Below, in pieces: positions 1 to 46,775 of a stretch of DNA of 46,775 nucleotides. The stretch is from Reinekea blandensis MED297 (lineage in GTDB: Bacteria; Pseudomonadota; Gammaproteobacteria; Pseudomonadales; Natronospirillaceae), in the NCBI RefSeq assembly GCF_000153185.1, contig NZ_CH724155.1, positions 29,678 through 76,452 on the forward strand, given 5' to 3'. Below the pieces are notes generated by a model. The model was not told the origin of the DNA. It saw nothing but the letters and a program-made list of their open reading frames with translations, and did not search any database. Positions within the stretch are counted from its first letter, which is position 1, and each line of letters starts with the position of its first letter. The position numbers were made by a program, and so were the translations under genes.

Positions 1-179
1 CGGATGACTGTCTAAAACCGGTCACAAAGCCCTATAATAAGAAGTCATTCTGCAGTGGTTTCTCATGCGCGGTTCGCGTGCATCAAGTGGTGAGTTTGCG
101 GTTTATGACGGCGTTTTCTCCGGAAAGTTTCGTCATCAGCTGCACACAGCACCCTTTTCTTGAGAACCTGGAGAACACC

Positions 180-1478
180 ATGAACATTGTCATTGTAGGA
201 GGCGGAGCAGGCGGGGCCGAACTGGCCACCCGACTGGGACACAAATACGGCAAACGAAAAAAACACAACATTACCCTCATCGACAGAAACAACACCCATC
301 TGTGGAAGCCGCTGCTGCACGAAGTCGCCAGTGGCAGCCTGGATATGGGCGTTGATTCACTGAGTTATCGGGCCCACGCTTACAACCATCATTTCCGCTT
401 CAAACTGGGCTCCCTTGAGGCCGTTGATCGGGAAGCGCAGGAAATCACCCTGTCACGGTTGGTGGACGAGGACGGTAACGAAATCCTGCCGGAACGGAAG
501 CTGCCATACGACATACTGGTACTGGCCCTGGGCAGTGTCACCAACGATTTCGGCACGCCCGGTGTGCGTGAACATTCGATTTTTCTGGATGCCCCGAAAC
601 AGGCTGAACGCTTTCATCGCAAGTTGCTCAATGGCTTGCTCAAGCTGAACCGCAGCGCCATGACCGATCGTGATGCCGCCTATCGAATCGCCATTGTCGG
701 TGGCGGTGCCACGGGCGTTGAACTGTCGGCCGAATTGCACCACACCTTTAACACCATGAAAGCCTATGGCCTTTCCGAACTGAAAACCGAACAGTTAAAA
801 ATCAGCCTGCTCGAAGCCGGACCCCGCATCTTACCCGCCCTGCCGGAACGGATATCGGGCTCGGCACATAAAGAGCTGGAAGAGCTGGGTGTACAGGTAC
901 GCACTCAAACCATGGTCGCCGAAGCGCAACCTAACCGATTTATCACCAAAGATGGCGAAGCCATTGAAGCCGACATTCTGGTCTGGGCAGCGGGCGTGAA
1001 AGTGCCGGATGCGTTCAAGGGGCTTGCCGGGTTGGAAACCAATCGCATCAACCAATGGCAGGTAAAGGGCACGCTGCAAACGACCGAAGATGAACACATC
1101 TACGCGATCGGTGACTGCGCCGCCTGCATGATGGCCGACGGTAAACAGGTCCCCCCACGTGCGCAATCGGCACACCAAATGGCCACTCATGCGTTTAAAA
1201 ACATCTGCCGGCAGATCGAAGGCAAAGGCGAACTGACGGACTACGTTTACAAGGACTATGGCTCGCTGGTGAACCTGAGCCGCTATTCCACCGTCGGCAG
1301 CCTGATGGGCAGCCTGACCCGTGGCAGTATGATGATTGAAGGACGCATTGCCCGCTTTATGTATGTGTCACTTTATCGCATGCACCAACTGGCGCTGCAC
1401 GGCTGGTTCCGCACCGGCCTAAGAATGCTCAGTGACAGCATCAACAAGGTCATCCGACCGCGTCTGAAACTGCATTGA
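180..1478 (+). CDS. ndh: Type II NADH dehydrogenase (NADH:quinone oxidoreductase, NDH-2)
   Basis: N-terminal Rossmann motif [18 protein letters not shown] and a second dinucleotide motif [17 protein letters not shown]. The length is typical of Ndh. The ATG at 180 follows GGAGAA. The ORF track start at 78 is probably too long. Confidence 0.85.
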
Positions 1479-3077
1479 TGCGTCCTTCAGCCGTTGCCGG
1501 AATATCGGCAACGGCAACGCCTTTTCATAATACCAACCCTGCGCGAACCGAATGCCCTGTTGCTGCAACCAGTCCCGTTCCTGTTCGGTCTCGACACCTT
1601 CGGCAATGATGATCAGATTCAGCGATTGCGCCAGTTGCACAATGGTTTTCAGCAACTGAAAATCAATACTCTCCGGTGAGTCGATGGCGTTCACAAACCG
1701 TCGATCAATTTTCAGAAAATCCGGAGACAAGTTGGAAAAATACTCCAAACCGGACTGTCCAGTGCCAAAATCATCCAGCCCAAACAGAAAGCCCTGTTGT
1801 TTTAAGCGGCTAACCACGTCTTGAAAGCGGCGTCGACCGGTTTCCTGCAAGCCGTGTTCAGTTATCTCAAAACGAATATTGTTCGTGTTAAATGCCGGGT
1901 ACTGCTCCGCCAATGCCACAATGGCCGACTCGGTGCGCTCATCCACATGATTCGGTGACAGATTGATGCTGATGTAAAAATCGTCAGGTAGAGTGCCCCC
2001 GTCCAGCGACTTAAAGACACGCTCAGTCAGCACACGGGTCAGGGTTTTAATACGCCGGCTTGCTTCGGCCGCCGGTATAAACTCGTCAGGGTAAGCGACG
2101 GTTCGGCCGGCACGGCGCCAACGAGCGAGCATTTCAGCACCCACCCATTGACCTGTTTCCATATCGACAATTGGCTGCAACTCCGGCTCAAACTCGTGCT
2201 GTCTCAAGCCAACCTGAATCTGATATTCAATGGAATTAACCTTGTTGTGGCGGTAGGCCAACCAACCCCAAGCCGCCAACAGGCTAAGGGCGATGAACAG
2301 GCTGACCTCCGGTAAGCGCTGTTGAAGTGCACTCAGATAGGAGGGCGGGTTATAGAAATAACCGACTGATACGGATGGGTATTGCAACGAGGTCTGAGTC
2401 ATCAAGCTGCGACGCTCTATCACGTCAAATTCCGGATCGCCCTGTCCTAAGCCTTGCTCCAATTGCGCTATCTCTCCGGAGTTTAACAGCCCATTCATTG
2501 CAATGTGTTTTCGGGCAAAACTATTAAACAACACAATGGAATCGCCAATTGGAATATTCTGAGCCAATGCTTGGCGTAAGTAAGTCGAAGAGATCAAAGA
2601 TACGATCAATGTGTTCTCAGAACCCGGTCGATACGCCAAAACGCCGGTTTTGCCAACCAAGCCAATGTACTCTTCACCGCTCAGATGCAAACCTGAATGC
2701 TGCAAGGGTAAATCAAGAGATAAGTTGCCCAGATTGCGCAACCAATTGGTACAGCGAACCTCATTGAACTGATTCACCATTGCAAAGGCTTCAACGCCAG
2801 GAAGGTCATAACTCAGACGATGCATCAAATTCCGGGTCTCGGCATCGCAATGATCGGAAGCAATTTTCAAATTGATCAAGGCACCATTCAGATGATCCAG
2901 AACAATTTCAAAATTACTCAGTGTTTCCTCGGTCAACTCCGCTACCTGTGTTTGCTTTTGCTGATGATCGACCGCTAAAACCATCAAACTGTAACTGCTG
3001 AACGGAATCAGTAGCAGAGCTAACGCGACCGCAATACTGAGCCAGTCTCGTAATGTGTTTAGCCAAGTTACCTTCAC
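1419..3077 (-). CDS. Membrane c-di-GMP phosphodiesterase with a periplasmic CSS-motif sensor domain and an EAL domain
   Basis: N-terminal TM segment ([14 protein letters not shown]), a periplasmic region, a second TM, then a C-terminal EAL domain (RFEITEHGL..., [24 protein letters not shown]). It overlaps the ndh 3' end convergently. Confidence 0.8.
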
Positions 3078-3393
3078 AATGTGACCCTAACGAAAAATTC
3101 TTTGGCAGATAAATTTCGATCTCCTTTCCCAGTGTCGACTGCAATCCCAGCTAGTCTCGAGGTAAAACCTAGTAGACAGACGCTTGGTTATATGACCATT
3201 CAGTGACAATTTGATGACAACCGTTTACTGCAACGCTTAAGCCTCTCTAGATGTCAGAACTTTGGCGCAAACAGCACCGATATTGCCCATTAAAACTTTA
3301 TGACAGTAATGAAATGTTCGGTGTCACAAAACGTTCATCAAATTCACACACCCTCGCGCCGCTATCGTTTTAAACCTCAAAGAATCTCTGCTT

Positions 3394-5025
3394 ATGAAAG
3401 TGAAACACAAGCTCATCATCCTGGTCTGCTTTCCAGCGCTGATCACGCTCACTTTGGCAATCGGCATTAGCCGGACGATGACACTTTTATCCGAGTCCAC
3501 CGATACGGTGATCGAGCAACGACTCAAGCCCACCTTGTTGTTGAAAGAAATCAACACCCTCTACTCACGTGACATTATCGATCTGACGCATAAAACCCGA
3601 GCCCAGATGATGTTCTGGGACGAATCCGACGCTGCGCTTACCGCCGCTACGGCTGAGTTGGACAATTTGTGGACTCAGTACCGCAACCTACCTTTATCAT
3701 TGGAAGAACAGGTTCTGTTAGATGAAAACGCATTGGCCTTTGAACGCGCTGAGAGCGTGGTCAATCAATTGCGCCGCTTCATCGACGACAAATCCAGCTA
3801 CTCAATGGGTACTTTTGTCGACCTGGAGCTCTATGGAGAAATTGAGCCCATCTTGACCCTGTTATCGGATCTGATCGATCTGCAGCAAGCCAAAGCCGAG
3901 GAAACCGCGACTGAAGCCAATGCCCTGCGACAACAGAATCAGCTGTTTCTGATCATTCTTGGCGGCAGCCTGATATTGCTCAGCTCGATTCTGGGCATTT
4001 GGATCATCCGTGGTCTGCAAATCGATCTGAACCAACTGCTGACGGCCATTACCCACATTGAACGGACTCAAGATCTCTCTGTACGAACCGGATTGAACAA
4101 ACGCGATGAGTTCGGTGACATGTCTCGGCGCTTTGATCGGATGATGGATGGCTTCGCTGCTGTCATTGAACAAACGCAACAATCAACAAGCTCTCTGCAA
4201 CAGGCGACCGAAACCCTGTTGCAAGTCAATGAGGACAATCGAACGCAGAGCCATCAGCAGCGTACCTCACTGTCGTCGAGCGAGTCCGCCATGCAGCAAC
4301 TGGGCGAATCTGCCGGCGTGGTGATGCATCACGTTGAACAGACCCACGCCCTTGCCGCTAACGTTCGTGAACTGTCCGAAAGTGGGAATCAAGCCGTCAT
4401 CAACACCGTTCAGACCATCAATCAGGTTTCCGATCTGGTGTCTAACACCTCCGAGAGCATGGCGGCCCTGCGCAGCCACATCGAGGAAATCGGGACCGTT
4501 GTCACCGTCATCCGGAACATTGCAGAACAAACCAATCTACTGGCGCTGAACGCCGCCATCGAAGCCGCTCGTGCCGGTGAACAGGGTCGGGGCTTTGCCG
4601 TCGTGGCCGATGAAGTTCGCAGCCTCGCCAGTCGAACCGGTGAAAGCACAGCACAAATACAAAGCATCGTTGAACAGATTCAGTCCAGCACCCAGTCAGC
4701 CTGGGAACTGATGCAACGCGGAGAACAGGCCACGCACGACGCGGTCAGTCAAGCGGAAGACTCCGGAGAGAAAATTGAACGCATCACTGCACAGTTTGGT
4801 GTAATCGAAAACAGCGCCAATGCGATCAAGGAAGCATCCATGAGCCAAACGCAGACGATTGAAGAAATGCGACGTCAGATAGCGGCGCTCAGTCACCTGT
4901 CTGAAGACGGCGAGCGCCTATCAGAACAAGGGATGGAGGTTGCACGATCAATGGCAACCACGGTCGAGGACGTCGGTCTTAACATCGGTCGTTTTCGTTT
5001 GACTCAGGACGAACCGCGTTCTTAA
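3394..5025 (+). CDS. Methyl-accepting chemotaxis protein (two-TM sensor, HAMP, MCP signalling domain)
   Basis: Signal/TM at the N-terminus, a second TM ([22 protein letters not shown]) followed by a HAMP-like segment, and the highly conserved MCP signalling core ([38 protein letters not shown]). Confidence 0.9.
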
Positions 5026-5084
5026 CAGGAAAGTCATCTTTGTCGACTAGGGTATCGACCATTCCCTTTGGGTTGGAGCAAAAC

Positions 5085-5363
5085 ATGAATCAACGACTGT
5101 TCGCTGCACTTGAACACCAGGTTATTGCTATCTTTGATCAGCACGGCTGCCCCGCGCATTGGCCAGAACTGGCAGACTTTCTGCGCCGAAAGGCTTCGAT
5201 CGGTTTACGGGAAATCGGTCGTCAAACCTACCTGGTTGCCGACAACGGTTACGATCCGCAAACCTTCGGACTGAACCGATCGTATGTGGTGATGCTGAAA
5301 CTGGATGCGCCGCTCAACCTCAAAACACTGACCGAGCCAGACTCATCAGCTGCTGCAGCTTAA
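5085..5363 (+). CDS. Hypothetical small protein
   Basis: ORF with GGAG 5 nt upstream of the ATG at 5085. I do not recognise a family. Confidence 0.35.
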   Translation: MNQRLFAALEHQVIAIFDQHGCPAHWPELADFLRRKASIGLREIGRQTYLVADNGYDPQTFGLNRSYVVMLKLDAPLNLKTLTEPDSSAAAA

Positions 5364-6764
5364 ACTGACCGATGCCGGGTGCTCCGGTGCCCGGTGCCAC
5401 ACCACCCACTCATCGCGTGATTCAAACGGCGACTGCAGCGCCGCAAACAGGCTTTCAAATGGCGCAAAGTCCTGCTGGTGAGCGGCATCGATGACGGCCT
5501 GCAAATGATGTGTTCGGGCAACTGTGGCCGGATTGACCGCGAGCATCTGTTCCTGGCGGCACTGATCATCGTTGTCCAACTGTGGCTGGATGTCAGCAAA
5601 CCAGCGTTTAAACCGATCCCGATCCACAAAGTCATCTGCCAACGTTACCCAATCCTGCAAAGGTGTCGACGACAGCTCCCGAAACTTCAGATGGAAGTCC
5701 TGCTGCTCTGAGTTCAACAGCTGTGTCCACTCATTGATCTGCGCCATCGTCAGCACTGTGCCTGGGCGAGCACCCAACCGTTTGGACATCAGACGTTGAT
5801 ACGCCTGTTGATACAGATCGTGATACTCAGCCAGACATTCGGCCAAAGCTCGCGCATCCGAAACCGTTGACAGGGCCTGCCCAAGCCGCTGTAGATTCCA
5901 CAGACCCACACTGGGTTGCTGATCGAACGCGTACCGACCCAACTCATCGGTATGATTAAACACCGCGTTCAGCTGTGTCTGATCCAAAAACGCATAAGGC
6001 CCATAGTCGAAGGTTTCGCCGAGGATGCTCATGTTGTCGGTGTTCATCACACCATGCACGTAACCATAGGCTTGCCAGCCGGCGATCAGGGTCGCCGTGC
6101 GTGAGATTACGCTCTTAAACAACGCGACCACCGGATCTGTCGCCGTGGCGGCCTCCGGGTAATGATGACGGATGACAAAATCGATCAATGCACTGAGTTT
6201 TTCAACTTGGCTGGAAAACGCAAACCACTCGAAGTGACCGAACCGGATGTGACTTTCGCTGACCCGCAGCAACGCCGCTCCGGGCTCCACGGTTTCCCGA
6301 TACACCGCCTCGCGACTGCCGATGAGTGCCAGGGCGCGCGTGGTCGGAATGCCCAGCCCATGCATGGCTTCCGAACCCAGAAACTCCCGAATGCTCGAAC
6401 GCAAGACAGCACGACCATCGCCAAAACGACTGTAGGGCGTTTTGCCAGCCCCTTTGAGATGCATTTCCCAGACAGTGCCGTCCGGTCGTTGCCATTCACC
6501 GAGTAACAACCCACGACCATCGCCCAGCTCCGGATTCCAGCCACCAAACTGATGACCGGCGTACTTTTGCGCGATCGGTTCATGCCCCTGAAACAACGCG
6601 CGTCCGGAGAGGACGGCGAGCAAATTGTCATCAGCCTGCGCCGGAAACTGAAGGGCTTCGGCCAGCTCAGCGTTCCAGCCCACCCAATAAGGGTCTGGCA
6701 ACGGTGTCGGCATCACCTTGCTGTAGGTGTCTGGCAGTTCATTCAGGTATCGGGTGGTGAACAC
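5346..6764 (-). CDS. selO: Protein adenylyltransferase SelO (YdiU/UPF0061 family)
   Basis: Similar to E. coli YdiU across its length. Motifs include GHQFGGWNPELGDGRGLLLGE, GAGKTPYSR, HGVMNTDNMSILGETFDYGPY, and the characteristic C-terminal ...SLSCSS. Confidence 0.9.
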   Translation of the reverse strand: MFTTRYLNELPDTYSKVMPTPLPDPYWVGWNAELAEALQFPAQADDNLLAVLSGRALFQGHEPIAQKYAGHQFGGWNPELGDGRGLLLGEWQRPDGTVWEMHLKGAGKTPYSRFGDGRAVLRSSIREFLGSEAMHGLGIPTTRALALIGSREAVYRETVEPGAALLRVSESHIRFGHFEWFAFSSQVEKLSALIDFVIRHHYPEAATATDPVVALFKSVISRTATLIAGWQAYGYVHGVMNTDNMSILGETFDYGPYAFLDQTQLNAVFNHTDELGRYAFDQQPSVGLWNLQRLGQALSTVSDARALAECLAEYHDLYQQAYQRLMSKRLGARPGTVLTMAQINEWTQLLNSEQQDFHLKFRELSSTPLQDWVTLADDFVDRDRFKRWFADIQPQLDNDDQCRQEQMLAVNPATVARTHHLQAVIDAAHQQDFAPFESLFAALQSPFESRDEWVVWHRAPEHPASVSLSCSS

Positions 6765-6919
6765 TCTGGTGACTCGTCGAAGGGTGTCTTTGCAGTATAC
6801 GAAGACTGAGCCAAAAAAGACGGGGCTTTACTTCAATTTACCCGGACGCAAACGGCTCAAAAACGGCCGACACTGAAAACGCATGGAAATCGCATCGAGT
6901 GGAACAGGATGTCTAAAGG

Positions 6920-7399
6920 TTAAGAACCCGCCATGCGAACCAAGGCATCGCCTTCAAACCGGTAATACTCTTTATCGGTGACCAATCGGGCACCGATACT
7001 TCGATAGTACTCACCTGCTGTAGGATTGGTTCTTTCTGCGGTCCAATCCATACGCCAACAATGGTGATCAACGGCCAGTTTTGCCAAATATTTAATGAGG
7101 GTTAAACCAACACCTTGACCTCGGGCCGATGAGGATACAAACAGCTCTTTCATATACAGCTGCCCGGATTGCTTTGGTGCAGGGTACATGATGGCATAGG
7201 TAGCAAAGCCGATTATCGTCGTCTCTTCATAGACCGCAACGATCTTGACTCCAGAGTGCTCGGAAAACACTTGCTGTTGCAGGTAGTTCTTCAACTCTTC
7301 CTTAGTCGCCGCCTGCTCGCCGAAGTAATAGACTTCGAGTTCGCGAAAGATATCGACGAGATCAAGGCAGTGATCACGGCTCAGATGTTTTATATCCAC
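6920..7399 (-). CDS. GNAT family N-acetyltransferase
   Basis: 159 aa with an acetyl-CoA binding-like segment (RGQGVGLTLIKYLAKLA). Confidence 0.65.
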   Translation of the reverse strand: MDIKHLSRDHCLDLVDIFRELEVYYFGEQAATKEELKNYLQQQVFSEHSGVKIVAVYEETTIIGFATYAIMYPAPKQSGQLYMKELFVSSSARGQGVGLTLIKYLAKLAVDHHCWRMDWTAERTNPTAGEYYRSIGARLVTDKEYYRFEGDALVRMAGS

Positions 7400-7602
7400 T
7401 CGGATTCCTCTCTATTCATAAACTGGAGTTCATATCATGGTGGTCGCCGTCAAAAAACGAAACCAGCACTGCTTATTCTTTCGGGCAACGATAACGTCCT
7501 TACAATGTCGTCCAGAAGTCTGTCGTTCCTTAAGCTCGATTAGGCTGTTTGAAGACCTCAGCCCTTGGTAAACTCCACTCATCTGAGAATACGGCAACTC
7601 AA

Positions 7603-8163
7603 ATGCGCGCAATCCTTCGAATAACTCCCTTGTTGATCATTTGTCTACAGGCACAAGCTTGGGATCGTGAACCAGCCATTGCGGCCTCCGTGGTCAGCCT
7701 GTTGGTTTGGAATCCAATGCAGTTAAACGGTGTTGGCTTTGACCAGATGAGTGATCATGATTTTGACCGGACTCGCATGCTGTGGCTTTGGGGTTTCGAT
7801 GACAGCATAAAAGAATGGGGATGGCTGACGTTGGAGGGTCATCTGGAACTGGGTTTTGGTCAAACGACACCCACCCCTCCCGACGTATCAATTGGCTTAA
7901 CCCCTATCCTGGAATGGACCGTTGAACGGGGTCCATGGCGGGGATTTGTCGAAACTGGTCTCGGTGCACATTACCTAACCCGAACCACGCACGAAGACCG
8001 CGATCTGTCGACACACTTCCAGTTTGGTGAGACATTAGGAGCCGGTGCCCGATACAAAAACCTACAGCTCAGTCTGCGTTTTCAACACCTGTCGAATGGC
8101 GATATCGTCAAACCGAATAACGGATACAACTTCTATGGCATCGCGCTAAAATTCTGGTACTGA
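7603..8163 (+). CDS. Outer-membrane lipid A deacylase PagL / acyloxyacyl hydrolase family protein
   Basis: Signal peptide MRAILRITPLLIICLQAQA. Beta-barrel-like alternating pattern, C-terminal HLSNG catalytic-type motif, and an aromatic C-terminal residue (FWY). Confidence 0.65.
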   Translation: MRAILRITPLLIICLQAQAWDREPAIAASVVSLLVWNPMQLNGVGFDQMSDHDFDRTRMLWLWGFDDSIKEWGWLTLEGHLELGFGQTTPTPPDVSIGLTPILEWTVERGPWRGFVETGLGAHYLTRTTHEDRDLSTHFQFGETLGAGARYKNLQLSLRFQHLSNGDIVKPNNGYNFYGIALKFWY

Positions 8164-8189
8164 CGCGATGCCATAATCTGCGGTTAAAA

Positions 8190-8576
8190 TCAGACCATCA
8201 GGTTCGCGACGGTTTTCAGAATATCGGCTTCACGTTGATGCAGGTAGCCGTCACTGACCGCCAGCTCGCGTAACATAGTCAGAACGTGCGCATCACTTTT
8301 CAATGCCGGGACTATCGGTTCCAGATAGGCGGTAATCTGGTGTTCGGCGAGAGCGTCACGACTGCGGGCAATCATGTCATGGTGAAAAGCCGACTTCGAT
8401 TGTGAGCTTTTATCCCAGGGCAGTTCGGCCAACAAACGATCGAACAGTTCCTGTTCTTCCATTTTAACTTTGCCGTCAGCCTGATAGAGCAAGGTGGCGA
8501 GCTTAATGATCGCTTCTGACTTTTCCTGATCAACGGTCTCGCGCAGCTCCAGCCACTGCAGCAGTTCTTTTAGCAT
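8190..8576 (-). CDS. Hypothetical protein, TerB-like (tellurite-resistance TerB / DjlA N-domain-like) fold suspected
   Basis: 128 aa, acidic and helical, with a YQADGKV..EE.ELF motif reminiscent of TerB-family ADG..E motifs. Weak. Confidence 0.4.
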   Translation of the reverse strand: MLKELLQWLELRETVDQEKSEAIIKLATLLYQADGKVKMEEQELFDRLLAELPWDKSSQSKSAFHHDMIARSRDALAEHQITAYLEPIVPALKSDAHVLTMLRELAVSDGYLHQREADILKTVANLMV

Positions 8577-8693
8577 GGGATGGTTCCTTGTCTGTTGTTA
8601 TCGTTATAGGGCGTTCAGTCTACTGAAAGCTCAATATGCTGAACAGCCAAAAACGAAATCATGCTAGTGTCCTGAGTCAGGGCACTAACTTAA

Positions 8694-10361
8694 TCAATGC
8701 GCGACACTCTGTACCGTTTCCCGCAACCAATAGCGGGTTTTCGCGGTATCCGAAACCTGTGGCGTCTGGTAACTGTCCAAGCCACTCAACCAGGCATCCA
8801 CCACGCTTAAAATAGGCTCCGGTGCGTGCAACTGCGGTTCAGACTGCTGATACCCTTCGGCTTTTTCCCACTCACTGACCAGATCGTATGCCTGATGAAA
8901 CGCGTACCGGAACGAGTGCGTTTGCGGTAATGCCTGTTCAAAGAAGGCCCGACCGAAAAAGGTGAAGTCATTATCGTCGCTGCAACCAAAGGAGGTTCGA
9001 TCCGCCCGGGCGGCGGTAAAGATCAGCGTGTTCGGATCTTTAAGCTCAGGTATGAACCCACCGGAAAAGCACGCACTGATACCGATGATTTTATGTTGCA
9101 CAGGCAAGTCGGCAAGCACCGTGGCCAAATGCGACGCCGGCAGATCGGTCAATTCGATCTCCGGGTGTTTCAGCGACAACTGATGATCGCGGCTGCCATG
9201 GCTGGTCATGTAGACGAACAGAATGTCCTCTGGATTCATCTTCTCCGCTATTGCTTCCAGTGCGCGGGTAATCGAGGTTATGGTCGCCAACGCAAACTCG
9301 TCCGAGGTTTCATGGCTGTTGATCAGCACCTGCGTTCTGTCGACGGCTTGAAACTCACGTTCAAGCAACTGCTGAGCAAACAACACTTCCCGTTCAAATA
9401 CCCGTTGTGAGCCATCCCCGGCAACGCCCAGAAAATACAGTTCGGTCTGTTCCGGATCACCTTGCGCAATCTGTTGCAGTGATTTTTCCAGCAGATCAGT
9501 CTGTGTATAGAGCGCCCGTTCGGCGGCAGGGCTTTGGTACTCACCGGTCGGTTGAAAACGTTGTTCATCCTGAAACCACTGCCCGCTGATGGTGTCACCG
9601 CTTTCAGCCAAGGTCAGCTCCCCTTGGCCGTGGCGCTGTTCACCCATCAGATACCCGACATAGTGGTCCCCGTTTGCATAGGTGACGGTCATGCGACCAC
9701 TGGGCTGGCCCCATTCGAAGTCGCCTTCAATGACCATGCCCTCAGCCGTTTCCAACACGCCCTGACCGTGAAACATGCCGTGCTGAAAATCTCCCGTGTA
9801 GGTTCGGTTGTTAGAGCTCAGTGCCCCCTGACCGTGATAAGACCATTCCTGAAACTCACCCTCGTAACGTTCATCCTCGCCATCGCTGTAGGTGCCGGCG
9901 CCGGTCAGTTCACCCTGTTCAAACGTGCCTTCCCAAACCTGACCATCAGCGGTCACCACTTTGCCGGTGCCGTGCAGCAGACTGTTTTCAAAGGTTCCTT
10001 CGTAGCGGGTGCCATAAGCATCGATTTGATGACCGCTCACCAGCTGGCCATTGTCGAACTGCCCTTCAGATTGCTGACCCGTAGCCGCGGTCAGGTCGCC
10101 GGGTCCTGCTGGCACACCTTCAACAAACTCACCTACATAGCGGCGCCCATCCGACCAGACCCGTTCACCCAGCCCGTGCATGCGCCCGTCACGAAAGGCG
10201 CCCTCATAATAAGCGCCGTCCGGCCAGGTTAATCGGCCCTCACCGTGAAAACGCTGATCCTGCAGTTCCCCTACGTAGACACTGCCATCCGGCAAGGTTA
10301 TCGATTCCGCCAAGGCCAATGGCAAACAGCAGTACAACAGGAGTATCCGTAGAAAAGGCAT
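8694..10361 (-). CDS. Secreted MORN-repeat protein fused to a C13 (legumain/caspase-like) cysteine peptidase domain
   Basis: Signal peptide (LLLYCCLPLALA). About 10 tandem MORN-type repeats (YxGxxxxGxxHGxG, e.g. YVGELQDQRFHGEG, YEGAFRDGRMHGLG, YEGTFENSLLHGTG). The C-terminal domain has a His/Cys dyad (FVYMTSHGSRD and IIGISACFSGGFI) typical of clan CD peptidases. Confidence 0.7.
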   Translation of the reverse strand: MPFLRILLLYCCLPLALAESITLPDGSVYVGELQDQRFHGEGRLTWPDGAYYEGAFRDGRMHGLGERVWSDGRRYVGEFVEGVPAGPGDLTAATGQQSEGQFDNGQLVSGHQIDAYGTRYEGTFENSLLHGTGKVVTADGQVWEGTFEQGELTGAGTYSDGEDERYEGEFQEWSYHGQGALSSNNRTYTGDFQHGMFHGQGVLETAEGMVIEGDFEWGQPSGRMTVTYANGDHYVGYLMGEQRHGQGELTLAESGDTISGQWFQDEQRFQPTGEYQSPAAERALYTQTDLLEKSLQQIAQGDPEQTELYFLGVAGDGSQRVFEREVLFAQQLLEREFQAVDRTQVLINSHETSDEFALATITSITRALEAIAEKMNPEDILFVYMTSHGSRDHQLSLKHPEIELTDLPASHLATVLADLPVQHKIIGISACFSGGFIPELKDPNTLIFTAARADRTSFGCSDDNDFTFFGRAFFEQALPQTHSFRYAFHQAYDLVSEWEKAEGYQQSEPQLHAPEPILSVVDAWLSGLDSYQTPQVSDTAKTRYWLRETVQSVAH

Positions 10362-10420
10362 GCACCATCCTTGTCATTTTAAAAGGTTTAGTCGACATCA
10401 TACCGGGCACTCGCGAACAG

Positions 10421-10454
10421 AAACAACAAACCCCGGCTCAAGGGCCGGGGTTTT
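10421..10454 (-). terminator. Rho-independent terminator downstream of leuA
   Basis: Perfect 8-bp GC-rich stem ACCCCGGC/GCCGGGGT with a 6-nt loop. On the minus-strand RNA it is followed by UUUGUUGUUU. Confidence 0.55.
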
Positions 10455-10481
10455 CAATCAGCAGATTACTCGAGTCTGACG

Positions 10482-12227
10482 TCAGGCCGTTTCCGCGGTC
10501 CGGGCCGTCAGGTTCACCCGGGCCGCAGCGCGACCAACCGCGGAAAGCAACGCCTGCAGGTTGGCGGTGGTGGTGTCTTCGTGAATGTAGGCGGCCACCG
10601 ATTCTTCGCCGTCCACCGTGACACAGACACTGGCAATGGCATCTGAGTCGGTGCCTTGGCGCAGGGCGTGTTCATCGAACTGAGTGACCTTCATGGTCAC
10701 CCCATAATGCTGACTGAGCGCGTCAGCCAGGGCTTCCAAAGCGCCTTGCCCGCGGCCTTTCAGCTCCAACGGTTCCGCGGCTTCAATACGGAAGGTCGCG
10801 ACCGTTTGGGAATCCTGATTACTCAGGTCGTAGCCGCGCAGATCCCAACCGTCCGGCACCTCAATAAAGTTCTCATCAAAGAGCTTCTTGATTTGCGGTC
10901 CACGTAACTCGGCACCGGCATCTTCGGCCGCTTTCTGCACAATCTTGGACACATGACCGTGCATCCATTTCGGCAGTTCAATGCCATGATCCCGCTCCAG
11001 CACGTGCGCTACACCGCCTTTACCGGACTGTGAATTAATGCGCACGACCGCCTCATAGTCGCGACCCAGATCGGCCGGGTTAATCGGCAGGTAGGCCACT
11101 TCCCAATGCGGTAACTGTTTCTCGTTGTGATACTGCAACGACTTGCGGATGGCGTCCTGATGCGAGCCGGAAAAGGCGGTGTACACCAACTCACCGACCC
11201 ATGGGTGGCGAGGATGCACCGGCAAATCGGTCACATCGGTGCAGACATCAATCATTTCCTGCACATTGCTGAAATCCAGTTCAGGATCGATACCCTGCGA
11301 ATAAAGGTTCATGGCCAATGTGACCGTATCCATGTTGCCGGTACGTTCGCCGTTACCCAATAACGCCCCTTCCACACGGTCGGCGCCGGCCATTAAACCG
11401 AGCTCGGTTGCGGCCACACCGCAACCGCGATCGTTATGTGTATGTAATGACACGATGACGTGGTCACGCTGCGCCAGTCCACGGCACATATATTCAATCT
11501 GGTCGGCAAACACATTGGGTGTGCTCATTTCTACTGTGGCCGGCAAATTAATGATCACCGGTTTGGTGGCCTGTGGGTTCCAGGTTTCAATGACCTGGTT
11601 ACAAACATCGATGGCGTAGTCCACTTCGGTACCGGTAAAGCTCTCCGGCGAATACTGGAAGGTCCACTCGGTCTGTGGGTATTTGGCTGCATAGTCCTGC
11701 ACCCACTGAGCGCCCTGTACGGCAATGCGGGCGATCTCATCTTTGTTCATGCCAAACGTCTGTTCACGCTGGACCGTCGACGTGGAGTTGTAGACGTGGA
11801 CAATGGCTTTTTTTACACCGTCGAGCGCTTCGTAGGTTTTCTGAATCAGATGTTCGCGCGCCTGGGTGAGCACCTGAATCGTGACGTCATCCGGAATCAG
11901 ATCCTCTTCGATCAACTTGCGGGCAAACTCGAACTCCGGCTGCGCCGCCGACGGAAAACCAATTTCAATCTGTTTAAAACCCAACTTCACCAACAGCTGG
12001 AACATGCGAACTTTTTGTTCGACGGTCATGGGTTTGATCAACGCCTGGTTGCCGTCTCGAAGATCCACCGAACACCAGATCGGGGCTTTGGTCAGCTGCT
12101 TGTCGGGCCAGGTTCGGTCACGCAGGGCTAGAGGCGCATAGGACTTATATTTACGATGATCAAAAGACCCGGCTTCAGCCATTTGCTGTGCCACGGATTT
12201 GCTGTCGTTTGCCTGTGAAATACTCAT
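10482..12227 (-). CDS. leuA: 2-isopropylmalate synthase, long (Pseudomonas/Mycobacterium-type) form
   Basis: LALRDRTWPD N-terminus, TIM-barrel catalytic motifs (HTHNDRGCGVAATELGLMAGADRVEG, LGNGERTGN), and a C-terminal regulatory domain. Start chosen at MSISQ, preceded by GGGA. An alternative ATG lies 18 nt upstream at 12245. Confidence 0.9.
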   Translation of the reverse strand: MSISQANDSKSVAQQMAEAGSFDHRKYKSYAPLALRDRTWPDKQLTKAPIWCSVDLRDGNQALIKPMTVEQKVRMFQLLVKLGFKQIEIGFPSAAQPEFEFARKLIEEDLIPDDVTIQVLTQAREHLIQKTYEALDGVKKAIVHVYNSTSTVQREQTFGMNKDEIARIAVQGAQWVQDYAAKYPQTEWTFQYSPESFTGTEVDYAIDVCNQVIETWNPQATKPVIINLPATVEMSTPNVFADQIEYMCRGLAQRDHVIVSLHTHNDRGCGVAATELGLMAGADRVEGALLGNGERTGNMDTVTLAMNLYSQGIDPELDFSNVQEMIDVCTDVTDLPVHPRHPWVGELVYTAFSGSHQDAIRKSLQYHNEKQLPHWEVAYLPINPADLGRDYEAVVRINSQSGKGGVAHVLERDHGIELPKWMHGHVSKIVQKAAEDAGAELRGPQIKKLFDENFIEVPDGWDLRGYDLSNQDSQTVATFRIEAAEPLELKGRGQGALEALADALSQHYGVTMKVTQFDEHALRQGTDSDAIASVCVTVDGEESVAAYIHEDTTTANLQALLSAVGRAAARVNLTARTAETA

Positions 12228-12584
12228 GTTGATCCCTGCGTTCATCTGGTTCGGAAAGTTTAGCGGATACGACGGCGAAAGGTACGACCAGATGGGGGCT
12301 GGACGTACCTTTCTGAAATCGTTCTGTTTTACACCGAGGGTATCGGATTGTAGGCGCGGATTTCGCGTGGCTGAGTGGATAAGGCATCACCGCCGATAAG
12401 CTGTGTGTGCAAAACGCTCAGTGGGTAGGCTGAGCGTCAAACCCGTCTGTGCCTGACTGATGAAAATAATACGAAGATCCCCCCGCAATGTCCTTGCGTT
12501 TTTTGTCTATTTCTTTATTTTTACGCAATAGAACGTTAAAAAATATCATATTTAAGCAATAAATCATCTTAAAGGTTAATAATC

Positions 12585-13076
12585 ATGGCGGGCTCCCCTC
12601 AATTGGACCGGTTTGACCGACAGATTCTCGACTTGTTGCAGCTCGATGCCGGCCTGTCGAATCAGGAGATTGCCGAGCGGGTTGGGCTGTCGGCCTCCCC
12701 CTGTTCCCGGCGCATTCGCAGCCTGGAAGAGCGCGGATTTATTGATCAGCGCATCACGCTGGTTAACCGCAAAGCCGTCAACCTGAACCTTGTCGCGATT
12801 GTCGGCATTCGCATGGACAAACACACGCCCGATCGCTTTGCCCGCTTTGAGTCAGCGATTGCCGACATTGATGAAGTCATCGAATGCTTTCTGATCACCG
12901 GGCAGGATTCGGATTACCAGCTTAAAGTTGCCGTGCCGGACATGGATCACTACCACAATGTGCTGCTGAAGCAGATCACCACCATTGATGGTGTTGACGG
13001 GGTGCATTCCAGCTTTTTGCTCCGGGACATCATTAAAAGCAAACCCCTGCCATTGAAATACCTCGACCACCGGTAA
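12585..13076 (+). CDS. lrp: Lrp/AsnC family transcriptional regulator
   Basis: HTH_AsnC N-terminus (FDRQILDLLQLDAGLSNQEIAERVGLSASPCSRRIRSLEERGFI) and a RAM domain C-terminus. Divergent from leuA across an AT-rich 340-bp region. Confidence 0.85.
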   Translation: MAGSPQLDRFDRQILDLLQLDAGLSNQEIAERVGLSASPCSRRIRSLEERGFIDQRITLVNRKAVNLNLVAIVGIRMDKHTPDRFARFESAIADIDEVIECFLITGQDSDYQLKVAVPDMDHYHNVLLKQITTIDGVDGVHSSFLLRDIIKSKPLPLKYLDHR

Positions 13077-13178
13077 AGTCGATTAACCATGCTCATCGTC
13101 TGTACATTCTGATGACGTACACGAGAATCGAAAATTCAGTATACTCGGGCCGTTTTTTTAAGGATTCAGTGACCTCTA

Positions 13179-13697
13179 ATGATGCCTTCTTTGAAATCTC
13201 GCCTGATGTTGATGGTCCCCGTCATCGGACTGGGCATACTGATCGATCAACTCAGCAAGGTCTGGGCCGTTCGCTTTCTCATGGGCGGTCCGAGCTTCAG
13301 CTTTGTCGGCGATACCGTTCGCATTGGCTACGCCGAAAACCACGGCGCCTTTCTCGGCATGGGCAACAGCCTCAGCCCTGAACTGCGGTTTGTCATTTTT
13401 ACCGCACTGGTAGGCTTGTTTCTGCTGGGACTGCTGGTCTATATGCTGATCGGCAAAGAGATGGACCGGATCAGCCTGTGGGCACTGAGCCTGATTTTCG
13501 CCGGGGGATTCAGTAACTTTGTTGACCGTGCCTTAAACGACGGCGCGGTTGTCGACTTTCTCAACATGGGCATCGGCGGCTTGCGAACCGGCATATTTAA
13601 CATTGCGGATGTCTACATCATGATCGGCGCCGGGCTGGTCCTGATCGGTCAGTGGTTTGTGGAGCGCCATAAAAAGCAATCGAATGCCACAGATTGA
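13179..13697 (+). CDS. lspA: Lipoprotein signal peptidase (signal peptidase II)
   Basis: Four TM segments and conserved LspA motifs (NHGAFLGMG, FNIADVYIMIGAGLVLI; catalytic Asp context FVDR... and NIAD). Confidence 0.8.
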   Translation: MMPSLKSRLMLMVPVIGLGILIDQLSKVWAVRFLMGGPSFSFVGDTVRIGYAENHGAFLGMGNSLSPELRFVIFTALVGLFLLGLLVYMLIGKEMDRISLWALSLIFAGGFSNFVDRALNDGAVVDFLNMGIGGLRTGIFNIADVYIMIGAGLVLIGQWFVERHKKQSNATD

Positions 13698-14787
13698 GAC
13701 GTCCCTGAAAACGCTGGGGCTCAGCCTGGCGACACTGTTGCTCTGTGCCTGCGCACAACTGCCGCAACCGATCACACCGGACGCCGGGTATTCTGTCACA
13801 CCGGTGTTTTTTGCGACCACCCGCAATGACACCGCACGCGAAAATCTCAACAAGCGGTTCGGTTCCGAACGGGCGGACGTCAGCTATGGCGTGAATCAGG
13901 TCGCGATTCCTGCCGACTATCCTCGCGCCCATTCCGCATCGTTTATTCTCTGGAACATGACGTTGAAACGCGACCCGACCGACCAGGTCACGTTGCTCGA
14001 CAGCCAGCGACAAACCAAAAAAACATTCTTCGATGGGTTAACGACACTGCAAGACCAAAGCGATGAACCCATACTCGTGTTCATTCACGGGTTTAACACG
14101 CCTTTCGAACGTGCGGCCCGCATTACCGCCAAACTGGCCTACGACCTCAATCTAAGTGAACCACCGGTGTTGTTCGCCTGGCCATCACACGACCGTGCTT
14201 CTACCTACCCCGCAGACGAAGACAACCTCAGCTGGAGTCAGCCATACATCACTCAGTTTTATCTGGACCTAATGACGAATCTGCCGGAGCGCAACTTTGT
14301 GTTTATCGGCCACAGCATGGGGACCCGGGCCATGGCCGCCGGGCTAATGGACCTGCTGGAGGTACAACCCACGCTGCGCCATCGCATTGAAGGCGTTGCC
14401 TTTGCGGCACCGGACATCGATCGTGACATTTTCGCCCGCGATATTGCGCCAACCTTGGTTCGCTTTGAACTGCCGATTACGCTGTATGCCTCACGCAAAG
14501 ACCTGGCCATGTTCGCCTCCAACCGGCTGCATAAACAACCCCGAGCAGGCTACGCTGGCGAGGACATTCTGGTGATGCCCGGGATCGACACCATCGACGC
14601 CAGTTATGCCGAAGCCGAACTGATCGGCCATGAATATTTTTATCAGGGCAGCCACACCATTCTGGATCTGTATCAATGGCTCATTGAGGGCAAACCGCCC
14701 GAGGAACGCCGTCAGTTAGTCCCGGTTTATCACAGGGATGGACGTTACTGGCAGATTCAACCAGAAGACAAGCCAGAAGAGGGTTAA
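13684..14787 (+). CDS. Alpha/beta-hydrolase family protein (DUF900-like), secreted or lipoprotein
   Basis: N-terminal signal peptide ending LLLCACAQ. Motifs VFIHGFNTPFE and the nucleophile elbow FIGHSMGTRA. The start at 13684 (MPQIE) avoids overlap with lspA. The ORF track start at 13657 is also possible. Confidence 0.6.
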   Translation: MPQIETSLKTLGLSLATLLLCACAQLPQPITPDAGYSVTPVFFATTRNDTARENLNKRFGSERADVSYGVNQVAIPADYPRAHSASFILWNMTLKRDPTDQVTLLDSQRQTKKTFFDGLTTLQDQSDEPILVFIHGFNTPFERAARITAKLAYDLNLSEPPVLFAWPSHDRASTYPADEDNLSWSQPYITQFYLDLMTNLPERNFVFIGHSMGTRAMAAGLMDLLEVQPTLRHRIEGVAFAAPDIDRDIFARDIAPTLVRFELPITLYASRKDLAMFASNRLHKQPRAGYAGEDILVMPGIDTIDASYAEAELIGHEYFYQGSHTILDLYQWLIEGKPPEERRQLVPVYHRDGRYWQIQPEDKPEEG

Positions 14788-14843
14788 GCACCTGCAATTT
14801 GTGGTACGTTGAAGCTTCCGAACATCACCCTGATTCGAATGCC

Positions 14844-15227
14844 ATGACCGACACCACTCAAACCTTCTGCGGCCAATGCCATTGCGGCAATATTCAGTTC
14901 GAGGCTGATCACGAACCTGCCACGCTGACTGAATGTAATTGCTCACTTTGTCATCGCTATGGCGTGCGCTGGGCCTATTTTAAACATCGAAAGGTCCGGA
15001 TTACGGTACGTGACCGCCCGACGGAAACCTATTGTTGGGGGGATCGGATGATCCGTTTTCATCACTGCCCAACCTGCGGCTGTGTGACGCATTATACCGG
15101 CGTGACGGACACGCCTGACCCCGATGAACGCGTCGCGTTAAACGCTCGCTTGGCGGATCGCCACCTGACCGAAACCATCAGAATACGTCACTTCGATGGT
15201 GCCGATACCTGGACTTTTCTGGACTGA
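14844..15227 (+). CDS. GFA (glutathione-dependent formaldehyde-activating / CENP-V) family zinc protein
   Basis: Cys clusters CGQCHCG, ECNCSLCHRYG and HHCPTCGC typical of the GFA family. Confidence 0.7.
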   Translation: MTDTTQTFCGQCHCGNIQFEADHEPATLTECNCSLCHRYGVRWAYFKHRKVRITVRDRPTETYCWGDRMIRFHHCPTCGCVTHYTGVTDTPDPDERVALNARLADRHLTETIRIRHFDGADTWTFLD

Positions 15228-15243
15228 CCGGGAGCCAATTTTT

Positions 15244-15855
15244 ATGAGCACATTTATCTTAAACCATCACACGTTTCATCCTAGTAACATCATCTGCATC
15301 GGGCGTAACTATGTCGAACACATTCACGAACTCGGTAACGACGTTCCCGACGATATGGTCGTTTTCAACAAACCGGCGTCCTGTGTTCGTGACATTCTAC
15401 TCTCCGAACAAGGCGAACCCCTGCATTACGAATGCGAGCTGTGTCTGTTGATTCGCGGGGGCCGAATTGCCGGCGTGGGTCTTGGTCTTGATCTGACCAA
15501 ACGCGAACTGCAATCGCAATTAAAGACAAAAGGGTTACCCTGGGAACGTGCAAAGGCGTTCGACGGTGCCGCCACCTTCAGTCCCTTTATTGATACACCC
15601 GCTGATCTGAATCGGCTGCGCTTCACACTGCACATCGATGAGGTGTTGGTTCAGGAAGGTTCTCCGAGCCTGATGATGTACCCGCCTGAGGTTATTCTGG
15701 CAGAACTGTCTCGCTTCATGACACCGAATGACGACGATATTATTATGACCGGAACGCCCAAAGGGGTTGGTGTCGTCACCGCAGGATCTCGCTTCACAGC
15801 CAGGCTCTACGATGATGATCAGTGCCGGATCGAACACACCTGGGTCGCCCAGTAA
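15244..15855 (+). CDS. Fumarylacetoacetate hydrolase (FAH) family protein
   Basis: ICIGRNYVEHIHELG motif and overall similarity to YcgM-like FAH-fold proteins. The start at MSTF is preceded by GGGAG. Confidence 0.7.
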   Translation: MSTFILNHHTFHPSNIICIGRNYVEHIHELGNDVPDDMVVFNKPASCVRDILLSEQGEPLHYECELCLLIRGGRIAGVGLGLDLTKRELQSQLKTKGLPWERAKAFDGAATFSPFIDTPADLNRLRFTLHIDEVLVQEGSPSLMMYPPEVILAELSRFMTPNDDDIIMTGTPKGVGVVTAGSRFTARLYDDDQCRIEHTWVAQ

Positions 15856-15864
15856 GGAAACGCG

Positions 15865-16509
15865 ATGAACCTCACCTTAGTTATTGGAAATAAAAATTAC
15901 TCAACCTGGTCGCTTCGGCCCTGGTTGTTATTGAAGGCCTTCAACATCCACTTTGAAGAAGTATCGGTCTCCTTAAAAGACGACGGCCTGCGCGATCGCC
16001 TGCTGGAATTTTCGCCAACCGCTCGGGTGCCGGTGCTGAAAGAACGCGATTTGGTGGTGTGGGATTCCCTGGCCATCTGCGAGTACATCAGTGATGTGCA
16101 TCTTGAAGGCGCCGGCTGGCCCCATACGCCTATCGACCGGGCCCGCGCACGCGCCATCACCTGCGAAATGCACACCGGTTTTAATGCCCTGCGTGGCGCC
16201 ATGCCGATGAACATCCGCGCCAAGCGCCAGGTGAACATCACGCCAGAGGTCGCACAGGACATTGCCCGTATTGATGAGATCTGGTCCGCACACCACCACT
16301 CAGGCTGGCTGTTTGAAAGCTTCGGCATTACCGACTGCTTTTATGCCCCGGTCGCGTTCCGGTTCGAAACCTATGGCATCGAGTTAAGCGAAGCCGCCCG
16401 TCAGTATCAGCACCGGTTGCTGGCGCATCCGGCCCTGAAAAGCTGGGTCGATGACGCCTTAAAAGAAACGGAAATCGTAGACGCCGACGAAGCCGGCGAA
16501 CCACGATAA
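15865..16509 (+). CDS. Glutathione S-transferase family protein
   Basis: 214 aa, N-terminal thioredoxin-like GST domain (YSTWSLRPWLLLKAFNIHFEEVSVSL...ARVPVL...DSLAICEYI). Confidence 0.65.
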   Translation: MNLTLVIGNKNYSTWSLRPWLLLKAFNIHFEEVSVSLKDDGLRDRLLEFSPTARVPVLKERDLVVWDSLAICEYISDVHLEGAGWPHTPIDRARARAITCEMHTGFNALRGAMPMNIRAKRQVNITPEVAQDIARIDEIWSAHHHSGWLFESFGITDCFYAPVAFRFETYGIELSEAARQYQHRLLAHPALKSWVDDALKETEIVDADEAGEPR

Positions 16510-16516
16510 CGCCCGG

Positions 16517-18934
16517 TTACTTAGACGGAGCCTTAGCACCGGTCAGTGCCTTCAGCCAATGATGGTTAAGCGCATGAACCAACCGATGCACCGTTTTTTC
16601 ACTCACCGCTCCCAGACTCAACAGGGAGCGGTTGCGCAACGGCAAGTCGTCAATCATCGCTTCCATCATCAGACGGTTTTCTTCCGGCAGATCGCCCATG
16701 GTTCCGCCCAGTTCTTCCATCAGGGTTCGTTTTAACCGCCGCCCCAACCAGCGGTGCTGAACTTCACCGATGGTTGAATTGACGTGAAACGGCCGAGTTG
16801 GCACCGGCGCAGGCACCTTGTGACCCAGCAGTGCCGCAAAGGCCGACTCGCTGAACTGTTCTGGGTCCGGATTGTAGTAGGCCGTCAGAGTTTCATCGGG
16901 TTCACGTCGTTCGTGGTCGGTTACTACAGCGATGCTCTGCTGCAACCGGATATCCTCTACCGATGCCGCCACTGAGAGGGTGTAATCGTCCGTTTCGACT
17001 CGCCATTGTCCGGTCTGAACATCCCAGAAAGAAAAGTCCCGCGCGCTCAGAACAAAACGAATCACACAGGATTCACCGGCTTTTAAAAACACTTTTTCAA
17101 ACTGACGCAGTTCCTTTTTCGGACGCGGTACCGACGGATGCGCTTGCCCGACATAAAGCTGTACCGTTTCATGACCGTCTCGATCACCGCTGTTGATCAC
17201 TGTCATCGACACGGCGATGACACCGTCATTTCGCAGATCGTCACCTTCGATTTGCAGATCCTGATAATCAAAACGGCTGTAGGACAACCCATGACCAAAT
17301 GGGAACAGCGGTGGCACGCCTGCCGTGTCATGGTAGCGGTAACCGACCCAGATGCCCTCACGGTACTGACTCTGACGCAAGGTTCCCGGGAACCACCGAT
17401 CACTGGCAACATCCGCCTGCTCCGCCGGGAACGTTTCGGCCAGCTTCCCACTTGGATTGGCTTTGCCGAGTAACAGACGGGCAATGGCCTGGCCACCGGC
17501 CTGACCACCCAGGTAGGCCTCAAAAATGGCCGGGATTTTATCCACATGCGGAATCACGATCGGTGCCCCATTCTGCAAAACCAGCACCAGCTTATCGGCA
17601 TGAGGCAACAAGGCCTCAATCAGGTCGCGCTGTTGACGTGGCAGTTGCAGATGCTTCCGGTCAAAGCCTTCGGACTCATATTCAGGCGTTAATCCGGCAA
17701 ACAATACAATGGCATCCGCCCGTTCCGCTTCAGCCAACGCATTCAACTTGTGCTGATGAGTTAAGTCGCCTTTCAGCCGGTAGCCTTCCTGATACACCCA
17801 ATCAATGTCGGGAGCTTCCTGCTTCAGTGCATCCAATGGCTGAACCAGTCGATACGGATTGATTTGCGAACTGCCGGAACCTTGGTAACGCGTTTGGTTC
17901 GCCAACGCCCCCAAGACCAACACCCGACCGGAGTTTTTCAACGGCAGGCGGTTGTCGTCATTCTTCAGCAAAACAGCGCCCTGCTCGGCGGCTTCTATCG
18001 CCAACGTATGATGCTCTTCAAGGTTGGCTTGACGGGGATGCGCATCTTCGTTGGCCGTTCGCGCCCGGAGAATCAGCTTCAGCACTTCCCGTACGGAGCG
18101 GTCCAGATCGGCCAAAGTCAGCGACCCGTCATTAATGGCTGCGATAATCTTGTCGGTGTTGACCCGACCATTGTTTGGCATGTCCAGATGCTGCCCGGCG
18201 CGAATACCGTCAACACGATTGTTGTTGGCCCCCCAATCGGTGACCACCAGCCCATCAAAACCCCATTCCGTTCTCAGAATGTCGGTCAGCATTTGCGGAT
18301 GTTCCGCGAGGTAGGTGCCATTGAGTTTGTTGTAGGCACACATAATCGTCCACGGTTGCGCCTGCTTAACGGTGGTTTCAAACGCGGGTAAATAGATTTC
18401 CCGCAGCGTGCGTTCATCAACGATGGCATCGACCGTCATACGACCGAACTCGTGATTGTTGACCGCAAAGTGTTTCAGACTGGCCCCGACGCCCTGACTC
18501 TGAAGCCCCTGCACCCAGGCCGTGGCTATTTGCCCTGCTAAAAAAGGATCTTCGGAGAAGTACTCAAAGTTACGCCCGCCCAGAGGATGTCTTTTAATAT
18601 TCACTCCCGGACCGAGCAACACACTGACCGATTCGGCCCGCGTTTCTTCGCCCAGCGCCACCCCAACCCGTTGCAGCAGGTCGCGATTCCAGGTAGCCGC
18701 CAGCGCTGACGCTGTTGGAAAGCAGGTGGCCGGCACTGAGTTTTGCAACCCCATGTGATCGGCACCATCGGGCTGTTTGCGCATCCCATGCGGGCCATCG
18801 GTCACCATGATGGAGGGCAGATTCAAACGTTCGATACCCTGCAGGCGCCAAAAGTCTTTGCCTGAACACAGCAGCGCTTTTTCTTCGAGCGTGAGCTGGC
18901 TCAGTAACGTATCCAGTTCATTATCATCAATCAT
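16517..18934 (-). CDS. Glycoside hydrolase family 3 beta-glucosidase (BglX-like) with a C-terminal extension
   Basis: GH3 N-domain motifs (GFDGLVVTDW catalytic Asp context, KHFAVNNHE), a GH3 C-domain and a Fn3-like domain. There is about 100 aa of extra C-terminal sequence of unknown function. Confidence 0.85.
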   Translation of the reverse strand: MIDDNELDTLLSQLTLEEKALLCSGKDFWRLQGIERLNLPSIMVTDGPHGMRKQPDGADHMGLQNSVPATCFPTASALAATWNRDLLQRVGVALGEETRAESVSVLLGPGVNIKRHPLGGRNFEYFSEDPFLAGQIATAWVQGLQSQGVGASLKHFAVNNHEFGRMTVDAIVDERTLREIYLPAFETTVKQAQPWTIMCAYNKLNGTYLAEHPQMLTDILRTEWGFDGLVVTDWGANNNRVDGIRAGQHLDMPNNGRVNTDKIIAAINDGSLTLADLDRSVREVLKLILRARTANEDAHPRQANLEEHHTLAIEAAEQGAVLLKNDDNRLPLKNSGRVLVLGALANQTRYQGSGSSQINPYRLVQPLDALKQEAPDIDWVYQEGYRLKGDLTHQHKLNALAEAERADAIVLFAGLTPEYESEGFDRKHLQLPRQQRDLIEALLPHADKLVLVLQNGAPIVIPHVDKIPAIFEAYLGGQAGGQAIARLLLGKANPSGKLAETFPAEQADVASDRWFPGTLRQSQYREGIWVGYRYHDTAGVPPLFPFGHGLSYSRFDYQDLQIEGDDLRNDGVIAVSMTVINSGDRDGHETVQLYVGQAHPSVPRPKKELRQFEKVFLKAGESCVIRFVLSARDFSFWDVQTGQWRVETDDYTLSVAASVEDIRLQQSIAVVTDHERREPDETLTAYYNPDPEQFSESAFAALLGHKVPAPVPTRPFHVNSTIGEVQHRWLGRRLKRTLMEELGGTMGDLPEENRLMMEAMIDDLPLRNRSLLSLGAVSEKTVHRLVHALNHHWLKALTGAKAPSK

Positions 18935-18940
18935 AGTGGA

Positions 18941-19618
18941 TCAGGTCTCCGATTCAGTGTTCAGGGATGGCGATTGCGGCGCTAACCCATCGATCAGCAA
19001 CTTCAGCAATATCGGGTTCAGGCTCGCGGCTTCGTCGGGTTGCAGCTCAATCAATGCCGAGCTGCGTAATAGCATTCGATGGTGGAACGCCTGGATGGCG
19101 TTCGACAGGGTCGTACCCAGCTGTCGGGCATCCAAATCTGAGCGGATCTGCCCGACCTTCTGGCCACGTTGAATCAGGACCGTTAAACGATCGAAGAAGC
19201 CGTCATCGGTTGAACGACTCAAGCGTTCGCGGAAGTCATCGGGAATGCGATTGCCGGCAAAATAGGCGTCAAACTCAGCAATGAAGCGATCGTCCAGCTC
19301 TCCGGCCGAGTCCAGGTGCAGAGATTCAAGGAGTTCACCAATGGCATCGCGGTAGCTCAGATCAGGCTGTTCAAGTAATCGATCCAGCTGCTCACTGACA
19401 CTGGAGAATCGCTCGGCGAGGGCTTTTTCAAGAATCGCAAAGCCCAGGTCAAACTTATCCCGATAATAGCGGTACAGCGTATTGCGGCTCATACCAACGG
19501 CCGCAGCGATGTCTTTCATCTGCGTATCGAAAAAGCCCAGTTCGCCAAAACAGCGCTCCGCTTCGGTAAGAATTTTCTGACGGGTAGGCTCCGTCTGATA
19601 AATCATACGTTGAGACAT
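18941..19618 (-). CDS. TetR/AcrR family transcriptional regulator
   Basis: N-terminal HTH (ILTEAERCFGELGFFDTQMKDIAAAVGMSRNTLYRYYRDKFDL). Immediately upstream of the GH3 gene on the same strand. Confidence 0.8.
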   Translation of the reverse strand: MSQRMIYQTEPTRQKILTEAERCFGELGFFDTQMKDIAAAVGMSRNTLYRYYRDKFDLGFAILEKALAERFSSVSEQLDRLLEQPDLSYRDAIGELLESLHLDSAGELDDRFIAEFDAYFAGNRIPDDFRERLSRSTDDGFFDRLTVLIQRGQKVGQIRSDLDARQLGTTLSNAIQAFHHRMLLRSSALIELQPDEAASLNPILLKLLIDGLAPQSPSLNTESET

Positions 19619-19769
19619 GCGTTATGTGACACGTGTAATATTTGTCAGAAATGTAGTTGAATGCCTGGCAAAACGCAATCACAGAAACGATATCCTCTAT
19701 CCTTCACGGGCCTCACCAACAGCGAATCCCCCCATTTATCGGGGCTCTCCGGATTGGTAAGCCCTGACT

Positions 19770-20042
19770 TCAATCGCAAAGCCCCTGAAGAAACCGCGCC
19801 ATGTCTTCCAGCTGGTCAATTTCCCGGCGAGCTAGATCCAGCACATCGAGGTACTCCGCGAGATCCGTGAGCGTCGCTTCCCCGCCGCCTTGATTCGATT
19901 CCCGGACGGACTCGAGAATGGGCTCCAGCAGTTCAATTAGTTGTGGGACCGGCGACATGAACGGGCTGGCGTTATAAAGAGGACGGGAGGCGAGCTGCTC
20001 ACGGCGCTGTCGGGCTTTTGACAAGGAAACAATGGTGGTCAT
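19770..20042 (-). CDS. Hypothetical small acidic protein
   Basis: 90-aa ORF starting MTTIVSL, preceded by GGAGAAAG. The longer ORF-track version (to 20243) lacks an RBS. Confidence 0.35.
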   Translation of the reverse strand: MTTIVSLSKARQRREQLASRPLYNASPFMSPVPQLIELLEPILESVRESNQGGGEATLTDLAEYLDVLDLARREIDQLEDMARFLQGLCD

Positions 20043-20153
20043 ACGGCTTTCTCCGCCTGCCTTTTTGCACACTATGACAAAGCAAGATGAACCGGAACTT
20101 AAGCCGACCTGCGTCACTGTACAGCACGTTTGGGTTGCGCTACTGTCTGCTGC

Positions 20154-20480
20154 ATGAGTGATGACCCCAATGTAATTCAGCTGAAAGACATCAAAGCCCG
20201 AGCCGCCGGCGTCAGCCCCGAGCTTGCGGATGTCATTCGCCAAATCAACGAACGCTTTCGTATTAACATCGAACTCACCGACCCACGCCTGTCACGCTTT
20301 AAAAAACTGTTCCCCGCGTTAAGTGAAGCCGCAGCGCAGGATCATGCGGTTGAAATCAGCCCTGCTCGTGAACACGTAAAACGCGCATTCCGACAAGGCG
20401 TTGATGCCGGACGCGCACAGATGATGATGGATGTTATTGTCTGCGTTCTGGAACAGGACGGGTTACTGCAGCGCAAATGA
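20154..20480 (+). CDS. Hypothetical protein
   Basis: 108-aa ORF from the ATG at 20154. The upstream TTG version of the ORF track is less likely. No recognised domain. Confidence 0.3.
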   Translation: MSDDPNVIQLKDIKARAAGVSPELADVIRQINERFRINIELTDPRLSRFKKLFPALSEAAAQDHAVEISPAREHVKRAFRQGVDAGRAQMMMDVIVCVLEQDGLLQRK

Positions 20481-20608
20481 TTTTGCGATTGGCGCCTCAA
20501 GTTTGACATCTCACGCTGGCCATTATCGGCCGAAACACGGTGATTCCGCTGATTCACAATCAGTCTGGGTTACCGATTTAAAGACGGTCACAGTCAATAA
20601 AGGATGCA

Positions 20609-21007
20609 TCACTTGCCGAGGTAAGGCGTGACCATCGACATAACCAACACCAGGATACAGCTCAAGCCAGCGCCACCGTAGTAGGCCCGGCCGATTGTTC
20701 TCCTGAACAGAAAAAAAATGGTAGCAACCACACTTGATATCACCAACGTCGATATCGATTCAAGAAAGACATTACCGATGCCTTTTTGCGACCCGCGATA
20801 CATCCAATACAGCCAGAGTACACACCAGGGGGTTAGCCAGCTTATTGCACTGATTCGCTTGAATTTCAGGCTGGTCGAGGTCGCCATCGGAAGCAATACT
20901 GGTAACAACAACAAGGTCAAACCCCAGAGCCAACTCAAGGCATAGAGCACATCACCATGATCAGCGAACACGAGCACTGGTGCACTCAACCAATGAACCA
21001 GTTCCAT
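20609..21007 (-). CDS. Hypothetical integral membrane protein (3-4 TM)
   Basis: Hydrophobic segments (WLWGLTLLLLPVLLPMA, WLTPWCVLWLYWMY, ISTLVISSVVATIFFLF, GLSCILVLVMSMV). Last gene on the strand downstream of the giant ATPase. Confidence 0.5.
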   Translation of the reverse strand: MELVHWLSAPVLVFADHGDVLYALSWLWGLTLLLLPVLLPMATSTSLKFKRISAISWLTPWCVLWLYWMYRGSQKGIGNVFLESISTLVISSVVATIFFLFRRTIGRAYYGGAGLSCILVLVMSMVTPYLGK

Positions 21008-21151
21008 TTCTACTCCTTAGCGCGTTAACGTGTTTCAACGACTATTGTCGATTAAGGTTCAGGAGGCCAACGCGATTACTCGGAGGCCTCCCCGGTGTTG
21101 AACCAAACGCCGGACTGACTGAACATCTGGCTTGCTGTGTTGACTCAGGTG

Positions 21152-24100
21152 CTAGCCTTTAGCATCAAAGGATCTGGACGAACCCTCCGTTGACATCTGC
21201 TTCGACAACTCACGAATGTCTTTCTGAATCGCGGTCATCCGATCCAGATTTTTCAGATCGATATTGATCTTGCCATCCATGATTTTTGCCAGTGGCACCA
21301 GGCTGTTCTCAAAGGTATCGGCCAGCGTACTCAACAACTTGTCGATACCGGGAACGGGCTGATTGACCACCTGAACCGGTGGCGCTTCGAACCGAAGATT
21401 GCCGAGCGCCTGTTCTAACGAGGCCAATGAGGACTGTAACGTACTTGCCGTTTGATTCTGACCAGCTTGCTGCAATAACCCTCCGACCTGCTGAATGGCG
21501 CCAACCATATCCATCAGTTGCGATACGACTTTCTGACCGGTGTCGGCATCGTCTCCGCCCAACGCTTTGGCACGCCGAAAGTCCGCCAGGATTTCCTGCC
21601 AGCGCTGCTCGGCGCGTTCGTCTGCGGTGCCTCGTAACTGAGCCAGCTTCATCAGGTTTTCTTCAGTGCCCTGCGTCAGCAACTGCGCCTCACCCTGATA
21701 GTGATCGTCCACCAGCCGGACCAGTTCACTGTCGGTCATGACCGAACTGATTTTTTCCGCCATCTTGTTCATGTTGCGATAGCTGCCCTGCAACTTGAAG
21801 GGTGGCTCCGTTCGGTATTTGTCGGCCGTTGCCGCAGAGGCGATGTACGCCTGATTGACCTTCAGCACAATCGACTGGATCGTCTTCATGTGTTTCAGTA
21901 CCGCCAGGATTTCCTGCAGCTCAGCCGCGTTATAGGTGTGAGACAGCTCATTGCTGTTCACCTGTCCGCGTTGAGCCATGTCGACCAATTTGTACAGATC
22001 GGCCATCTCCCGTGTCGCCAAGGGCGCCAAGACCGAGTTAGACGTCAGGGAGTTTTCCAGATAGCTGAGCGCGAAGACGTCATCTTTACCCGAGAGCACA
22101 TCGCCGAGGTTATAGATGTCTGCCCGGTTCGCCAGCATGTCCGGAATCTGGAACAGCTCGCCACTTTCCGTGTACGGGTTACCCGCCATGACCACGCTGA
22201 ATTTTTTGCCGCGCATGTCGTAGGTTTTGCTTTGCCCTTGCCAAACGCCTTCAATGCGACGCGTACCGTCACACAGGGAAATGAACTTCTGCAAAAACTC
22301 CGGATGCGTGTGCTGAATATCATCAAGATACAGCATGACATTGCTGCCCATTTCCAACGCCAGGTTCAGCTTTTCCAGCTCCTGACGGGCCGCGCTGTGG
22401 GTCGCAGCCCCTGGATCAATCGACGTGATGTCATGGCCGATGGCCGGACAATTGATCTTCATGAACACCAGTCCAAGCCGGTTCGCCACGTACTCCATCA
22501 AGGTGGTTTTACCGTAGCCCGGAGGCGAGATCATCAGCAGCAAACCCATCAGGTCGGTACGTTTGCTGTCACCCACGGTACCCATCTGTTTCGCAAGGTT
22601 GTCACCAATCAACGGCAGGTAGACGTCGCTGATCAACTTGTTACGAACAAAAGATGACAACGGCTTGGCCTTGAACTGATCGAGCCGGAACTCTGAACGG
22701 TACTGTTCCACCAATCGGTTTCGAACGCTCTGCAAGCGCTGCCAGTCGGGCAAGACCCGGGTATGGTGGTCCTGAAGGCGCGCCAGAAAATCATCCAACA
22801 CCAGATCCAGCCCACCGTCGTTTAACCGCTTGTGCTGTCCGTATAGGGGTTCAACACGCATCAGCAGATCCGCCTCCAGATCCCTCAGACTCACCCGAGG
22901 TTCACACAGCAGTAAAGCCCCCGCTTCCATCACAAAGGGCCTCAGAGCAGCGGGGTCTTCCTGTTGGTTCACATAGGCAGACAGCCAGCGCTCGACATGC
23001 GCCCATCGTTGACCGATGGACATGTCAGTCTGTTCCAGAATCTGGTTAAACGACTCGAGCGCATTAGCCTGATCAAGGTGCGACTGAAACGCCGTCAATA
23101 ACTCGCGGGCGTATTTACTGATGGCAAACGCCAACGGCTCGCGCGACAGTTCGGTCAACAAATAGTCCGCGGCTACTGCCGCTTGTGCCGGCGTCAACGG
23201 GAGCTGCTCGGCATCAGCAAACGCCGTCAGCCTTTCCGTAACAGTTGTCTGCAATGCCTTCCAGGCGGCATGACTGTTCAACAGGGAACGTTGCGATGCC
23301 GCACTGCGGGCTTCCAGCGCCCAGTGGGCTTTCTCTGCCTGATGCACCGACCAGAACAAAACCGCCATGGCCCGAACCCGTCCTTCGAAACGGAAAACAT
23401 CGGCCGCCTGATAGGTTGGTATCAACTGACACAGAATGGCCGCTGCATCGTGATCGTGAATGCCTTTTTCATAGCCTTCGCGGTATCGGGTTGCGGCATA
23501 GGGGCGAACCAACGCCAACATGTCTTCAACATCGGTCGACGCCAGTGCCAAAGCATCCAGAGACAAAGCCTCGCGATCGTAACGTGCATCTTCCAACATC
23601 TGATACGCCAGATACTCGGCCCGATACACCTCGTCGGTTTCCGACGGCAGCGCCTGCTCCCAATAGGGCTTCAGGCTGTCCAGCTCGTCATCGTTCACCG
23701 GTTCGTAATAGTCGGTACCGGTCAAATGCAAGGTTTGCACACCATCGCGAACCAATAGCGTCAGATCCAGAGTCTGGGTGTTCACACTGAACTTGTGTTT
23801 GCCCAGTCGAATCACCTGACCGTCGCCTTCGTACAGGTCGGCCTGATCTCGCAACACCCGGATCGCCTGATCTTTCAGTCCTTTCAGGCGGGCATCCAGA
23901 TCGTCGGCCCGAACTACGTCGTCAAGCTCGCGCAACTCGGAAGACAGCCCACGGATTTTCTGCACCAACGCATCTGAGGCAAAGAAGGTGTTCAGCTGAT
24001 CAACATCGCGGAAACTGTTGCAGCGACGTTGAATGCTGCTGAGTATGCGCTCAGCCGCCGAGAACAGGTTTTGCGCCCGACGTTGCAGCGCGGACTGCAG

Positions 24101-26383
24101 TGATTGCTTATGGCTTTCAAACGCTTCGTAAATTTCTTCCCGTTTACTGATGATGTCAGTCAGGAACTGATCGTAGTCGCTGAACTGGCTTTCCAGCTCT
24201 TCGAGCTGAACCAGCAGACGCGCGAGCTGTTCATCGCATTTTTCCGGCGTGTTCGCCATGCCCAGCGCGTTGTTCACGCTCTGGCCCAGCAACTTAAACC
24301 GAGCACCAAACTGCGCGACCGCTTCACTGGACCCCATGCTGTTCTTCTGCTGTTCCAGCTTCGCTTTTTGCTGATTCAACTGACCGTATACACCGGAAAT
24401 CGATTCAACGATCTGCGTTTGTACCGTCGGATCCGTCACTTCTAAGGTCGCCACCAGTTCCGACAACAGATCCAGACTGTTCGATTGCGTTTCAAGTGTT
24501 TCCAGTAAGGGCGCCAGTTCTGCCACGGTCGTGCAGTCTTTGGCGTGTGACTGTACTTGAGTAATGTCATCCCGGTACGGCTCGAACGCATTATCCTGCG
24601 ACAGGAACGCGAGCGTTCGTTGGTTCAAATCACGTTCGAGCTCTGCTAACTCTCCGTCCAATGCATCGAGCCGCTCGGTTTGCATGTAGCGGTAGTCACG
24701 CAACGTCAGCAAATGACCGCGTTGCTCACGAATGGACTGCAACCCGTCAACAAAGGGTTGCGGGCTGTTCCAGGTATCCGGTTTTAAATCAAACTTCAGT
24801 TTTTCAAGTGCACGCTCTGCATCCTTCAGCGCCTGCTCGGACTGCTGCCGGATCGCGGTAACTTTCTCAAACTCATCCAACACCTGCTCGGAGGTTTCAC
24901 CGATCTGTCGGATGATTGGGGTCAGTGCTGCCAGCTCATCAGATTCCAGCCAGAAGTAGCTGTCGAAAAGCCCGGCACAGTGTTTTGAGAGTTGATTAAA
25001 GTGCTCCGCACTGACATCGGTTGTACGCACGGCTCGCACCACGCTGTACAGATCGGAGACGCCTCGAACGAGCTCCGCGTTGCCAATCCGACCAAAGAAG
25101 GTTGACGGTGCCGGTTGCTGACTGACGTATTCATCCGACTGATAAGGCGTTTTCCAGATCTGTAGCGGATGCACCCGCGTCGGTTCCGCCTCGGCGTAAA
25201 ACAGCGCCAGCCGACCGTCATCAAACAACCCGTAACCATGACCGAACAACGGGTTCTGCATGGTTTTGCTGATCAGGTTATAGCCGAACAGACCGACCTT
25301 CCCGGCTTCGGGTTCGTAAAACACATACAGAACGTCTTCACCATTCGGCGAGCGCACCACCCGCTTAAAGCGCATGCCTACCGTATCGTCATCGAAAGAC
25401 TTCAGATCGCCGGTACTGAGGTAATACCCGCCGGGAAACACGATGCCGTGATCTTCAGGTAACTGCACACAGGACTGACCGATGAGATCAATTCGCACCA
25501 CACGCTCGAGTGTTTTATTGAATACCAGATAACGGGTGGTCTCTTCCCGATACGGCAATATTCGCAGAAGAATCAGTTGGCCAAGATCCGCATAGGCCAG
25601 CTGGCAATCATCCAGTGTCTGGCTTTCCACCTCAACCGGTTCACTGTAAATACCCAGTCCGCTGTCGGTGTTGTTCTCAACCTTGATAGTCAAATCACCG
25701 CGCTGGCAGTCGACAAACAGTGTATCGAGTACGCTGTAATGCGGATGCCGGCCTTCGACGATGTCGTCGCGACCGCACTCGGTCCATTCAAAGTCAAACC
25801 GCGGCGGCAAGGCAATGTCCCGCTCGCCCCGATTGTCGATGTACTCGGTAACATTACCCTGCGCATCCAGAGACCAGCGAAACACGCGCTGATCACTTAA
25901 CCGGTCACCAATCTGAAACGCCGCCAACAGTTTATTGTCTTTCACCGTCAGCTGAATCAGGTGCGTCTGTTTGTAATAGGCGTAGAGTTCTTCAAACTCG
26001 GTCACGAAGCGCTGATCACTCAGGAAGGTACCGCTGAGGGCAACCTCTTCCACCTCAAACTGGCCGTCCCGTTCAACGGGTCGGAACAGTGCAAACACAT
26101 CGTTGACGCGTGTGGTTTTACGCAGCCCGATGTTGACGTTGTAACCCAGCAGAATCCACTCACCGACGCGAACCAGGTCGCGTGCAATGCTGTTGTTTTC
26201 CGTGCGCAGCCGAACGCGACCGGCCACTTCCATGTCAGTACTGCCGAACTCAGCCTGACGGGCATCATTGAGTTGTTGTGTCTGTTGCTCAAGCGCCCGG
26301 CCCTGTTCCATCAACCGGTTGTGCAGGACCTCGTAGGCTCCGCCTTGCGCGACGGCCTGATCGATGTCGTGAGAATCGCTCAT
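21152..26383 (-). CDS. Giant (1743 aa) protein with a C-terminal AAA_5 (MoxR/McrB/dynein-like) ATPase domain, function unknown
   Basis: One uninterrupted 5.2-kb ORF. Walker A ISPPGYGKTTLMEY near aa 1285, Walker B MLYLDDIQ, sensor-1-like VVMAGNP and the arginine-containing LANRADIY. The N-terminal 450 aa is a mixed beta-rich region. About 800 aa of predicted helical/coiled-coil sequence sits in the middle, and an about 300-aa helical tail follows the ATPase. Confidence 0.8.
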   Translation of the reverse strand: MSDSHDIDQAVAQGGAYEVLHNRLMEQGRALEQQTQQLNDARQAEFGSTDMEVAGRVRLRTENNSIARDLVRVGEWILLGYNVNIGLRKTTRVNDVFALFRPVERDGQFEVEEVALSGTFLSDQRFVTEFEELYAYYKQTHLIQLTVKDNKLLAAFQIGDRLSDQRVFRWSLDAQGNVTEYIDNRGERDIALPPRFDFEWTECGRDDIVEGRHPHYSVLDTLFVDCQRGDLTIKVENNTDSGLGIYSEPVEVESQTLDDCQLAYADLGQLILLRILPYREETTRYLVFNKTLERVVRIDLIGQSCVQLPEDHGIVFPGGYYLSTGDLKSFDDDTVGMRFKRVVRSPNGEDVLYVFYEPEAGKVGLFGYNLISKTMQNPLFGHGYGLFDDGRLALFYAEAEPTRVHPLQIWKTPYQSDEYVSQQPAPSTFFGRIGNAELVRGVSDLYSVVRAVRTTDVSAEHFNQLSKHCAGLFDSYFWLESDELAALTPIIRQIGETSEQVLDEFEKVTAIRQQSEQALKDAERALEKLKFDLKPDTWNSPQPFVDGLQSIREQRGHLLTLRDYRYMQTERLDALDGELAELERDLNQRTLAFLSQDNAFEPYRDDITQVQSHAKDCTTVAELAPLLETLETQSNSLDLLSELVATLEVTDPTVQTQIVESISGVYGQLNQQKAKLEQQKNSMGSSEAVAQFGARFKLLGQSVNNALGMANTPEKCDEQLARLLVQLEELESQFSDYDQFLTDIISKREEIYEAFESHKQSLQSALQRRAQNLFSAAERILSSIQRRCNSFRDVDQLNTFFASDALVQKIRGLSSELRELDDVVRADDLDARLKGLKDQAIRVLRDQADLYEGDGQVIRLGKHKFSVNTQTLDLTLLVRDGVQTLHLTGTDYYEPVNDDELDSLKPYWEQALPSETDEVYRAEYLAYQMLEDARYDREALSLDALALASTDVEDMLALVRPYAATRYREGYEKGIHDHDAAAILCQLIPTYQAADVFRFEGRVRAMAVLFWSVHQAEKAHWALEARSAASQRSLLNSHAAWKALQTTVTERLTAFADAEQLPLTPAQAAVAADYLLTELSREPLAFAISKYARELLTAFQSHLDQANALESFNQILEQTDMSIGQRWAHVERWLSAYVNQQEDPAALRPFVMEAGALLLCEPRVSLRDLEADLLMRVEPLYGQHKRLNDGGLDLVLDDFLARLQDHHTRVLPDWQRLQSVRNRLVEQYRSEFRLDQFKAKPLSSFVRNKLISDVYLPLIGDNLAKQMGTVGDSKRTDLMGLLLMISPPGYGKTTLMEYVANRLGLVFMKINCPAIGHDITSIDPGAATHSAARQELEKLNLALEMGSNVMLYLDDIQHTHPEFLQKFISLCDGTRRIEGVWQGQSKTYDMRGKKFSVVMAGNPYTESGELFQIPDMLANRADIYNLGDVLSGKDDVFALSYLENSLTSNSVLAPLATREMADLYKLVDMAQRGQVNSNELSHTYNAAELQEILAVLKHMKTIQSIVLKVNQAYIASAATADKYRTEPPFKLQGSYRNMNKMAEKISSVMTDSELVRLVDDHYQGEAQLLTQGTEENLMKLAQLRGTADERAEQRWQEILADFRRAKALGGDDADTGQKVVSQLMDMVGAIQQVGGLLQQAGQNQTASTLQSSLASLEQALGNLRFEAPPVQVVNQPVPGIDKLLSTLADTFENSLVPLAKIMDGKINIDLKNLDRMTAIQKDIRELSKQMSTEGSSRSFDAKG

Positions 26384-26490
26384 CTGTTTTCCTTGCAGAA
26401 CGACAGCGACCTGCCTGACGACAGGCGCTGTTTGAATCCGTGAAACCCAGCTCGGTTCAAATGATAAGCCGGGTGTCTGTCAGCCGGGAC

Positions 26491-28482
26491 TTAGTTAACC
26501 TTGTCGGCTGGGGCTGGTGTCTTACCGGCCGTCATGAAACGCTGCATGATCTGTTGCAACATCGGACTTTCGGTTAACAGACCATCGATGGCTTTGCCCA
26601 TGCCCATGCCGGAGGCCATCTTGTTGAAGTAGTCGCCATCGCCACCGATGATATCGATGTTGGAGTTCTCGAAGGCCGAGGCCATGATGCTGGCCTGATC
26701 TTTGGAGATCTCTTTGTTGGCGTCCAGTTTCGCCTGAACTTCTGTCAGTGCGGCTTCAAGGCGCATCTTGAACTCTTCAAACTCACGCGCTTCGGTGCTC
26801 ATGTTGTTCATGGCATTGAACTTCGCCGTCAGACCATCGGCCTCGGCATTGGCACGCTCACGGATAACCGCTGAATCGGCCAGACCTTTTTCACGGCTCG
26901 CTTCGGCTTCCGCCAGGCCTTTCTGACGGCTGGCTTCTGCTTCCGCCAGACCCTGCTCACGCAGCCCGTTGGCTTCGGCATTGAGGCGCTCTTCCAGTAC
27001 TTTGGCCTGCATGAGCCCTTCTTTCTCGCGGGCAATGGCCTGGGCTTCGATGACACGCGCTTCGGCCTGACCTTCTTTCTCCAGCGCCTCGGCTTTCGCC
27101 GCCTGCACCTTGGCGGCCGCCAAACCAGAGGCCGCGTGCGTAGCCTGGTCGCCCTCGGCTTTCTTCTTTGCTGCTTCGGCTTGCTTGCTGGACGCTTCCA
27201 GTTCGGCCTGAGCCATCAGCTGAATTTCTTTGGCTTTGTGAACCGCCTGCTGTTCTTCGGCTTCGGCCGCTTTCACCTGCTTGATCTTTTCTTCTTCGGA
27301 GGTCGCTTCCGCTTCCATGATGCGAACCTGTTTCAGACGATCCGCCTCAGAAATTTCCCGCACCTCTTTAATGCGTTCTTCTTCTTCGGCGACCTTCTTC
27401 TCAACAGCGATGCGTTCAGACACGGTGTTGGCAATGATCTTACGCTCTTCTTCCAGGGCCTTTTCTTTGTCGATCCGTTGCAGTTCAACTTCACGTTCGC
27501 GGTTCACCGCTTCCAGTTCGCGCGCCTTAACGACCTTCTCTTCTTCGATCGCCAGGGCTCGTTCCTTGGCTTTATTGGCAATCTCAACCTGACGGTTTTT
27601 GTTGACATCCTGTACTGCAATTTCTTCTTCGGTACGGATGCGGGCTTCTTCCGACTTCAGTCGTTCTTCCTGCTGAACCTTCAGTGTTTCGGCTTCTTCC
27701 CGGGCTTTCAGCGTTTCCACTTCGCGCTTCTGACGGGCCACCGCATCGGCTTCCTGGCGTTCCAGTGCCAATAGGGCTTCACGCGTTTCAACATTCTTCT
27801 TGTTGATCGCCAGCGCCTGATCTTTTTCCAGACGGTTCGTCTCAATGCTTTGTGTGGCCGTCACTTCCGTGATGCGACGGATACCCTCCGAATCGAGAAT
27901 GTTGAACGGGTCGAGTTCTGACTTTGGTGTCTGTTCCAGGTAATCGATGGCAACGTCTTCGAGGACATAGCCGTTCAGATCCTGCCCGATCACTTCGATG
28001 ATCTGTTCACGGAACTGAATCCGGTTTTCGAACAGTTCCAGGAAGTTCATTTTTTTACCGACGGTCTTCAATGCTTCAGAGAACTTGGCATTGAACAGCT
28101 CGTTAACGGCTTCGCGATCAGACGCTCGATCTACGCCGATGGCCTTCGCCACCTTGAGCACGTCGTCCTGGGTTTCATTGACGCGCAAATAGAAAGCCAC
28201 GTTGATATCGGCCCGCAGATTATCTTTACAGATCAACCCGTCCTTGGCCCGCCGATCCAGCTCCAGGGTGATCAGCGAGATCTTCATGACTTCCATTTTG
28301 TGAACAACCGGCAACACAAACCCACCGGTGAAAAACACCTTCGGTTTGGCGGACATGTCGTTCACGATCATCGCATAACCCTGCGGGATCTTTTTATAGA
28401 ACGCATTAAACAGCAGGGCTAAAAACAGCAGTACGCCGAAGATAACACCGCCCCAGATTAAGATGGGCATGATCAGTTCCAT
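26491..28482 (-). CDS. Flotillin-like SPFH/Band-7 protein (YqiK-like) with an extended Glu/Ala/Lys-rich coiled coil
   Basis: N-terminal TM (ILIWGGVIFGVLLFLALLF), an SPFH domain, then about 350 aa of EA-rich coiled coil with internal 11-aa repeats (GLAEAEASRQKGLAEAEASREKGLAD). AAGGAG RBS 8 nt upstream. Confidence 0.85.
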   Translation of the reverse strand: MELIMPILIWGGVIFGVLLFLALLFNAFYKKIPQGYAMIVNDMSAKPKVFFTGGFVLPVVHKMEVMKISLITLELDRRAKDGLICKDNLRADINVAFYLRVNETQDDVLKVAKAIGVDRASDREAVNELFNAKFSEALKTVGKKMNFLELFENRIQFREQIIEVIGQDLNGYVLEDVAIDYLEQTPKSELDPFNILDSEGIRRITEVTATQSIETNRLEKDQALAINKKNVETREALLALERQEADAVARQKREVETLKAREEAETLKVQQEERLKSEEARIRTEEEIAVQDVNKNRQVEIANKAKERALAIEEEKVVKARELEAVNREREVELQRIDKEKALEEERKIIANTVSERIAVEKKVAEEEERIKEVREISEADRLKQVRIMEAEATSEEEKIKQVKAAEAEEQQAVHKAKEIQLMAQAELEASSKQAEAAKKKAEGDQATHAASGLAAAKVQAAKAEALEKEGQAEARVIEAQAIAREKEGLMQAKVLEERLNAEANGLREQGLAEAEASRQKGLAEAEASREKGLADSAVIRERANAEADGLTAKFNAMNNMSTEAREFEEFKMRLEAALTEVQAKLDANKEISKDQASIMASAFENSNIDIIGGDGDYFNKMASGMGMGKAIDGLLTESPMLQQIMQRFMTAGKTPAPADKVN
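26881..26979 (-). repeat. 3 x 33-bp imperfect in-frame tandem repeat inside the flotillin coiled-coil region
   Basis: Units cagacctttttcacggctcgcttcggcttccgc, caggcctttctgacggctggcttctgcttccgc and cagaccctgctcacgcagcccgttggcttcggc. They encode LAEAEASRxKG repeats. Confidence 0.6.
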
Positions 28483-28530
28483 TTCTGTGTGCTCCTTTGC
28501 TTAGAAATGCTCAGTACGAGTCGTCGTGGT

Positions 28531-29157
28531 TTAGTGTGTTTGTGCGAGCTGAAAACAGCCCTGCTCGGGAATGAATCGCACGATGGTGACCTCATCACCG
28601 GATTTATAACCGAGGTGCGCCGGTGCCCGAACCTGAATGATCAGACTGGCGCCTTCGTAGTTAAAATGGGCCTCGCCGAAGGTTTCATCGACGCGGCTTG
28701 AACGGATGGTGCAGTTTTTTCCAATGGCATAGCGACCAAGAACCTGTCGTTGTGCTTTGCCGAAGAGTTTGCGTAAGGGACGGATGGTGATCGCGGTGCA
28801 GGGAATGGCCACCACAAACGCCCCTAGCGAAATGACGGTACCAATCAGCCAACTCATCAGCCCCGCCTCGGACGGCATCACCAGGTAAGCGGCAAAGTAA
28901 CTGGCTAACCAGGCGTAAAGCGCCAGCAACGTCAGGATCACCGGAACCGGGACGCCTGTCAGACCAAAGGTTGAGAGCCAGCCGGCAACACCGGGCAGCT
29001 CCGCATCGGCATCGACATCGAGGTCGACATCCACGCCCGGTATGTCAAAGTCGGCCATGCCAAGCATGGCGATGACCAGGAACAGCAGGCAGATGAGTAA
29101 AGCCGTGGTCCAGATCGCCGTCGGGAACGACAGGCTGATGTGTAAAAAAGTGTCCAT
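28531..29157 (-). CDS. YqiJ/NfeD-like membrane protein (flotillin partner, C-terminal OB-fold)
   Basis: Multi-TM N-terminal half and a C-terminal soluble beta domain, the same architecture as E. coli YqiJ. Immediately upstream of the flotillin gene, as in the yqiJK pair. Confidence 0.7.
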   Translation of the reverse strand: MDTFLHISLSFPTAIWTTALLICLLFLVIAMLGMADFDIPGVDVDLDVDADAELPGVAGWLSTFGLTGVPVPVILTLLALYAWLASYFAAYLVMPSEAGLMSWLIGTVISLGAFVVAIPCTAITIRPLRKLFGKAQRQVLGRYAIGKNCTIRSSRVDETFGEAHFNYEGASLIIQVRAPAHLGYKSGDEVTIVRFIPEQGCFQLAQTH

Positions 29158-29158
29158 G

Positions 29159-29488
29159 TTACTCCTCAGCAGACGAGGTTTGACTCCATTGCAGCAACTC
29201 CTGCGCTGCGCGTTCTTTAATCGCTAAGTGATCCGCCGGATCAATGCCATAGCGTTCTGCCAGCAAAGCCATTTCATCGGCGGACAGGCTGATGGTCAGA
29301 CGCGGCCGAACCGGTTTTTTCACCGGTAACCCGAGAATACTGCGAATCTGATCCGACGGTGTGCGATCGGCTTTAATCGCTGATGTCTTGATCCGGCGCT
29401 GTGCGTCGGTCGAGATATCAAAGGCGATCTGCACCGCTTTTATCGCGCGTCGTTCGTCCGGCCAGTAGTCCTCGGGTTGCTTTGCCAT
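29159..29488 (-). CDS. Hypothetical protein
   Basis: 109-aa ORF tightly packed (2-bp gap) before the YqiJ-like gene. No recognised domain. Confidence 0.4.
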   Translation of the reverse strand: MAKQPEDYWPDERRAIKAVQIAFDISTDAQRRIKTSAIKADRTPSDQIRSILGLPVKKPVRPRLTISLSADEMALLAERYGIDPADHLAIKERAAQELLQWSQTSSAEE

Positions 29489-29495
29489 GGCGGCC

Positions 29496-29735
29496 TCAGG
29501 CGTTATTCAGATAAGACTGCAGTTCGGTAATCTTACGGCCCAGTTCGGCGTCGATTTCTTCCGGGCGGACCCGATCCAGAATGTTGCCGAGAACGCGTCG
29601 TTCGTTGTCATCAATCTCACCATCACGCAGGGCAATGTTGATCAGTTCGTCAAACTCAGCGGCGTCCAGTTTACCGTCGTCGGTAAACGCCTGAATGGAG
29701 CGAAACGACAGTTCCAGATAATCACGGTTTTCCAT
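29496..29735 (-). CDS. Hypothetical small protein, TerB-like motifs
   Basis: 79 aa, acidic, with two xDGxxDxxExxxL-type motifs (TDDGKLDAAEFDELI and RDGEIDDNERRVL) reminiscent of the TerB/DjlA-N family. Confidence 0.4.
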   Translation of the reverse strand: MENRDYLELSFRSIQAFTDDGKLDAAEFDELINIALRDGEIDDNERRVLGNILDRVRPEEIDAELGRKITELQSYLNNA

Positions 29736-30426
29736 GGTTGGTTTCCTTTTTCAGTTGGGCCAGTATGGCGTCCGGACTGTCGTCATCCCAGACGATGCCG
29801 GCTTGTTGGTATTGCAGTTTGGTGTCCTGTGACTGCTGCAGGTCGGTCTCGGCCTGCCATTGATCCTGAGCGCGCTGCTGCCGTGCGCGTATGCGCTCGA
29901 CTGAGGCGCGTGCATTGGTCAGTGATTCGGTCCCCTCGGCCAGATGATCACGCAAAGCGAGAGTGGTCTGATGCATGGTTTGGCTGGTCGTCAGCATGTC
30001 TCGTTCCCGGAGCAGTTCGCCGAGATCGCTCTGCGCGCGATTCAACTGATAACGGGCACGGGCGGTCTGCGCGGAAACTTCACTCAACTCTGTTTGCAGC
30101 GATTGCATTTGGTGACGACATTCTGATATCTGCTGCGCATGTACCGCCGCCTGAGTTTCCTGACCGGCCTGCAGAGCCGAACGGGCCTGTGTTTGCAAGT
30201 GCTGCTGTTCACGTTCCAACTTGTCGAGTCGTTGTACCAGGCTCTGTTCGGTCGACTCCATGGTTCGAAACGCGGTTTCCGCCTGCGACAGAATCGATTG
30301 AGATCGGGCAATGGAAGCTTCCAGTCGGTGATCCTGTTGCTGATCGACCGTCTCGGGGACATCTCCAACCGCGCTCGATATTTCGACAACGCTGCGTTTT
30401 AACAGTGAGATCAGTTTACTGAGCAT
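29722..30426 (-). CDS. PspA/IM30 (ESCRT-III-like) family protein, YjfJ-like paralog
   Basis: Predicted all-helical coiled coil of the IM30 size class. N-terminus MLSKLISLLKRSVVEISSAV parallels the PspA MGIFSR..I.. amphipathic start. GAGGAGG RBS 8 nt upstream of the chosen ATG. It follows a YjfI-like gene as in the E. coli yjfIJ pair. Confidence 0.65.
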   Translation of the reverse strand: MLSKLISLLKRSVVEISSAVGDVPETVDQQQDHRLEASIARSQSILSQAETAFRTMESTEQSLVQRLDKLEREQQHLQTQARSALQAGQETQAAVHAQQISECRHQMQSLQTELSEVSAQTARARYQLNRAQSDLGELLRERDMLTTSQTMHQTTLALRDHLAEGTESLTNARASVERIRARQQRAQDQWQAETDLQQSQDTKLQYQQAGIVWDDDSPDAILAQLKKETNHGKP

Positions 30427-30439
30427 GGGTCCGTCCTCC

Positions 30440-30847
30440 TCAGCGCAGATAGGGTTCAAAAGCCAGTAATGCCTGTTGAGCATTTTCAGCCAGCGTTACC
30501 AGTTCGGTTGCAATCAGATGGGTATCGGAATCCAAGGCCAGGGCTCCGAAAGCGACGTAATAGTTTTCAACCAGCGCAAACGCACTTAATGGCATCGGCA
30601 CGTTCAGTTCAAGCAGCAGAGCGTTCAGTTGGGTTTCGCGGTCATCACGAATCTCAGCGCGATGTGCCAGGTAGGCAATGCATAAAATCTGGGTATCGGT
30701 ATGGGTGACAAAGATCGGAGGGTCATTCAAATGCTCCACTTCCACCCGCAGGACCGAATGATCGCCCTGAATCGGCATGCAATGGAAACGATGTCCCTCA
30801 AACTGACTGCTGTCGAGGAATGCGTTGAGCTGTTGCAATCGGGTCAT
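30440..30847 (-). CDS. YjfI-like protein (DUF2170)
   Basis: The C-terminal VENYYVAFGALALDSDTHLIATELVTLAENAQQALLAFE closely parallels the E. coli YjfI C-terminus (EEYYIVFGALSLKSSLEDILLEITSLVDNALDLAEI). Start chosen at MTRLQ with GGGAGG 5 nt upstream. Its stop overlaps the RBS of the next gene. Confidence 0.65.
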   Translation of the reverse strand: MTRLQQLNAFLDSSQFEGHRFHCMPIQGDHSVLRVEVEHLNDPPIFVTHTDTQILCIAYLAHRAEIRDDRETQLNALLLELNVPMPLSAFALVENYYVAFGALALDSDTHLIATELVTLAENAQQALLAFEPYLR

Positions 30848-30874
30848 GCCGCCTCCCTGGCTGAGCATCAGATA

Positions 30875-30953
30875 TTGACATAATATGTCGGTCATCCTGA
30901 CCGAGCGGGACATATTATGTCAAACAGTTACGAACGAAAGTGACTTTTGTCAC
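30875..30953. promoter_or_regulatory. Cluster of perfect palindromes in the divergent promoter region: a 15-bp inverted repeat with a nested 5-bp IR, plus a second 5-bp IR
   Basis: TTGACATAATATGTC (30875-30889) and GACATATTATGTCAA (30909-30923) are exact reverse complements. The 19-bp spacer contains GGTCAtccTGACC. GTGACttttGTCAC follows at 30940-30953. The arm also reads as a -35-like TTGACA fused to TAATAT. Confidence 0.55.
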
Positions 30954-33900
30954 AGCTTTTGAGTGTGTGGTTTCCATTTGGCGCAACCACCAGAAAGCCG
31001 TTAAGATCTGCCCTCCATGCTTCCAAGGATCGGGCCGTGTCCACTTCCGCCATTGCTGATGTCATCCGCTACTACCGGGATTGCTTCCAGGCGTCGTTTT
31101 TCTCTTCCGCCGGGTACGGCTTATTTGATCAGAAAGATCTGGTGCCTTTGGCCATTGCGCACCTGGATGACGGCATTCCCTGGTCGGAGCAATGGCAGCA
31201 GCAATATGTGATCGATGCCGATCAGGTCCATCTGATGCGCATCGACGGCATCACCTTGATTCCGGAACCCAACAGCGCAGCCACGACCGATGCCCACTAT
31301 CGCCCGTCCCGCGTCGCGCAGATGAACGCCTGGGCCGATAACCCCCAGGCCGAGCCGGACTGGGACGAGGAGTGGCAACAACAGTTACAGGCCGATACCG
31401 AACCGGCCCCTCAATTAACGGTGGCCTCACTGCCGAGCCTGTCGAACCTGGCCGACTGGTTGCAAGAGCAGGCCGAGCAATCCACGGAACGCCGGCAACT
31501 GGCCGTCAGTGTGTTGTTTTTGATGCCCAAAAACTTTCGTGCGACCGCGCACAAAGCCGATTTCGTTGCCTATCTCGACCGGCTGACCCACCAGCATCAC
31601 AACCCCGACAGTCTGCTGTGGCAAAGTCTGCTGCGACAGTCTGTTATGCCGGTTACGACCACACCGACGCCCGAACTGCCCTTTTTATCTCAGCGCCAGA
31701 ACCAGGCGTTGCACAGCGCCCGTACGCGTCGGTTTTCGCTGATCCAGGGTCCGCCCGGGACCGGCAAAAGCCGGCTACTCGCCACGTTGGCGGCGCAACT
31801 GGCCAGTGACAACAAAGCCGTCTTGCTGACCAGCCACAGCGACCATGCCCTGACCGTACTGCGGGAAAAACTGGTGCAGGATATCGGTCTTGATGAGCGC
31901 TGGCTGGTTCATATCGGACCGGGACGTCGGACCCGAAAGCTGGCCGAACACCTGTCGCGGCTACTGACCCGAAGTGACGAACCTGCGGCGCCCACTCGCG
32001 CGATGCCCGGCGCGTGGGCGGACTTCCATCGCAGCGAGACACGCCTGCGCCGGCAACTGGCTCGTGAACCCCAACTGACAGAGAACTGGCTAACCGGCGA
32101 GCTGACCGGTTCGCAATCATTGAAACGCCGATGGTGGTCACTGTGGCACCGCGACCATCATCACCTCAACCGCACCATCGATACCCTGCATGCCTCGGTC
32201 GATCAACTCGCCCGAGCGTTCGGTGCCGATCTTAACCGACAACTGCACCAGGCTTTTCAGTTTTCGCGGACTAAGAACAGTGACGCCTGGTCCACCTTGG
32301 CACAGCGCCTGAAACGCGGCAGTCTTCGCGAAAGCGTTGGCCATCTGAATCAGCGCCGGGACGATGTGTTTACACCCACCGATGGGCTGAAAATCTGGTT
32401 AATCAAACTGGATGATCTGCCCGAACAGGCTTTTGGCCTGTTCGACACCGTCATCATCGACGAAGCGACGCAGGTCAATATGGCGGAAGCCATTCCGGCA
32501 CTGGCGCTGAGCCGTCATGCCGTGGTGGCCGGCGACCCCCGACAACTTCGACATTACAGCTTTTTGAGCCGCGAACAGGAGGCCCGCATTGCCGGCAGCC
32601 TGAATCTGAACCCGGACGATGTCGTCAGCTTCCGCGACACCAGCCTGCTCGACTACAGCGAACAGTACCTGACAGGTATTTCAGCCTTTGATGCCTGCCA
32701 CCAGCTCGACGAACACTATCGTTCCGTGCCGCCATTGATGGATTTCAACAGCCGACAGTTTTATCAGGGCGATGTCCAGGTGCTGACCGGGCTGAATCAG
32801 GTCAACAGTCTCAAGCTGCACCTGAACTGGGTGATGACCGAAGGACAACGGGTTAACAAAATCAATCAGGCTGAGGCTTCCGTGCTTATCGAGCATCTGA
32901 CGCAGCTGATCAACCGCGAACGGAACCAACCGGTTAGCAAAAAAACGACTCTCGGGGTGCTTTCATTTTTCCGCGATCAGACGGAGCACCTGAAACAACA
33001 GATTCTGCAAACCTGTTCACTCAGTGACATTCGCGCGCATCAGGTTAAGGTGGGTACGCCCTTTTCGTTTCAGGGTGAAGAGCGCGACCACATGCTGATT
33101 TCCTGTGCTATCGACGATCACAGCCACCCCGGCACCTGGGGGTATCTGAATCAACCGGATGTATTCAATGTGGCGACATCCCGTGCCAGACGCCAACAGA
33201 CGCTGTTTCTGTCGGCCAGTCCAGCCGAACTGCCGGTTAACTCGGTGCTACGCAGCTATTACGATTTCAGCCGCACACCACCAACCTCGGCAACCGCACC
33301 GGAACAGAGCCTGCCCTGGTTACGACACCTGTTACCCGCACTTCAGGACGCGGGCTTCCGTACCCTGGCACAGCAATACATCGCCGACATCCCCATCGAT
33401 TTGATTCTGGAAGCCGATGGCCGGACGCTGGCTGTCGACCTGATCGGTTTTCCTTCCGAGGTCGGTCAGGCGATTCATCTGGACCGTTACCTGGCCCTGT
33501 TCCGCGCGGGTATTCCCTTGTTTCCGTTCAGTGCCCGGGAATGGGTCTTAAACCCCAATGGTTTGATCGAAGACCTGCTTCGCTGGGCCGGACAATACGA
33601 TCATCGACTATCGATGGAGTCCCCCAAGGAAACAACACCCGGCTCTGACTTCATTCCTGCCAAACTCTGGCAAGGGCTTTCTCGATGCCAGCAAAGTCCG
33701 GACGTGCAACAGGAGTTCACCGATGCTGAGTTGCAACTCACTGACCAGATTCACCGGCTTGAAACCCTGTTGAGCAGCCTCTTTCAACCCGGCTCAGTGA
33801 CGTATCTACGATATCAATCGGCTATTACCTCAGTGGCAGGTCAGACACTGGAAAACCTGGAAACCTACCGGTTGCTGTTCAGTCAGGTCTGGGAACAGGG

Positions 33901-34084
33901 CAGTCAGGATCATGCTTACTGGAATGGCTTGGTAGCCCCCATTAAACAACGGCATTTGGATTACCTGTCGGCGCTGCAGCGGTTGCAAACCTCGTTGACC
34001 GAAACCATCGCTCAGCAGAAGCCCGATACCTTTCAGCTTAACGATCTGGAAGCCTTAACGGAGCGGCTGAAGCATTATCAGTAA
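30947..34084 (+). CDS. Superfamily-1 helicase, Upf1/DNA2/NAM7-like (AAA_11/AAA_12)
   Basis: Walker A LIQGPPGTGKSRLLATL, Walker B VIIDEATQV, motifs VVAGDPRQL and FNVATSRAR. About 300 aa N-terminal and about 330 aa C-terminal regions are unassigned. The ORF-track start is a TTG at 30947 with a poor RBS. The in-frame GTG at 31037 preceded by AAGGA (7-nt spacing) is a plausible true start. Confidence 0.8.
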   Translation: MSQLLSVWFPFGATTRKPLRSALHASKDRAVSTSAIADVIRYYRDCFQASFFSSAGYGLFDQKDLVPLAIAHLDDGIPWSEQWQQQYVIDADQVHLMRIDGITLIPEPNSAATTDAHYRPSRVAQMNAWADNPQAEPDWDEEWQQQLQADTEPAPQLTVASLPSLSNLADWLQEQAEQSTERRQLAVSVLFLMPKNFRATAHKADFVAYLDRLTHQHHNPDSLLWQSLLRQSVMPVTTTPTPELPFLSQRQNQALHSARTRRFSLIQGPPGTGKSRLLATLAAQLASDNKAVLLTSHSDHALTVLREKLVQDIGLDERWLVHIGPGRRTRKLAEHLSRLLTRSDEPAAPTRAMPGAWADFHRSETRLRRQLAREPQLTENWLTGELTGSQSLKRRWWSLWHRDHHHLNRTIDTLHASVDQLARAFGADLNRQLHQAFQFSRTKNSDAWSTLAQRLKRGSLRESVGHLNQRRDDVFTPTDGLKIWLIKLDDLPEQAFGLFDTVIIDEATQVNMAEAIPALALSRHAVVAGDPRQLRHYSFLSREQEARIAGSLNLNPDDVVSFRDTSLLDYSEQYLTGISAFDACHQLDEHYRSVPPLMDFNSRQFYQGDVQVLTGLNQVNSLKLHLNWVMTEGQRVNKINQAEASVLIEHLTQLINRERNQPVSKKTTLGVLSFFRDQTEHLKQQILQTCSLSDIRAHQVKVGTPFSFQGEERDHMLISCAIDDHSHPGTWGYLNQPDVFNVATSRARRQQTLFLSASPAELPVNSVLRSYYDFSRTPPTSATAPEQSLPWLRHLLPALQDAGFRTLAQQYIADIPIDLILEADGRTLAVDLIGFPSEVGQAIHLDRYLALFRAGIPLFPFSAREWVLNPNGLIEDLLRWAGQYDHRLSMESPKETTPGSDFIPAKLWQGLSRCQQSPDVQQEFTDAELQLTDQIHRLETLLSSLFQPGSVTYLRYQSAITSVAGQTLENLETYRLLFSQVWEQGSQDHAYWNGLVAPIKQRHLDYLSALQRLQTSLTETIAQQKPDTFQLNDLEALTERLKHYQ

Positions 34085-34821
34085 GGCATGTTATAACGTT
34101 TAAGAATGGTTTCCTGTTCGGGTCGCACACGATCCAGCGCGGCCTGGAAGGCGTTGACGACGTCCTCCGAGACACCAAAACTGAAGGCATAATGCCCACG
34201 GGTTTCCCGTGTGGTAGCCAACAGGCGCAAGGCAAACCCCTGTTCATCCGCCAGCTTTACCAAGGTCCGATAGGGCGCTTCTGACAGCGAAAACAGGCGG
34301 CTACGTTGCCGGCTTACCAGGGTAAACAGCGTTTCCGGCGAATCCACGAGATCGAGCTTTTCAGGGGGGTAGCCCAGTTCTTCCATGGCGTACTGGCTGA
34401 TGTCCGATTGAATCGCCACCACCCGTTCGGTGTGATCAACTCGGGGGTTATAGCTTTCGATACCGCTGCCCACGAAAGTGAACAGGAAACTGTAGGAAGA
34501 ATGCGTGTGGCCCACCCATTGAAACAGCGGCTCACGCGCCGGGGTCCGCGACATGGTGAACAGCATGACCGGGCGCTCGGATTGTGCCAGATGATAGCCT
34601 CGCGCCCAGGGCATCACGTCGATGTCGGGAAACTCAACGCCCAGCTCGTCGTAAACCAGCTGAAGAATTTCCACAGACAAACCCGTCAGTTCGCCGTCCT
34701 GAAAGTAGTTCAGCGGCGGGTAATCTTCGGTTATGACCTGCAGATTGCGGATCTGGGCCGTTAAATCATTTGCTGTCGCCACACTGAAAAGCAGCAGGCT
34801 CCAGACGACCAATTGCCTCAA
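34078..34821 (-). CDS. Periplasmic solute-binding protein (ABC-type, family 3-like), orphan
   Basis: Signal peptide MRQLVVWSLLLFSVATA. Length and pattern fit type-2 periplasmic binding proteins. No adjacent permease or ATPase genes. Confidence 0.55.
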   Translation of the reverse strand: MRQLVVWSLLLFSVATANDLTAQIRNLQVITEDYPPLNYFQDGELTGLSVEILQLVYDELGVEFPDIDVMPWARGYHLAQSERPVMLFTMSRTPAREPLFQWVGHTHSSYSFLFTFVGSGIESYNPRVDHTERVVAIQSDISQYAMEELGYPPEKLDLVDSPETLFTLVSRQRSRLFSLSEAPYRTLVKLADEQGFALRLLATTRETRGHYAFSFGVSEDVVNAFQAALDRVRPEQETILKRYNMPY

Positions 34822-35163
34822 CGGAATACCCTCGGATGGTGTCAGCGATTGAAGTGTAGACCACCCTCACGGGTTTGCTTCAATTACAGCCTCCCGAAGG
34901 GCGACTTCTATCGGATTTTTCGATGGTCATTTATGATTTTTTAAAATTCCATCGATGAGTCACTAGCCTATACTGAACTCAGGTTCCAGAGGGGAAGGTC
35001 GATGGCAGGCAAACACCACAGATTTCAACAGCGGTTCACAACCGCCGCACAGGCAACCAACACGGCGACCAGCCACCGGGCTCAGTTTCAGCAATGGTGG
35101 CAGCTGCTGTCCGATGCAGCTCGGGCGCAGGCCCTGTTAGCACCCTAATACTTGAATGCCCGG

Positions 35164-37347
35164 TTAAGACCGGGCGCTCGGATCGGCATTAAAGGAACTG
35201 GCAGGCTGGAAACGGAACAGTTTCGCCAACACAACATCCGGCAGTTTTTCGATTTGCGTGTTGTAGAGTTCTACCGAGTCGTTGTACCCCTGACGGATCA
35301 AAGCAAGCTCGTCCTCGGATCGGGTCATCTGATCACGGAACGTCTTTACCAGTGAGTTGGCTTTCAAATCCGGGTAATCTTCAACGCGCGCGATAAAGGC
35401 ATCCACCACCTTATTTTCGAAAGCCAGCTGTTTTTCTGCCTGGTCCGGGTTTTCCGAATAACTGGATTGACCATTACGCAGTTTCACCATGGCGGCCATC
35501 AGCTTTTTCTCATGTGCCATATACCCCTGCACCGTCGTCAGCAATCTTGGCCACAGGTCATGACGTTTCTGCAACAGAGTGTCGATGTCGGCCCGGGTTT
35601 TATCGACTCGGTTCTTCAAGAACACCAACCCGTTGTAATGCAGGATGGCGGTAATCAATAACAGCAGCAACGGCACAATCAACGACACTTTGATCAGGTC
35701 CAGAGGCGTTAACAGGCCACTGCCGCTGAGTAACACGGTCCCCGCCATCAGGCTGAAGCCAAGAGCCAACCCGGTGAGCATGAAACCACTGGCGCCCCGG
35801 CCTTTCACGACCTCGTCTTCTTCCTGAGTGGTGATCAGGTACTCGAAATCTTCGCTTTTCTGAATGCTGAGCCGGTCGGCATCGGCATCGGCGATGCCGG
35901 CAAAGCCAAGACAGTAAACGTTGCGGAAAGGGGGTAACCAATATTCGGTGTAGCGCTTACGGCCCTGCCGATCGACATTTTTTTCAGGGTACACAATGTT
36001 GGCACCGGCCGGGTTTACCGCGACCTGACCCATCTCATCTTCAAGCCAGAACTCCGTCTGCGCTTCCCCTTCATCCAATGTCACCCACTTCGCGTTTTTG
36101 CCGCTGCCACGCCGCTCTTCAACGCAATAACGATAGGCCACACATTTGGCGCTGTTCAGCTGACTGGTCAGAAAGGGTTTACGGTCATCGACATTGATCA
36201 TGCCAAACAACTCGGCAATGCCATACGCCAGTCCCGTTGTTTGAGACGTCGGGACAAACTCCACCAGCCGCTTAAAGCGAATCGCTTTCAGCGCCAGCCA
36301 GATCAGCACCGCCGTACCCAAGGTTCCGCCGGCCGCCAGCACATAAACCACCCACTGCTGAGAATATTGACTGCCCGAGGTGTCCTGCAATCGGCTTTCG
36401 ATGCGCTGCTGTTCATTGGTCGACAAGGCGGGTGGTCGAAACGATTCATTTTCAGCCATACGGAACAACAGGCTGTCCGGCCATTGCGAAGCACTGCGTT
36501 TAATCAACGCATACATCGCATAGAGGTCTTCAATGGCCGCCGGTTCCCGGCTGGCTAATGCGCCTTCGGATCGTTCCTGATAGAGCGCCGCCGCATCTTG
36601 CCAATCTTTCTGCAGGTGAATCAGCCCAATACTCCACAGGGCAGCCAACAGTCCCAGCGTCATCACGACGACAAAAACCCAGTAACGATGAACGCCAAAC
36701 ACCACCAATGCCGCCGCCAGTCCGACTGCCAGTAATCCGGTCGCCGCGGAGATCAGCAGACCCGATACAAAGAGGGTGTTGCCACCTTCGGTCTGCAAGG
36801 TTTGATAGGTCACAATGGTTTCCAGTTCCGCCGGCATTCTCGACAACTCAAACGCCTCACGTTGATAGTCATACCAGGCCATCATCTGAATCATATCGCC
36901 GGGGCGAATCGAATGTTCGGTATAAATCCGGTCGCCGGATTTGCGCCGATACGTCTGCCGGGCATGCCATTCGATATCCCCAATGGCTCGGCCGGGGTTA
37001 ATCTGACGTTCGCTCAGGCTGTCCTCTAACAAAAAGGTTGTGGCGCTCTCGCCGGAATCCAGTGTCCGGGTTTTCCGGTTGCCTTCAGAGTCGGTGTATT
37101 CTTCTTCCAGTTTGTAATGGAAGTACACCACCCGGTCTTTGGCATAGGGAGTGGTGATCAGGGCGTTCTGTTCAGCCACCCGACCTTCAATGGCGTACAC
37201 ACCTTGCGTGACAGCATCCAGTGAGGACAACGGCAACCGGTCGAGCTGTCGAACATCCGATAACTGGGCAAAACCCCAGCGAAAGCAAAATAATGAGGCA
37301 ATGATCAGAACCACACTGAGCACTGCAAAGCCGAGTCGTTTCCACAT
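35164..37347 (-). CDS. LemA-family protein fused to a large duplicated N-terminal membrane domain
   Basis: The C-terminal 190 aa is a LemA domain (TM + NRVDKTRADIDTLLQKRHDLWPRL...YNDSVELYNTQIEKLPDVVLAKLF). The N-terminal 520 aa contains two similar modules. Each is a TM followed by an about 200-aa domain and two further TMs, resembling GIDE/DUF-type membrane domains. Start chosen at MWKRL with AAGGAA upstream. Confidence 0.6.
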   Translation of the reverse strand: MWKRLGFAVLSVVLIIASLFCFRWGFAQLSDVRQLDRLPLSSLDAVTQGVYAIEGRVAEQNALITTPYAKDRVVYFHYKLEEEYTDSEGNRKTRTLDSGESATTFLLEDSLSERQINPGRAIGDIEWHARQTYRRKSGDRIYTEHSIRPGDMIQMMAWYDYQREAFELSRMPAELETIVTYQTLQTEGGNTLFVSGLLISAATGLLAVGLAAALVVFGVHRYWVFVVVMTLGLLAALWSIGLIHLQKDWQDAAALYQERSEGALASREPAAIEDLYAMYALIKRSASQWPDSLLFRMAENESFRPPALSTNEQQRIESRLQDTSGSQYSQQWVVYVLAAGGTLGTAVLIWLALKAIRFKRLVEFVPTSQTTGLAYGIAELFGMINVDDRKPFLTSQLNSAKCVAYRYCVEERRGSGKNAKWVTLDEGEAQTEFWLEDEMGQVAVNPAGANIVYPEKNVDRQGRKRYTEYWLPPFRNVYCLGFAGIADADADRLSIQKSEDFEYLITTQEEDEVVKGRGASGFMLTGLALGFSLMAGTVLLSGSGLLTPLDLIKVSLIVPLLLLLITAILHYNGLVFLKNRVDKTRADIDTLLQKRHDLWPRLLTTVQGYMAHEKKLMAAMVKLRNGQSSYSENPDQAEKQLAFENKVVDAFIARVEDYPDLKANSLVKTFRDQMTRSEDELALIRQGYNDSVELYNTQIEKLPDVVLAKLFRFQPASSFNADPSARS

Positions 37348-37564
37348 TGTTTTTCGTTCCTTCTGGTCAATCGGCCATGGGAAGGGCATGATCTTGCACG
37401 CGGACGGTAACCGTCCAGTGCCAAAAGCCGTAAACCGGTCAGGACCTTTCCTCTGAGTCCTGATTGCCGGGGCCTGATAACACTAATTCAACCCTACCGG
37501 TCTGGCGCGGATTCATTACACTACGCCATCACGACCCAGTTCAACCGGCAAAGAAGGAAATCTC

Positions 37565-38317
37565 ATGACCAAACTCAGCGTCAACGTTAATAAAATCGCC
37601 TTATTACGAAACTCACGCGGGCACGATGCGCCCAACGTGGTTGAGTTTGCCCGACGTTTTATTGAGCTTGGCGTAACCGGCATCACCATTCATCCACGCC
37701 AGGATGAGCGGCACATTACCCGCCAGGATGCCCGCGATCTGGGCGATCTGATTCGCCCGTTGAATGACATCGAACTGAACATTGAAGGCTATCCGTCGGA
37801 AACCTTTCTGCAATTGATTGAAGAGGTTCGTCCCGACCAGACGACCTTGGTACCAGACGCACCGGACCAGCTCACCAGTGATCACGGCTTTGACTTTCAT
37901 ACCCAGGCAGAGTTTCTCGACCCGATCCTCACCCGTTTGAAAGCGACCGGAACCCGGGTGTCCGTGTTTCTCGATCCGGATGTTGAACAGGTTAAGCTGG
38001 CTGCGCAATCCAAAACCGATCGGATTGAACTGTATACCGAAGAATACGCCAGTCAGTTTCATCGCCCGCAACACACCGAGGTGCATCAGCGCTTTCACGA
38101 TGCTGCCGTTGAAGCCCAAAAACTGGGACTCGGTGTCAACGCCGGACACGACCTGAACCTTGAAAACCTGCCGGCATTTCTGAACATTCCAGGCATTCTT
38201 GAAGTTTCCATTGGGCATGCGCTCATTGTGGAATGCCTGGAATACGGGATGCCGTTTGTCGCGCGTCGCTACCTGGATATTTGCCGACGCAGTGCACTGA
38301 CCCACTCGGAGCAATAA
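37565..38317 (+). CDS. pdxJ: Pyridoxine 5'-phosphate synthase
   Basis: Collinear with E. coli PdxJ (LSVNVNKIALLRNSRG, GITIHPRQDERHI, VNAGHDLN, EVSIGHALI). Confidence 0.9.
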   Translation: MTKLSVNVNKIALLRNSRGHDAPNVVEFARRFIELGVTGITIHPRQDERHITRQDARDLGDLIRPLNDIELNIEGYPSETFLQLIEEVRPDQTTLVPDAPDQLTSDHGFDFHTQAEFLDPILTRLKATGTRVSVFLDPDVEQVKLAAQSKTDRIELYTEEYASQFHRPQHTEVHQRFHDAAVEAQKLGLGVNAGHDLNLENLPAFLNIPGILEVSIGHALIVECLEYGMPFVARRYLDICRRSALTHSEQ

Positions 38318-38318
38318 G

Positions 38319-38933
38319 ATGAACAACGGCGCCGACATTCAGCATCTGGTATTTGACATGGGCGGCGTGCTGATCGATATCGATTGGCACGGCAAAATTT
38401 CCGGCCTGCTCGGCCGGGACATTCCCTTCGACCAGATTCATGCATTATGGGGCGCTTCCGAAGCGGTTCACCGGTTTGAAACCGGTCAGTGCGATTTCAA
38501 CACCTTCACCCACGATTTCATTGAAGAGCAGGGGCTGGACACCACACCCGAAACCTTTGAGCAGGCGTTCCGGGAAATCATCATTGATGCCTTCCCCGGT
38601 GTCGTTGAGCTGCTGCAGGAACTCAAACCCCGATTCACGCTCAGCCTGCTGAGCAATACCAACGCGGCCCATTGGCAACAGGTGCAGACCGACTACGATT
38701 TTATTCCGTTGTTTGACCACCCCTGGACCAGTCTCGACTTCGGCATCATGAAACCGGATCCGGCCATCTACCAGGCACTGCTGGATAAGCTGCAGACATC
38801 GCCCTCATCAGTGCTGTTTTTTGACGATGGTGCTGCCAATGTGCAGGCCGCCAGAGACGTCGGTTTACACGCAGAACGGGTCTTCAATCCGGATGACATC
38901 CGTCAGGTGCTCACCGACTACCAGCTGCTCTGA
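38319..38933 (+). CDS. HAD-superfamily hydrolase
   Basis: Motif I FDMGGVLID and motif IV-like FFDDGAANVQAA. The ATG overlaps the pdxJ stop (translational coupling). Confidence 0.7.
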   Translation: MNNGADIQHLVFDMGGVLIDIDWHGKISGLLGRDIPFDQIHALWGASEAVHRFETGQCDFNTFTHDFIEEQGLDTTPETFEQAFREIIIDAFPGVVELLQELKPRFTLSLLSNTNAAHWQQVQTDYDFIPLFDHPWTSLDFGIMKPDPAIYQALLDKLQTSPSSVLFFDDGAANVQAARDVGLHAERVFNPDDIRQVLTDYQLL

Positions 38934-38957
38934 TATGCAGAGCCGTTTTGAGGGCAC

Positions 38958-39938
38958 TTAGGATTCAAACGGAAAAATGGGGCCGTGCTCGCGACGCAGG
39001 CTTTCCAGCAGTCGTGCCAGCTGCAGGCTGTCCTGCTGTGTGTGCACGGACGCTTCCAGATCGCCCGCGGCAATGTGCGTGTTGACCTGATCGAACTCGG
39101 TGCCCCAACCTCGATTCGGCAATGGAACATGCTCTGTTACCACCGGCTTACCCGCTTCACCCCAGTGCAGCGCATTACCGGCAAAAAATGGCGCTTCGAG
39201 TTCCACCCAACCTTTTGATCCGGAAATAGTCGCCTTCATCGGCATCATGGCATCGAATCGATACGACAGTGCTGCGCTGCGACCCTCACCAAACTCCAGA
39301 ATGACATCCGATGACAAATCCACACCCATTTCGCCGTGCGTCACAACGGCGGTTGTTTGCGTGGGCTCACCCATCAGTGCCATCGGTAAAAACAGGGTAT
39401 ACAACCCGATATCGAGTAAGGCACCGCCAGCATGCTCGGGATTTAACAACCGATGGCGGGTATCCGACAGGTCAATCGTAAAGGCAAAGTTCGCACTGAC
39501 ATGGCGAACATCTCCGATGCGGCCTTCGCGGAGCTGGCGAATCAGGCTTTGGTAAGTGGGTGAAAACTTGGTCCATAAGGCTTCTGCACAAAAACAGTTG
39601 TTTTGCCGGGCGGCATCAAAAACCGCGCGGGTCTGTGACTCGCTGAGCGCCATGGGTTTTTCGACGAGAACATGTTTGCCAGCCTGGAGCGCTTTGATCG
39701 CCTGAGGTGCATGATTCGGGTGAGTACTGGCAATGTACACGGCATCAATGGCGTCGCTGGCCAGCATTTGATCAAGATCGCTGTAAGCCGATTCCAGCTC
39801 ATGTTCACGGGCAAAGGTCTCGGCCCGCTCCTGATTGTGCGAGTACACCGCGGTGAATCGCCCTTGCGTACTGTTTTGGCAGTCTCGCAGAAAGAGACTG
39901 GCCATGTTGCCACTACCAACAACGGCCCATCGAATCAT
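38958..39938 (-). CDS. Gfo/Idh/MocA family oxidoreductase
   Basis: N-terminal Rossmann RWAVVGSGNMA and the EKP motif HVLVEKPMAL. Confidence 0.8.
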   Translation of the reverse strand: MIRWAVVGSGNMASLFLRDCQNSTQGRFTAVYSHNQERAETFAREHELESAYSDLDQMLASDAIDAVYIASTHPNHAPQAIKALQAGKHVLVEKPMALSESQTRAVFDAARQNNCFCAEALWTKFSPTYQSLIRQLREGRIGDVRHVSANFAFTIDLSDTRHRLLNPEHAGGALLDIGLYTLFLPMALMGEPTQTTAVVTHGEMGVDLSSDVILEFGEGRSAALSYRFDAMMPMKATISGSKGWVELEAPFFAGNALHWGEAGKPVVTEHVPLPNRGWGTEFDQVNTHIAAGDLEASVHTQQDSLQLARLLESLRREHGPIFPFES

Positions 39939-39955
39939 GTTGTCATCCCGTCAGA

Positions 39956-40423
39956 CTAGTGATCGTCCCCCATGGACGATGCCTCTAAAACCTGCATGAG
40001 TTCATGAATTTCCATGGGCTCAGGCGGTTGCCGGCTATGGTACACCAAACGACTTGGCGATTGCTGTCTGAGAAACCGGATCTGATCGCACAGGGCTTTA
40101 AAGTACTCGAGGTTTTCCGCTTCGCGTCCACCGAAAGCGATGACGACGGCCTCCGGGACAATGTCTTCATCGTTGATCGGATCACTGCGGCCCTGCTCGA
40201 GTGCACGTTGCGAAAGAAAATGGGGACTGCACATTGACCAGTGGTCTGGCATGTCCTGGCCACGCAAGCCTTCGGCAATGCGACGATCCAGGTCAACAAA
40301 CACCATGTCGGCGTCAGGGATCTCACCATAGAGATGATACTTGATGCCGTGTTCGCGCAACTGATGCAGCAAATACACCAGCGCGGGTGGAACCGGCAAA
40401 TGGCCGAAGATCGGATCAGACAT
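39956..40423 (-). CDS. Hypothetical protein
   Basis: 155-aa ORF with no recognised motif. Co-directional with the psp genes. Confidence 0.4.
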   Translation of the reverse strand: MSDPIFGHLPVPPALVYLLHQLREHGIKYHLYGEIPDADMVFVDLDRRIAEGLRGQDMPDHWSMCSPHFLSQRALEQGRSDPINDEDIVPEAVVIAFGGREAENLEYFKALCDQIRFLRQQSPSRLVYHSRQPPEPMEIHELMQVLEASSMGDDH

Positions 40424-40543
40424 CGTCCTGCCAGTGGGTCAGAAGTTCAGCAGGCAGTTTAGACCAACCTCACAAATCTGTATGCCCAGTAGATCCGACA
40501 GGTGACGACGCTATCGAGTTGTGCTTTTTACCTCAAAGCGGTC

Positions 40544-41059
40544 TTAACCGGGAATCGCATTGGCCAGAAACACACCGGCCCGCTCAACACGGGACTCCAT
40601 GCTCGGCTTATACAAAACCGACACCTTCACCCAACGGTTATCATCGAGCAAATACCAACGGTGCTGTTGTACACGAGACTCGGCGTCGAAAAAGGCATAT
40701 CGGGCGGCACGCTCACCGATCACCAGAGGCTCCTGAACCGCACCATTGACGGTACTGCGATCCTGCTCTGCAGCCTCACGAACCAGCGCTTCAAAGGTGC
40801 CGTCGAGCGTGTCGCTCTGCACCAGGAATGACATGCGCTTACGCGTCAGACCCCAGGCCTGTGGGTTGCTGTCTGACTGAACCTCAGGCTCGGCTTCCCA
40901 TTGCACGGTAAAACCGTTCACCGGTTGCTGAACGATGTACTCCGGTTCGGGTGTCGTGCGTACCCGGGTCGGCCATTGCACGTAGAGAAAGCCCAGAACC
41001 ATCACAATGACGACCCAGCCGGTCGGTTCTTTCAGTAATCGGGGAACGGTAAACGCCAT
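40544..41059 (-). CDS. Hypothetical membrane-anchored protein
   Basis: N-terminal TM (WVVIVMVLGFLYV) followed by a soluble domain. 80 bp downstream of pspC on the same strand. Confidence 0.45.
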   Translation of the reverse strand: MAFTVPRLLKEPTGWVVIVMVLGFLYVQWPTRVRTTPEPEYIVQQPVNGFTVQWEAEPEVQSDSNPQAWGLTRKRMSFLVQSDTLDGTFEALVREAAEQDRSTVNGAVQEPLVIGERAARYAFFDAESRVQQHRWYLLDDNRWVKVSVLYKPSMESRVERAGVFLANAIPG

Positions 41060-41138
41060 GAACTCACACCAGAAATCGAGGAGGCGAAAGTATACAGGGG
41101 AAGTTATTTAAGGGCACCCGGTGAGCCGGCGAACCGGC

Positions 41139-41630
41139 TCAATCCTGTATTTTTGAAAACTCGCGATCCAGCTCAAACCGCTTGGATGTCACGTAACGCT
41201 CCATACGTCCGACGCGATCCACGACTTCGTTCATTCGCTCCTTGGCGGTGTCCAGTCGATCGCTGGCACTGCCCTGATAACGAAACATATTGACTGGTCG
41301 ATCCTGGTGCAGGTTTTCATCATAACGATAACGCTGATGAATCACCGAGCCTTTCGGCCGAGGTGCCATGGCAAACCAAGCGCCAATGTAGGCCCACACC
41401 ATCAACATGTTAAAGAAGAAAAAACCGCCAACGGTAATCAGGCGCACGACCCAAGGCTCAACATTAAAGTGATCGGCCAGGCCAGCACAGACACCGGCCA
41501 CCTTTTTGTCTCGCGTATTGCGATAAAGGTTCATACCAAACCCTTGTCGGCGGCGTTCCCACCAGTCTTCCGGTGAGTAGGGATCCGGTCGGTGCCGGCG
41601 CGCACGTCGATCCTGTTTTGAGTAACTCAT
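41139..41630 (-). CDS. pspC: Phage shock protein C
   Basis: PspC domain (LYRNTRDKKVAGVCAGLADHFNVEPWVVRLI) followed by a TM. Confidence 0.8.
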   Translation of the reverse strand: MSYSKQDRRARRHRPDPYSPEDWWERRRQGFGMNLYRNTRDKKVAGVCAGLADHFNVEPWVVRLITVGGFFFFNMLMVWAYIGAWFAMAPRPKGSVIHQRYRYDENLHQDRPVNMFRYQGSASDRLDTAKERMNEVVDRVGRMERYVTSKRFELDREFSKIQD

Positions 41631-41639
41631 ATCGCCTCC

Positions 41640-41882
41640 TTACTCCCGAGTCGCATCACGGCGCCAGCGCGGGTTCCGTTCATCGAGTATGGACTCCAGT
41701 GCTTCCATCCGATCGGCCAGAGAGTCCAAGGTTCTGAGCAAATCGTCCAGGGTCGCCTGATCACTGTCACTCAGACCCCGACTGGTTTTGCTTTTATGTT
41801 TGTAGTGCATGACCAGCCAGATCGGCATGACCACGACCATAAACAAAATGGTCGGCACAAATAGAAATTCGAAAAATTGCAT
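41640..41882 (-). CDS. pspB: Phage shock protein B
   Basis: 80 aa. N-terminal TM then LSDSDQATLDDLLRTLDSLADRMEALESIL, matching the PspB leucine-zipper-like region. Confidence 0.8.
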   Translation of the reverse strand: MQFFEFLFVPTILFMVVVMPIWLVMHYKHKSKTSRGLSDSDQATLDDLLRTLDSLADRMEALESILDERNPRWRRDATRE

Positions 41883-41970
41883 AACTGTCTCCTGTTAAAA
41901 CAGCTTCGCACCAAGGGTCCGAAGCTGTATGTCCTGTTATCGCCGGCTGCGAGCCATCGTACCGAGGCGA

Positions 41971-42648
41971 TCAGTCGTCCTTCTTAGGAGACAGGTCAGC
42001 TTTCAATCGTTCCAGTTCGGCATTGATTGAATCATCCTGTGCCAGTGAATCAATTTCATTTTTCAATGACTGCTTCACATCGCGACCCAGATCTTCCGCT
42101 TCCAGCTGACTTTCCATGTTATCCATCCGGCGCTCGTAGTGCTCGAACTTTTCAAAGGCATCGTTGAGCGCGTCCTTGTTCAGTTGCGACCGTGTTTTCA
42201 TCCGCGTTGATACGGTTTTCTGTCGCATCATCATGGTTTTCTGCTTCGCTTTGGCATCGTTCAGTTTGGTCTGCAGCTGAGCGATTTCTTCAGACAAGTG
42301 CGCCAAATGATCGTCGAGAGCATTAAACTCCTGCTCGACCACTTTGATTTCATCCAGCAGACCTTGCTTTTCAGACAAGGCCGCCCGGGCGAGATCTTCA
42401 CGACCTTTTTCCAGAGCCAGTCGCGCTTTGCCTTCCCAGTCATCGGCTTCGGATTGCAACCGGTCCAGACGACGTTGCGCGTCTTTCTTATCGGCGATGA
42501 CCCGGGCCGAACTGGAACGGACTTCCACCAAAGTTTCTTCCATTTCCTGAATGATCAGGCGAATCATTTTTTCCGGATCTTCCGCACGATCCAGAATCGC
42601 GTTGAGGTTACTGTTAATGATGTCGCTTAAACGTGAAAAAATACCCAT
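41971..42648 (-). CDS. pspA: Phage shock protein A (IM30/ESCRT-III-like)
   Basis: MGIFSRLSDIINSNLNAILDRAEDPEKMIRLIIQEMEETLVEVR is near-identical in pattern to the E. coli PspA N-terminus. 225-aa coiled coil. Confidence 0.92.
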   Translation of the reverse strand: MGIFSRLSDIINSNLNAILDRAEDPEKMIRLIIQEMEETLVEVRSSSARVIADKKDAQRRLDRLQSEADDWEGKARLALEKGREDLARAALSEKQGLLDEIKVVEQEFNALDDHLAHLSEEIAQLQTKLNDAKAKQKTMMMRQKTVSTRMKTRSQLNKDALNDAFEKFEHYERRMDNMESQLEAEDLGRDVKQSLKNEIDSLAQDDSINAELERLKADLSPKKDD

Positions 42649-42694
42649 TGTCTTTCTCCTGCGATAAATAAAAGTCAGTCGGTTCCGCGTCCGT

Positions 42695-42853
42695 CTACAG
42701 GCGTTTCAGCCAGCGGGACACCGATTCAAGCACCAGGGCACTGAGACCAAAGCCAAGAATGCCTGCCCACACCACGGTCACGGTTGCCAACGCGCTGTTC
42801 AGCGTGATCAACCCGAGATAGAGCGGTGCGCGATCGGATACATTGATAAGTTC
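42695..42853 (-). CDS. Small (52 aa) single-TM protein encoded between the sigma-54 promoter and pspA
   Basis: ATG at 42853 preceded by a perfect AGGAGG with 7-nt spacing. Hydrophobic core LGLITLNSALATVTVVWAGILGFGLSALVL. It lies about 30 nt downstream of the predicted -12 element. Confidence 0.5.
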   Translation of the reverse strand, partial: ELINVSDRAPLYLGLITLNSALATVTVVWAGILGFGLSALVLESVSRWLKRL

Positions 42854-42893
42854 CATTTTCAAACCTCCTGATGAGTGTTCTTGATATTCCTTT

Positions 42894-42909
42894 ATCAGGA
42901 TCCGTGCCA
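42894..42909 (-). promoter_or_regulatory. Sigma-54 (-24/-12) promoter candidate for the psp operon
   Basis: The minus-strand sequence TGGCACGGATCCTGAT has a perfect -24 TGGCAC(G) and an imperfect -12 element with correct spacing. It lies between the divergent pspF and the psp operon. Confidence 0.5.
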
Positions 42910-43026
42910 TTTCTTTAACTCATTGATTTAAAAGGACTTATTAAACAAATGACCTATAGCCCATCGTATTGACTGAGCAAACTGACTATATTGTTTAGCC
43001 AATTCAGCGAAACAAGGTCGCGACCG

Positions 43027-44028
43027 ATGTCCCGGAACCAACCGCAGCGCCTCATTGGCGAAAGCAGCGCCCTGTCCGATGTGCTGGATCAGGTCTCGCA
43101 GGTCGCCCCGTTAAACCGTCCGGTACTGATCATCGGTGAACGAGGTACCGGTAAAGAGTTGATTGCCGAGCGCCTTCATTTCCTGTCGTCCCGATGGGAG
43201 CAACCCTTCCTGAAGGTCAACTGCGGCGCCATCAGTGAATCTTTGCTGGACGCCGATCTGTTCGGCTATGAACCCGGCGCGTTCACCGGCGCTAACCGTG
43301 TCCATAAAGGACGTTTCGAGCGCGCGGATGAGGGCACACTGTTTCTGGACGAGTTGGGCAATATGTCCCAGGCCCTGCAGGAAAAACTGCTGCGCATCAT
43401 CGAGTACGGCGAGTTTGAACGCCTCGGTGGACAGAAAACGCTGCATGCGAACGTCCGCATCGTTGCGGCAACCAATGAAAACCTGCCGAAGCTGGCGCGG
43501 GAAGGTCGTTTTCGTGAAGACTTATTGGACCGCTTAGCCTTCGATGTGCTGACCTTGCCACCCCTGCGCTCACGCGATAACGACATCGAACGGTTGGCGG
43601 AACACTTTGCGATCGCCATGAGCATTGAGCTGGGCTGGGAAGACTTCCCAGGCTTTACCGACCGAGCATTGGCGCAATTAGCCGCACACCCATTTCACGG
43701 TAACGTACGTGAGTTGAAAAACGTCATTGAGCGTAGTGTGTACCGATGGGGCATTCCGGCTGAGCCGATTGACCATCTGGTGATTGATCCGTTTGACTCG
43801 CCGTGGGCACCGGCCTCATCGTCCACCGCGGAACAACAAGGCATCCCGATGAGCATTGATCCGGCACTGGGGTTCAGTGAACAGGTGGCCCGCTATGAGG
43901 TTCACCTGCTGAAGCAAGCGCTCGACCAAAACGATGAACATCAGGGTAAAGCCGCTGAGGCACTAGGGCTGACCTATCATCAGTTTCGCAGTCAGTTGAA
44001 AAAGCATGGGTTGATTGGGGTTAAGTAG
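43027..44028 (+). CDS. pspF: Psp operon transcriptional activator, sigma-54-dependent enhancer-binding protein lacking a regulatory N-domain
   Basis: Collinear with E. coli PspF from the first residues (LIGESSALSDVLDQVS.., VLIIGERGTGKELIA, GAFTGA, the GAFTGA-containing loop, FLDELG, and a C-terminal HTH AAEALGLTYHQFRSQLKKHGL). Confidence 0.9.
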   Translation: MSRNQPQRLIGESSALSDVLDQVSQVAPLNRPVLIIGERGTGKELIAERLHFLSSRWEQPFLKVNCGAISESLLDADLFGYEPGAFTGANRVHKGRFERADEGTLFLDELGNMSQALQEKLLRIIEYGEFERLGGQKTLHANVRIVAATNENLPKLAREGRFREDLLDRLAFDVLTLPPLRSRDNDIERLAEHFAIAMSIELGWEDFPGFTDRALAQLAAHPFHGNVRELKNVIERSVYRWGIPAEPIDHLVIDPFDSPWAPASSSTAEQQGIPMSIDPALGFSEQVARYEVHLLKQALDQNDEHQGKAAEALGLTYHQFRSQLKKHGLIGVK

Positions 44029-44050
44029 CTGCAAGCTGCAAGCTGCAAGT
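44029..44050. repeat. Short tandem repeat (GCAAGCT)x3
   Basis: tagCTGCAAGCTGCAAGCTGCAAGtg immediately after the pspF stop codon. Confidence 0.6.
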
Positions 44051-44287
44051 GTTCAGAGTGGTAGAGGTTCACCTCTTATCAATCCGTAATCCATATCCAT
44101 TTTTTCATTCTGGTCACGGGCTTTACGAGGCCACAATTCAGAAAGATGTCAATGTCCCACTTGCCGCTAACATCTTGCCACTAACCGCTAAAAAAGCATT
44201 TCGGTTTTTTCACCGACCAAAGTCCAATTGAGGCATCTGGCAAAAACCCGGTTAATGACAGCAACGCATCCTAACCGGAGACCGCTC

Positions 44288-44629
44288 ATGCCGATGCAAC
44301 GCATCTTCCCAACCACCATTCTGACGCTGTTATGCCTGTTTGCCGCTGGGTTATGGCTGCAATCGCCTTATCAGTTATGGATTCTCATGGCACTGCTGGG
44401 TCTGGTGACCGGAACGGTCTTTCTGACCGGCCAACGTCATGTCATTACCGGTTTCGGACTGGGCATTGCGATTACATTGTTACGCGAAATAGGCATGTAT
44501 GGGCCGGGCATTATCGAAGTCACCGGTTTGGTATACGCTGCTGGCTATCTGTTTGCCGTGGCGACAACCATCAGCATGCGCACGCTTCGGGTCAAGTTCA
44601 GCCGCCGCCAAGCGATCCGGACCGGTTAA
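44288..44629 (+). CDS. Hypothetical small membrane protein (3 TM)
   Basis: ATG at 44288 after GGAGA. Hydrophobic segments TTILTLLCLFAAGLWL, LWILMALLGLVTGTVFL and GLVYAAGYLFAVATTI. Confidence 0.45.
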   Translation: MPMQRIFPTTILTLLCLFAAGLWLQSPYQLWILMALLGLVTGTVFLTGQRHVITGFGLGIAITLLREIGMYGPGIIEVTGLVYAAGYLFAVATTISMRTLRVKFSRRQAIRTG

Positions 44630-44650
44630 CCCCGCAGGTTCATCTCACCA

Positions 44651-44680
44651 AAAAAAACGCCGGTCTTAACCGGCGTTTTT
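44651..44680. terminator. Bidirectional rho-independent terminator
   Basis: AAAAAAA-AACGCCGG-tcttaa-CCGGCGTT-TTT has a perfect 8-bp stem flanked by an A-run and a T-run. It serves the convergent + gene (ends 44629) and glnB (ends 44706). Confidence 0.75.
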
Positions 44681-44705
44681 CATGAGCGCTGAACAGAGTA
44701 TCGAG

Positions 44706-45077
<372 letters not shown>

Positions 45078-45123
45078 TTAACGCCGGACCGGGTCAATGC
45101 CCCGGCCGTTATTCTTTGATGCT

Positions 45124-45681
45124 TCAGACTTCGGAAGATGACCGTACGACCTTATCGACAATGCCGTATTCAATGGCTTCATCGGTGGTCATCCAGTTGT
45201 CTCGCTCGATATCTTTGCGAACACGATCAATGGGCTGGCCGGTCTGCTCTGAAATGATTCGGGCCAACCGCTCGCGCATGCGAATGATCTGCTCGGCCTG
45301 AATCGCAATGTCGCTGGCCTGGCCACCCACACCACCGGATGGCTGATGAATCAGGAAACGCGTGTTCGGCAAGCAGTAACGGTCCCCTTTGTCGGCGGCG
45401 AGGAAAATGTGCGTCCCCGCGCTGGCAACATAACCGGTACCAACCACTTTCACGCGCGGTGCAATAAATTGAATGATGTCATGAATGGTATCGCCGGCTT
45501 CGACGTGACCGCCCTGGCTGTTGATAAACAGAACAATGTCATCATCGGACTCTTCAGCCAACGCCAGCAACTGCGCGGTGACCTTTTTGGCCATTTCCTG
45601 ATTGATCTCTTCGCAGATCAGAACTTTTCGACCGCTGAACAAACGTTCACTGACCGGGTCCTGGCTTTTCTCGTCTTTCAC
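45124..45681 (-). CDS. ClpP-family serine protease paralog (short form, 185 aa)
   Basis: ClpP fold motifs with an intact triad. Ser is in GYVASAG, His in FLIHQPSGG and Asp in IERDNWMT. It is shorter than canonical ClpP and not next to clpX or tig. Confidence 0.8.
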   Translation of the reverse strand: MKDEKSQDPVSERLFSGRKVLICEEINQEMAKKVTAQLLALAEESDDDIVLFINSQGGHVEAGDTIHDIIQFIAPRVKVVGTGYVASAGTHIFLAADKGDRYCLPNTRFLIHQPSGGVGGQASDIAIQAEQIIRMRERLARIISEQTGQPIDRVRKDIERDNWMTTDEAIEYGIVDKVVRSSSEV

Positions 45682-45973
45682 AGGCGTCTCCTTATCTGAA
45701 TCCCTGTAACGGATGGGTTATCTGAGTATAGACAGACATGGTCGACTGAATCTATACACATTGAACGAACGTTGAGGCAACTGGTCATTGCAAAAATGGA
45801 ATGCCATCAACGGATTTAACTAACTCATTGAAAAAACTGATAAATTTTGACCTGCTCAATTACAGCGCAAAAACAGGTAACGCCCACCAGAGCTCACTCT
45901 CAGCCATCTGCAAAGATGTTATTCAAAGAGTTATCCACAGTTAATGTGGATGACTCGGTGCAAGGCCGATCGC

Positions 45974-46775
45974 TCAGGACGCGTCCTCATCGAACGCTTC
46001 CAGCGCTTCCTGCGCCTGCATCCAGACCTCTTCCCAATGGCTCAGTTCCTGACTGAGTTCGCCCTGGCTCTTCAGCAAAGTCTGAAGCTGATCTTTGTTC
46101 TCGGCTTCATATAAGGTGGTATCACCGAGACGATTTTCAATCTCTGTCAGCTGACTCTGAAGCGCTTCCATCTGTTTTTCGGCCTTGCGAATGTCATCAC
46201 GCAACGGTTTCAGCTTCTGTCGCTGTTCGGCACGAGCCTGCCGCTGAGCTTTTTTATCCACACTGCCAGCGTCGGCTTCCGGACGCGCCTCTGACCGGGT
46301 TGCCGGCGCTTTAAGCAGTTCCTGGAAATAATCCGCCAGATCGCCGCGATAGGACTCCACCCGACCATGACGAACCCACCAGAACTCTTCCGCCGTTGCG
46401 TTTAACAGGTAGCGATCGTGCGAAACAAGAATGACCGCGCCCTCGTATTGCTGCAGGGAAAAGTTCAGCGACTCCCGCATTTCCAGATCGAGGTGGTTGG
46501 TCGGTTCGTCGAGCAGCAACAGGTTCGGTTTCTGCCAGGCAATCATCGCCAGCGCCACCCGGGCTTTTTCACCACCGGAAAAATGCGCCACCGGCTCTTC
46601 ACTGCGGTCCCCGGAAAAACCAAACCGACCGATGAAGTTGCGGATTTCCTGATCCCGAACGTTTGGATCCAAACGTCGGATGTGCAGAAACGGACTTGCC
46701 TGCGGGTCCAGAGACTCCAGTTGATGCTGAGCAAAGTACCCGACTTTCATGTTCTGACCGCGGTGGATGTGACCC
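45974..46775 (-). CDS. ABC-F family ATPase (Uup/YheS-like), 5'-truncated by the window edge
   Basis: Second ABC domain signature FSGGEKARVALA, Walker B LLLLDEPTNHLD, H-loop VSHDRYL, then a C-terminal charged coiled-coil tail typical of ABC-F proteins. The ORF runs off the end of the window. Confidence 0.8.
   Translation of the reverse strand, partial: GHIHRGQNMKVGYFAQHQLESLDPQASPFLHIRRLDPNVRDQEIRNFIGRFGFSGDRSEEPVAHFSGGEKARVALAMIAWQKPNLLLLDEPTNHLDLEMRESLNFSLQQYEGAVILVSHDRYLLNATAEEFWWVRHGRVESYRGDLADYFQELLKAPATRSEARPEADAGSVDKKAQRQARAEQRQKLKPLRDDIRKAEKQMEALQSQLTEIENRLGDTTLYEAENKDQLQTLLKSQGELSQELSHWEEVWMQAQEALEAFDEDAS

Follow-up and report, generated by a model that had tools for sequence, protein, structure and literature searches.

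A bac-type gene row with PspA, flotillin and a giant AAA+ ATPase in Reinekea blandensis MED297, probably a local version of a widespread envelope-stress operon

The window analysed is a stretch of 46,775 nucleotides from Reinekea blandensis MED297, and all coordinates are counted from its first letter. An ORF check showed a row of eight co-directional genes on the minus strand, with an SF1 helicase gene divergent from it. The first-pass annotation had counted nine genes in the row; the ORFs lie where it had placed them but number eight, as they do in its own list. Taken as mechanical ORFs, successive genes are separated by overlaps of 44 and 14 nt and then by gaps of 7, 1, 48, 107 and 144 nt. 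The tight packing and the 144-nt last gap described earlier are thus correct, but the 107 nt between the flotillin and ATPase genes falls outside the range of 2-60 bp that had been given. Three starts were corrected, and all agree with the gene calls of close relatives. The yjfI gene, mechanically 30913-30440 (157 aa), most likely starts at ATG 30847 with a GGGAGG ribosome-binding site ahead of it (30440..30847, minus strand, 135 aa). The pspA gene, mechanically 30483-29722 (253 aa), most likely starts at ATG 30426 (29722..30426, minus strand, 234 aa), which leaves 13 nt between it and yjfI. The helicase, for which the mechanical ORF begins at TTG 30947, most likely starts at GTG 31037, preceded by AAGGA (31037..34084, plus strand), and is then 1015 aa long, not the 1045 aa reported before, and identical to a 1015-aa NCBI protein. 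The spacing and the conserved gene order suggest that the Reinekea genes form an operon. GC content is flat across the window, the neighbours are ordinary metabolic genes and neither tRNA genes nor signs of mobile elements were found in it, which together argue for a resident chromosomal locus.

The yjfI/bacA-like gene encodes a DUF2170 protein (Pfam, 5.6e-30), a family with a CesT/T3SS-chaperone-like fold. It also matches the NCBIfam BacA model at 3.6e-11, which is under the model cutoff, and PDB 8q8o, a crystallised DUF2170 family protein matching BacA, with an E value of 3.6e-04. Its neighbour, the pspA/yjfJ/bacB-like gene, encodes a PspA/IM30 protein of the ESCRT-III superfamily (PspA_IM30 6.7e-13, over the cutoff). 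In the related loci L081 and L085 the yjfI ortholog is annotated with a length of 135 aa, and pspA orthologs are 232-234 aa long.

Two small genes follow on the minus strand. The first (29496..29735) encodes a 79-aa protein with two DG-x-[IL]-D-x-x-E motifs, which is EF-hand-like and probably metal-binding. Its homologs occur in 25 other loci, in 24 of them together with pspA, and the position of the gene varies, as it is found after pspA, between flotillin and ATPase, or 3' of the ATPase. The Reinekea sequence alone has a single match, to DUF533 at 0.091, and among 21 homologs Pfam TerB is matched by 17 (best 5.8e-05), EF-hand_5 by 15 and DUF533 by 14, which supports a TerB-like assignment at family level. 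The second gene (29159..29488) encodes a 109-aa protein with homologs of 49-70% identity in L081, L007, L001, L068, L017 and L057, and in L085 a gene of 110 aa occupies the corresponding place. Matches of this family to RHH_10/RHH_1 are weak (0.07-0.09, in three of seven members), and the protein is possibly a tandem ribbon-helix-helix regulator or repressor. Both small genes, like the helicase, are recurrent accessories among the related loci.

The 109-aa gene is restricted to a subtype with a short YjfI, and co-occurs with palindromic boxes. In Reinekea these lie in the divergent control region common to yjfI and the helicase (30848..31036, 189 bp with the corrected starts), the presence of which had been noted before. 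The region has a perfect 15-nt inverted repeat with arms at 30875-30889 and 30909-30923, and inside the arms two 13-bp palindromic boxes, GACATAWTATGTC, form a putative operator. A second small palindrome, GTGACAAAAGTCAC, is found at 30940-30953, and no match to a sigma-70 or sigma-54 consensus was seen between 30848 and 31036. The same box pairs are present 5' of the YjfI-PspA dyad, or in the divergent region between it and the YqiJ-flotillin-ATPase triad, in L001, L002, L007, L008, L017, L057, L068 and L081.

Three larger genes come next on the minus strand. The YqiJ/NfeD-like (bacC-like) membrane protein of 208 aa (28531..29157) resembles E. coli YqiJ in a profile comparison (probability 72%, E 3.3e-05) and covers the full YqiJ_N model of Pfam, but with an E value of only 0.26, so that its YqiJ-like identity is weakly supported. 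The 663-aa bacD/PaFlo3/YqiK-like protein (26491..28482) is a flotillin, with an N-terminal TM segment, an SPFH/Band_7 domain, a long coiled coil and a Flot-like C-terminus. Residues 1-310 match Band_7 (1.2e-08, over the Pfam cutoff), further matches are to Flot (0.004) and NCBIfam FloT (5.2e-09), and it shares 27% identity over 483 aa with E. coli YqiK (E 2e-39). The third gene (21152..26383) encodes the giant bacE/PA3728-like AAA+ ATPase of 1743 aa, which matches DUF3686 (2.9e-191), DUF7902 (9.1e-27) and AAA_5 (4.2e-07). Its N-terminal part, at about 1-480, is the helix and beta-propeller-like DUF3686, the middle is a coiled-coil or helical stalk with DUF7902 at 598-681, and a single AAA+ module at about 1270-1430 is followed by a conserved C-terminal helical region. 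Its catalytic AAA+ residues are invariant, its Walker B is DD and not DE, and the family has at least 5978 homologs and is found in at least 570 species genomes. No TM segment, protease domain, sigma-54 activator or HTH domain was detected in this protein, and no close solved relative of its AAA+ module was found. Of the domain labels proposed at first, YjfI, PspA, AAA_5, flotillin and helicase therefore stand, TerB-like stands at the level of the family and YqiJ-like weakly.

Source annotations name the ATPase a 'DNA repair ATPase/protein', and the Pfam description of DUF3686 is 'ATPase involved in DNA repair'. It could accordingly be read as an enzyme that acts on DNA at the membrane with the helicase, or elsewhere with RecJ or a PLD-nuclease, and it has weak RuvB-like matches around Walker A, the helicase adjoins the operon here, and Pseudomonas has RecJ close by. 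We regard this as very improbable, as the RuvB matches do not reach beyond the P-loop, RecJ is a neighbour in Pseudomonas only, and the invariant neighbours of the ATPase are membrane proteins rather than DNA enzymes. An experimental basis for the name was not found, and DUF3686 occurs in no paper of the library searched.

The last gene of the row (20609..21007, minus strand) encodes a predicted multi-TM protein of 132 aa that had been taken as an operon member. It has a good AAGGAG ribosome-binding site, lies 144 nt after the ATPase, and no convincing terminator candidate was seen between the two. The protein has no match in Pfam, NCBIfam or PADLOC and no homolog among the 80 related loci. 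In L085, whose ATPase shares 88% identity with the Reinekea one, the next gene after it on the same strand encodes 98 aa, but the two small proteins show no similarity. The gene is thus unique to the Reinekea genome, and its membership in the unit is doubtful.

Synteny was compared across 80 related loci, with the YqiJ-flotillin-ATPase triad counted in the 71, and pspA in the 66, that had enough upstream sequence for it. In 70 of the 71 loci the YqiJ-like and flotillin genes lie directly 5' of the ATPase; the triad is near-invariant, an arrangement far beyond chance, and the proposal of one conserved unit, for which synteny outside Reinekea had been set as a test, holds. The giant ORF likewise gave a single uninterrupted tblastn match at each of the 80 loci, ambiguous ones having been re-checked. 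Flotillin identity among the loci is 50-70%. The pspA family of the YjfI-PspA pair is present in 51 of the 66 loci, and the other 15, including Providencia, Xenorhabdus, Pragia and Psychromonas, have the triad without any PspA gene. The suggestion that the ATPase is there as the AAA+ partner of PspA is not borne out by this pattern, in which its constant neighbours are flotillin and YqiJ.

In L008, L017 and L057 the dyad has the reverse orientation to the triad, which indicates modularity. This raises the possibility that the YjfI-PspA pair, a PspA-unrelated flotillin-YqiJ-ATPase machine and an unrelated helicase are separable systems with nothing but regulation or location in common, and the triad-only loci, the E. 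coli yqiJK genes that stand alone without the ATPase, and the unlinked helicase of L082 all fit it. We nevertheless consider it unlikely. Dyad and triad are adjacent in every locus that carries both, in the inverted cases the two share a control region containing the boxes, the TerB-like gene moves among positions within both modules, and in P. aeruginosa the modules are one transcript and respond jointly to loss of bacA (PMC10948618).

The helicase is Upf1/DNA2-like (Pfam AAA_11 1e-20, AAA_12 3.1e-21), and its C-terminal part, which matches the restriction-endonuclease-like MTES_1575 at only 0.14, may be an endonuclease-like domain. It is divergent from the operon in L081 and L085 also, and homologs of 29-35% identity are found co-directionally, 3' of the ATPase and a PLD gene, in L028, L029, L038, L040 and L041; that of L028 overlaps the PLD stop by 4 nt. 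As the homologs adjoin the operon in two different arrangements the link is not accidental, which upholds the association proposed at first, and the helicase is a facultative accessory of the operon. The set of 3' accessory genes varies, as 28 loci carry PLD, 39 rhomboid, 25 a Zn-ribbon protein and six the helicase, and PLD and rhomboid genes are absent from the Reinekea window.

The gene combination, earlier not recognised as a described system, has been described both computationally and experimentally. The operon-class section of Ravi et al. 2024 (mSystems; PMC11237479) gives a comparative-genomic neighbourhood of CesT/Tir(YjfI)-PspA with TM-band-7-flotillin, a novel AAA+ ATPase and YqiJ/YuaF. 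All four of these defining components match in Reinekea, and the optional PLD and triad-only forms of that section are also present among the related loci here; helicase, TerB-like, 109-aa, rhomboid and Zn-ribbon genes and operator boxes are not listed in it. Wallart et al. 2024 showed by RT-PCR that P. aeruginosa bacABCDEF (PA3732-PA3727) is one transcript, and in a bacA mutant BacB-F rise 6- to 13-fold, so that BacA exerts negative control on them (PMC10948618). In L055 (P. paraeruginosa) the order is DUF2170-PspA-YqiJ-flotillin-ATPase-PLD-YaeQ-RecJ, and its DUF2170 gene matches PDB 8q8o at 5.1e-89; the Reinekea operon is therefore orthologous to the bac operon. The families and their order are the same, namely DUF2170 (BacA), PspA-like (BacB), YqiJ-like (BacC), flotillin (BacD/PaFlo3) and DUF3686 AAA+ (BacE/PA3728, itself annotated 'ATPase'), and protein identity is 54-60% in flotillin and ATPase but low in the dyad, with about 30% in YjfI. 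In contrast to P. aeruginosa, Reinekea has a short YjfI (135 against 206 aa), the 79-aa and 109-aa genes inserted between pspA and yqiJ, no PLD (bacF) or rhomboid gene, and a divergent helicase and palindromic boxes where P. aeruginosa has a putative sigma-54 promoter.

With the classical Psp system (PspF-PspABC) and B. subtilis PspA-YdjGHI the locus shares an envelope-stress-induced PspA/IM30 effector and a partner restraining PspA, but a Pfam search found no PspF, PspB or PspC homologs in the operon, and its AAA+ protein, at about 1750 aa, is not an enhancer-binding protein. HflK/C-FtsH is an SPFH cage around an AAA+ machine. As in that system, QmcA-YbbJ and YqiK-YqiJ, an SPFH gene with an NfeD/YqiJ-type partner is here linked to the gene of an AAA+ ATPase, with which its product may associate, although neither a TM segment nor a protease domain was detected in the Reinekea ATPase. 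By analogy with ESCRT-III/Vps4, an ESCRT-III superfamily polymer gene adjoins the gene of an AAA+ ATPase that could remodel the polymer. In B. subtilis, according to work cited in PMC7619361, PspA is recruited to the membrane by YdjI, an SPFH protein without which this link is not made.

Taken together, the Reinekea locus is probably a local version of a widespread gammaproteobacterial envelope-stress or membrane-remodelling operon of the bacABCDEF type, and a membrane repair/remodelling or membrane-stress system, one of the two options first offered, is the best-supported reading (PMC2587700, PMC10948618, PMC12041424, and the operon-class section of PMC11237479). One module would comprise the chaperone-like YjfI/BacA and the PspA/ESCRT-III-like YjfJ/BacB, here with the TerB-like metal-binding protein and the 109-aa putative DNA-binding regulator, and the other the invariant triad, with its single-AAA+ ATPase of beta-propeller and helical stalk. 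By analogy with the orthologs, the genes would be co-transcribed, under negative control by BacA and induced by membrane damage or by osmotic or phage stress. Flotillin and YqiJ may then build an SPFH cage or microdomain at the inner membrane, and YjfI would restrain PspA (the predicted probability of a BacA-BacB interaction is 0.981; PMC13092808) until PspA is released and polymerises on the stressed membrane. The ATPase, probably a hexamer, may dock via its propeller or C-terminal tail and drive the assembly, remodelling or recycling of flotillin assemblies, PspA assemblies, or both. In P. aeruginosa, osmotic shock induces PA3731, and mutation of this gene impairs biofilm, swarming, rhamnolipids and virulence (PMC2587700); deletion of PaFlo3, the flotillin, has a biofilm effect of about 20% and no other phenotype (PMC13086221). 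The published bac phenotypes, which are pleiotropic, are no demonstration of membrane repair.

The other option first offered was a membrane-associated conflict system (anti-phage/anti-plasmid, or abortive infection), in which PspA, flotillin and ATPase would sense the envelope perturbation of an invader and variable effectors would attack nucleic acids or membranes, here the helicase with its endonuclease-like domain and elsewhere PLD-family enzymes or a rhomboid protease. The PLD, rhomboid and helicase-nuclease accessories of many loci are not obviously accounted for by a pure repair model. The variability of these genes, the translational coupling of helicase and PLD in L028, and the difference in helicase presence between the close Pseudomonas relatives L031 and L038 would suit such a system, and TerB domains are reportedly common in stress and conflict systems. 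The helicase core also resembles anti-phage helicases (MkoA 3.7e-40, ProA 2.1e-26, Hhe), but these matches are limited to the generic core and far under family cutoffs, and none of the eight operon genes has a meaningful PADLOC match to a known anti-phage family. Phage infection raises the expression of PA3728-PA3732 (PMC12041424), but it also induces the classical Psp stress response. Core genes are 50-70% identical across gammaproteobacterial families, chromosomal context is stable within genera (YaeQ and RecJ are adjacent in Pseudomonas, for example), most loci have no helicase, and the window has neither the PLD and rhomboid genes nor any sign of mobility in its GC content, tRNA genes or mobile elements; a conflict function therefore appears improbable. 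To the envelope-stress operon as described, this locus makes modest additions: a short-YjfI subtype whose palindromic operator boxes come in pairs and which may have an RHH repressor, and a recurrent helicase link.

Eight co-directional ORFs lie in a row on the minus strand (20609-30913), one fewer than the nine minus-strand genes counted in the first-pass annotation. As listed, successive ORFs overlap by 44 and 14 nt or are separated by gaps of 7, 1, 48, 107 and 144 nt. The divergent helicase gene on the plus strand was listed as a mechanical ORF of 1045 aa (30947-34084). Three starts were moved following a reading of the DNA and the gene calls of close relatives: that of yjfI to an ATG at 30847 (minus strand; 135 aa, with GGGAGG in front), that of pspA to an ATG at 30426 (minus strand; 234 aa), and that of the helicase to a GTG at 31037 (plus strand; 1015 aa, as in the deposited protein, with AAGGA in front). 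With the starts corrected, the gap between yjfI and pspA is 13 nt and the divergent control region is therefore 189 bp long. No terminator above background was found in the operon or the control region, and a sigma-70 promoter scan of the same regions also gave nothing above background. From the spacing and the lack of an internal terminator above background, we infer that the row is transcribed as a single unit.

To place the row in a wider context, a degenerate-pattern scan was run with one genome per species, in which at least 570 genomes were found to encode the giant ATPase, and 80 loci were fetched with 10-kb flanks and compared by tblastn and ORF clustering; for the PspA genes tblastn by itself recovered 6 loci and ORF clustering 51. 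The ATPase gene gave a single uninterrupted alignment in all 80 loci (tblastn, with four ambiguous loci re-checked), and its neighbours are syntenic in related loci, so the suggestion that these genes belong together holds, and the row is a real, conserved operon. The YqiJ-like and flotillin genes are directly upstream of the ATPase gene in 70 of the 71 loci with enough upstream sequence, and a PspA-like gene is present in 51 of 66. A DUF2170 (YjfI) gene accompanies the PspA-like gene everywhere except L002 and L046, and the truncated locus L008 has the DUF2170 gene alone. Some loci have the YqiJ-flotillin-ATPase triad without the YjfI-PspA dyad (15 of 66, e.g. in Providencia, Xenorhabdus, Pragia and Psychromonas), and in L008, L017 and L057 the dyad is in the opposite orientation to the triad. 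Such loci could be taken to mean that separable systems are merely co-located, a reading which we consider improbable.

Of the loci with enough upstream sequence, the one with no YqiJ or flotillin genes in front of the ATPase gene (10001-15229) is L021, a Methyloprofundus MAG, where the genes upstream are on the opposite strand.

The first-pass annotation had not recognised this combination as a described system, but it has been described, both as an operon class in Ravi et al. 2024 (PMC11237479) and as the bac operon of Pseudomonas aeruginosa (PMC10948618). In the former, the class comprises a CesT/Tir (YjfI, DUF2170)-PspA dyad with a TM-band-7-flotillin protein, a novel AAA+ ATPase, a YqiJ/YuaF 3-TM protein and sometimes a PLD hydrolase, and includes abbreviated forms without PspA (PMC11237479). 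The NCBIfam scan led to Pseudomonas BacA. The P. paraeruginosa locus L055 has the order DUF2170-PspA-YqiJ-flotillin-ATPase-PLD-YaeQ-RecJ, with which the window is collinear, and its DUF2170 protein matches PDB 8q8o, a crystallised member of the family, at 5.1e-89; the loci and the 'biofilm-associated cluster' of P. aeruginosa (bacABCDEF, PA3732-PA3727) are thus orthologous. The membership of the window locus in this class can be regarded as highly probable. Gene order would make bacE the giant ATPase gene and bacF the PLD gene.

In P. aeruginosa PA14, bacA to bacF form one transcript by RT-PCR, BacA has a T3SS-chaperone-like fold, and in a bacA mutant the levels of BacB-F rise 6- to 13-fold (PMC10948618). 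A BacA-BacB complex has been predicted with a probability of 0.981 (PMC13092808). The PspA-like PA3731 is induced by osmotic shock, and cells without it are defective in biofilm, swarming, rhamnolipids and lung virulence (PMC2587700), PA3728 is listed as an 'ATPase' with recurrent mutations in cystic fibrosis isolates (PMC8190622), and deletion of the flotillin PaFlo3 has a small effect only (PMC13086221). The locus differs from the classical Psp regulon (PspF-ABC), as Pfam and NCBIfam scans of the nine proteins found neither PspF, an enhancer-binding AAA+ protein, nor the membrane sensors PspB and PspC.

Proteins were identified with Pfam, NCBIfam and PADLOC scans and targeted tests. The yjfI product matches Pfam DUF2170 (5.6e-30) and the adjoining pspA product PspA_IM30 (6.7e-13), and the DUF2170 gene is directly upstream of the PspA_IM30 gene, which is a feature of the class. 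The window YjfI gave a weak match to PDB 8q8o (E 3.6e-04), and PDB sequence searching with PspA returned noise. Another class feature, a TM segment followed by a band-7/SPFH domain, a coiled coil and a flotillin C-terminus, is present in the window flotillin; its residues 1-310, with the coiled coil removed, pass the Pfam cutoff for Band_7 (1.2e-08), its Pfam Flot match is 0.004, and the whole protein is 27% identical to E. coli YqiK (E 2e-39). Neither the flotillin sequence nor a profile of it found anything in PDB sequence searches. The resemblance of the 208-aa protein to YqiJ is weak: compared as profiles, it and E. coli YqiJ gave a probability of 72% (E 3.3e-05), and Pfam YqiJ_N was matched at E 0.26 by the window protein and at 0.1 or below by two of 16 relatives (best 0.0023). 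PDB searches with the YqiJ profile and with that of the 109-aa protein returned nothing.

The giant ATPase, which is 100% identical to one Reinekea blandensis protein, begins with DUF3686 (residues 31-477; Pfam 2.9e-191), followed by a coiled-coil/helical stretch holding DUF7902, a single AAA+ module (AAA_5/AAA, about residues 1282-1405) and a conserved helical C-terminus. Across 16 diverse homologs there is no variation in Walker A (GYGKTT), Walker B (LDD), sensor-1 N1402 or R1420. A genuine DNA-repair ATPase, as its database name would have it, is very hard to credit: a literature search on 'DUF3686' found no paper and no experimental basis for that name. PDB profile and sequence searches with the ATPase gave matches at the P-loop level only, and a structural model of residues 1200-1743 was poor (pLDDT 55) and confirmed only a generic AAA+ fold. 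Vps4, the ESCRT-III partner, is a classical-clade protein with an N-terminal MIT domain; a Pfam scan found no MIT domain in the window ATPase, and Vps4 is no closer to it than other AAA+ clades are, in a comparison for which the structural model is of low confidence.

Within the Walker B segment (residues 1351-1358, invariant LYLDDIQH) an Asp replaces the usual AAA+ catalytic Glu, and hydrolysis may be slow or regulated.

As the triad is invariant, the SPFH/NfeD pair is suggested to be the obligate partner of the ATPase, and PspA is a frequent add-on to the triad. A precedent exists in the HflK/C cage that surrounds the AAA+ machine FtsH. In B. subtilis PspA is connected to the membrane through an SPFH protein (cited in PMC7619361). 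The invariant triad, this precedent, the add-on PspA and the B. subtilis link together favour a membrane-stress module, a reading which, taken as a whole, we consider somewhat probable. Flotillin and YqiJ would be the scaffold of such a module, with PspA kept in reserve by YjfI; an ATPase hexamer would assemble, remodel or recycle the flotillin/YqiJ and PspA polymers, and the TerB-like protein may supply metal or membrane sensing. Confidence in this specific role of the ATPase is much less than that in the class membership.

Of interest here is how PspA/ESCRT-III and flotillin assemblies are dynamically controlled in bacteria, for which a 2025 review knows of no Vps4-like ATPase. It is conceivable, if rather unlikely, that the missing ATP-driven remodeller of bacterial membrane scaffolds is this DUF3686 AAA+ protein, which would sit as a hexameric motor on a flotillin/NfeD cage and strip or assemble flotillin and PspA polymers as an independently arisen functional counterpart of Vps4; in some lineages a PLD-family enzyme and an SF1 helicase-nuclease would link it to an attack on invading nucleic acid, so that it would double as a membrane-triggered antiviral system. 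Since the ATPase is conserved, has intact catalytic residues, and is tied by synteny to flotillin and usually also to PspA in an operon class that hundreds of gammaproteobacterial species carry (in P. aeruginosa, one of them, biofilm and virulence are affected by the locus), the class offers an experimental handle on these assembly dynamics. This opportunity is already visible in the literature, and the window adds a well-resolved variant with regulatory and accessory detail, not a discovery.

The helicase is of the SF1 Upf1/DNA2-like type (AAA_11/AAA_12) and possibly carries a C-terminal endonuclease-like domain (MTES_1575, E 0.14 only). Its orthologous family is small, with about 14 clusters of full-length similarity. 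The gene is divergent from yjfI in the Reinekea clade (L081 and L085), as in the window, and homologs 29-35% identical follow the ATPase and PLD genes co-directionally in Ectopseudomonas/Pseudomonas (L028, L038, L040 and L041) and Motilimonas (L029), with the helicase start overlapping the PLD stop by 4 nt in L028. Most loci lack it, even some that are closely related to carriers (L031 versus L038), and in L082 it is not linked to the operon. The helicase is read as a facultative accessory, neither a core part nor a chance neighbour. On the metagenomic contig L083 a 35%-identical homolog (9387-14461) is located between SSB and TelA genes; TelA (toxic-anion resistance) connects the helicase family a second time with stress proteins of the membrane or tellurite type.

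Other genes are added downstream of the ATPase elsewhere, encoding a rhomboid protease (39 loci), a PLDc_2 enzyme (28), a double Zn-ribbon protein (25) or a PHA_gran_rgn protein (six); examples are at 15617-16162 in L007, 15966-16673 in L012, and 15597-16151 and 15284-15562 in L001, and none of the four kinds is present in the window. A membrane-triggered conflict system would use the helicase, PLD or rhomboid proteins as effectors, and PA3728-PA3732 are up-regulated in phage-infected cells (PMC12041424). Membership of a known defence system did not materialise: none of the nine proteins has a significant full-length match in PADLOC-DB 2.0, where the eight operon genes gave coiled-coil or P-loop noise and the helicase matched MkoA (3.7e-40), MkoC and PDC-S37 over its core only; in NCBIfam its scores for ProA, Hhe and PLuB fall well short of the family cutoffs. 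Such a conflict system appears unlikely.

The window is a recognisable subtype of the described operon, marked by a short (135-aa) YjfI, the 109-aa gene and paired palindromic boxes. In the short-YjfI subtype the control region carries the 13-bp box GACATAWTATGTC in pairs, with a spacing of about 30-36 bp; in the window the boxes lie within 15-nt inverted repeat arms at 30875-30889 and 30909-30923. Elsewhere they are located at 5351/5383 (L001), 5624/5654 (L002), 5495/5523 (L007), 818/853 and 1020/1053 (L008), 6834/6870 and 6982/7009 (L017), 6993/7116/7145 (L057), 5287/5319 (L068) and 9853/9884 (L081), and in the inverted-dyad loci they lie in the region between the divergent dyad and triad. 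The 109-aa gene is confined to the window, L081, L085, L007, L001, L068, L017 and L057. Because it is found together with the boxes in seven of the nine box-carrying loci (window included), its product is a candidate repressor; judged by eye, it appears to contain two ribbon-helix-helix units, with marginal profile support. A sigma-54 (-24/-12) promoter upstream of bacA has been proposed for P. aeruginosa only and does not define the class; no match to TGGCAC-N5-TTGCW with two or fewer mismatches was found in 30848-31036. A second small palindrome, GTGAC-N4-GTCAC (30940-30953), is common to the window and L081.

The 79-aa protein, with two DG-x-[IL]-D-x-x-E motifs, is reasonably but not securely identified as a TerB-like metal-binding mini-protein. 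Pfam TerB is matched by 17 of 21 family members (best 5.8e-05) and DUF533 by 14; EF-hand profiles match almost as often as TerB, the window sequence itself gives DUF533 only (0.091), and a PDB profile search returned calmodulins at E about 0.1. An identity with the N-terminal domain of the accessory PLD is not claimed (hhalign probability only 32%). The gene is found in 25 loci at three different positions, alongside pspA in 24 of them. As far as the accessible text of Ravi et al. 2024 shows, this wandering gene and the recurrent helicase link had not been listed before for the class. In L007 (Gynuella) there are two TerB-like mini-genes, after pspA (6676-6918) and after the ATPase gene (15367-15609).

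The 132-aa protein is hydrophobic, has no match in Pfam, NCBIfam or PADLOC, and has no homologs in the 80 related loci. A degenerate rhomboid was rejected, as the GxSG/H motifs and any Pfam match are lacking. Nor does it show similarity to the product of the gene that follows the ATPase gene in L085, the closest relative (ATPases 88% identical).

The GC content of the window is even throughout and no tRNA genes were found in it; a mobile island or horizontal transfer was accordingly dropped. The flanking genes are of ordinary kinds (a GH3 glycosidase, a TetR regulator, a solute-binding protein and a LemA/GIDE protein). The last of these, 741 aa in length (35164-37389, minus strand), has a GIDE (E3-ligase-like) membrane domain and a C-terminal LemA domain; its gene is about 1 kb past the helicase, and its position next to the operon is not conserved in other loci. 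Two putative genes separate the TetR gene from the 132-aa membrane ORF: a 157-aa ORF with no Pfam match (19770-20243, minus strand) and, overlapping it on the plus strand, a 116-aa ORF (20130-20480).

Follow-up and report, generated by a model that had tools for sequence, protein, structure and literature searches.

The giant gene and its operon

The window, i.e. the whole stretch of 46,775 nucleotides from Reinekea blandensis MED297 that was analysed, carries on its minus strand (30913 to 21152) a DUF2170 gene, a PspA-like gene, a short NfeD-type gene, a flotillin gene and the gene of a giant ATPase, an order that matches the bac-type operon described earlier by Ravi et al. 2024 (PMC11237479). 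The ATPase gene (21152..26383; minus strand, as are all operon features given below) is an ORF of 1743 aa that begins with ATG in the ORF list and its translation, with an AAGGA ribosome-binding site 6–7 nt 5′ of the start; at exactly these coordinates it is the largest ORF in the window, as the first-pass annotation had stated, the runner-up having 1045 aa. The product is 100% identical to an NCBI Reinekea blandensis protein named “DNA repair ATPase”, homologues are colinear with it over 97–100% of its length among the 120 matches listed, and a TM scan finds no TM-like segment. The ATPase is thus real, intact and soluble, and the ORF is not a pseudogene.

The protein belongs to the DUF3686/“DNA repair ATPase” family. 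Pfam finds DUF3686 (aa 31–477, E=2.9e-191), DUF7902 (aa 598–681, E=9e-27) and AAA_5 in it, and the identical set occurs in every homologue among the 120 + 120 matches listed; the family architecture of DUF3686, DUF7902 and a single AAA module in a total of ~1600–1900 aa is therefore matched by the window protein. A search with the N-terminal domain returned at least 689 clusters at 50% identity, with DUF3686 always at the N-terminus of full-length matches, and the family comprises thousands of sequences from Proteobacteria, Myxococcota, Actinobacteria, Bacteroidota, Planctomycetota and Deinococcus. The ATPase is a member of a widespread, biochemically uncharacterised family; the earlier view of its function as uncharacterised holds for its biochemistry, which is unpublished, but not for the family, which is in Pfam, nor for the operon type, which has already been published (PMC11237479).

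Next to the ATPase gene lies the gene of a YqiK-type flotillin (SPFH) of 663 aa (26491..28482), whose N-terminus carries a single TM segment and which has a long coiled coil rich in Glu and Ala and a conserved C-terminal segment IDIVGGDG...GKA.DG, followed by that of a YqiJ-like (short NfeD-type) membrane protein of 208 aa (28531..29157), with three TM-like segments and a C-terminal beta domain. The Pfam NfeD model matched none of 18 YqiJ-like members, and the YqiJ-like protein and most flotillin homologues escaped direct Pfam recognition, so the two partners had to be identified through profile–profile comparison with the E. coli proteins YqiJ and YqiK: hhalign aligned the flotillin with YqiK at a probability of 99.9 (E=7e-33) and the YqiJ-like protein with YqiJ at a probability of 93.7 (E=1.8e-7), and the flotillin also matches NCBIfam FloT (E=5e-9). 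PDB profile searches with these two proteins found nothing.

The remaining operon genes encode a small soluble protein of 109 aa (29159..29488), an accessory member with no Pfam or NCBIfam match; a PspA/IM30-family protein (YjfJ/BacB-like; 29722..30483; Pfam PspA_IM30, E=6.7e-13) as an accessory module, whose ORF has a maximum of 253 aa and whose true start is likely Met20 at 30426, right behind the DUF2170 stop; and, as the first gene, a DUF2170 protein (YjfI/BacA-like; 30440..30913; Pfam DUF2170, E=5.6e-30) that matches NCBIfam BacA weakly (43 bits). DUF2170 proteins have a CesT/Tir-type chaperone fold (PMC10948618, PMC11237479). The flotillin-like and PspA-like neighbours noticed in the first pass are thus real, as the YqiK, FloT and PspA_IM30 matches show. 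Directly 3′ of the ATPase gene, a further gene for a polytopic membrane protein of 132 aa (20609..21007; TM scan) is possibly co-transcribed with it. Pattern scans of the operon for promoters, terminators and sigma-54 sites gave nothing better than chance; the strict consensus TGGC-N8-TGC, the one form tried, was absent from the minus-strand sequence upstream of 30913 and matched elsewhere in the window as often as expected by chance.

A single AAA+ motor on a large scaffold

The domain architecture is based on AlphaFold models at pLDDT 88–90 and on fold searches. The N-terminal part (aa 1–500; 24884..26383) is predicted to contain an N-terminal helix (16–46), an all-beta propeller-like domain (52–411) and helices 417–499, which pack against the N-helix into a bundle in the model. 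The first 450 residues had been described as beta-rich, in agreement with the strands modelled at aa 52–411 (pLDDT 90), and as unassignable, a point now superseded by the DUF3686 match. A predicted helical/coiled-coil stalk with heptad periodicity follows (aa 501–850; 23834..24883), which is poor in Pro/Gly and includes DUF7902; hydrophobic residues recur with a strong 3.5-residue periodicity at aa ~440–800, the heptad coiled coil amounts to ~350 aa, and beyond DUF7902 the stalk gives just weak coiled-coil-type matches (LmuB, spectrin). The family-specific mid domain of ~390 aa (aa 851–1240; 22664..23833) is modelled confidently and as largely helical at aa ~855–1240, with a small beta-sheet (aa 857–895) ahead of the helical part, and carries the motif EGYEKGIHDHDAA, in which H976 and D979 are invariant. 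The helical, coiled-coil-like stretch expected upstream of the motor is borne out by the stalk periodicity and the helical mid domain.

The AAA+ alpha/beta core (aa 1241–1430; 22094..22663) is followed by a lid and C-terminal helical region (aa 1431–1600; 21584..22093; delimited by the AF2 model and conservation), and both the core and the helical lid of the AAA+ fold are present. This region holds the invariant loop EPPFKLQGSYRNMNKM, with the invariant residues R1524 and R1536; the peptide YRNMNKM is one of the two most conserved of the family. A low-complexity Q/A/G/S linker and an amphipathic tail complete the chain (aa 1601–1743; 21155..21583; alignment consensus), the tail showing a 3.6-residue periodicity at aa 1681–1720 and the region as a whole being kept within Gammaproteobacteria only, with 6–38% identity beyond close relatives. 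Of the 1743 residues, ~1200 form scaffold outside the motor. Pfam, the AlphaFold models and the fold searches agree with the proposed plan of a big scaffold plus one AAA_5-type motor; the motor had been called C-terminal, but ~340 residues (lid, helical region, linker and tail) still follow it.

Pfam places AAA_5 at aa 1282–1405, with 30.5 bits when the whole protein is scanned and 33.3 bits when the region is excised (gathering cut-off 22), spanning profile positions 2–126 of 139; AAA_3, the profile of MoxR proper, reaches E=0.11 only. The Walker A, Walker B and sensor motifs quoted in the first-pass annotation are all present: SPPGYGKTT at aa 1286–1294, which satisfies GxxxxGK[ST]; LYLDDIQ at aa 1351–1357, within a Walker B region VMLYLDD (aa 1349–1355) on a predicted strand at 1349–1354; and VVMAGNP at aa 1397–1403, with sensor-1 N1402 after the strand 1395–1400. 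In the AF2 model (pLDDT 88), a pre-sensor-1 beta-hairpin (strands aa 1376–1381 and 1384–1389) lies between alpha-3 and beta-4, and a candidate arginine finger, R1420, closes helix alpha-4 (1415–1420) just ahead of strand 1422–1424; the check for such a finger that had been advised thus yields an invariant candidate. K1292 and T1293 do not vary in the alignments of 98 sequences, nor in 10 sequences drawn from diverse phyla, and together with D1354, D1355, N1402, R1420, R1375, R1524 and R1536 they are invariant across the phyla sampled (Gammaproteobacteria, Actinobacteria, Bacteroidota, Planctomycetota, Myxococcota and one Clostridia MAG), between which the AAA core retains 68–84% identity and other domains 20–60%. 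As judged from sequence, the nucleotide-binding and hydrolysis site is complete and extremely conserved, and the motor domain belongs to the MoxR/dynein-related (AAA_5) class, nearest in likeness to CbbQ and NorQ.

The motor departs from its class in several features. Walker B is an invariant DD (D1354-D1355) and not hhhhDE, with Asp in place of the catalytic Glu; the motif is in its expected position but chemically unusual, which means that ATP could be turned over slowly or in a switch-like manner. The helix-2 insert beta-hairpin is absent in the model, where beta-2 (1306–1311) and alpha-2 (1330–1345) are joined by a short helix plus an ordered loop (pLDDT >90), and an aromatic-hydrophobic-Gly pore motif was not found in the loop following beta-2; nothing in these features therefore implies that the ATPase threads its substrate. 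MoxR ATPases usually act with a VWA/MIDAS partner, and Pfam finds no VWA domain in the ATPase or any operon neighbour.

Conserved neighbours and known systems

Our neighbourhood survey covered 80 loci, plus one locus from the most divergent branch found and one from Sphingobacterium (Bacteroidota). The flotillin gene lies directly upstream of the ATPase gene on the same strand in 77 of the 80 loci, the other three being contig ends; the YqiJ-like gene occurs in 72, and each missing case is at a contig end; the order YqiJ-like, flotillin, ATPase also holds in the two additional loci, and across at least six phyla the ATPase gene comes directly after yqiJ-like and yqiK-like genes. The PspA-like/DUF2170 dyad is present in 39 of the 80 loci, the two genes always together, and also in Sphingobacterium, and a homologue of the 109-aa gene was found in 12, each time beside the dyad. 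Genomic coupling to both a flotillin and a PspA-like protein had been claimed; the former is near-constant, but the latter holds in just the 39 loci, and the obligate partners of the ATPase are the YqiJ-like/YqiK-like (NfeD-type/flotillin) pair, not the PspA/DUF2170 dyad. Two further neighbours were rejected as system members: a homologue of the 132-aa downstream membrane gene stands beside the ATPase gene in none of the 80 loci, and a superfamily-1 helicase gene, divergent from the ATPase gene in the window, adjoins it in one.

The operon shares with P. aeruginosa bacABCDEF (PA3732–PA3727) the order DUF2170 (BacA), PspA-like (BacB), YqiJ-like (BacC), flotillin PaFlo3 (BacD) and BacE; the bac order is exact in seven Pseudomonas-group loci, with the giant ATPase right after the flotillin. 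Compared with bac, the window has one gene more, that of the 109-aa protein, which separates the PspA-like gene from the YqiJ-like one, and no homologue of bacF, and its 132-aa downstream gene is unrelated to the downstream genes conserved in other loci. From synteny, from congeneric loci (52–55% identity) and from the listing of PA3728 as “ATPase” (PMC8190622), we infer that the ATPase is the orthologue of BacE (PA14_16190/PA3728).

In P. aeruginosa, bacA–F are co-transcribed and all rise 6–13-fold in a bacA mutant (PMC10948618), PA3728–PA3732 are co-upregulated in a stress proteome (PMC13637947), and the operon influences virulence as well as the formation of biofilms and the production of rhamnolipids. 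Mutants of the flotillin paFlo3 have marginal phenotypes only (PMC13086221), and a pa3728 transposon mutant grew normally on the carbon sources tested. No paper turned up in literature searches for “DUF3686” or for flotillin combined with “DNA repair ATPase”.

Searches of the PDB, whether started from the protein alone or from a family profile built on 98 sequences, gave P-loop-level matches alone (best E=0.003–0.02; NVL, RuvB, Rix7), which indicates at the sequence level that the ATPase has no solved relative in the PDB; homology of the whole protein to a characterised family with an unrelated role, which would have spoken against the first-pass reading, was not found in sequence, profile or fold searches. 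CbbQ (of the Rubisco activase CbbQO) and NorQ (of NorQD, in nitric-oxide reductase maturation) share only 14–17% identity with the motor and are stand-alone proteins of ~260 aa that need a VWA/MIDAS adaptor (CbbO, NorD), whereas the ATPase locus has no VWA gene and the ATPase itself has a ~1240-residue N-terminal scaffold fused to the motor, a DD Walker B and no predicted helix-2 hairpin. Dynein heavy chain and midasin (Rea1/Mdn1) contain six AAA modules per chain; the ATPase has one and would have to oligomerise, and its stalk and tip domain are N-terminal, with a fold unrelated to those of dynein and midasin.

To our knowledge, no bacterial SPFH-family scaffold other than the HflK/HflC cage, which encloses FtsH, has a well-characterised AAA+ partner. 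The two systems are alike in joining an AAA+ machine to an SPFH scaffold and in their membrane-stress and quality-control physiology. FtsH, however, is a membrane-anchored classical-clade AAA protease inside a periplasm-facing cage, whereas the ATPase is soluble, lacks a protease domain and comes from another AAA+ clade, and its paired proteins are a YqiK-type flotillin and a YqiJ-like protein.

The analogy to Vps4/ESCRT-III and PspF/PspA drawn in the first pass survives as a concept, namely an AAA+ protein that has a helical polymer on the membrane as its substrate or its regulator, and a PspA-family gene is indeed in the operon, but the domains that define Vps4 and PspF are missing: the ATPase has neither an N-terminal MIT domain nor closest structural similarity to classical-clade ATPases, and Pfam finds neither a Sigma54_activat AAA domain nor a C-terminal HTH in the 1743-aa protein. 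A genuine Sigma54_activat protein is encoded elsewhere in the window (42991–44028, E=2e-62). E. coli yqiJ–yqiK are homologues of the YqiJ-like and flotillin genes of the window, but the E. coli K-12 operon stops after yqiK and has no ATPase gene; hence the flotillin pair can function without the ATPase. The ATPase-linked flotillins are ~100 aa longer than E. coli YqiK.

Proposed function and rival explanations

On balance, we favour by a modest degree the view that the ATPase is an active cytoplasmic ring-forming AAA_5-class ATPase and the dedicated energy-consuming partner of a YqiJ/YqiK-type NfeD–flotillin assembly. Its constant position after the flotillin gene makes it most likely a scaffold remodeler rather than a DNA repair enzyme, and a remodeler role on the flotillin/YqiJ assembly in an envelope-stress operon is the most likely function. 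Gene adjacency and shared expression do not, in themselves, reveal which substrate the ATPase acts on. SPFH/NfeD proteins build cytoplasm-facing cages, according to work cited in PMC13086221. In our proposed mechanism, the ATPase would oligomerise via its AAA module, probably as a hexamer; its coiled-coil arms, tipped by the beta-propeller-like domain, would attach to the cytoplasmic cage of flotillin and YqiJ, or to proteins that it retains; two conserved elements facing the pore, NCPxxGHxxTSxDP and the pre-sensor-1 hairpin, would grip a segment of the partner while ATP hydrolysis pulls; and pulling would build, open or take apart the flotillin scaffold under envelope stress. Functional parallels would be Vps4 on ESCRT-III, NSF on SNAREs and midasin stripping factors from pre-ribosomes. 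PspA, where present, may be a co-effector in membrane repair and not the primary substrate.

The presence of PspA_IM30 and its chaperone-like DUF2170 partner in the operon here, in the 39 loci and in Sphingobacterium, with the PspA-like gene two to three genes upstream of the ATPase gene, also allows the reading that the ATPase is the Vps4 counterpart for the ESCRT-III homologue PspA, with a PspA-like polymer as substrate and the flotillin as a mere membrane platform. The bac genes are co-regulated (PMC10948618), and reviews know no Vps4-like ATPase for bacterial PspA (PMC7619361). We regard this reading as unlikely.

A nucleotide-gated scaffold or tether, in which ATP binding, with little turnover owing to the DD Walker B, controls the oligomerisation of an extended coiled-coil molecule organising or anchoring flotillin domains, would fit the invariant Asp-Asp without catalytic Glu, the large share of non-motor residues and the missing canonical aromatic pore loop. 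However, neither sensor-1 Asn nor the arginine finger, which serve hydrolysis and not binding, varies between phyla; the conservation of the AAA core is more typical of working motors; and a DD Walker B, known in ATP-hydrolysing AAA+ proteins such as DnaA, is compatible with hydrolysis. We consider a tether about as doubtful as a PspA-directed role.

A role of the yqiJ–flotillin–ATPase cluster as a system of defence against phages or of abortive infection is quite improbable. Large ATPases beside membrane proteins are common in defence islands, and PA3728–PA3732 are among 17 genes upregulated in every phage-infected P. aeruginosa sample (PMC12041424), but such induction is expected of a membrane-stress operon. 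None of the eight operon proteins has a meaningful PADLOC match, the matches being at coiled-coil or P-loop level alone (LmuB, 1e-6; IetA and TRIP13, E>0.003) and none for the flotillin, YqiJ-like and small proteins; Pfam finds no nuclease, protease or toxin effector domain; the ATPase occurs in none of 50,697 phage records and in 13 of 72,556 plasmid records, each on a replicon of at least 389 kb; and the cluster keeps its synteny and its single copy from phylum to phylum and, in the window, lies among housekeeping genes.

Least probable of all, and hardly tenable, is a DNA repair enzyme, e.g. an SbcC/Rad50/SMC-like coiled-coil ATPase acting on DNA, as the NCBI and UniRef name, the Pfam description of DUF3686 (“ATPase involved in DNA repair”), a weak match of the coiled coil to the SMC-like LmuB model (E=1e-6) and the adjoining helicase gene might suggest: we found no paper that ties the family to DNA repair, Pfam and NCBIfam find no SMC_N, AAA_23, SbcC, Rad50, nuclease, helicase or DNA-binding domain, the sole P-loop is in the AAA+ module and the N-terminus is a beta domain, so that there is no split ABC head, the LmuB match is restricted to the coiled coil, and the helicase is a neighbour in a single surveyed locus as against invariant membrane-protein neighbours. 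The name was probably propagated from coiled-coil similarity to the COG “ATPase involved in DNA repair” (SbcC).

Membrane organisation and repair depend centrally on SPFH/flotillin scaffolds and PspA/ESCRT-III polymers, and beyond FtsH–HflKC we know of no bacterial energy-consuming factor that assembles or recycles SPFH or PspA polymers. The conservation of the motor and its tie to one flotillin subtype across the sampled phyla make the ATPase family a testable candidate for this missing activity, and the widespread database name “DNA repair ATPase” is probably wrong. The effects of the P. aeruginosa operon on biofilm, rhamnolipids and virulence, together with its phage response, give the mechanism applied interest. 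More tentatively, in the ATPase we may have the first example of a non-proteolytic, ATP-driven machine dedicated to the assembly and disassembly of flotillin (SPFH) cages: a MoxR-class ring with six coiled-coil arms that would dock on the cytoplasmic YqiK/YqiJ dome and open or recycle it during envelope stress. If so, it would supply bacterial membrane-scaffold dynamics with a Vps4/NSF-like energy input that is currently thought to be missing.

An intact giant ATPase of the DUF3686 family

The ATPase gene (21152..26383, minus strand) is an ATG-initiated frame of 1743 codons, the window's longest, as the first-pass annotation had it (the runner-up encodes 1045 aa), with an AAGGA ribosome-binding site 6–7 nt 5′ of the start codon. 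Its product is 100% identical to the NCBI entry "DNA repair ATPase [Reinekea blandensis]" and colinear with 120 listed homologues (1740–1814 aa) across 97–100% of its length; therefore the gene is not the pseudogene that the annotation had considered possible. Pfam recognizes DUF3686 (aa 31–477, E = 2.9e-191), DUF7902 (aa 598–681, E = 9e-27) and AAA_5 (aa 1282–1405; 33.3 bits for the region scanned alone with the gathering cut-off at 22). Searching exhaustively with the N-terminal domain returned 689 clusters at 50% identity (E ≤ 1e-3), and full-length family proteins (1590–2036 aa) all carry this domain at the N-terminus. The family was found in none of 50,697 phage records; of 72,556 "plasmid" records just 13 had it, every one a replicon of at least 389 kb. 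The window gene is the Reinekea orthologue in a catalogued family known from computational description, not a new kind of system.

Two AlphaFold2 models (aa 1–500, mean pLDDT 90.2; aa 840–1640, mean pLDDT 88.0) were built from 98-sequence alignments mixing gammaproteobacterial and actinobacterial homologues. The first predicts a long helix (aa 16–46), an all-beta domain (aa 52–411) and further helices (aa 417–499); the 450-aa N-terminal domain described earlier is hence beta-rich as claimed but not unassignable, being DUF3686. Residues ~440–800, where Pro and Gly are nearly absent, have a strong hydrophobic periodicity of 3.5 residues and solely weak, coiled-coil-type matches, and we read them from sequence as a coiled-coil or helical stalk, in keeping with the annotation. 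The second model predicts a confidently folded mid domain (aa ~855–1240; a five-stranded sheet, then helices) and an AAA+ core followed by a helical lid; the last ~140 residues, a low-complexity linker and amphipathic tail, are kept among Gammaproteobacteria only. The mid domain contains EGYEKGIHDHDAA (window 23430–23470, aa ~970–981), conserved from Proteobacteria to Bacteroidota with H976 and D979 invariant; no fold or family match explains this motif, a possible site for binding a metal or ligand. A TM scan found no TM-like segment in the ATPase: it is soluble.

A conserved MoxR-class AAA+ site

Comparison of the motor gave the highest score for CbbQ, a MoxR-type Rubisco activase (14.8; 236 of 267 residues aligned), followed by NorQ (14.1), dynein (13.4), midasin (13.0), ClpA (12.1), McrB (10.7) and Vps4 (9.8); Foldseek likewise placed CbbQ and NorQ on top (target-normalised TM-scores 0.60 and 0.57), with weak E-values (~1e-4). 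The motor is MoxR/dynein-like, neither Vps4- nor PspF-like, and the earlier analogy to those two does not hold for it.

All three motifs named by the first-pass annotation are present in the translation: Walker A (SPPGYGKTT, aa 1286–1294), modelled after strand 1281–1283; Walker B (LYLDDIQ, aa 1351–1357), at the end of strand 1349–1354; and VVMAGNP (aa 1397–1403), with N1402 at the sensor-1 position. A two-stranded pre-sensor-1 hairpin (aa 1376–1389) is predicted ahead of beta-4 (aa 1395–1400), and no helix-2 beta-hairpin is predicted in the motor model. R1420, at the end of helix 1415–1420 and directly ahead of strand 1422–1424, occupies the canonical arginine-finger position in the model, and so supplies a candidate for the finger that the annotation had proposed to look for. 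The loop that follows beta-2 (NCPAIGHDITSIDP) shows strong conservation, but without the aromatic pore motif found in threading unfoldases.

K1292, T1293, D1354, D1355, N1402, R1420, R1375, R1524 and R1536 do not vary among ten sequences from Gammaproteobacteria, Actinobacteria, Bacteroidota, Planctomycetota, Myxococcota and a Clostridia MAG; identity across those phyla is 68–84% in the AAA core vs. 20–60% in each remaining domain. Walker B invariantly carries Asp-Asp instead of Asp-Glu, which we treat as atypical without being disabling, since DnaA, with an identical variant (LIDDIQ), hydrolyses ATP. The Asp-Asp pair could point to a nucleotide-gated scaffold that is no motor at all; however, sensor-1 and the candidate arginine finger are invariant, and we consider this reading improbable. 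The ATPase thus carries an intact, very strongly conserved MoxR-class AAA+ site.

Linkage to flotillin and a YqiJ-like protein

The operon and the gene just after it, all on the minus strand, encode a DUF2170 protein (30913–30440, Pfam E = 5.6e-30); a PspA_IM30 protein (ORF 30483–29722, likely start 30426, Pfam E = 6.7e-13); a 109-aa soluble protein without a Pfam or NCBIfam family (29488–29159); a 208-aa protein with a beta C-domain and three TM-like segments (29157–28531); a 663-aa protein with a Glu/Ala-rich coiled coil and one N-terminal TM (28482–26491); the ATPase (26383–21152); and a 132-aa polytopic membrane protein (21007–20609), the membrane segments being from the TM scan. Pfam alone barely recognizes the 663-aa and 208-aa families, which profile-profile comparison identifies as a YqiK-type flotillin (probability 99.9, E = 7e-33) and a YqiJ-like protein (probability 93.7, E = 1.8e-7). 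The Glu/Ala/Lys-rich coiled coil of the flotillin contains near-duplicate segments, e.g. GLAEAEASRQKGLAEAEASREKGLAD; AT skew is strongly negative at 26001–28000 (−0.285; elsewhere ~0), coincident with the flotillin gene, and is a coding-sequence composition effect, not a separate feature.

Pattern scanning, with one genome taken per species, confirmed at least 562 homologues, and all ORFs of the best 80 loci, which take in Gamma-, Beta- and Zetaproteobacteria, Myxococcota, an actinobacterium and a Clostridia MAG, were searched with the window's neighbours and clustered all against all. The flotillin gene lies directly upstream of the ATPase gene and co-oriented in 77 of the 80 loci (the exceptions L010, L035 and L059 begin at a contig end), and a YqiJ-like gene precedes it in 72 (the others are contig ends); both a DUF2170 and a PspA-like gene are present in 39. 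Homologues of the 109-aa gene occur in 12 loci, invariably with this dyad and at times on the opposite strand; the downstream 132-aa gene recurs in none of the 80. Among divergent branches (N-domain identity 29–38%), the gene order is CesT_Tir–PspA–DUF4177–YqiJ-like–flotillin–ATPase in Sphingobacterium deserti, where the DUF4177 gene takes the place of the 109-aa gene, and YqiJ-like–flotillin–ATPase–TelA in the most distant full-length branch; HMMs confirmed flotillin (E = 8e-219 and 5e-113) and the YqiJ-like protein (E = 6e-27 and 1e-18) in both. These counts and gene orders define a core module of YqiJ-like protein, flotillin and ATPase, with the PspA dyad as accessory. Genetic linkage therefore connects the ATPase with a YqiJ-like protein and with a YqiK flotillin that is anchored in the membrane; of the coupling proposed in the first pass, flotillin stands, whereas PspA is not obligate, the obligate partner being the flotillin/YqiJ pair.

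A Vps4-like partnership with PspA is attractive because bacteria have no known Vps4-like ATPase (PMC7619361), but the linkage to PspA is facultative, the ATPase has no MIT domain and its AAA clade is different; we regard such a partnership as unlikely.

Genes on the downstream side of the ATPase in distant lineages, TelA (co-oriented, metagenomic locus L082, 12001–13221) and a TPM_phosphatase-domain gene (opposite strand, Sphingobacterium locus L083, 11874–13391), are envelope-stress related too. A 1040-aa family variant (locus L084, 8001–11123, protein P0430; also P0431) has DUF3686 and DUF7902 and lacks an AAA module; its gene sits among Por_Secre_tail (T9SS-type) genes of an 8.9-Mb genome, away from any flotillin or YqiJ-like gene, and the protein is either a copy that has decayed or a scaffold form lacking the motor. 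In the window, a canonical phage-shock locus (41139–44028) lies 12 kb away: pspA (41971–42648, minus; PspA_IM30 E = 2e-42) and pspC (41139–41630, minus) diverge from a gene for a PspF-like sigma-54 activator without receiver domain (42991–44028, plus; Sigma54_activat E = 2e-62, HTH_8), so that two PspA paralogues lie close by, only one of PspF type. Between operon and psp locus, a 741-aa protein (35164–37389, minus) joins a GIDE (E3-ligase-like membrane) domain to a C-terminal LemA domain, making this stretch rich in membrane-stress-type genes. A 1045-aa superfamily-1 helicase (AAA_11/AAA_12; 30947–34084, plus) diverges from the DUF2170 gene, and taking the longest ORFs leaves hardly any gap between the two; this adjacency looks incidental, because among the 80 loci just one has a homologue close to the ATPase. 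Elsewhere, MORN repeats are fused with a legumain-like Peptidase_C13 domain (8694–10361, minus), an unusual combination in bacteria, and a 185-aa Clp-protease-fold protein with a weak NfeD1b_N match (45124–45681, minus) could be ClpP or a fragment of a long-NfeD-type protease.

A candidate role in flotillin dynamics

Judged from synteny and Pseudomonas-group loci at 52–55% identity, the window gene is probably orthologous to P. aeruginosa BacE/PA3728, listed as "ATPase" (PMC8190622). Mace et al. 2008 defined the biofilm-associated cluster PA3729–PA3732 (PMC2587700); Wallart et al. 2024 extended it to the six-gene operon bacABCDEF by RT-PCR over every junction and found BacB–F 6–13-fold up in a bacA mutant (PMC10948618). 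PA3728–PA3732 are induced jointly by phage infection (PMC12041424) and co-upregulated in a stress proteome (PMC13637947); according to a 2026 study, PA14_16180 (BacD) is PaFlo3, an SPFH protein, and PA14_16160 (BacC) is one of the short NfeD proteins (PMC13086221). The putative orthologue bacE is part of a co-expressed envelope-stress operon; a transposon insertion in pa3728 leaves growth normal on the carbon sources tested. Families of ~397 aa (14 loci) and ~199 aa (11 loci) follow the ATPase, the latter possibly BacF. Exactly this operon type was described by Ravi et al. 2024, abbreviated flotillin–YqiJ(–ATPase) operons being more widespread (PMC11237479). In the literature we found no biochemical or structural data on the ATPase, no mention of DUF3686 and no link of "DNA repair ATPase" with flotillin.

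MoxR-class rings (e.g. CbbQ, NorQ) each act on one particular partner complex, which they remodel by taking hold of a partner element inside the ring. SPFH/NfeD proteins form large cage- or dome-like membrane oligomers, e.g. HflK/C, QmcA–YbbJ and a flotillin 44-mer, according to work cited in PMC13086221 and in a Nat Commun 2026 abstract. We propose that the ATPase would oligomerise via its AAA module, that its coiled-coil arm and propeller-like tip may reach the flotillin/YqiJ assembly or clients held there, and that ATP would be spent to assemble, open or recycle this scaffold in envelope stress, with PspA as a putative optional co-effector. That the ATPase physically works with the flotillin/YqiJ complex is likely; the overall reading is somewhat favoured; disassembly or opening of the cage as its specific action is a tentative suggestion. 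The remodeler of a membrane-associated polymer envisaged in the first pass is in this sense a reasonable idea, without PspA as obligate partner.

Induction of the operon by phage might suggest an anti-phage defence system, but there are no PADLOC matches and no effector domain, the phage and true plasmid records searched lack the family, and its synteny is deep, which makes defence very improbable. A role in DNA repair has the name alone in its favour and no DNA-related domain in the protein, and is scarcely credible; the label probably arose because the coiled coil resembles SMC-like proteins.

In conclusion, the family's database name is probably wrong, and the ATPase is a well-defined, widely conserved candidate energy source for bacterial flotillin dynamics.

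Follow-up and report, generated by a model that had tools for sequence, protein, structure and literature searches.

In the window, the stretch of 46,775 nucleotides from Reinekea blandensis MED297 (contig NZ_CH724155.1) that was analysed here, we infer a seven-gene operon on the minus strand comprising yjfI, a pspA-like gene, p79, p109, a yqiJ-like gene, a flotillin gene and the gene of a giant AAA+ ATPase. The cluster is a member of a published type of PspA/flotillin/AAA+ envelope-stress operon and is neither new nor confined to this strain: Ravi et al. (mSystems 2024; PMC11237479, section 19) have described operons that combine CesT/Tir-PspA, YqiJ/YuaF, band-7/flotillin and beta-propeller AAA+ components, and bacABCDEF of P. 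aeruginosa (PA3732-PA3727) has been studied since 2008 (PMC2587700, PMC10948618), so that the co-occurrence can no longer be called unusual, as it was in the original prediction. What appears not to have been reported before is a conserved repressor-type promoter of this operon type. Overall, the cluster is probably best explained as a bac-type operon that is repressed by p109 and encodes a PspA/flotillin/AAA+ membrane system.

The original prediction of a second, YjfI/YjfJ-type PspA system packed tightly with a YqiJ/flotillin pair agrees with the minus-strand genes found at or near the positions it gave, as does its placement of a canonical psp locus at 41-44 kb (41139..44028): pspF (42991-44028, plus strand; Sigma54_activat, 210 bits) and, on the minus strand, pspA (41971-42648; PspA_IM30, 145 bits), pspB (41640-41882; a PspB-like 80-aa ORF) and pspC (41139-41630; PspC, 68.5 bits). 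Six genes of the predicted row stood, whilst the ATPase of 1743 aa had been omitted from it. The tight packing of the operon is directly visible: from yjfI to the ATPase gene the intergenic gaps are 13, -14, 7, 1, 48 and 107 nt, and hence range from -14 to 48 nt among the first six genes. As had been noted previously, the yjfI stop does overlap the RBS of the pspA-like gene (TGAGGAGG, in the context ctgcgcTGAGGAGGacggacccATG), and p79 and the pspA-like gene share 14 nt at the pspA stop. The 107-nt spacer between the flotillin and ATPase genes shows a stable fold (z -3.1), which could attenuate read-through into the ATPase gene. In P. aeruginosa, bacA-F form one transcript by RT-PCR (PMC10948618); gene spacing, taken together with this analogy, suggests that the Reinekea genes are co-transcribed as well.

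The family identities of the genes are likewise observed directly. YjfI (30440..30847; 135 aa), a short BacA-like DUF2170 protein with a CesT/Tir-like chaperone fold, reaches 104 bits against Pfam DUF2170 (cutoff 27), matches the BacA crystal structure (PDB 8Q8O, E 4e-4) and is 48-53% identical to Kangiellaceae-type proteins. Its homology to E. coli YjfI holds (BLASTP E 2e-9), although the description of its C-terminus as aligning well was generous at 27% identity over 102 aa. The start at 30847 is correct, with the NCBI call also giving 135 aa; a longer ORF is disfavoured because its ATG falls within an operator box. The YjfJ/BacB-type PspA (IM30/ESCRT-III-like; 29722..30426; 234 aa) passes HMM verification with 49.5 bits against PspA_IM30 (cutoff 33.9), and yet is so strongly diverged in Reinekea that pairwise comparison with BacB or YjfJ does not recover it, BLAST against E. 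coli YjfJ giving no significant match (E 0.12). A BacB/YjfJ profile built from nine proteins, with the Reinekea and E. coli sequences left out, scored 63 bits with this protein, 30 bits with the canonical PspA of the window and 155 bits with E. coli YjfJ; in the alignment, a C-terminal AGI...S..(I/V)LA(Q/R)LK motif is common to the PspA-like protein and BacB/YjfJ-type proteins.

The two small genes that follow are p79 (29496..29735; 79 aa) and p109 (29159..29488; 109 aa). The p79 protein contains two D-G-x-(L/I)-D-x-x-E motifs, and its AF2 model comprises four helices (mean pLDDT 78.7), for which no significant fold match was obtained in the PDB. The earlier label TerB-like is right in so far as p79 lies on the margin of the TerB clan, with relatives matching TerB in 7 of 45 and DUF533 in 3 of 45 cases (E<0.01), whilst its own sole match in Pfam is to DUF533 of this clan (E 0.09). 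The family numbers at least 150 representatives, about 80 aa in length, and the position of the homologs shifts among bac-type operons. The existence of the 109-aa gene had been predicted correctly, but under the label hypothetical, which missed a likely regulator, as the promoter and operator had also been missed. Searches with p109 against Pfam, PDB profiles and Foldseek returned no significant match; its AF2 model shows, at low confidence (pLDDT 63.6), two beta-alpha-alpha units, and an RHH gene occupies this position in the description by Ravi et al. (PMC11237479). Model and gene position together make p109 a probable tandem ribbon-helix-helix DNA-binding regulator. It is 51-57% identical to proteins of Kangiellaceae-type loci, and occurs in every one of the 52 short-yjfI loci whose downstream DNA is long enough.

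In case of the YqiJ/YuaF-like (BacC) membrane protein (28531..29157), which carries a C-terminal NfeD-like beta domain, Pfam gave no significant match; comparison with E. coli YqiJ by hhalign yielded a probability of 84% (E 7e-6), and in related loci its gene always lies directly upstream of that of the flotillin. The YqiK-type flotillin (BacD; 26491..28482), with an N-terminal TM segment, an SPFH domain and a coiled coil that is long and rich in Glu/Ala, does not match Pfam Band_7 and matches Flot only at E 0.004, whereas its family profile aligns with E. coli YqiK at a hhalign probability of 99.8% (E 1e-29); it is 58-69% identical across genera and has more than 7800 homologs. Its most conserved partner is the BacE-type giant ATPase (21152..26383; 1743 aa; DUF3686 636 bits, DUF7902 93.5 bits, also AAA_5/AAA), whose translation shows a Walker A (PPGYGKTT) and a Walker B (LYLDD) motif and which is 53-56% identical in every related locus of sufficient length.

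The combination is kept across many lineages. Of the 15 genomic loci with the closest flotillins, 10 have a PspA gene upstream and nine of these also yjfI; two further Reinekea-type contigs show full synteny, and the combination recurs in Kangiellaceae, Aliikangiella, Oceanospirillaceae, Pseudomonadaceae, Lysobacter, Hahella, Bacterioplanoides and Aurantivibrio, as well as in Bacteroidetes according to Ravi et al. (PMC11237479). The neighbourhood comparison did not yield a strain-specific arrangement of independently promoted genes, and the proposed link between PspA and flotillin looks functional, since the combination recurs across lineages. The window contains all four components of the Ravi et al. 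operon in the same order, although their representative, from Dokdonia (Bacteroidetes), exhibits another CesT family and the window the DUF2170 type. The operon is homologous to bacABCDEF and agrees with it in order as well (DUF2170, PspA_IM30, a ~210-aa membrane protein, a ~680-aa flotillin-like protein and a ~1740-aa DUF3686/AAA+ ATPase), with the window proteins 30-59% identical to the Pseudomonadaceae ortholog set (30, 34, 59 and 54% to BacA, BacC, BacD and BacE, with the flotillin compared to the BacD position in L017). The loci L017 (Pseudomonadaceae; BacA against 8Q8O, E 9e-50) and L019 (Lysobacter) encode DUF2170, PspA_IM30, proteins of ~213 and ~680 aa, DUF3686/AAA and PLDc_2 in this sequence, and four further BacA-type genomes repeat the bac order. 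In contrast to bacABCDEF, the window YjfI is short (135 aa) and devoid of the conserved N-terminal extension of ~48 aa found in BacA, p109 and p79 stand as separate genes between pspA and yqiJ, and phospholipase D (bacF) is absent.

The front half of the operon (short YjfI, PspA, RHH) is elsewhere a module of a second class of Ravi et al., comprising a 7TM-spermine-synthase-like protein, CesT/Tir, PspA, DUF4178 and (RHH). Such loci share with the window short YjfI, PspA and a p109 homolog in the same order and an identical GACATAWTATGTC pair before yjfI, but the window has the flotillin/ATPase module instead of spermine synthase and DUF4178.

A single conserved sigma-70-type promoter flanked by operators is seen before yjfI (30875..30923, minus strand). 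A perfect TTGACA -35 element (30923-30918) is overlapped by box 1 (GACATAATATGTC, 30921-30909) and separated by an 18-nt spacer from a weak -10-like CAGGAT (30899-30894), with box 2 (GACATATTATGTC, 30889-30877) lying across the inferred start site; the 13-bp palindromes of both boxes share the consensus GACATAWTATGTC, which has exactly these two matches in the window with 2 mismatches allowed. A consensus promoter scan found none. Of 67 metagenome loci, 61 carry at least two boxes ahead of short yjfI, whereas chance would give ~0.03 exact boxes in the 0.85 Mb of these loci, and the pair is also found in 7 genome loci. Across loci, box 1 is without exception joined to the TTGACA -35, and the spacer holds a TAnnnT -10. 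The presence of boxes tracks that of p109 (52/52 loci): loci without p109 have none, except for L005 with a single box. In L030, divergent yqiJ-flotillin and yjfI-pspA-p109 units each have their own box pair. BacA-type loci instead exhibit ACATGT-core palindromes (for example TCACATGTGA or TTACATGTAA), in most cases with TTGAC(A) between two of them, and at least 6 of 8 have TAnnnT 6-8 nt ahead of the ATG. A putative CRP-like site (TGTGA-N6-TCACT, 30939..30954, minus strand) sits ~60 nt before the inferred start of transcription and is kept in both other Reinekea-type loci (L102 and L103).

Control of the operon could be read differently. The Pseudomonas authors proposed a sigma-54 promoter, with an RpoN site upstream of bacA, and control via protein-protein contacts rather than an operator (PMC2587700, PMC10948618), and the window holds a pspF gene 12 kb away; that sigma-54 and a PspF-type activator drive the operon, as in canonical psp, with the palindromes not the main control, is nevertheless improbable, given that the 350 nt upstream of yjfI contain no GG-N10-GC element and that the -35 fused to box 1 and the TAnnnT -10 are kept across loci, with comparable elements in most BacA-type loci. 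We also regard it as unlikely, if worth keeping in mind, that the boxes are real operators bound by a factor other than p109 (a global regulator or YjfI), with p109 serving another role: whilst p109 matches no DNA-binding family significantly and L005 keeps one box without it, p109 and boxes co-occur strictly in more than 60 loci from two operon contexts, BacA-type loci lack both p109 and the GACATAWTATGTC box and have a different box, the fused N-terminal domain of BacA weakly matches MazE-like/RHH in 5 of 5 cases, and the gene at the p109 position is named an RHH factor by Ravi et al.

As to function, the PspA dyad and the flotillin/ATPase module might be independent neighbours in Reinekea with no functional partnership. 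The dyad is indeed missing from 5 of the 15 flotillin loci compared above, 24 of the 30 short yjfI-pspA-p109 loci that extend 6 kb or more downstream lie in a spermine-synthase/DUF4178 context, and E. coli encodes homologous YjfI, YjfJ, YqiJ and YqiK families with yjfIJ and yqiJK ~1.2 Mb apart and no giant ATPase attached (yjfIJ being followed, as originally predicted, by yjfKLMC, polyamine-related genes unlike those of the window). We consider such independence very improbable, however: the fusion involves two types of dyad (short YjfI with p109, long BacA) and recurs in many families as well as in Bacteroidetes, the same operator pair precedes both units where they are divergent, and the six P. 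aeruginosa proteins are co-transcribed and rise together, with BacB-F accumulating 6-13 fold in a bacA mutant (PMC10948618). Least credible of all is a phage-defence or DNA-repair system: the Pfam text for DUF3686 reads 'ATPase involved in DNA repair', and a divergent, MkoA-like SF1 helicase (PADLOC 136 bits) lies beside the operon in three Reinekea loci and upstream in L005, but it is missing from all other related loci, PADLOC gives only coiled-coil noise on the operon proteins, five of the seven products belong to membrane or membrane-remodelling families, and accessory genes elsewhere encode phospholipase D and rhomboid protease, enzymes whose substrates are lipids and membrane proteins.

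For the preferred reading, a p109-repressed bac-type membrane system, we propose that p109 would bind the two GACATAWTATGTC palindromes covering the -35 element and start site and so repress the operon, whilst YjfI, as a CesT-like chaperone, would keep the PspA-like protein cytoplasmic; once PspA moves to the stressed membrane, YjfI may pass this on to the repressor through partner switching. The RHH-like and chaperone domains would be fused in one protein in BacA-type operons, and p79 may be a small cation-binding accessory. In B. subtilis, pspA-ydjGHI also encodes PspA together with an SPFH-domain protein, YdjI, on which PspA depends to reach the membrane (PMC8581546) and which hence provides experimental precedent for the proposed PspA-flotillin partnership; this system differs in its partners YdjG/H and a TPM domain, has neither CesT-like chaperone nor AAA+ ATPase, and YdjI is not a YqiK-type flotillin. 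The ESCRT-III/Vps4 systems of archaea and eukaryotes similarly encode a polymer-forming ESCRT-III-superfamily protein with an AAA+ ATPase, but the analogy is one of logic only, with the window ATPase (DUF3686 and DUF7902) being no Vps4 homolog and no interaction of MIT-MIM type being known here. The flotillin and its YqiJ/NfeD-like partner would form a scaffold in the membrane, to which the ESCRT-III-like PspA polymer would be recruited, and the AAA+ ATPase may remodel or recycle this assembly, as Vps4 does for ESCRT-III.

The PspA-like gene of interest lies apart from the canonical pspF/pspABC locus, which is present at 41–44 kb of the window as originally predicted, and belongs to a set of seven open reading frames arranged head to tail on the minus strand: yjfI (30847–30440, 135 aa), pspA-like (30426–29722, 234 aa), p79 (29735–29496, 79 aa), p109 (29488–29159, 109 aa), yqiJ-like (29157–28531, 208 aa), flotillin (28482–26491, 663 aa) and a DUF3686/AAA+ ATPase gene (26383–21152, 1743 aa). 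The intergenic gaps from yjfI to the ATPase gene are, in order, 13, −14, 7, 1, 48 and 107 nt. The overlap of the yjfI stop codon with the ribosome binding site of the pspA-like gene could be confirmed (it reads ctgcgcTGAGGAGGacggacccATG), with the pspA-like start located 13 nt past the yjfI stop; the same stop-within-Shine-Dalgarno pattern is found ahead of p109 (TGAGGccgccATG), and yqiJ has the start context GGAGtaacATG. Terminator-like matches did not exceed the shuffled expectation, and no known RNAs were found by Rfam in the 20.5–31.3 kb region. The 107 nt spacer between flotillin and ATPase genes (26384–26490, minus strand) folds stably into a pair of hairpins (−41.3 kcal/mol, z −3.1) that lacks a U tract; the spacer could serve as attenuator or stabiliser and set the flotillin:ATPase ratio. 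Divergent to the operon lies an SF1 helicase gene (30947–34084, plus strand; AAA_11/AAA_12; PADLOC MkoA-like, 136 bits), the listed TTG start of which is probably too far upstream; each of the three Reinekea-type loci has it conserved beside the operon, and the related locus L005 has a homolog upstream. Further away, the window exhibits a large ORF at 35164–37389 (minus strand), and at the syntenic position of the two other Reinekea-type contigs (L102 and L103) the called gene encodes a LemA protein of 722–727 aa (with a faint GIDE match), a membrane-associated family.

YjfI is clearly a DUF2170 protein (PF09938, 104 bits, cutoff 27) and matches the sequence of the P. aeruginosa BacA crystal structure 8Q8O (E 4e-4), whilst E. 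coli YjfI shares just 27% identity with it (E 2e-9). Against the NCBIfam BacA equivalog NF050185 (206 positions, cutoff 300 bits) it reached 42.9 bits over positions 73–203 only and thus not over the full length with the N-terminal extension; this protein is the short form of YjfI. The assignment of the PspA-like protein survived HMM verification (PF04012, PspA/IM30: 49.5 bits, cutoff 33.9, residues 33–229); for the ESCRT-III-like helical hairpin and the membrane-binding amphipathic N-terminal helix expected of this family, its sequence (MLSKLISLLKRSVVEI...) was inspected. BLASTP gave no significant match between this protein and E. coli YjfJ, tblastn with the BacB proteins of other loci matched the canonical PspA of the window instead of the PspA-like protein, and a PDB search with the PspA-like protein alone returned coiled-coil noise only. 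A BacB/YjfJ-type profile, made from nine proteins with the Reinekea and E. coli sequences left out, scored the PspA-like protein at 63 bits, the canonical PspA of the window at 30 bits and E. coli YjfJ at 155 bits. Together with the C-terminal motif AGI...S..(I/V)LA(Q/R)LK, common to the PspA-like protein and the BacB/YjfJ types, these scores indicate that the designation "YjfJ-type" holds: the gene directly behind the DUF2170 gene encodes a protein with more similarity to YjfJ/BacB than to the canonical PspA. The statement that yjfIJ are followed by yjfKLMC in E. coli is also correct. Due to its strong divergence, a word-indexed homolog search found just three relatives of the PspA-like protein, which is evolving much faster than its operon partners. 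Its identity to BacB-type proteins is 20–27%; in the same loci, flotillin shows 58–69% and the ATPase 53–56%.

The flotillin showed no Pfam Band_7 (PF01145) match, reached 17.7 bits with Flot (PF15975; below the cutoff of 27) and matched NCBIfam FloT at 5e-9, under the cutoff of that model. As PDB searches gave no match, neither with the flotillin as single sequence or profile nor with the YqiJ-like profile, hhalign was applied against the E. coli proteins: the flotillin family profile aligned with YqiK over 383 columns (probability 99.8%, E 1e-29), making it a YqiK-type protein, and the YqiJ-like protein is a probable homolog of YqiJ (probability 84%, E 7e-6; Pfam YqiJ_N only E 0.26). In the ATPase, DUF3686 (636 bits) and DUF7902 accompany an AAA+ core whose Walker motifs are intact; a literature search on DUF3686 returned nothing relevant.

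For p79, "TerB-like" had been proposed, which is plausible but not established. Among 45 HMMER relatives, seven match TerB (best 5e-5), alongside three DUF533 and three to four EF-hand matches; the window protein itself reaches only DUF533 in Pfam, at E 0.09. AF2 models p79 as a four-helix bundle (pLDDT 78.7), for which PDB folds gave no significant match and no TerB structure among the results, and a PDB profile search gave nothing. At least 150 representatives belong to the family, nearly all of 75–90 aa, and homologs with 50–60% identity occupy differing operon positions: between pspA and yqiJ (three Reinekea loci and Hahella), upstream of bacA (L009, Lysobacter and L106) and behind the ATPase or a rhomboid gene (L008 and Bacterioplanoides); they are absent from Kangiellaceae-type loci.

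Neighbourhoods of related loci (numbered L) were reached via a flotillin anchor and a YjfI alignment. The flotillin-anchored scan of genome contigs gave 15 loci among the matches listed: a YqiJ-like gene lies directly upstream of flotillin in all 15, as in every locus examined, the ATPase follows in all that are long enough, and a PspA gene is found upstream in 10, nine of these with YjfI. Both other Reinekea-type contigs are fully syntenic with the window; p79, p109 and the helicase gene in divergent orientation are present there as well. The YjfI alignment identified 80 metagenome loci, with a p109 homolog behind the short-YjfI/PspA pair wherever enough downstream DNA was available (52/52); in most short-YjfI/PspA/p109 loci, DUF4178 separates pspA from p109 and a spermine-synthase-like gene lies upstream. 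Where 6 kb or more of downstream sequence is available, only 5 of 30 short-YjfI loci run on into yqiJ-flotillin-ATPase, and two more (L030 and L035) have this module in divergent orientation. This survey reveals the window operon as a mosaic of a short-YjfI/PspA/p109 front end and a YqiJ/flotillin/ATPase back end. A frequent extra member of these operons is a rhomboid-family protease (Pfam Rhomboid, 67–76 bits), encoded between p109 and yqiJ (L006, L007, L013, L016 and L023–L032) or behind the ATPase gene (L104 and L105), with PLDc_2 as the alternative last gene; the window is without PLDc_2/phospholipase D, rhomboid, spermine synthase and DUF4178.

The original prediction of a second PspA system linked to a flotillin-NfeD pair is thus partly supported: the observation was confirmed and its central idea is sound, but the arrangement, which had been called unusual, is not new, as the operon type is already published. 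All five components of the CesT/Tir-PspA-flotillin-AAA+ class of Ravi et al. (mSystems 2024, PMC11237479), represented there by Dokdonia (Bacteroidetes), can be recognised in the window, with the giant ATPase as putative equivalent of the beta-propeller AAA+ protein, and the short-YjfI/PspA/p109 loci with spermine-synthase-like and DUF4178 genes correspond to their second class, the last gene of which was labelled an RHH (ribbon-helix-helix) factor. A "hardwired connection" has been described for B. subtilis, where recruitment of PspA to the membrane requires the SPFH protein YdjI (PMC8581546). Compared with the P. aeruginosa bacABCDEF operon, the window contains the A–E equivalents in order, whereas the PLDc_2 gene is missing and p79 and p109 are inserted, such that the six-gene set is incomplete; identities to the Pseudomonadaceae proteins are 59% (flotillin), 54% (ATPase), 34% (YqiJ-like) and 30% (YjfI). 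All six bac genes are co-transcribed by RT-PCR, with BacB–F increased 6–13 fold in a bacA mutant (PMC10948618), and a PA3731 (BacB) mutant shows defects in biofilm formation, swarming, rhamnolipid production and virulence (PMC2587700).

The promoter region of yjfI (30875–30923, minus strand) contains TTGACATAATATGTC-(19 nt)-GACATATTATGTCAA. The 13-bp unit GACATAWTATGTC is a palindrome with exactly two copies in the window, even at 2 mismatches. A pair of these boxes, 17–24 nt apart, precedes short yjfI in 7 genome loci and in both other Reinekea contigs, as well as in 61 of the 67 metagenome loci with upstream sequence; besides the window, all these loci belong to the set L003, L006, L007, L012, L013, L015, L016, L022–L101, L102 and L103. 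Chance alone would give ~0.03 exact boxes in the 0.85 Mb of metagenome loci, and the sequence flanking the boxes is not conserved. A perfect TTGACA (−35) is always fused to box 1, followed 17–18 nt downstream in the spacer by a TAnnnT −10 element (a weaker CAGGAT in the three Reinekea loci), with the inferred start site under box 2; a consensus promoter scan returned no sigma-70 site. As read from these elements, boxes and sigma-70-type promoter form a classic repressor layout, which is apparently undescribed; the searchable literature on operator sequences yielded nothing relevant. A third box is located ~3.9 kb upstream in spermine-synthase-type loci, and a CRP-like site (TGTGA-N6-TCACT, 30939–30954, minus strand), conserved in the three Reinekea-type loci, lies ~60 nt before the inferred start. 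In L030 and L035 the yqiJ-flotillin-ATPase module is divergently oriented: L030 has one box pair each for the yqiJ-flotillin unit and the yjfI-pspA-p109 unit (1053–1094 and 1369–1419), which argues for co-regulation of flotillin and PspA even without co-transcription, and L035 exhibits degenerate boxes on both sides (9730–9865). The boxes of these divergent units suggest a shared regulon.

The candidate for the cognate repressor is p109, the AF2 model of which shows two beta-alpha-alpha units at low confidence (pLDDT 63.6); this fold pattern, the gene position and the strict co-occurrence with the boxes suggest a tandem RHH protein. Several rival explanations were considered and none is favoured by the data. 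Chance adjacency, or an arrangement unique to this strain, is set against the recurrence of the combination across lineages. Control by sigma-54 would call for a −24/−12 element, and a scan upstream of yjfI found none. Binding of the boxes by a factor other than p109 could be argued from the empty Foldseek, Pfam and PDB profile searches with p109 and from L005, which has a single box without p109; this locus is the one exception to the restriction of the boxes to loci with p109. Reading the operon as a defence or repair system was rejected for defence, given that PADLOC found no match among the operon genes.

The eight BacA-type loci (L008, L009, L017, L019 and L104–L107) offer a comparison. 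When the long-form YjfI (BacA) genes of Pseudomonadaceae, Lysobacter, Bacterioplanoides, Hahella, Aurantivibrio and one further genome were traced, the order in every such locus was DUF2170, PspA_IM30, a ~220 aa protein, a ~660 aa protein, DUF3686/AAA+ and, last, PLDc_2 or rhomboid, without p109 and without GACATA boxes. Instead, two ACATGT-core palindromes (TCACATGTGA or TTACATGTAA) lie ~100 nt upstream of bacA and flank TTGAC(A) in most of the eight loci. In at least 6 of 8, a TAnnnT ends 6–8 nt before the ATG of long BacA (206–235 aa), which suggests a leaderless mRNA. The conserved N-terminal extension of ~48 aa gave weak but consistent Pfam MazE-like (RHH-clan) matches in 5 of 5 cases, and the 8Q8O construct (146 aa) starts past it; derepression in bacA mutants would be accounted for by a DNA-binding domain fused to BacA.

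With the genes identified, closely linked and recurrent across lineages, and with a conserved operator-flanked promoter in front of them, a mechanism can be proposed in which p109 would repress the operon from the two boxes. YjfI would act as chaperone of the PspA-like protein and may couple membrane engagement of PspA to repressor activity, flotillin and YqiJ would form a membrane scaffold recruiting the ESCRT-III-like PspA polymer, the AAA+ ATPase would remodel or recycle this polymer, and p79 is a possible cation sensor. The joint reading would be an undescribed circuit, with p109 as tandem-RHH repressor on a GACATAWTATGTC operator pair marking a regulon of PspA dyads and flotillin units, CesT-like YjfI as partner switch between PspA and repressor, and TerB/EF-hand-like p79 as small cation sensor; we regard it as improbable that all of this holds together.

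The published catalogue gains little from the Reinekea copy. The sharply defined operator with its candidate repressor, and the evidence for an operator common to separately transcribed flotillin and PspA units, are testable handles that we did not find in the searchable literature. There is also a hint that Pseudomonas BacA possesses an unrecognised N-terminal DNA-binding domain and probably a leaderless mRNA, which would reinterpret the derepression of bacA mutants. Encoding PspA together with its own chaperone, a flotillin scaffold and an AAA+ ATPase in one unit, this operon type lends itself to studying how bacterial ESCRT-III-like PspA is recruited, powered and recycled; if the joint reading were true, the system would be the bacterial equivalent of wound repair by calcium-triggered ESCRT-III, and its giant AAA+ ATPase would correspond to Vps4.

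Follow-up and report, generated by a model that had tools for sequence, protein, structure and literature searches.

Paired GACAT-N3-ATGTC operators at the promoter of a PspA/flotillin operon in Reinekea, and a candidate operon-encoded repressor

Introduction

In E. coli, PspA operons of the yjfIJ/bac type influence heat tolerance, and in P. aeruginosa they influence both biofilm formation and virulence; to our knowledge, their regulation is not known. In Reinekea blandensis MED297 an operon with a PspA-family gene is read from the minus strand, back to back with a helicase gene on the plus strand, and perfect palindromes crowd the region between the two. Which genes do these palindromes serve, and what might bind them? 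The original prediction, made from the DNA letters, took the region for a divergent promoter whose palindromes form one operator, tightly repressed by a dimeric regulator. We followed up that reading in the window, meaning the whole 46.8 kb stretch of DNA that was analysed, and in related loci from genomes and metagenomes. Feature coordinates are collected in Table 1.

Results

Flanking the palindromes are the two genes originally described, a minus-strand DUF2170 gene from 30847 and a plus-strand SF1 helicase gene from a GTG at 31037. The 135-aa DUF2170 protein is 100% identical to a Reinekea blandensis protein and belongs to the DUF2170/YjfI/BacA-like proteins, which have a CesT/Tir chaperone-like fold (PMC10948618, PMC11237479). 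Behind it in the operon come a PspA-family gene, a 79-aa acidic protein that matched no protein family, the small protein c1, a 208-aa membrane protein (cluster c9) for which the literature offers a YqiJ/NfeD-like analogy (PMC11237479), a flotillin-like gene and, as the last large gene and a conserved neighbour, a 1743-aa DUF3686-AAA+ ATPase.

Table 1. Features of the intergenic region and its flanking genes (window coordinates; a dot marks features without strand)
Feature	Position	Strand	Description
Distal operator, O_D	30909..30921	.	Plus-strand GACATATTATGTC; GACAT-N3-ATGTC; overlaps operon promoter -35
Proximal operator, O_P	30877..30889	.	Plus-strand GACATAATATGTC; 4 nt past putative -10; over predicted transcription start
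Spacer palindrome GGTCAtccTGACC	30890..30902	.	Incidental; only the core GTCAGGATG, holding the putative -10, is conserved
Operon -35, TTGACA	30918..30923	-	Fused to distal operator
Putative operon -10, CAGGAT	30894..30899	-	18 bp past -35; weak (A2 and T6 kept); within conserved block GTCAGGATG
Ribosome-binding site GGGAGG	30852..30857	-	4 nt before ATG at 30847; invariant in lineage alignment
CRP-like dyad (tentative)	30939..30954	.	Plus-strand AGTGACTTTTGTCACA; operon strand TGTGA-N6-TCACT; contains GTGACttttGTCAC
Putative helicase promoter	30978..31007	+	-35 TTGGCG (30978-30983), 18-bp spacer, -10 TAAGAT (31002-31007)
SF1 (Upf1-like) helicase, 1015 aa	31037..34084	+	GTG start 31037; divergent; Pfam AAA_11/AAA_12; gene call
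DUF2170/YjfI/BacA-like, 135 aa	30440..30847	-	First operon gene; Pfam PF09938, E = 3e-30; gene call
PspA/IM30-family, YjfJ/BacB-like, 234 aa	29722..30426	-	Pfam PF04012; gene call
Acidic protein, 79 aa	29496..29735	-	Gene call; among loci examined, Reinekea lineage only
c1, candidate repressor, 109 aa	29159..29488	-	Predicted tandem ribbon-helix-helix (beta-alpha-alpha twice)
Membrane protein, 208 aa, cluster c9	28531..29157	-	Clustering; no Pfam match
Band-7/flotillin-like, 663 aa, cluster c7	26491..28482	-	Weak matches to Pfam Flot and NCBIfam FloT; conserved neighbour
DUF3686 + DUF7902 + AAA+ ATPase, 1743 aa, cluster c10	21152..26383	-	Pfam PF12458, E = 3e-191, plus AAA_5

The most conspicuous element of the region proved to be as described: the 15-nt arms TTGACATAATATGTC (30875-30889) and GACATATTATGTCAA (30909-30923) are 100% complementary and 19 nt apart. 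They form the longest perfect inverted repeat in the window (loops of up to 40 nt, all 46.8 kb searched), and arms of at least 15 nt appeared in none of 200 first-order Markov simulations, which together place the repeat above chance. Each arm is itself a near-palindrome containing the 13-bp dyad GACAT-N3-ATGTC, so the feature is better described as two copies of a 13-bp dyad than as one long hairpin. These copies lie 32 bp apart in Reinekea, and the 13-mer core is found at two places only in the window.

Comparison across genomes revealed how far this arrangement extends. Practically all of the 80 genome loci have the pair 14-100 nt ahead of the DUF2170 start. These loci come from Kangiella, Psychromonas, Moritella, Pseudoalteromonas, Shewanella, Hahella and other genera; their DUF2170 proteins share 38-56% identity, and the DNA around the pair cannot be aligned. 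A metagenome scan that was anchored on the motif and blind to proteins returned 120 loci, with the pair directly upstream of DUF2170 in ~92 (about 77%). Of the 200 sites counted across 0.93 Mb of related loci, 186 fall in promoter pairs. O_D is kept as a TT-flanked site in 93/93 pairs and is invariant in the Reinekea-lineage alignment, which comprises three sequences. On this comparative evidence the arms are a genuine operator, conserved well above chance at about 170 independent loci.

The other palindromes fared differently. The spacer palindrome GGTCAtccTGACC was confirmed, and the third, GTGACttttGTCAC, is present at 30940-30953, starting 16 nt past the second arm instead of the 17 originally given. 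The three nevertheless do not add up to a single dense operator: the symmetry of the spacer palindrome is not kept, as it is lost in L083 (AGTCA/TGGCG) and weaker in L084 of the lineage alignment, with the inter-operator sequence as a whole not conserved in other genera, and the third palindrome is part of a separate CRP-like element confined to the lineage.

The operon promoter emerged from the comparative analysis only; a consensus scan of 30700-31200 called no canonical sigma-70 promoter, and the Reinekea -10 was likewise not called. In 93/93 pairs (83 loci) TTGACA is fused to the operator on one flank. An xAxxxT hexamer follows 16-18 bp downstream of it, between the operators, in 90/93 pairs, and in all pairs the second operator begins 0-13 nt past the -10-like hexamer. 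The Reinekea hexamer, CAGGAT, lies in the block GTCAGGATG, which is invariant across the three Reinekea-lineage sequences, and we infer that it is the operon -10, with transcription probably starting on the minus strand around 30887 +/- 3, under O_P. The hexamers TTGACA and TAATAT had been proposed as -35 and -10 within a single arm. They are adjacent, and with a 0-bp spacer they cannot be the -35 and -10 of one promoter; a -35 role is left to the distal-arm TTGACA alone, with the -10 between the arms.

A protein bound at both O_D and O_P would block RNA polymerase, and hence O_D over the -35 and O_P over the start is, as judged from the DNA, a repressor layout for the minus-strand operon, not for the helicase. 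The first proposal, of tight repression by a dimeric regulator, holds to this extent: sites lying across the -35 and the transcription start are what a symmetric, tightly repressing DNA-binding protein would be expected to use. We also considered a PspF/sigma-54-dependent psp promoter and rejected it. The stretch from the operators to the start codon contained no -24 GG/-12 GC element at up to 3 mismatches on the operon strand; counts of the sigma-54 pattern across the window were below the shuffle mean and thus no better than chance; and the neighbouring genes include no PspF-like gene.

Which protein reads the operators? A small protein of the operon itself had been suggested as a possibility, and this matches the best candidate, c1, a 109-aa protein with a predicted tandem ribbon-helix-helix (RHH) fold. 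As one of three core genes, c1 is present in 79/81 loci, and it accompanies the motif in 47/47 motif-anchored loci with enough downstream DNA. Clustering of the 81 loci revealed no other DNA-binding gene conserved in the neighbourhoods. The operator itself has the build expected of an RHH system: in 93/93 pairs, two dyads with half-sites of 5 bp cover the -35 and the start. We therefore regard c1 as the most likely repressor of the operon, an assignment that leans on its genomic company and a predicted structure. That model, of moderate confidence (pLDDT 70.9), has two RHH (beta-alpha-alpha) units in one chain, their N-terminal strands pairing into a predicted DNA-reading sheet, and a single-chain tandem RHH fold is accordingly the predicted one. 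Furthermore, Ravi et al. 2024 independently described an 'RHH domain transcription factor' as the gene that closes CesT/Tir-PspA operons (PMC11237479).

Homology searches placed c1 in no known group. Pfam, NCBIfam and PADLOC assigned it to no family, curated RHH families included, and PDB profile searches with the full-length protein and with half-profiles retrieved unrelated proteins only, at E of at least 0.2. Alignment of the N-half with the C-half by hhalign gave no internal duplication (probability 11%, out of register), and Foldseek against the PDB gave no significant match, the best being single-chain Arc at TM 0.48. The c1 protein family numbers more than 300 members without family annotation in the databases searched, and a likely function for it can now be proposed. 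Covariation between DNA-reading strand and operator was set aside and not counted: the variant RLTVTF in predicted strand 2 is found only in L024 and L028, which have the sole degenerate half-sites and belong to one lineage. The Pseudoalteromonas c1 (RQRLSFNL) retains canonical operators.

The operators and promoter could be as described and yet be bound by a regulator encoded elsewhere, with c1 in another role, which we judge unlikely but deserving of serious weight. Unlinked genes, for YidC-family paralogues, small membrane proteins and a carbonic anhydrase, are preceded by the same pair, the RHH call depends on a medium-confidence model, and the P. aeruginosa bac operon is negatively controlled without c1 (PMC10948618). 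Against such a regulator, c1 accompanies the motif at every testable locus and the neighbourhoods hold no rival conserved DNA-binding gene. Moreover, c1 and the motif come and go together: L039 has the same operon type and has lost both, and the E. coli yjfI and Enterobacter loci have neither c1 nor, at up to 2 mismatches, the motif. In the minimal cassette L094, the operator pair is joined by c1 and a rhomboid gene without DUF2170, and the pair drives c1 itself. The c1-less comparison loci are these three (E. coli, Enterobacter and L039), from two lineages, and a further protein search added close enterobacterial relatives only; part of the link between c1 and motif could thus come from shared ancestry. 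At 'split' loci, the divergent YqiJ-flotillin-AAA+ genes, led by the YqiJ-like (c9) gene, have an operator pair of their own, a pattern that would be expected of a regulon.

The divergent helicase raises the question of whether one operator array represses both directions. We consider such a shared control region improbable. In its favour, three Reinekea-lineage genomes have the helicase next to the operon and pointing away from it, TTGACA can be read on either strand of the symmetric arms, and the CRP-like dyad falls between the promoters predicted for operon and helicase. However, the helicase adjoins the operon in those three genomes only and is a singleton cluster among 81 loci; the other 80 lack it while the operator pair persists, and elsewhere the genes that the pair serves are without exception those of the DUF2170 operon or others for membrane proteins. 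On the plus strand, the positions 16-18 bp past TTGACA hold no -10-like hexamer (TGACCG, GACCGA). The helicase instead has its own -35/-10-like block about 55-85 bp from the distal operator, and given this block (30978-31007), which is probably its own promoter, the operators would sit at roughly -90 to -140 from the predicted helicase start. The lineage keeps the helicase-side block AAAGCCGTTAAGATC (30995-31009), with TAATAT at the -10 position in L083. The divergent promoter originally envisaged thus gives way to separate predicted promoters, with the paired operators assigned to the operon.

The CRP-like dyad matches TGTGA-N6-TCACA at 9/10 half-site bases and is centred at about -59.5 from the inferred operon start. 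Its half-sites are invariant and its spacer variable across the three lineage sequences, and it is absent in other genera; it is the window's only match at no more than 1 mismatch, yet 1.9 would be expected by chance. Separately, the helicase was considered as part of a defence system and dismissed, as only its generic SF1 core resembles MkoA, Hhe and ProA, far below cut-offs.

That the inverted repeat acts as a nucleic-acid structure, whether cruciform, RNA hairpin, terminator, or REP-like or mobile repeat, is hardly credible: perfect 15-nt arms could form a long hairpin and a terminator scan flagged short stem-loops, but a hairpin does not require each arm to be palindromic on its own, arm-to-arm spacing ranges from 27 to 40 bp across loci over a non-conserved spacer, changes to the Psychromonas distal site (ATGTC to ATGAC, ATGCC or ATGGC) are uncompensated in the proximal site, and Rfam at a permissive threshold yielded no RNA family. 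The predicted start is downstream of the distal arm, so the arms would not share one transcript. An intrinsic terminator was rejected because the flagged stems, of 5-7 bp, lie between two divergent 5' ends and no gene ends there on either strand. Counting of motif copies, proposed at the outset on the scale of the genome as a check for a generic REP element, was done in the window and in related loci and rules that element out, with two copies in 46.8 kb and promoter pairing of the 200 sites as given above. REP/BIME elements are likewise palindromic and intergenic; in contrast, the operator is AT-rich, occurs as exactly two promoter-fused copies, and is position-specific across genera rather than dispersed.

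Discussion

Overall, we think it probable that the promoter serving this PspA/flotillin membrane-stress operon is clamped between two operators and that the repressor is most likely the operon-encoded c1. A sigma-70 promoter would drive the DUF2170/YjfI-BacA, PspA-family, 79-aa, c1, YqiJ-like, flotillin-like and DUF3686-AAA+ genes. Two c1 molecules may occupy each dyad in the way that MetJ dimers occupy adjacent metboxes, with each pseudo-dimer reading a single GACAT half-site and 8 bp separating the half-site centres; the operon would then be negatively autoregulated through c1. A membrane-stress signal would release it, possibly by way of the DUF2170 and PspA proteins.

Together, c1 and the GACAT-N3-ATGTC pairs may well constitute a previously uncharacterised and widely conserved control of PspA/ESCRT-III-type membrane-stress functions in marine Gammaproteobacteria, distinct from PspF/sigma-54, LiaRS, ClgR and PadR. 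If so, one regulon would tie the YjfI-YjfJ dyad to the flotillin/YqiJ/AAA+ module, to a polyamine-synthase module and to unlinked genes, among them one for a short YidC-family insertase paralogue; the repressor might be informed of membrane damage through PspA or the CesT-like DUF2170 protein. The motif offers a way of listing the regulon's members in any genome; these appear to include the YidC-family insertase paralogue and polyamine genes. Given the conserved operator, the model of its promoter and the candidate repressor named here, this piece of marine-gammaproteobacterial regulation becomes directly testable.

Known PspA-family operons are regulated by PspF/sigma-54 (E. coli pspABC), LiaRS, ClgR or PadR-like/HAAS systems. 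The output is alike in all, a PspA/ESCRT-III-like protein and membrane partners induced on demand. Unlike the PspF/sigma-54 system, the Reinekea operon has a sigma-70-type promoter with a perfect -35, and repression is proposed in place of enhancer-dependent activation. The homologous operons P. aeruginosa bacABCDEF and E. coli yjfIJKLMC have the DUF2170-PspA core in common with the Reinekea operon; genes for a YqiJ-like protein, a flotillin-like protein and a large ATPase are found in bac as well (PMC10948618, PMC2587700, PMC11237479). Both operons differ in being without c1 (for P. aeruginosa, according to the literature); upstream of the E. coli and Enterobacter genes there is no GACAT-N3-ATGTC site, and a sigma-54 site has been proposed for bac. 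E. coli yjfIJKL is activated by a 1-nt promoter deletion (PMC12492005). The bac operon is de-repressed in a bacA mutant (PMC10948618, PMC2587700), and since it lacks c1, other control layers must exist.

As a candidate regulator, c1 resembles the RHH autorepressors Arc/Mnt, CopG and MetJ in being a small protein with a predicted beta-alpha-alpha fold, in having operators that overlap the -35 and the start, and in being encoded inside its candidate target operon. The 8-bp distance between GACAT and ATGTC half-site centres is that of adjacent metboxes in MetJ. In contrast to these proteins, c1 would carry two RHH units per chain instead of forming a homodimer, it has no detectable similarity to any Pfam RHH family, and its predicted circuit is a chromosomal membrane-stress regulon, as opposed to phage, plasmid-copy or methionine control. 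Single-chain tandem RHH proteins are known in F-plasmid TraY, archaeal virus AvtR and Ti-plasmid VirC2, with which c1 shares only 13-15% sequence identity. As relaxosome or T-DNA accessory factors, TraY and VirC2 bind asymmetric sites at oriT or overdrive, whereas c1, if the model is right, would be a promoter-occluding repressor on perfect dyads.

Two dyads frame a predicted operon promoter

The palindrome-rich region is flanked by DUF2170 (minus strand, start 30847) and an SF1 helicase gene (plus strand, GTG at 31037). As originally described, its arm TTGACATAATATGTC (30875-30889) is the exact reverse complement of the arm GACATATTATGTCAA (30909-30923), which begins after a 19-nt gap. This repeat exceeds chance: no other short-loop perfect inverted repeat in the window is as long, and arms of 15 nt or more never arose in 200 Markov simulations. 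The spacer carries the palindrome GGTCAtccTGACC (30890-30902), and GTGACttttGTCAC is likewise present at 30940-30953, although it lies 16 nt past the second arm rather than the 17 nt first claimed. Elsewhere in the window, perfect inverted repeats occur at 38186-38243 (13-nt arms ATTCCAGGCATTC/GAATGCCTGGAAT, 32-nt loop), 8134-8175 (12-nt arms TATGGCATCGCG/CGCGATGCCATA) and 44653-44680 (terminator-like, AAAAACGCCGGT-4 nt-ACCGGCGTTTTT).

Each arm is itself a GACAT-N3-ATGTC dyad, so the repeat resolves into two sites of 13 bp with a spacing of 32 bp. Within an arm TAATAT directly abuts TTGACA, so that, contrary to the original reading, the two hexamers cannot serve a single promoter as its -35 and -10. 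A consensus scan of the region found no canonical promoter, and no sigma-54 element was found on the operon strand. The geometry of the pair places a putative promoter with a weak -10, clamped by two candidate operators in what is a classic repression layout.

Predicted promoter elements, operon genes and flanking helicase gene
Feature	Position	Strand	Remark
-35	30923..30918	-	placed by pair geometry
weak -10 CAGGAT	30899..30894	-	placed by pair geometry
Distal operator	30909-30921
Proximal operator	30877-30889
Predicted transcription start	near 30887	-
RBS GGGAGG	30857..30852	-
Operon gene 1, DUF2170	30440-30847	-	YjfI/BacA-like
Operon gene 2, PspA/IM30 protein	29722-30426	-
Operon gene 3, acidic ORF	29496-29735	-	79 aa
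Operon gene 4, c1	29159-29488	-	109 aa
Operon gene 5, membrane protein		-	208 aa
Operon gene 6, flotillin-like protein		-	663 aa
Operon gene 7, DUF3686-AAA+ ATPase		-	1743 aa
SF1/Upf1-like helicase	31037-34084	+	1015 aa

A Reinekea blandensis protein matches the DUF2170 protein at 100% identity. The 79-aa ORF and the 3' end of the PspA gene share 14 nt; the ORF is called in all three of the Reinekea-lineage contigs examined (L083, L084 and L001, the last identical to the window here) and matched no protein family. Inside the flotillin-like gene, a strong AT skew (-0.41 at 27001-28000, the coding strand having far more A than T) presumably reflects a charged coiled-coil segment.

Conservation of the operator pair

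Among 80 genome loci obtained by alignment of DUF2170 homologues (38-56% protein identity), essentially all carry the GACAT-N3-ATGTC pair just 5' of the DUF2170 start, in genera including Kangiella, Psychromonas, Moritella, Pseudoalteromonas, Shewanella, Hahella and Ca. Endobugula, while the DNA around the pairs is unrelated from genus to genus. When at most one mismatch is allowed, 83 loci (0.93 Mb) contain 200 sites, 186 of which form 93 pairs. TT precedes one site of every pair (93/93) to give a perfect TTGACA, and in 90/93 an xAxxxT hexamer, mostly TAnnnT, follows between the sites at 16-18 bp. The second site begins 0-13 nt past this hexamer and so covers the expected transcription start. 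What is conserved is a predicted sigma-70-type promoter with dyad operators over its -35 and start site. YqiJ-like, flotillin-like and AAA+ genes have their own pair in genome loci where they diverge from DUF2170, and some polyamine-module operons have a single site on TTGACA.

The arms might alternatively act as a hairpin, cruciform or terminator. Against this, each is palindromic by itself, the two would not share a transcript and no gene ends within the region; Rfam gave no match. Site-to-site spacing ranges from 27 to 40 bp with freely varying spacer sequence, and in Psychromonas an altered distal half-site has no compensating change in the proximal site.

A protein-blind scan of metagenomes for the paired-site pattern alone returned at least 120 loci. 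The pair stands directly 5' of DUF2170 in ~92 of the 120 matches listed; most other promoter-like matches listed are upstream of other membrane-related genes, and a few matches are unrelated tandem repeats. Pairs with a fused TTGACA precede unlinked genes in nine loci (L086, L116, L148, L155, L112, L113, L129, L147 and L175), the first four having short YidC/60KD_IMP insertase paralogues (~220 aa) behind the pair. Small multi-pass membrane proteins, a PLDc_N peptide and an alpha-carbonic anhydrase are further unlinked genes so placed, which suggests a wider membrane-homeostasis regulon. Given this placement, and the separate pairs at divergent operons, the motif marks a regulon; across the loci covered it is not a REP-type element scattered over hundreds of intergenic sites, the alternative originally entertained.

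Remaining palindromes and the helicase

The window was aligned with two Reinekea-lineage contigs (DUF2170 identity 89% and 75%). Both operators and GTCAGGATG show no change across the alignment. One of the two contigs, L083, lacks an intact GGTCA/TGACC pairing, which makes the spacer palindrome incidental, with the putative -10 as its conserved core. TGTGAC-N4-GTCACT (window 30939-30954) is kept in the three sequences with a variable centre. Read as TGTGA-N6-TCACT, it fits the CRP consensus TGTGA-N6-TCACA at 9/10 positions and is centred at about -59.5 relative to the predicted start, between the operon promoter and a putative helicase promoter. Since ~1 to 1.9 such matches per window are expected by chance, making it not statistically distinctive alone, and it was not found in other genera, assignment as a CRP site is tentative.

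Joint control of the helicase from a divergent promoter, as first envisaged, is unlikely, because only Reinekea-lineage loci have the helicase next to the operon and the plus-strand TTGACA is followed by no -10-like hexamer. The block 30995-31009 contains TAAGAT 18 bp past TTGGCG, plausibly the helicase's own promoter. The ~215 N-terminal residues of the helicase matched no family; its core resembles those of Mokosh MkoA, Hhe and ProA helicases, but far below cut-offs. Two genes past it, a 741-aa protein (35164-37389, minus strand) unusually fuses a GIDE (E3-ligase-like) region to a C-terminal LemA domain.

c1 as the candidate repressor

When all ORFs in the loci were clustered, the three genes DUF2170, PspA and c1 (~110 aa) emerged as the core. 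The c1 gene is present in 79/81 loci, one exception being a truncated locus. The other, L039 (Cellvibrionaceae, 5700-8000), shares the operon type of L021, L025 and L026 and has neither c1 nor any trace of the operator, a natural co-loss. E. coli yjfI and an Enterobacter locus likewise lack c1, with no operator site even at two mismatches. Conversely, c1 is encoded in 47/47 motif-anchored metagenome loci with enough downstream DNA, among the matches listed. A minimal cassette (L094:4341-4920) comprises an operator pair whose promoter is directed at c1, ~190 nt, c1 (112 aa) and a rhomboid-family gene, with no DUF2170 or PspA gene within 6.5 kb. c1 thus tracks the motif and is co-inherited with the promoter and dyad operators. 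Degenerate half-sites upstream of DUF2170 (GACAG/GACAA and TTGTC) are confined to L024 and L028, and only these two encode a c1 with RLTVTF in place of RLT(I/V)SL in predicted strand 2; both come from one lineage, so the match-up is anecdotal.

c1 belongs to no family in Pfam, NCBIfam or PADLOC and is 'hypothetical' in every source. In some such operons, according to Ravi et al. (PMC11237479), the last gene encodes an 'RHH domain transcription factor'. Sequence-level confirmation of a ribbon-helix-helix (RHH) fold in c1 failed and a Foldseek search was not significant; the assignment is of moderate confidence, short of certainty.

Proposed mechanism and relation to known systems

In the mechanism we propose, the dyads are bound by c1: each 13-bp site, whose half-site centres are 8 bp apart, would probably take two monomers, every monomer being a pseudo-dimer. 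c1 would repress its own operon until released by a membrane-stress cue. DUF2170 encodes a CesT/ExsC-like chaperone for which binding to the PspA homologue is predicted (PMC13092808), and the bac operon, which has no c1, is de-repressed when this protein is lost (PMC10948618); a partner-switch relay is therefore conceivable, as pure speculation.

In the searchable literature the RHH gene is mentioned by Ravi et al. only, and the operator and promoter in no paper; protein family, motif and regulon are so far uncharacterised. The gene arrangement corresponds to the 'CesT/Tir-PspA + band-7/flotillin + AAA+ + YqiJ' neighbourhood of Ravi et al. 2024 (PMC11237479), and bacABCDEF of P. aeruginosa is a homologous operon (PMC10948618, PMC2587700). 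A mechanism of the kind proposed, in which an RHH repressor acts on dyad operators to control its own expression, is standard.

Follow-up and report, generated by a model that had tools for sequence, protein, structure and literature searches.

A four-part Upf1-like helicase encoded head-to-head with a PspA/flotillin/DUF3686 operon in Reinekea blandensis: a candidate nucleic-acid arm of a membrane-stress system

The gene transcribed divergently from the PspA/flotillin/DUF3686 operon of Reinekea blandensis is a real gene, and its product is a helicase with four parts, i.e., a DUF4011-like N-terminal domain, an SF1B motor, a Vsr/DUF559-fold domain, and a helical tail. It belongs to a widespread, uncharacterized family of approximately 900 amino acids whose members are usually encoded alone; its relatives are found beside membrane-stress operons repeatedly, though not usually. 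The best explanation, which we put forward tentatively and rate somewhat short of an even chance, is that the four-part helicase adds an accessory nucleic-acid arm to the PspA/flotillin/DUF3686 membrane-stress system. The stretch of 46,775 nucleotides that was analyzed is referred to below as the window, and loci used for comparison carry L numbers.

The open reading frame at 30947..34084 (+ strand; 1,045 aa counted from a TTG codon) is present in the window's ORF list exactly as described in a first-pass annotation. The TTG was called the annotated start there, but the NCBI gene model of R. blandensis (P0001; 1,015 aa, 100% identical) begins at an in-frame GTG at 31037, which the same annotation had offered as an alternative. 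The Shine-Dalgarno-like AAGGA that it had pointed out can be read at 31025..31029 (+) with a 7-nt spacer to the GTG, and the aligned position in L001 reads AGGAA. All orthologs begin at the homologous M-x-TSAIxDVIRYY, aligned to the Met at 31037. Upstream of this codon, at 30947..31036 (+), palindromes are conserved between the window, L001, and L002 while the remaining sequence diverges, and this stretch of 30 codons is best regarded as a non-coding promoter/operator region. Because all orthologs and the NCBI model begin at GTG 31037 and the TTG is located inside a conserved non-coding palindrome, the GTG is, on these comparisons, almost certainly the true start; the revised gene extends over 31037..34084 (+) and comprises 1,015 codons plus the stop codon. 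Translation from TTG 30947, with the 30 additional residues as part of the protein, is highly improbable, since this codon is simply the earliest possible start in the longest ORF, lacks a ribosome-binding site, and corresponds to CTG in L001 and TAG in L002. The 1,015-aa NCBI gene model is thus supported over the longer ORF.

The motor occupies residues ~218 to 725, counted from GTG 31037 (31688..33211, +), on the evidence of Pfam, sequence motifs, an AF2 model, and Foldseek. The four helicase motifs reported previously were found in their places, i.e., GPPGTGKS at residues 238 to 245 (nt 31748-31771), DEATQ at 475 to 479 (nt 32459-32473), GDPRQL at 499 to 504 (nt 32531-32548), and VATSRAR at 712 to 718 (nt 33170-33190); together with FQGEERD, they represent motifs I, II, III, V, and VI, which are intact and invariant among family members. 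The proposed AAA_11/AAA_12 (Upf1-like) class also stood, with Pfam matches to AAA_11 (1e-20, 75.0 bits) and AAA_12 (3.1e-21, 76.3 bits) above the gathering cutoff of 27 and with Foldseek matches of the AF2 model (pLDDT 82.6, pTM 0.75) to UPF1, SETX/Sen1, IGHMBP2, Aquarius, DNA2, and ZNFX1 (E values of 4e-21 to 5e-14). The closest solved motor structures are UPF1 (4e-21) and DNA2 (1.5e-14). Judged by sequence and model, the motor is an intact Upf1/Sen1-like SF1B ATPase/translocase built from two RecA-like domains, with an extended helical insertion that spans residues ~300 to 440. Compared with eukaryotic Upf1, Sen1/SETX, IGHMBP2, and DNA2, the Reinekea helicase lacks a CH domain and a DNA2-type N-terminal nuclease, its RecA1 insertions are helical only, and the sequence identity amounts to 13 to 18%.

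Large unassigned regions had been described on both sides of the core; such flanks exist, but they are smaller than was estimated (217 aa before the core, or 247 aa from the TTG, and ~290 aa after it), and profile comparisons now divide them into a DUF4011-like domain, a Vsr/DUF559-like domain, and a tail with similarity to a TelA-neighbor protein. Two of three formerly blank regions are thereby assigned to known domain types. The N-terminal domain (residues 1 to 215; 31037..31681, +) is probably a divergent DUF4011-like alpha/beta domain, with a profile-profile probability of 97.2% against DUF4011; the window's own domain has no Pfam match, and PF13195 is weakly matched in 15 of 79 relatives. 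It has no relative among solved folds and no structural match to any nuclease. A DNA2 identity was considered and rejected, the N-terminal domain being DUF4011-like rather than a PD-(D/E)xK nuclease.

Downstream of the motor, residues ~737 to 855 (33245..33601, +) form a Vsr/DUF559/MTES_1575-type endonuclease-fold domain with a derived motif, which was identified by hhalign against the C-terminal domains of PF18741/PF04480-bearing helicases (probability 98.4%, E 8.7e-15). Conservation over 85 family members is 100% for D788, R823, and W836 and 98% for D801. Neither the second acidic residue nor the His of the IE.DG..H motif is retained, and the motif reads IDL(I/V)G(Y/F)PG family-wide and IDLIGFP in the window protein. 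The derived domain of Reinekea is more likely to bind nucleic acid than to cut it.

The C-terminal helical tail of ~150 aa (residues ~870 to 1015; 33644..34081, +) was recognized by profile search, reciprocal HMM, and hhalign. Among 1.84 billion representative proteins, the profile search returned 223 matches, comprising long-form helicases and stand-alone proteins of ~200 to 290 aa; the five stand-alone sequences that were read contain hydrophobic stretches near the N terminus that were interpreted as two TM helices. The reciprocal HMM matches the helicase tail at 4.8e-11, and hhalign gave a probability of 99.7% (E 1.6e-25). The motifs of the domain, F.P.ELTY.RY, NE.AL..LD, and EL..LA.R...Y, are present in the window protein. 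By these profile comparisons, the tail shares ancestry with the cytoplasmic domain of certain 2-TM proteins, an unnamed family encoded beside the envelope-stress protein TelA; unlike these proteins, the window tail lacks TM helices and forms the C-terminal end of a helicase. The stand-alone gene is located immediately upstream of telA in three of four contexts examined (L172, L173, and L175), and the contexts with TelA are Vibrio plasmids and one metagenome contig. No recurrent Pfam or NCBIfam match was obtained for 80 scanned stand-alone members, and XpaC is not among the 25 most frequent Pfam families listed for them. TelA also abuts 6 of 15 tail-bearing helicases, downstream in L004, L006, and L091 (with an overlap of the genes in L091) and upstream in L015, L016, and L024; the PspA operon abuts 3 of the 15. 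The window contains neither TelA nor PLD.

Gene order and Pfam/NCBIfam matches bear out the reported head-to-head arrangement with a flotillin/AAA operon, whose genes are all carried on the - strand. The first is a DUF2170 gene (YjfI/BacA-like, CesT/Tir-type; 30440..30847; Pfam DUF2170, 5.6e-30), whose start is probably ATG 30847 and not 30913, given that orthologs have 135 aa and GGGAGG precedes this ATG. It is followed by a PspA/IM30-family gene (29722..30426; PspA_IM30, 6.7e-13; orthologs of 232 to 234 aa) and by three small genes (28531..29735) for proteins of 79 aa, 109 aa, and 208 aa, the last a membrane protein; these ORFs are conserved in L001 and L002 and have no Pfam match. A flotillin-like protein of 663 aa (26491..28482; weak NCBIfam FloT match, 5.2e-09) and a giant DUF3686 + DUF7902 + AAA+ ATPase of 1,743 aa (21152..26383; DUF3686, 2.9e-191; also DUF7902, AAA_5, and AAA) complete the operon; a flotillin-like gene adjoins DUF3686 in 74 of 80 metagenome loci. 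This operon corresponds to the CesT/Tir(DUF2170)-PspA association with band-7/flotillin, a novel AAA+, and a 3TM protein described by Ravi et al. 2024, with PLD in some Proteobacteria (PMC11237479). From its position, the 208-aa protein may be the YqiJ/YuaF-type 3TM protein of that description, and we group the bac cluster of Pseudomonas aeruginosa (PMC10948618) with it as a close known system. The helicase is not mentioned in the operon description (PMC11237479); it is an occasional add-on, found in 9 of 80 loci, all after PLD, and in the divergent Reinekea arrangement.

Helicase and operon share a divergent control region of 190 bp, which holds conserved palindromes and would allow, but does not prove, coordinated expression; no promoter passed a consensus scan of this region. 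Two copies of a palindrome, TGACATAATATGTC / GACATATTATGTCA, are located 19 nt apart at 30875..30923, with 15-nt arms that are 100% complementary (2 matches in the window versus 0.01 expected), and both copies are invariant in L001 and L002. They probably serve as the operator of the divergent PspA operon. One exact and one near copy are also present upstream of the pspA-like gene of the Kangiellaceae locus L021, without an adjoining helicase, so that the palindromes are probably a feature of the operon and not of the helicase. A further palindrome, AGTGA-CTTTTG-TCACA (30939..30954), contains the rejected TTG and is conserved between the window and the loci L001 and L002, with TGTGA-N6-TCACA as the L002 version. 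It resembles what we take, from the Escherichia coli consensus, to be a CRP site, and it is absent upstream of the operon-less homologs L010 and L090.

In Gammaproteobacteria, the helicase gene has come to lie next to envelope-stress modules on several occasions and in different arrangements. Adjacency to the operon was found in L001, L002, L003, L021, L027, L031, L038, L068, L069, and L084 as well as in nine metagenome loci, and the operon is carried by 7 of 80 helicase loci. The co-location noted in the first-pass annotation is retained in orthologs with identities of 69% and 47%, including L002, in which only the operon-side synteny is conserved. The divergent arrangement characterizes the Reinekea clade, and other orders occur elsewhere: DUF3686-rhomboid-PLD-helicase in six Pseudomonas-group genome loci (L003, L027, L031, L038, L068, and L069) and the nine metagenome loci, with the PLD stop overlapping the helicase start in L003; DUF3686-PLD-helicase in Motilimonas; and a helicase 2.8 kb from the operon in Kangiellaceae. 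In Microbulbifer, the helicase is located ~1 kb upstream of a yjfIJ-type DUF2170-PspA-yjfKLMC operon, and in Endozoicomonas a rhomboid gene directly follows the helicase. Linked loci within one genus are non-independent observations. Long and short helicase forms fall into different branches of a crude NJ tree, and at least two recruitments are therefore likely. Overall, these neighborhoods support a co-location of helicase and operon beyond chance, from which functional coupling may be inferred.

Co-occurrence with the giant ATPase, proposed earlier as a check, recurs in several lineages, but the helicase is carried by only 9 of 80 sampled DUF3686 operons (metagenome loci), all 3' of PLD, which is itself present in 29 of these 80 loci. 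A broad occurrence of the helicase outside the operon, combined with an established housekeeping role, had been named as the finding that would speak against the link; the family is indeed broad, with no recurrent neighbor at ~68 of 80 genome loci, including L010, but no housekeeping role is established. No Pfam family occurs more than twice among the 138 flanking genes, many of which look like housekeeping genes. The full-length homologs L010 (Reinekea sp., 40% identity) and L090 (39%) have the same tail and neither operon nor TelA within 10 kb.

For R. blandensis, the explanation that we tentatively favor would have the helicase, predicted to use ATP for 5'->3' movement along single-stranded RNA or DNA, act as the accessory nucleic-acid arm of the membrane-stress system. 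The tail would serve to dock the helicase onto a helical stress protein at the membrane, or to subject it to control by that protein, which would be TelA in the TelA-linked relatives and an operon product (e.g., PspA, DUF2170, or the 79-aa protein) in Reinekea. As TelA and PspA have no detectable homology, a contact between tail and PspA is a guess. The motor would be recruited or released upon damage to the envelope, as caused, e.g., by membrane-active agents or phage, and in Pseudomonas-type operons cleavage could come from the adjacent PLD nuclease. A bolder form of this idea, which we consider speculative and rather unlikely, is that the tail docks onto membrane-stress scaffolds (TelA in some lineages, a product of the PspA/DUF2170/flotillin operon in Reinekea) and thereby tethers or gates the Upf1-like motor at the damaged envelope and, with PLD in Pseudomonas-type operons, possibly directs it against invading nucleic acid. 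We found no description in the literature of bacteria that couple nucleic-acid processing to envelope damage by such a relay. The predominance of loci without recurrent neighbors, the isolated L010 and L090, the low share of DUF3686 operons with a helicase, and the lack of TelA and PLD in the window count against the accessory-arm explanation.

The same observations can be read as those of a stand-alone nucleic-acid maintenance enzyme, active, e.g., in RNA quality control or DNA repair, whose adjacency to the operon reflects inherited synteny in Reinekea and, in other lineages, hitch-hiking or chance. Genes of the family mostly stand alone, in varied and often housekeeping-like neighborhoods, the crude tree is in rough agreement with taxonomy, the full architecture is present without the operon in L010 and L090, the gene is transcribed divergently from the operon, and its GC content (57.4%) is near that of the window (54.0%). 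We nevertheless regard such an enzyme as less likely in view of the five or six, if not more, distinct settings in which one bacterial class has the gene next to envelope-stress modules, the synteny of L002 on the operon side only, and a tail that is homologous to a TelA-adjacent protein in helicases that themselves adjoin TelA.

A dedicated anti-phage protein of the Hhe/Mokosh/PDC-S37 kind, with the PspA-flotillin-AAA+ operon as the sensor or membrane arm of abortive infection, is improbable. The best PADLOC/NCBIfam defense matches are indeed MkoA, MkoC, PDC-S37, Hhe, ProA, and PLuB, but contrary to the defense-type affinity suggested at first, they cover the motor only and remain far below the curated cutoffs (ProA, 91.8 versus 1,500 bits). 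Hhe (NCBIfam NF042953, PADLOC PDLC02194) is a DUF4011-SF1 helicase-Vsr endonuclease anti-phage protein and has the same order of N-terminal domain (probably DUF4011-type in the Reinekea helicase), AAA_11/AAA_12 motor, and Vsr/DUF559 fold. The Reinekea helicase with its 1,015 aa is half the size of the Hhe models (~1,800 to 1,900 positions), its degenerate nuclease motif lacks the second acidic residue and the His, it carries the added tail related to the TelA-neighbor protein, and it is not in a defense-island context; NF042953 gave 69.5 bits against a cutoff of 2,000, and the PADLOC model matches residues 499 to 682 only (TTG numbering). Mokosh consists of the MkoA helicase and the MkoB PLD, or of the fused MkoC, a pairing that resembles eukaryotic MOV10L1/Zucchini. 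It shares the Upf1-like motor, and the Pseudomonas and Motilimonas relatives are adjacent or translationally coupled to a Nuc-type PLD directly upstream that matches the DrmC, MkoC, MkoB, and DpdK models; a PLD also adjoins a relative in Cryomorpha. The window, however, lacks a PLD, the N-terminal domain and tail of the Reinekea protein are unrelated to the Mokosh models, and the matches are confined to positions 616 to 1069 of 1,112 in MkoA (1 to 615 unmatched) and 667 to 937 of 1,136 in MkoC. Identities with Hhe, Mokosh, and DNA2 were therefore rejected on account of motor-only matches below the cutoffs and the absence of a DNA2-type nuclease domain. L010 adjoins a WYL regulator, which would suit a defense role, but the flanks are not defense islands (AAA_21/AAA_15 ATPases represent 3 of 138 neighbors, none recurrent), and the window shows no sign of a mobile island.

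The TelA side of the comparison has its own known counterpart in the xpaC-telA pair, an envelope-stress cluster of Firmicutes (PMC6811118, PMC12791056). There, a small membrane protein gene is located directly upstream of telA, as is the case for the stand-alone tail homologs, and the likeness is one of position only.

If the accessory-arm explanation is true, a repeatedly recruited nucleic-acid motor with a TelA-neighbor domain would represent an unrecognized output of envelope stress that acts on RNA or DNA. To our knowledge, PspA, flotillin, and TelA systems have been regarded purely as membrane-repair or membrane-organizing machinery. The helicase would then offer an initial entry point to the function of the giant DUF3686 ATPase operon and of TelA, of the PLD of approximately one-third of DUF3686 operons, and of a widespread, unstudied helicase family.

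The open reading frame at 30947-34084 (+) was found as reported in the first-pass annotation, with 1045 aa counted from the first TTG. The alternative start proposed there, the in-frame GTG at 31037, was borne out by the N termini of orthologues with 82, 69, 61, and 47% identity, all of which start homologously to it (M-x-TSAIxDVIRYY), by an AAGGA 7 nt 5' of the GTG, and by the NCBI protein "DEAD/DEAH box helicase" of R. blandensis, which is 100% identical to the helicase of the window and whose length of 1015 aa implies a start at the GTG. The TTG is unconserved, its position being occupied by CTG and TAG in the intergenic DNA alignment of the window with the orthologue loci L001 and L002, respectively, and lies within the conserved palindrome AGTGA-CTTTTG-TCACA (30939-30954). 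By sequence comparison, the helicase start is resolved to GTG 31037; the orthologues, the AAGGA, the lost TTG, and the palindrome over it therefore leave the 90 nt before the GTG as regulatory DNA and a protein of 1015 aa. Counted from this GTG, the four motifs claimed for the motor were located at residues 238-245 (GPPGTGKS), 475-479 (DEATQ), 499-504 (GDPRQL), and 712-718 (VATSRAR), with motif V (FQGEERD) at 678-684, and the Pfam families AAA_11 (75 bits) and AAA_12 (76 bits) both score above the cut-off of 27. With a GC content of 57.4% (window, 54.0%), the gene bears no mark of recent transfer. The gene and a convergent SBP_bac_3 gene (34078-34821, -) share 7 nt at their 3' ends (34078-34084, including the helicase stop), and no terminator-like site was seen between them.

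The helicase was modelled with AlphaFold2 from a 34-sequence alignment (mean pLDDT, 82.6; pTM, 0.75), and the closest solved structures to its motor are UPF1, SETX/Sen1, IGHMBP2, Aquarius, DNA2, ZNFX1, and nsp13. Since the catalytic motifs are all intact, an active SF1B motor is predicted and to be expected. The C-terminal domain (residues ~737-855) is homologous to the MTES_1575/DUF559 (Vsr-type) endonuclease-fold C termini of related helicases (98.4%, E = 8.7e-15). These carry D...IE.DG..H, while all 85 members of the present family have D...IDL(I/V)G(Y/F)PG, in which the second acidic residue and the His are lost; D788 is kept in 100% and D801 in 98% of them, and R823 and W836 are retained as well. 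The Vsr-like domain is thus conserved yet probably non-canonical, and possibly non-catalytic. The view that the regions flanking the motor match nothing did not hold: two of three "unassigned" regions now have known domain types, and the third, a tail of three to four long helices (residues ~870-1015) limited to 15 "long forms" of the family, is tied to a new family of TelA neighbours.

This connection emerged when 11 tails were combined into a profile and 1.84 billion representative proteins were screened with it, giving 223 matches at E <=1e-3, comprising the long-form helicases and many stand-alone proteins of ~200-290 aa. In the reverse direction, an HMM of 80 stand-alone proteins matched every long-form tail among the loci and nothing else (window, 4.8e-11), and hhalign compared the tail with the stand-alone family at 99.7% (E = 1.6e-25). 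The 80-member stand-alone alignment has the motifs F.P.ELTY.RY, NE.AL..LD, and EL..LA.R...Y in common; hydrophobic N-terminal stretches, judged by eye in five sequences, may represent two TM helices followed by the helical domain. No relatives of the stand-alone family were found in Pfam, NCBIfam, or PDB. Its gene is followed after 5-22 nt by a gene for TelA ("toxic anion resistance protein") in three contexts, i.e., on the Vibrio alfacsensis plasmid pSEA2 (L172, 5683-7613), on the V. penaeicida plasmid pIFO15642 (L173, 5683-7612), and on a metagenome contig with Band_7+SHOCT, DUF4178, and DUF350 genes alongside (L175, 4772-6814), and in a fourth context an SBP+VWA gene takes the place of telA. 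The 2-TM proteins encoded next to TelA in these three contexts have ~260 aa, and on the Vibrio plasmids VWA and SBP/OmpA genes are located upstream of the pair. The pair resembles, in position only, xpaC-telA, an envelope-stress pair of Firmicutes (PMC6811118, PMC12791056). Three further relationships, i.e., of the tail to TelA, of TelA to PspA, and of the tail to PspA, were ruled out by a probability of 0.1% each (hhalign for the first).

The family was sampled mainly from 80 loci, obtained by scanning GTDB at one genome for each species, because a word-indexed protein search recovers this 900-aa family poorly. Most of these loci encode proteins of 890-940 aa that share the N-terminal domain, the motor, and the Vsr-like domain and are devoid of the tail; the hosts are Gammaproteobacteria, Bacteroidota, Planctomycetota, Verrucomicrobiota, and others. 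The placement beside the giant-ATPase operon is genuine and recurs, although not across the family at large. No common partner emerged among the flanking genes: of 138 neighbours, no Pfam family accounted for more than 2, and when the flanking ORFs were clustered, this revealed nothing beyond DUF3686, yjfIJKLMC-type, TelA, and rhomboid modules. The DUF3686 operon is divergent from the helicase in the window, L001, and L002, and the operon side is the conserved one, as the other flank of L002 is unrelated. In Pseudomonas mangrovi the order is 3TM-flotillin-79aa-DUF3686-rhomboid-PLD-helicase, with the PLD stop overlapping the helicase start; DUF3686-rhomboid-PLD-helicase recurs in five further Pseudomonas-group genomes, Motilimonas has DUF3686-PLD-helicase, and in a Kangiellaceae genome the helicase is 2.8 kb from the operon. 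Other settings include Microbulbifer echini, with a yjfIJKLMC-type operon (DUF2170-PspA-channel-DUF2491-DUF350-DUF1190-GSP_synth) ~1 kb downstream of the helicase, and Endozoicomonas, with a rhomboid gene 5 nt after it. TelA directly adjoins 6 of the 15 long forms, which a crude NJ tree places on separate branches from the PLD-linked short forms. Neither the operon nor TelA was found within 10 kb of two full-length, tail-bearing homologues, L010 (Reinekea sp. G2M2-21, 40%) and L090 (39%). The former has a convergent gene for an HTH + WYL regulator as its neighbour (13184-13921, -); such regulators are frequently associated with helicases involved in DNA damage or defence. The main rival to a role in envelope stress, that the helicase is an independent maintenance enzyme with incidental neighbours, is quite plausible, since most of the family is encoded alone.

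Viewed from the operon side, 80 DUF3686 loci from metagenomes contained a flotillin-like gene in 74 and a 3TM gene in 65 cases. A Nuc-type PLD follows DUF3686 in 29/80 (L104, L107, L111-L161), often behind a rhomboid gene (25/80), whereas the helicase is far rarer (9/80) and always follows the PLD. In the window, the minus-strand operon encodes, in order, DUF2170, PspA/IM30, proteins of 79 and 109 aa, a 208-aa membrane protein, a 663-aa flotillin-like protein, and a 1743-aa DUF3686/DUF7902/AAA+ protein. It is the CesT/Tir-PspA + band-7/flotillin + novel AAA+ + 3TM operon of Ravi et al. 2024 (PMC11237479), who reported a PLD in some proteobacterial versions and never mentioned a helicase. The small proteins of 79, 109, 208, and 132 aa had no match in Pfam. 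The 79-aa protein (29496-29735, -), present in 20/80 DUF3686 operons by tblastn, is acidic with repeated DG..D..E-type motifs and may resemble TerB-like domains. A multi-TM ORF of 132 aa (20609-21007, -) after the DUF3686 gene occupies the rhomboid position of Pseudomonas-type operons, and no similarity to their rhomboid was found. Other envelope-stress-type genes are located nearby, among them one for a GIDE + LemA protein of 741 aa (35164-37389, -) and an ORF (41139-41630, -) with 43% identity to a PspC-domain gene of L001.

The longest-ORF starts of DUF2170 (30440-30913, -) and PspA (29722-30483, -) look over-extended; orthologue lengths of 135 and 232-234 aa, respectively, and RBS-like sequences favour ATG 30847 and ATG 30426. 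With GGGAGG upstream, ATG 30847 is probably the DUF2170 start, which gives a divergent control region of ~190 bp. The palindrome enclosing the rejected TTG is CRP-like, (A/T)GTGA-N6-TCACA, and kept in the three operon-adjacent loci; the version of L002, TGTGA-N6-TCACA, presumably equals the Escherichia coli CRP consensus, so that we take it as a candidate CRP site. None was seen 5' of the operon-less L010 and L090. Upstream of the DUF2170/PspA operon, a second palindrome, TGACATAATATGTC / GACATATTATGTCA, is present in two copies (30875-30889 and 30909-30923). This TGACATAATATGTC(A) palindrome of 14-15 nt has 2 matches in the window versus 0.01 expected, its paired copies are invariant in L001 (9842-9888) and L002 (9852-9897), and one exact and one near copy precede a pspA-like gene in the Kangiellaceae locus L021 (14953-14995). 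The doubled palindrome is probably the operator for a regulator of this operon. A consensus scan of 30780-31120 found no sigma-70 promoter; we infer a candidate in TTGGCG-18 nt-TAAGAT, which fits only 8/12 consensus positions.

The best PADLOC and NCBIfam matches of the helicase are MkoA, MkoC, PDC-S37, Hhe, ProA, and PLuB, confined to the motor except for PDC-S37, which also covers part of the Vsr-like domain, and with bit scores far under the curated cut-offs (e.g., Hhe, 69.5 versus 2000; ProA, 91.8 versus 1500). Hhe has the same domain order, but the helicase is half its size and has a degenerate nuclease motif. In Pseudomonas-type operons, PLD and Upf1-like helicase are paired in a manner similar to Mokosh type I; the PLD of these operons matches the DrmC, MkoC, MkoB, and DpdK models weakly, and no PLD or TelA hidden in the window was detected by tblastn or HMM. 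The helicase is therefore not classed as Hhe, Mokosh, or DNA2. A dedicated role in defence is less well supported by the context.

Beyond the structure and evolution of the helicase, which the comparisons demonstrate, its function has to be deduced, and the most economical reading remains recruitment to the envelope-stress machinery via the tail. The protein would be a predicted RNA/DNA motor with 5'->3' polarity, from a family that is autonomous as a rule, and in some Gammaproteobacteria it may have turned into an accessory of this machinery, with the tail, taken from the TelA-neighbour protein, as the likely coupling device. The weakest step of the proposal is that in Reinekea the partner of the tail would have to be something besides an adjacent TelA. 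The outcome is a testable hypothesis that envelope stress may be tied to nucleic-acid processing.
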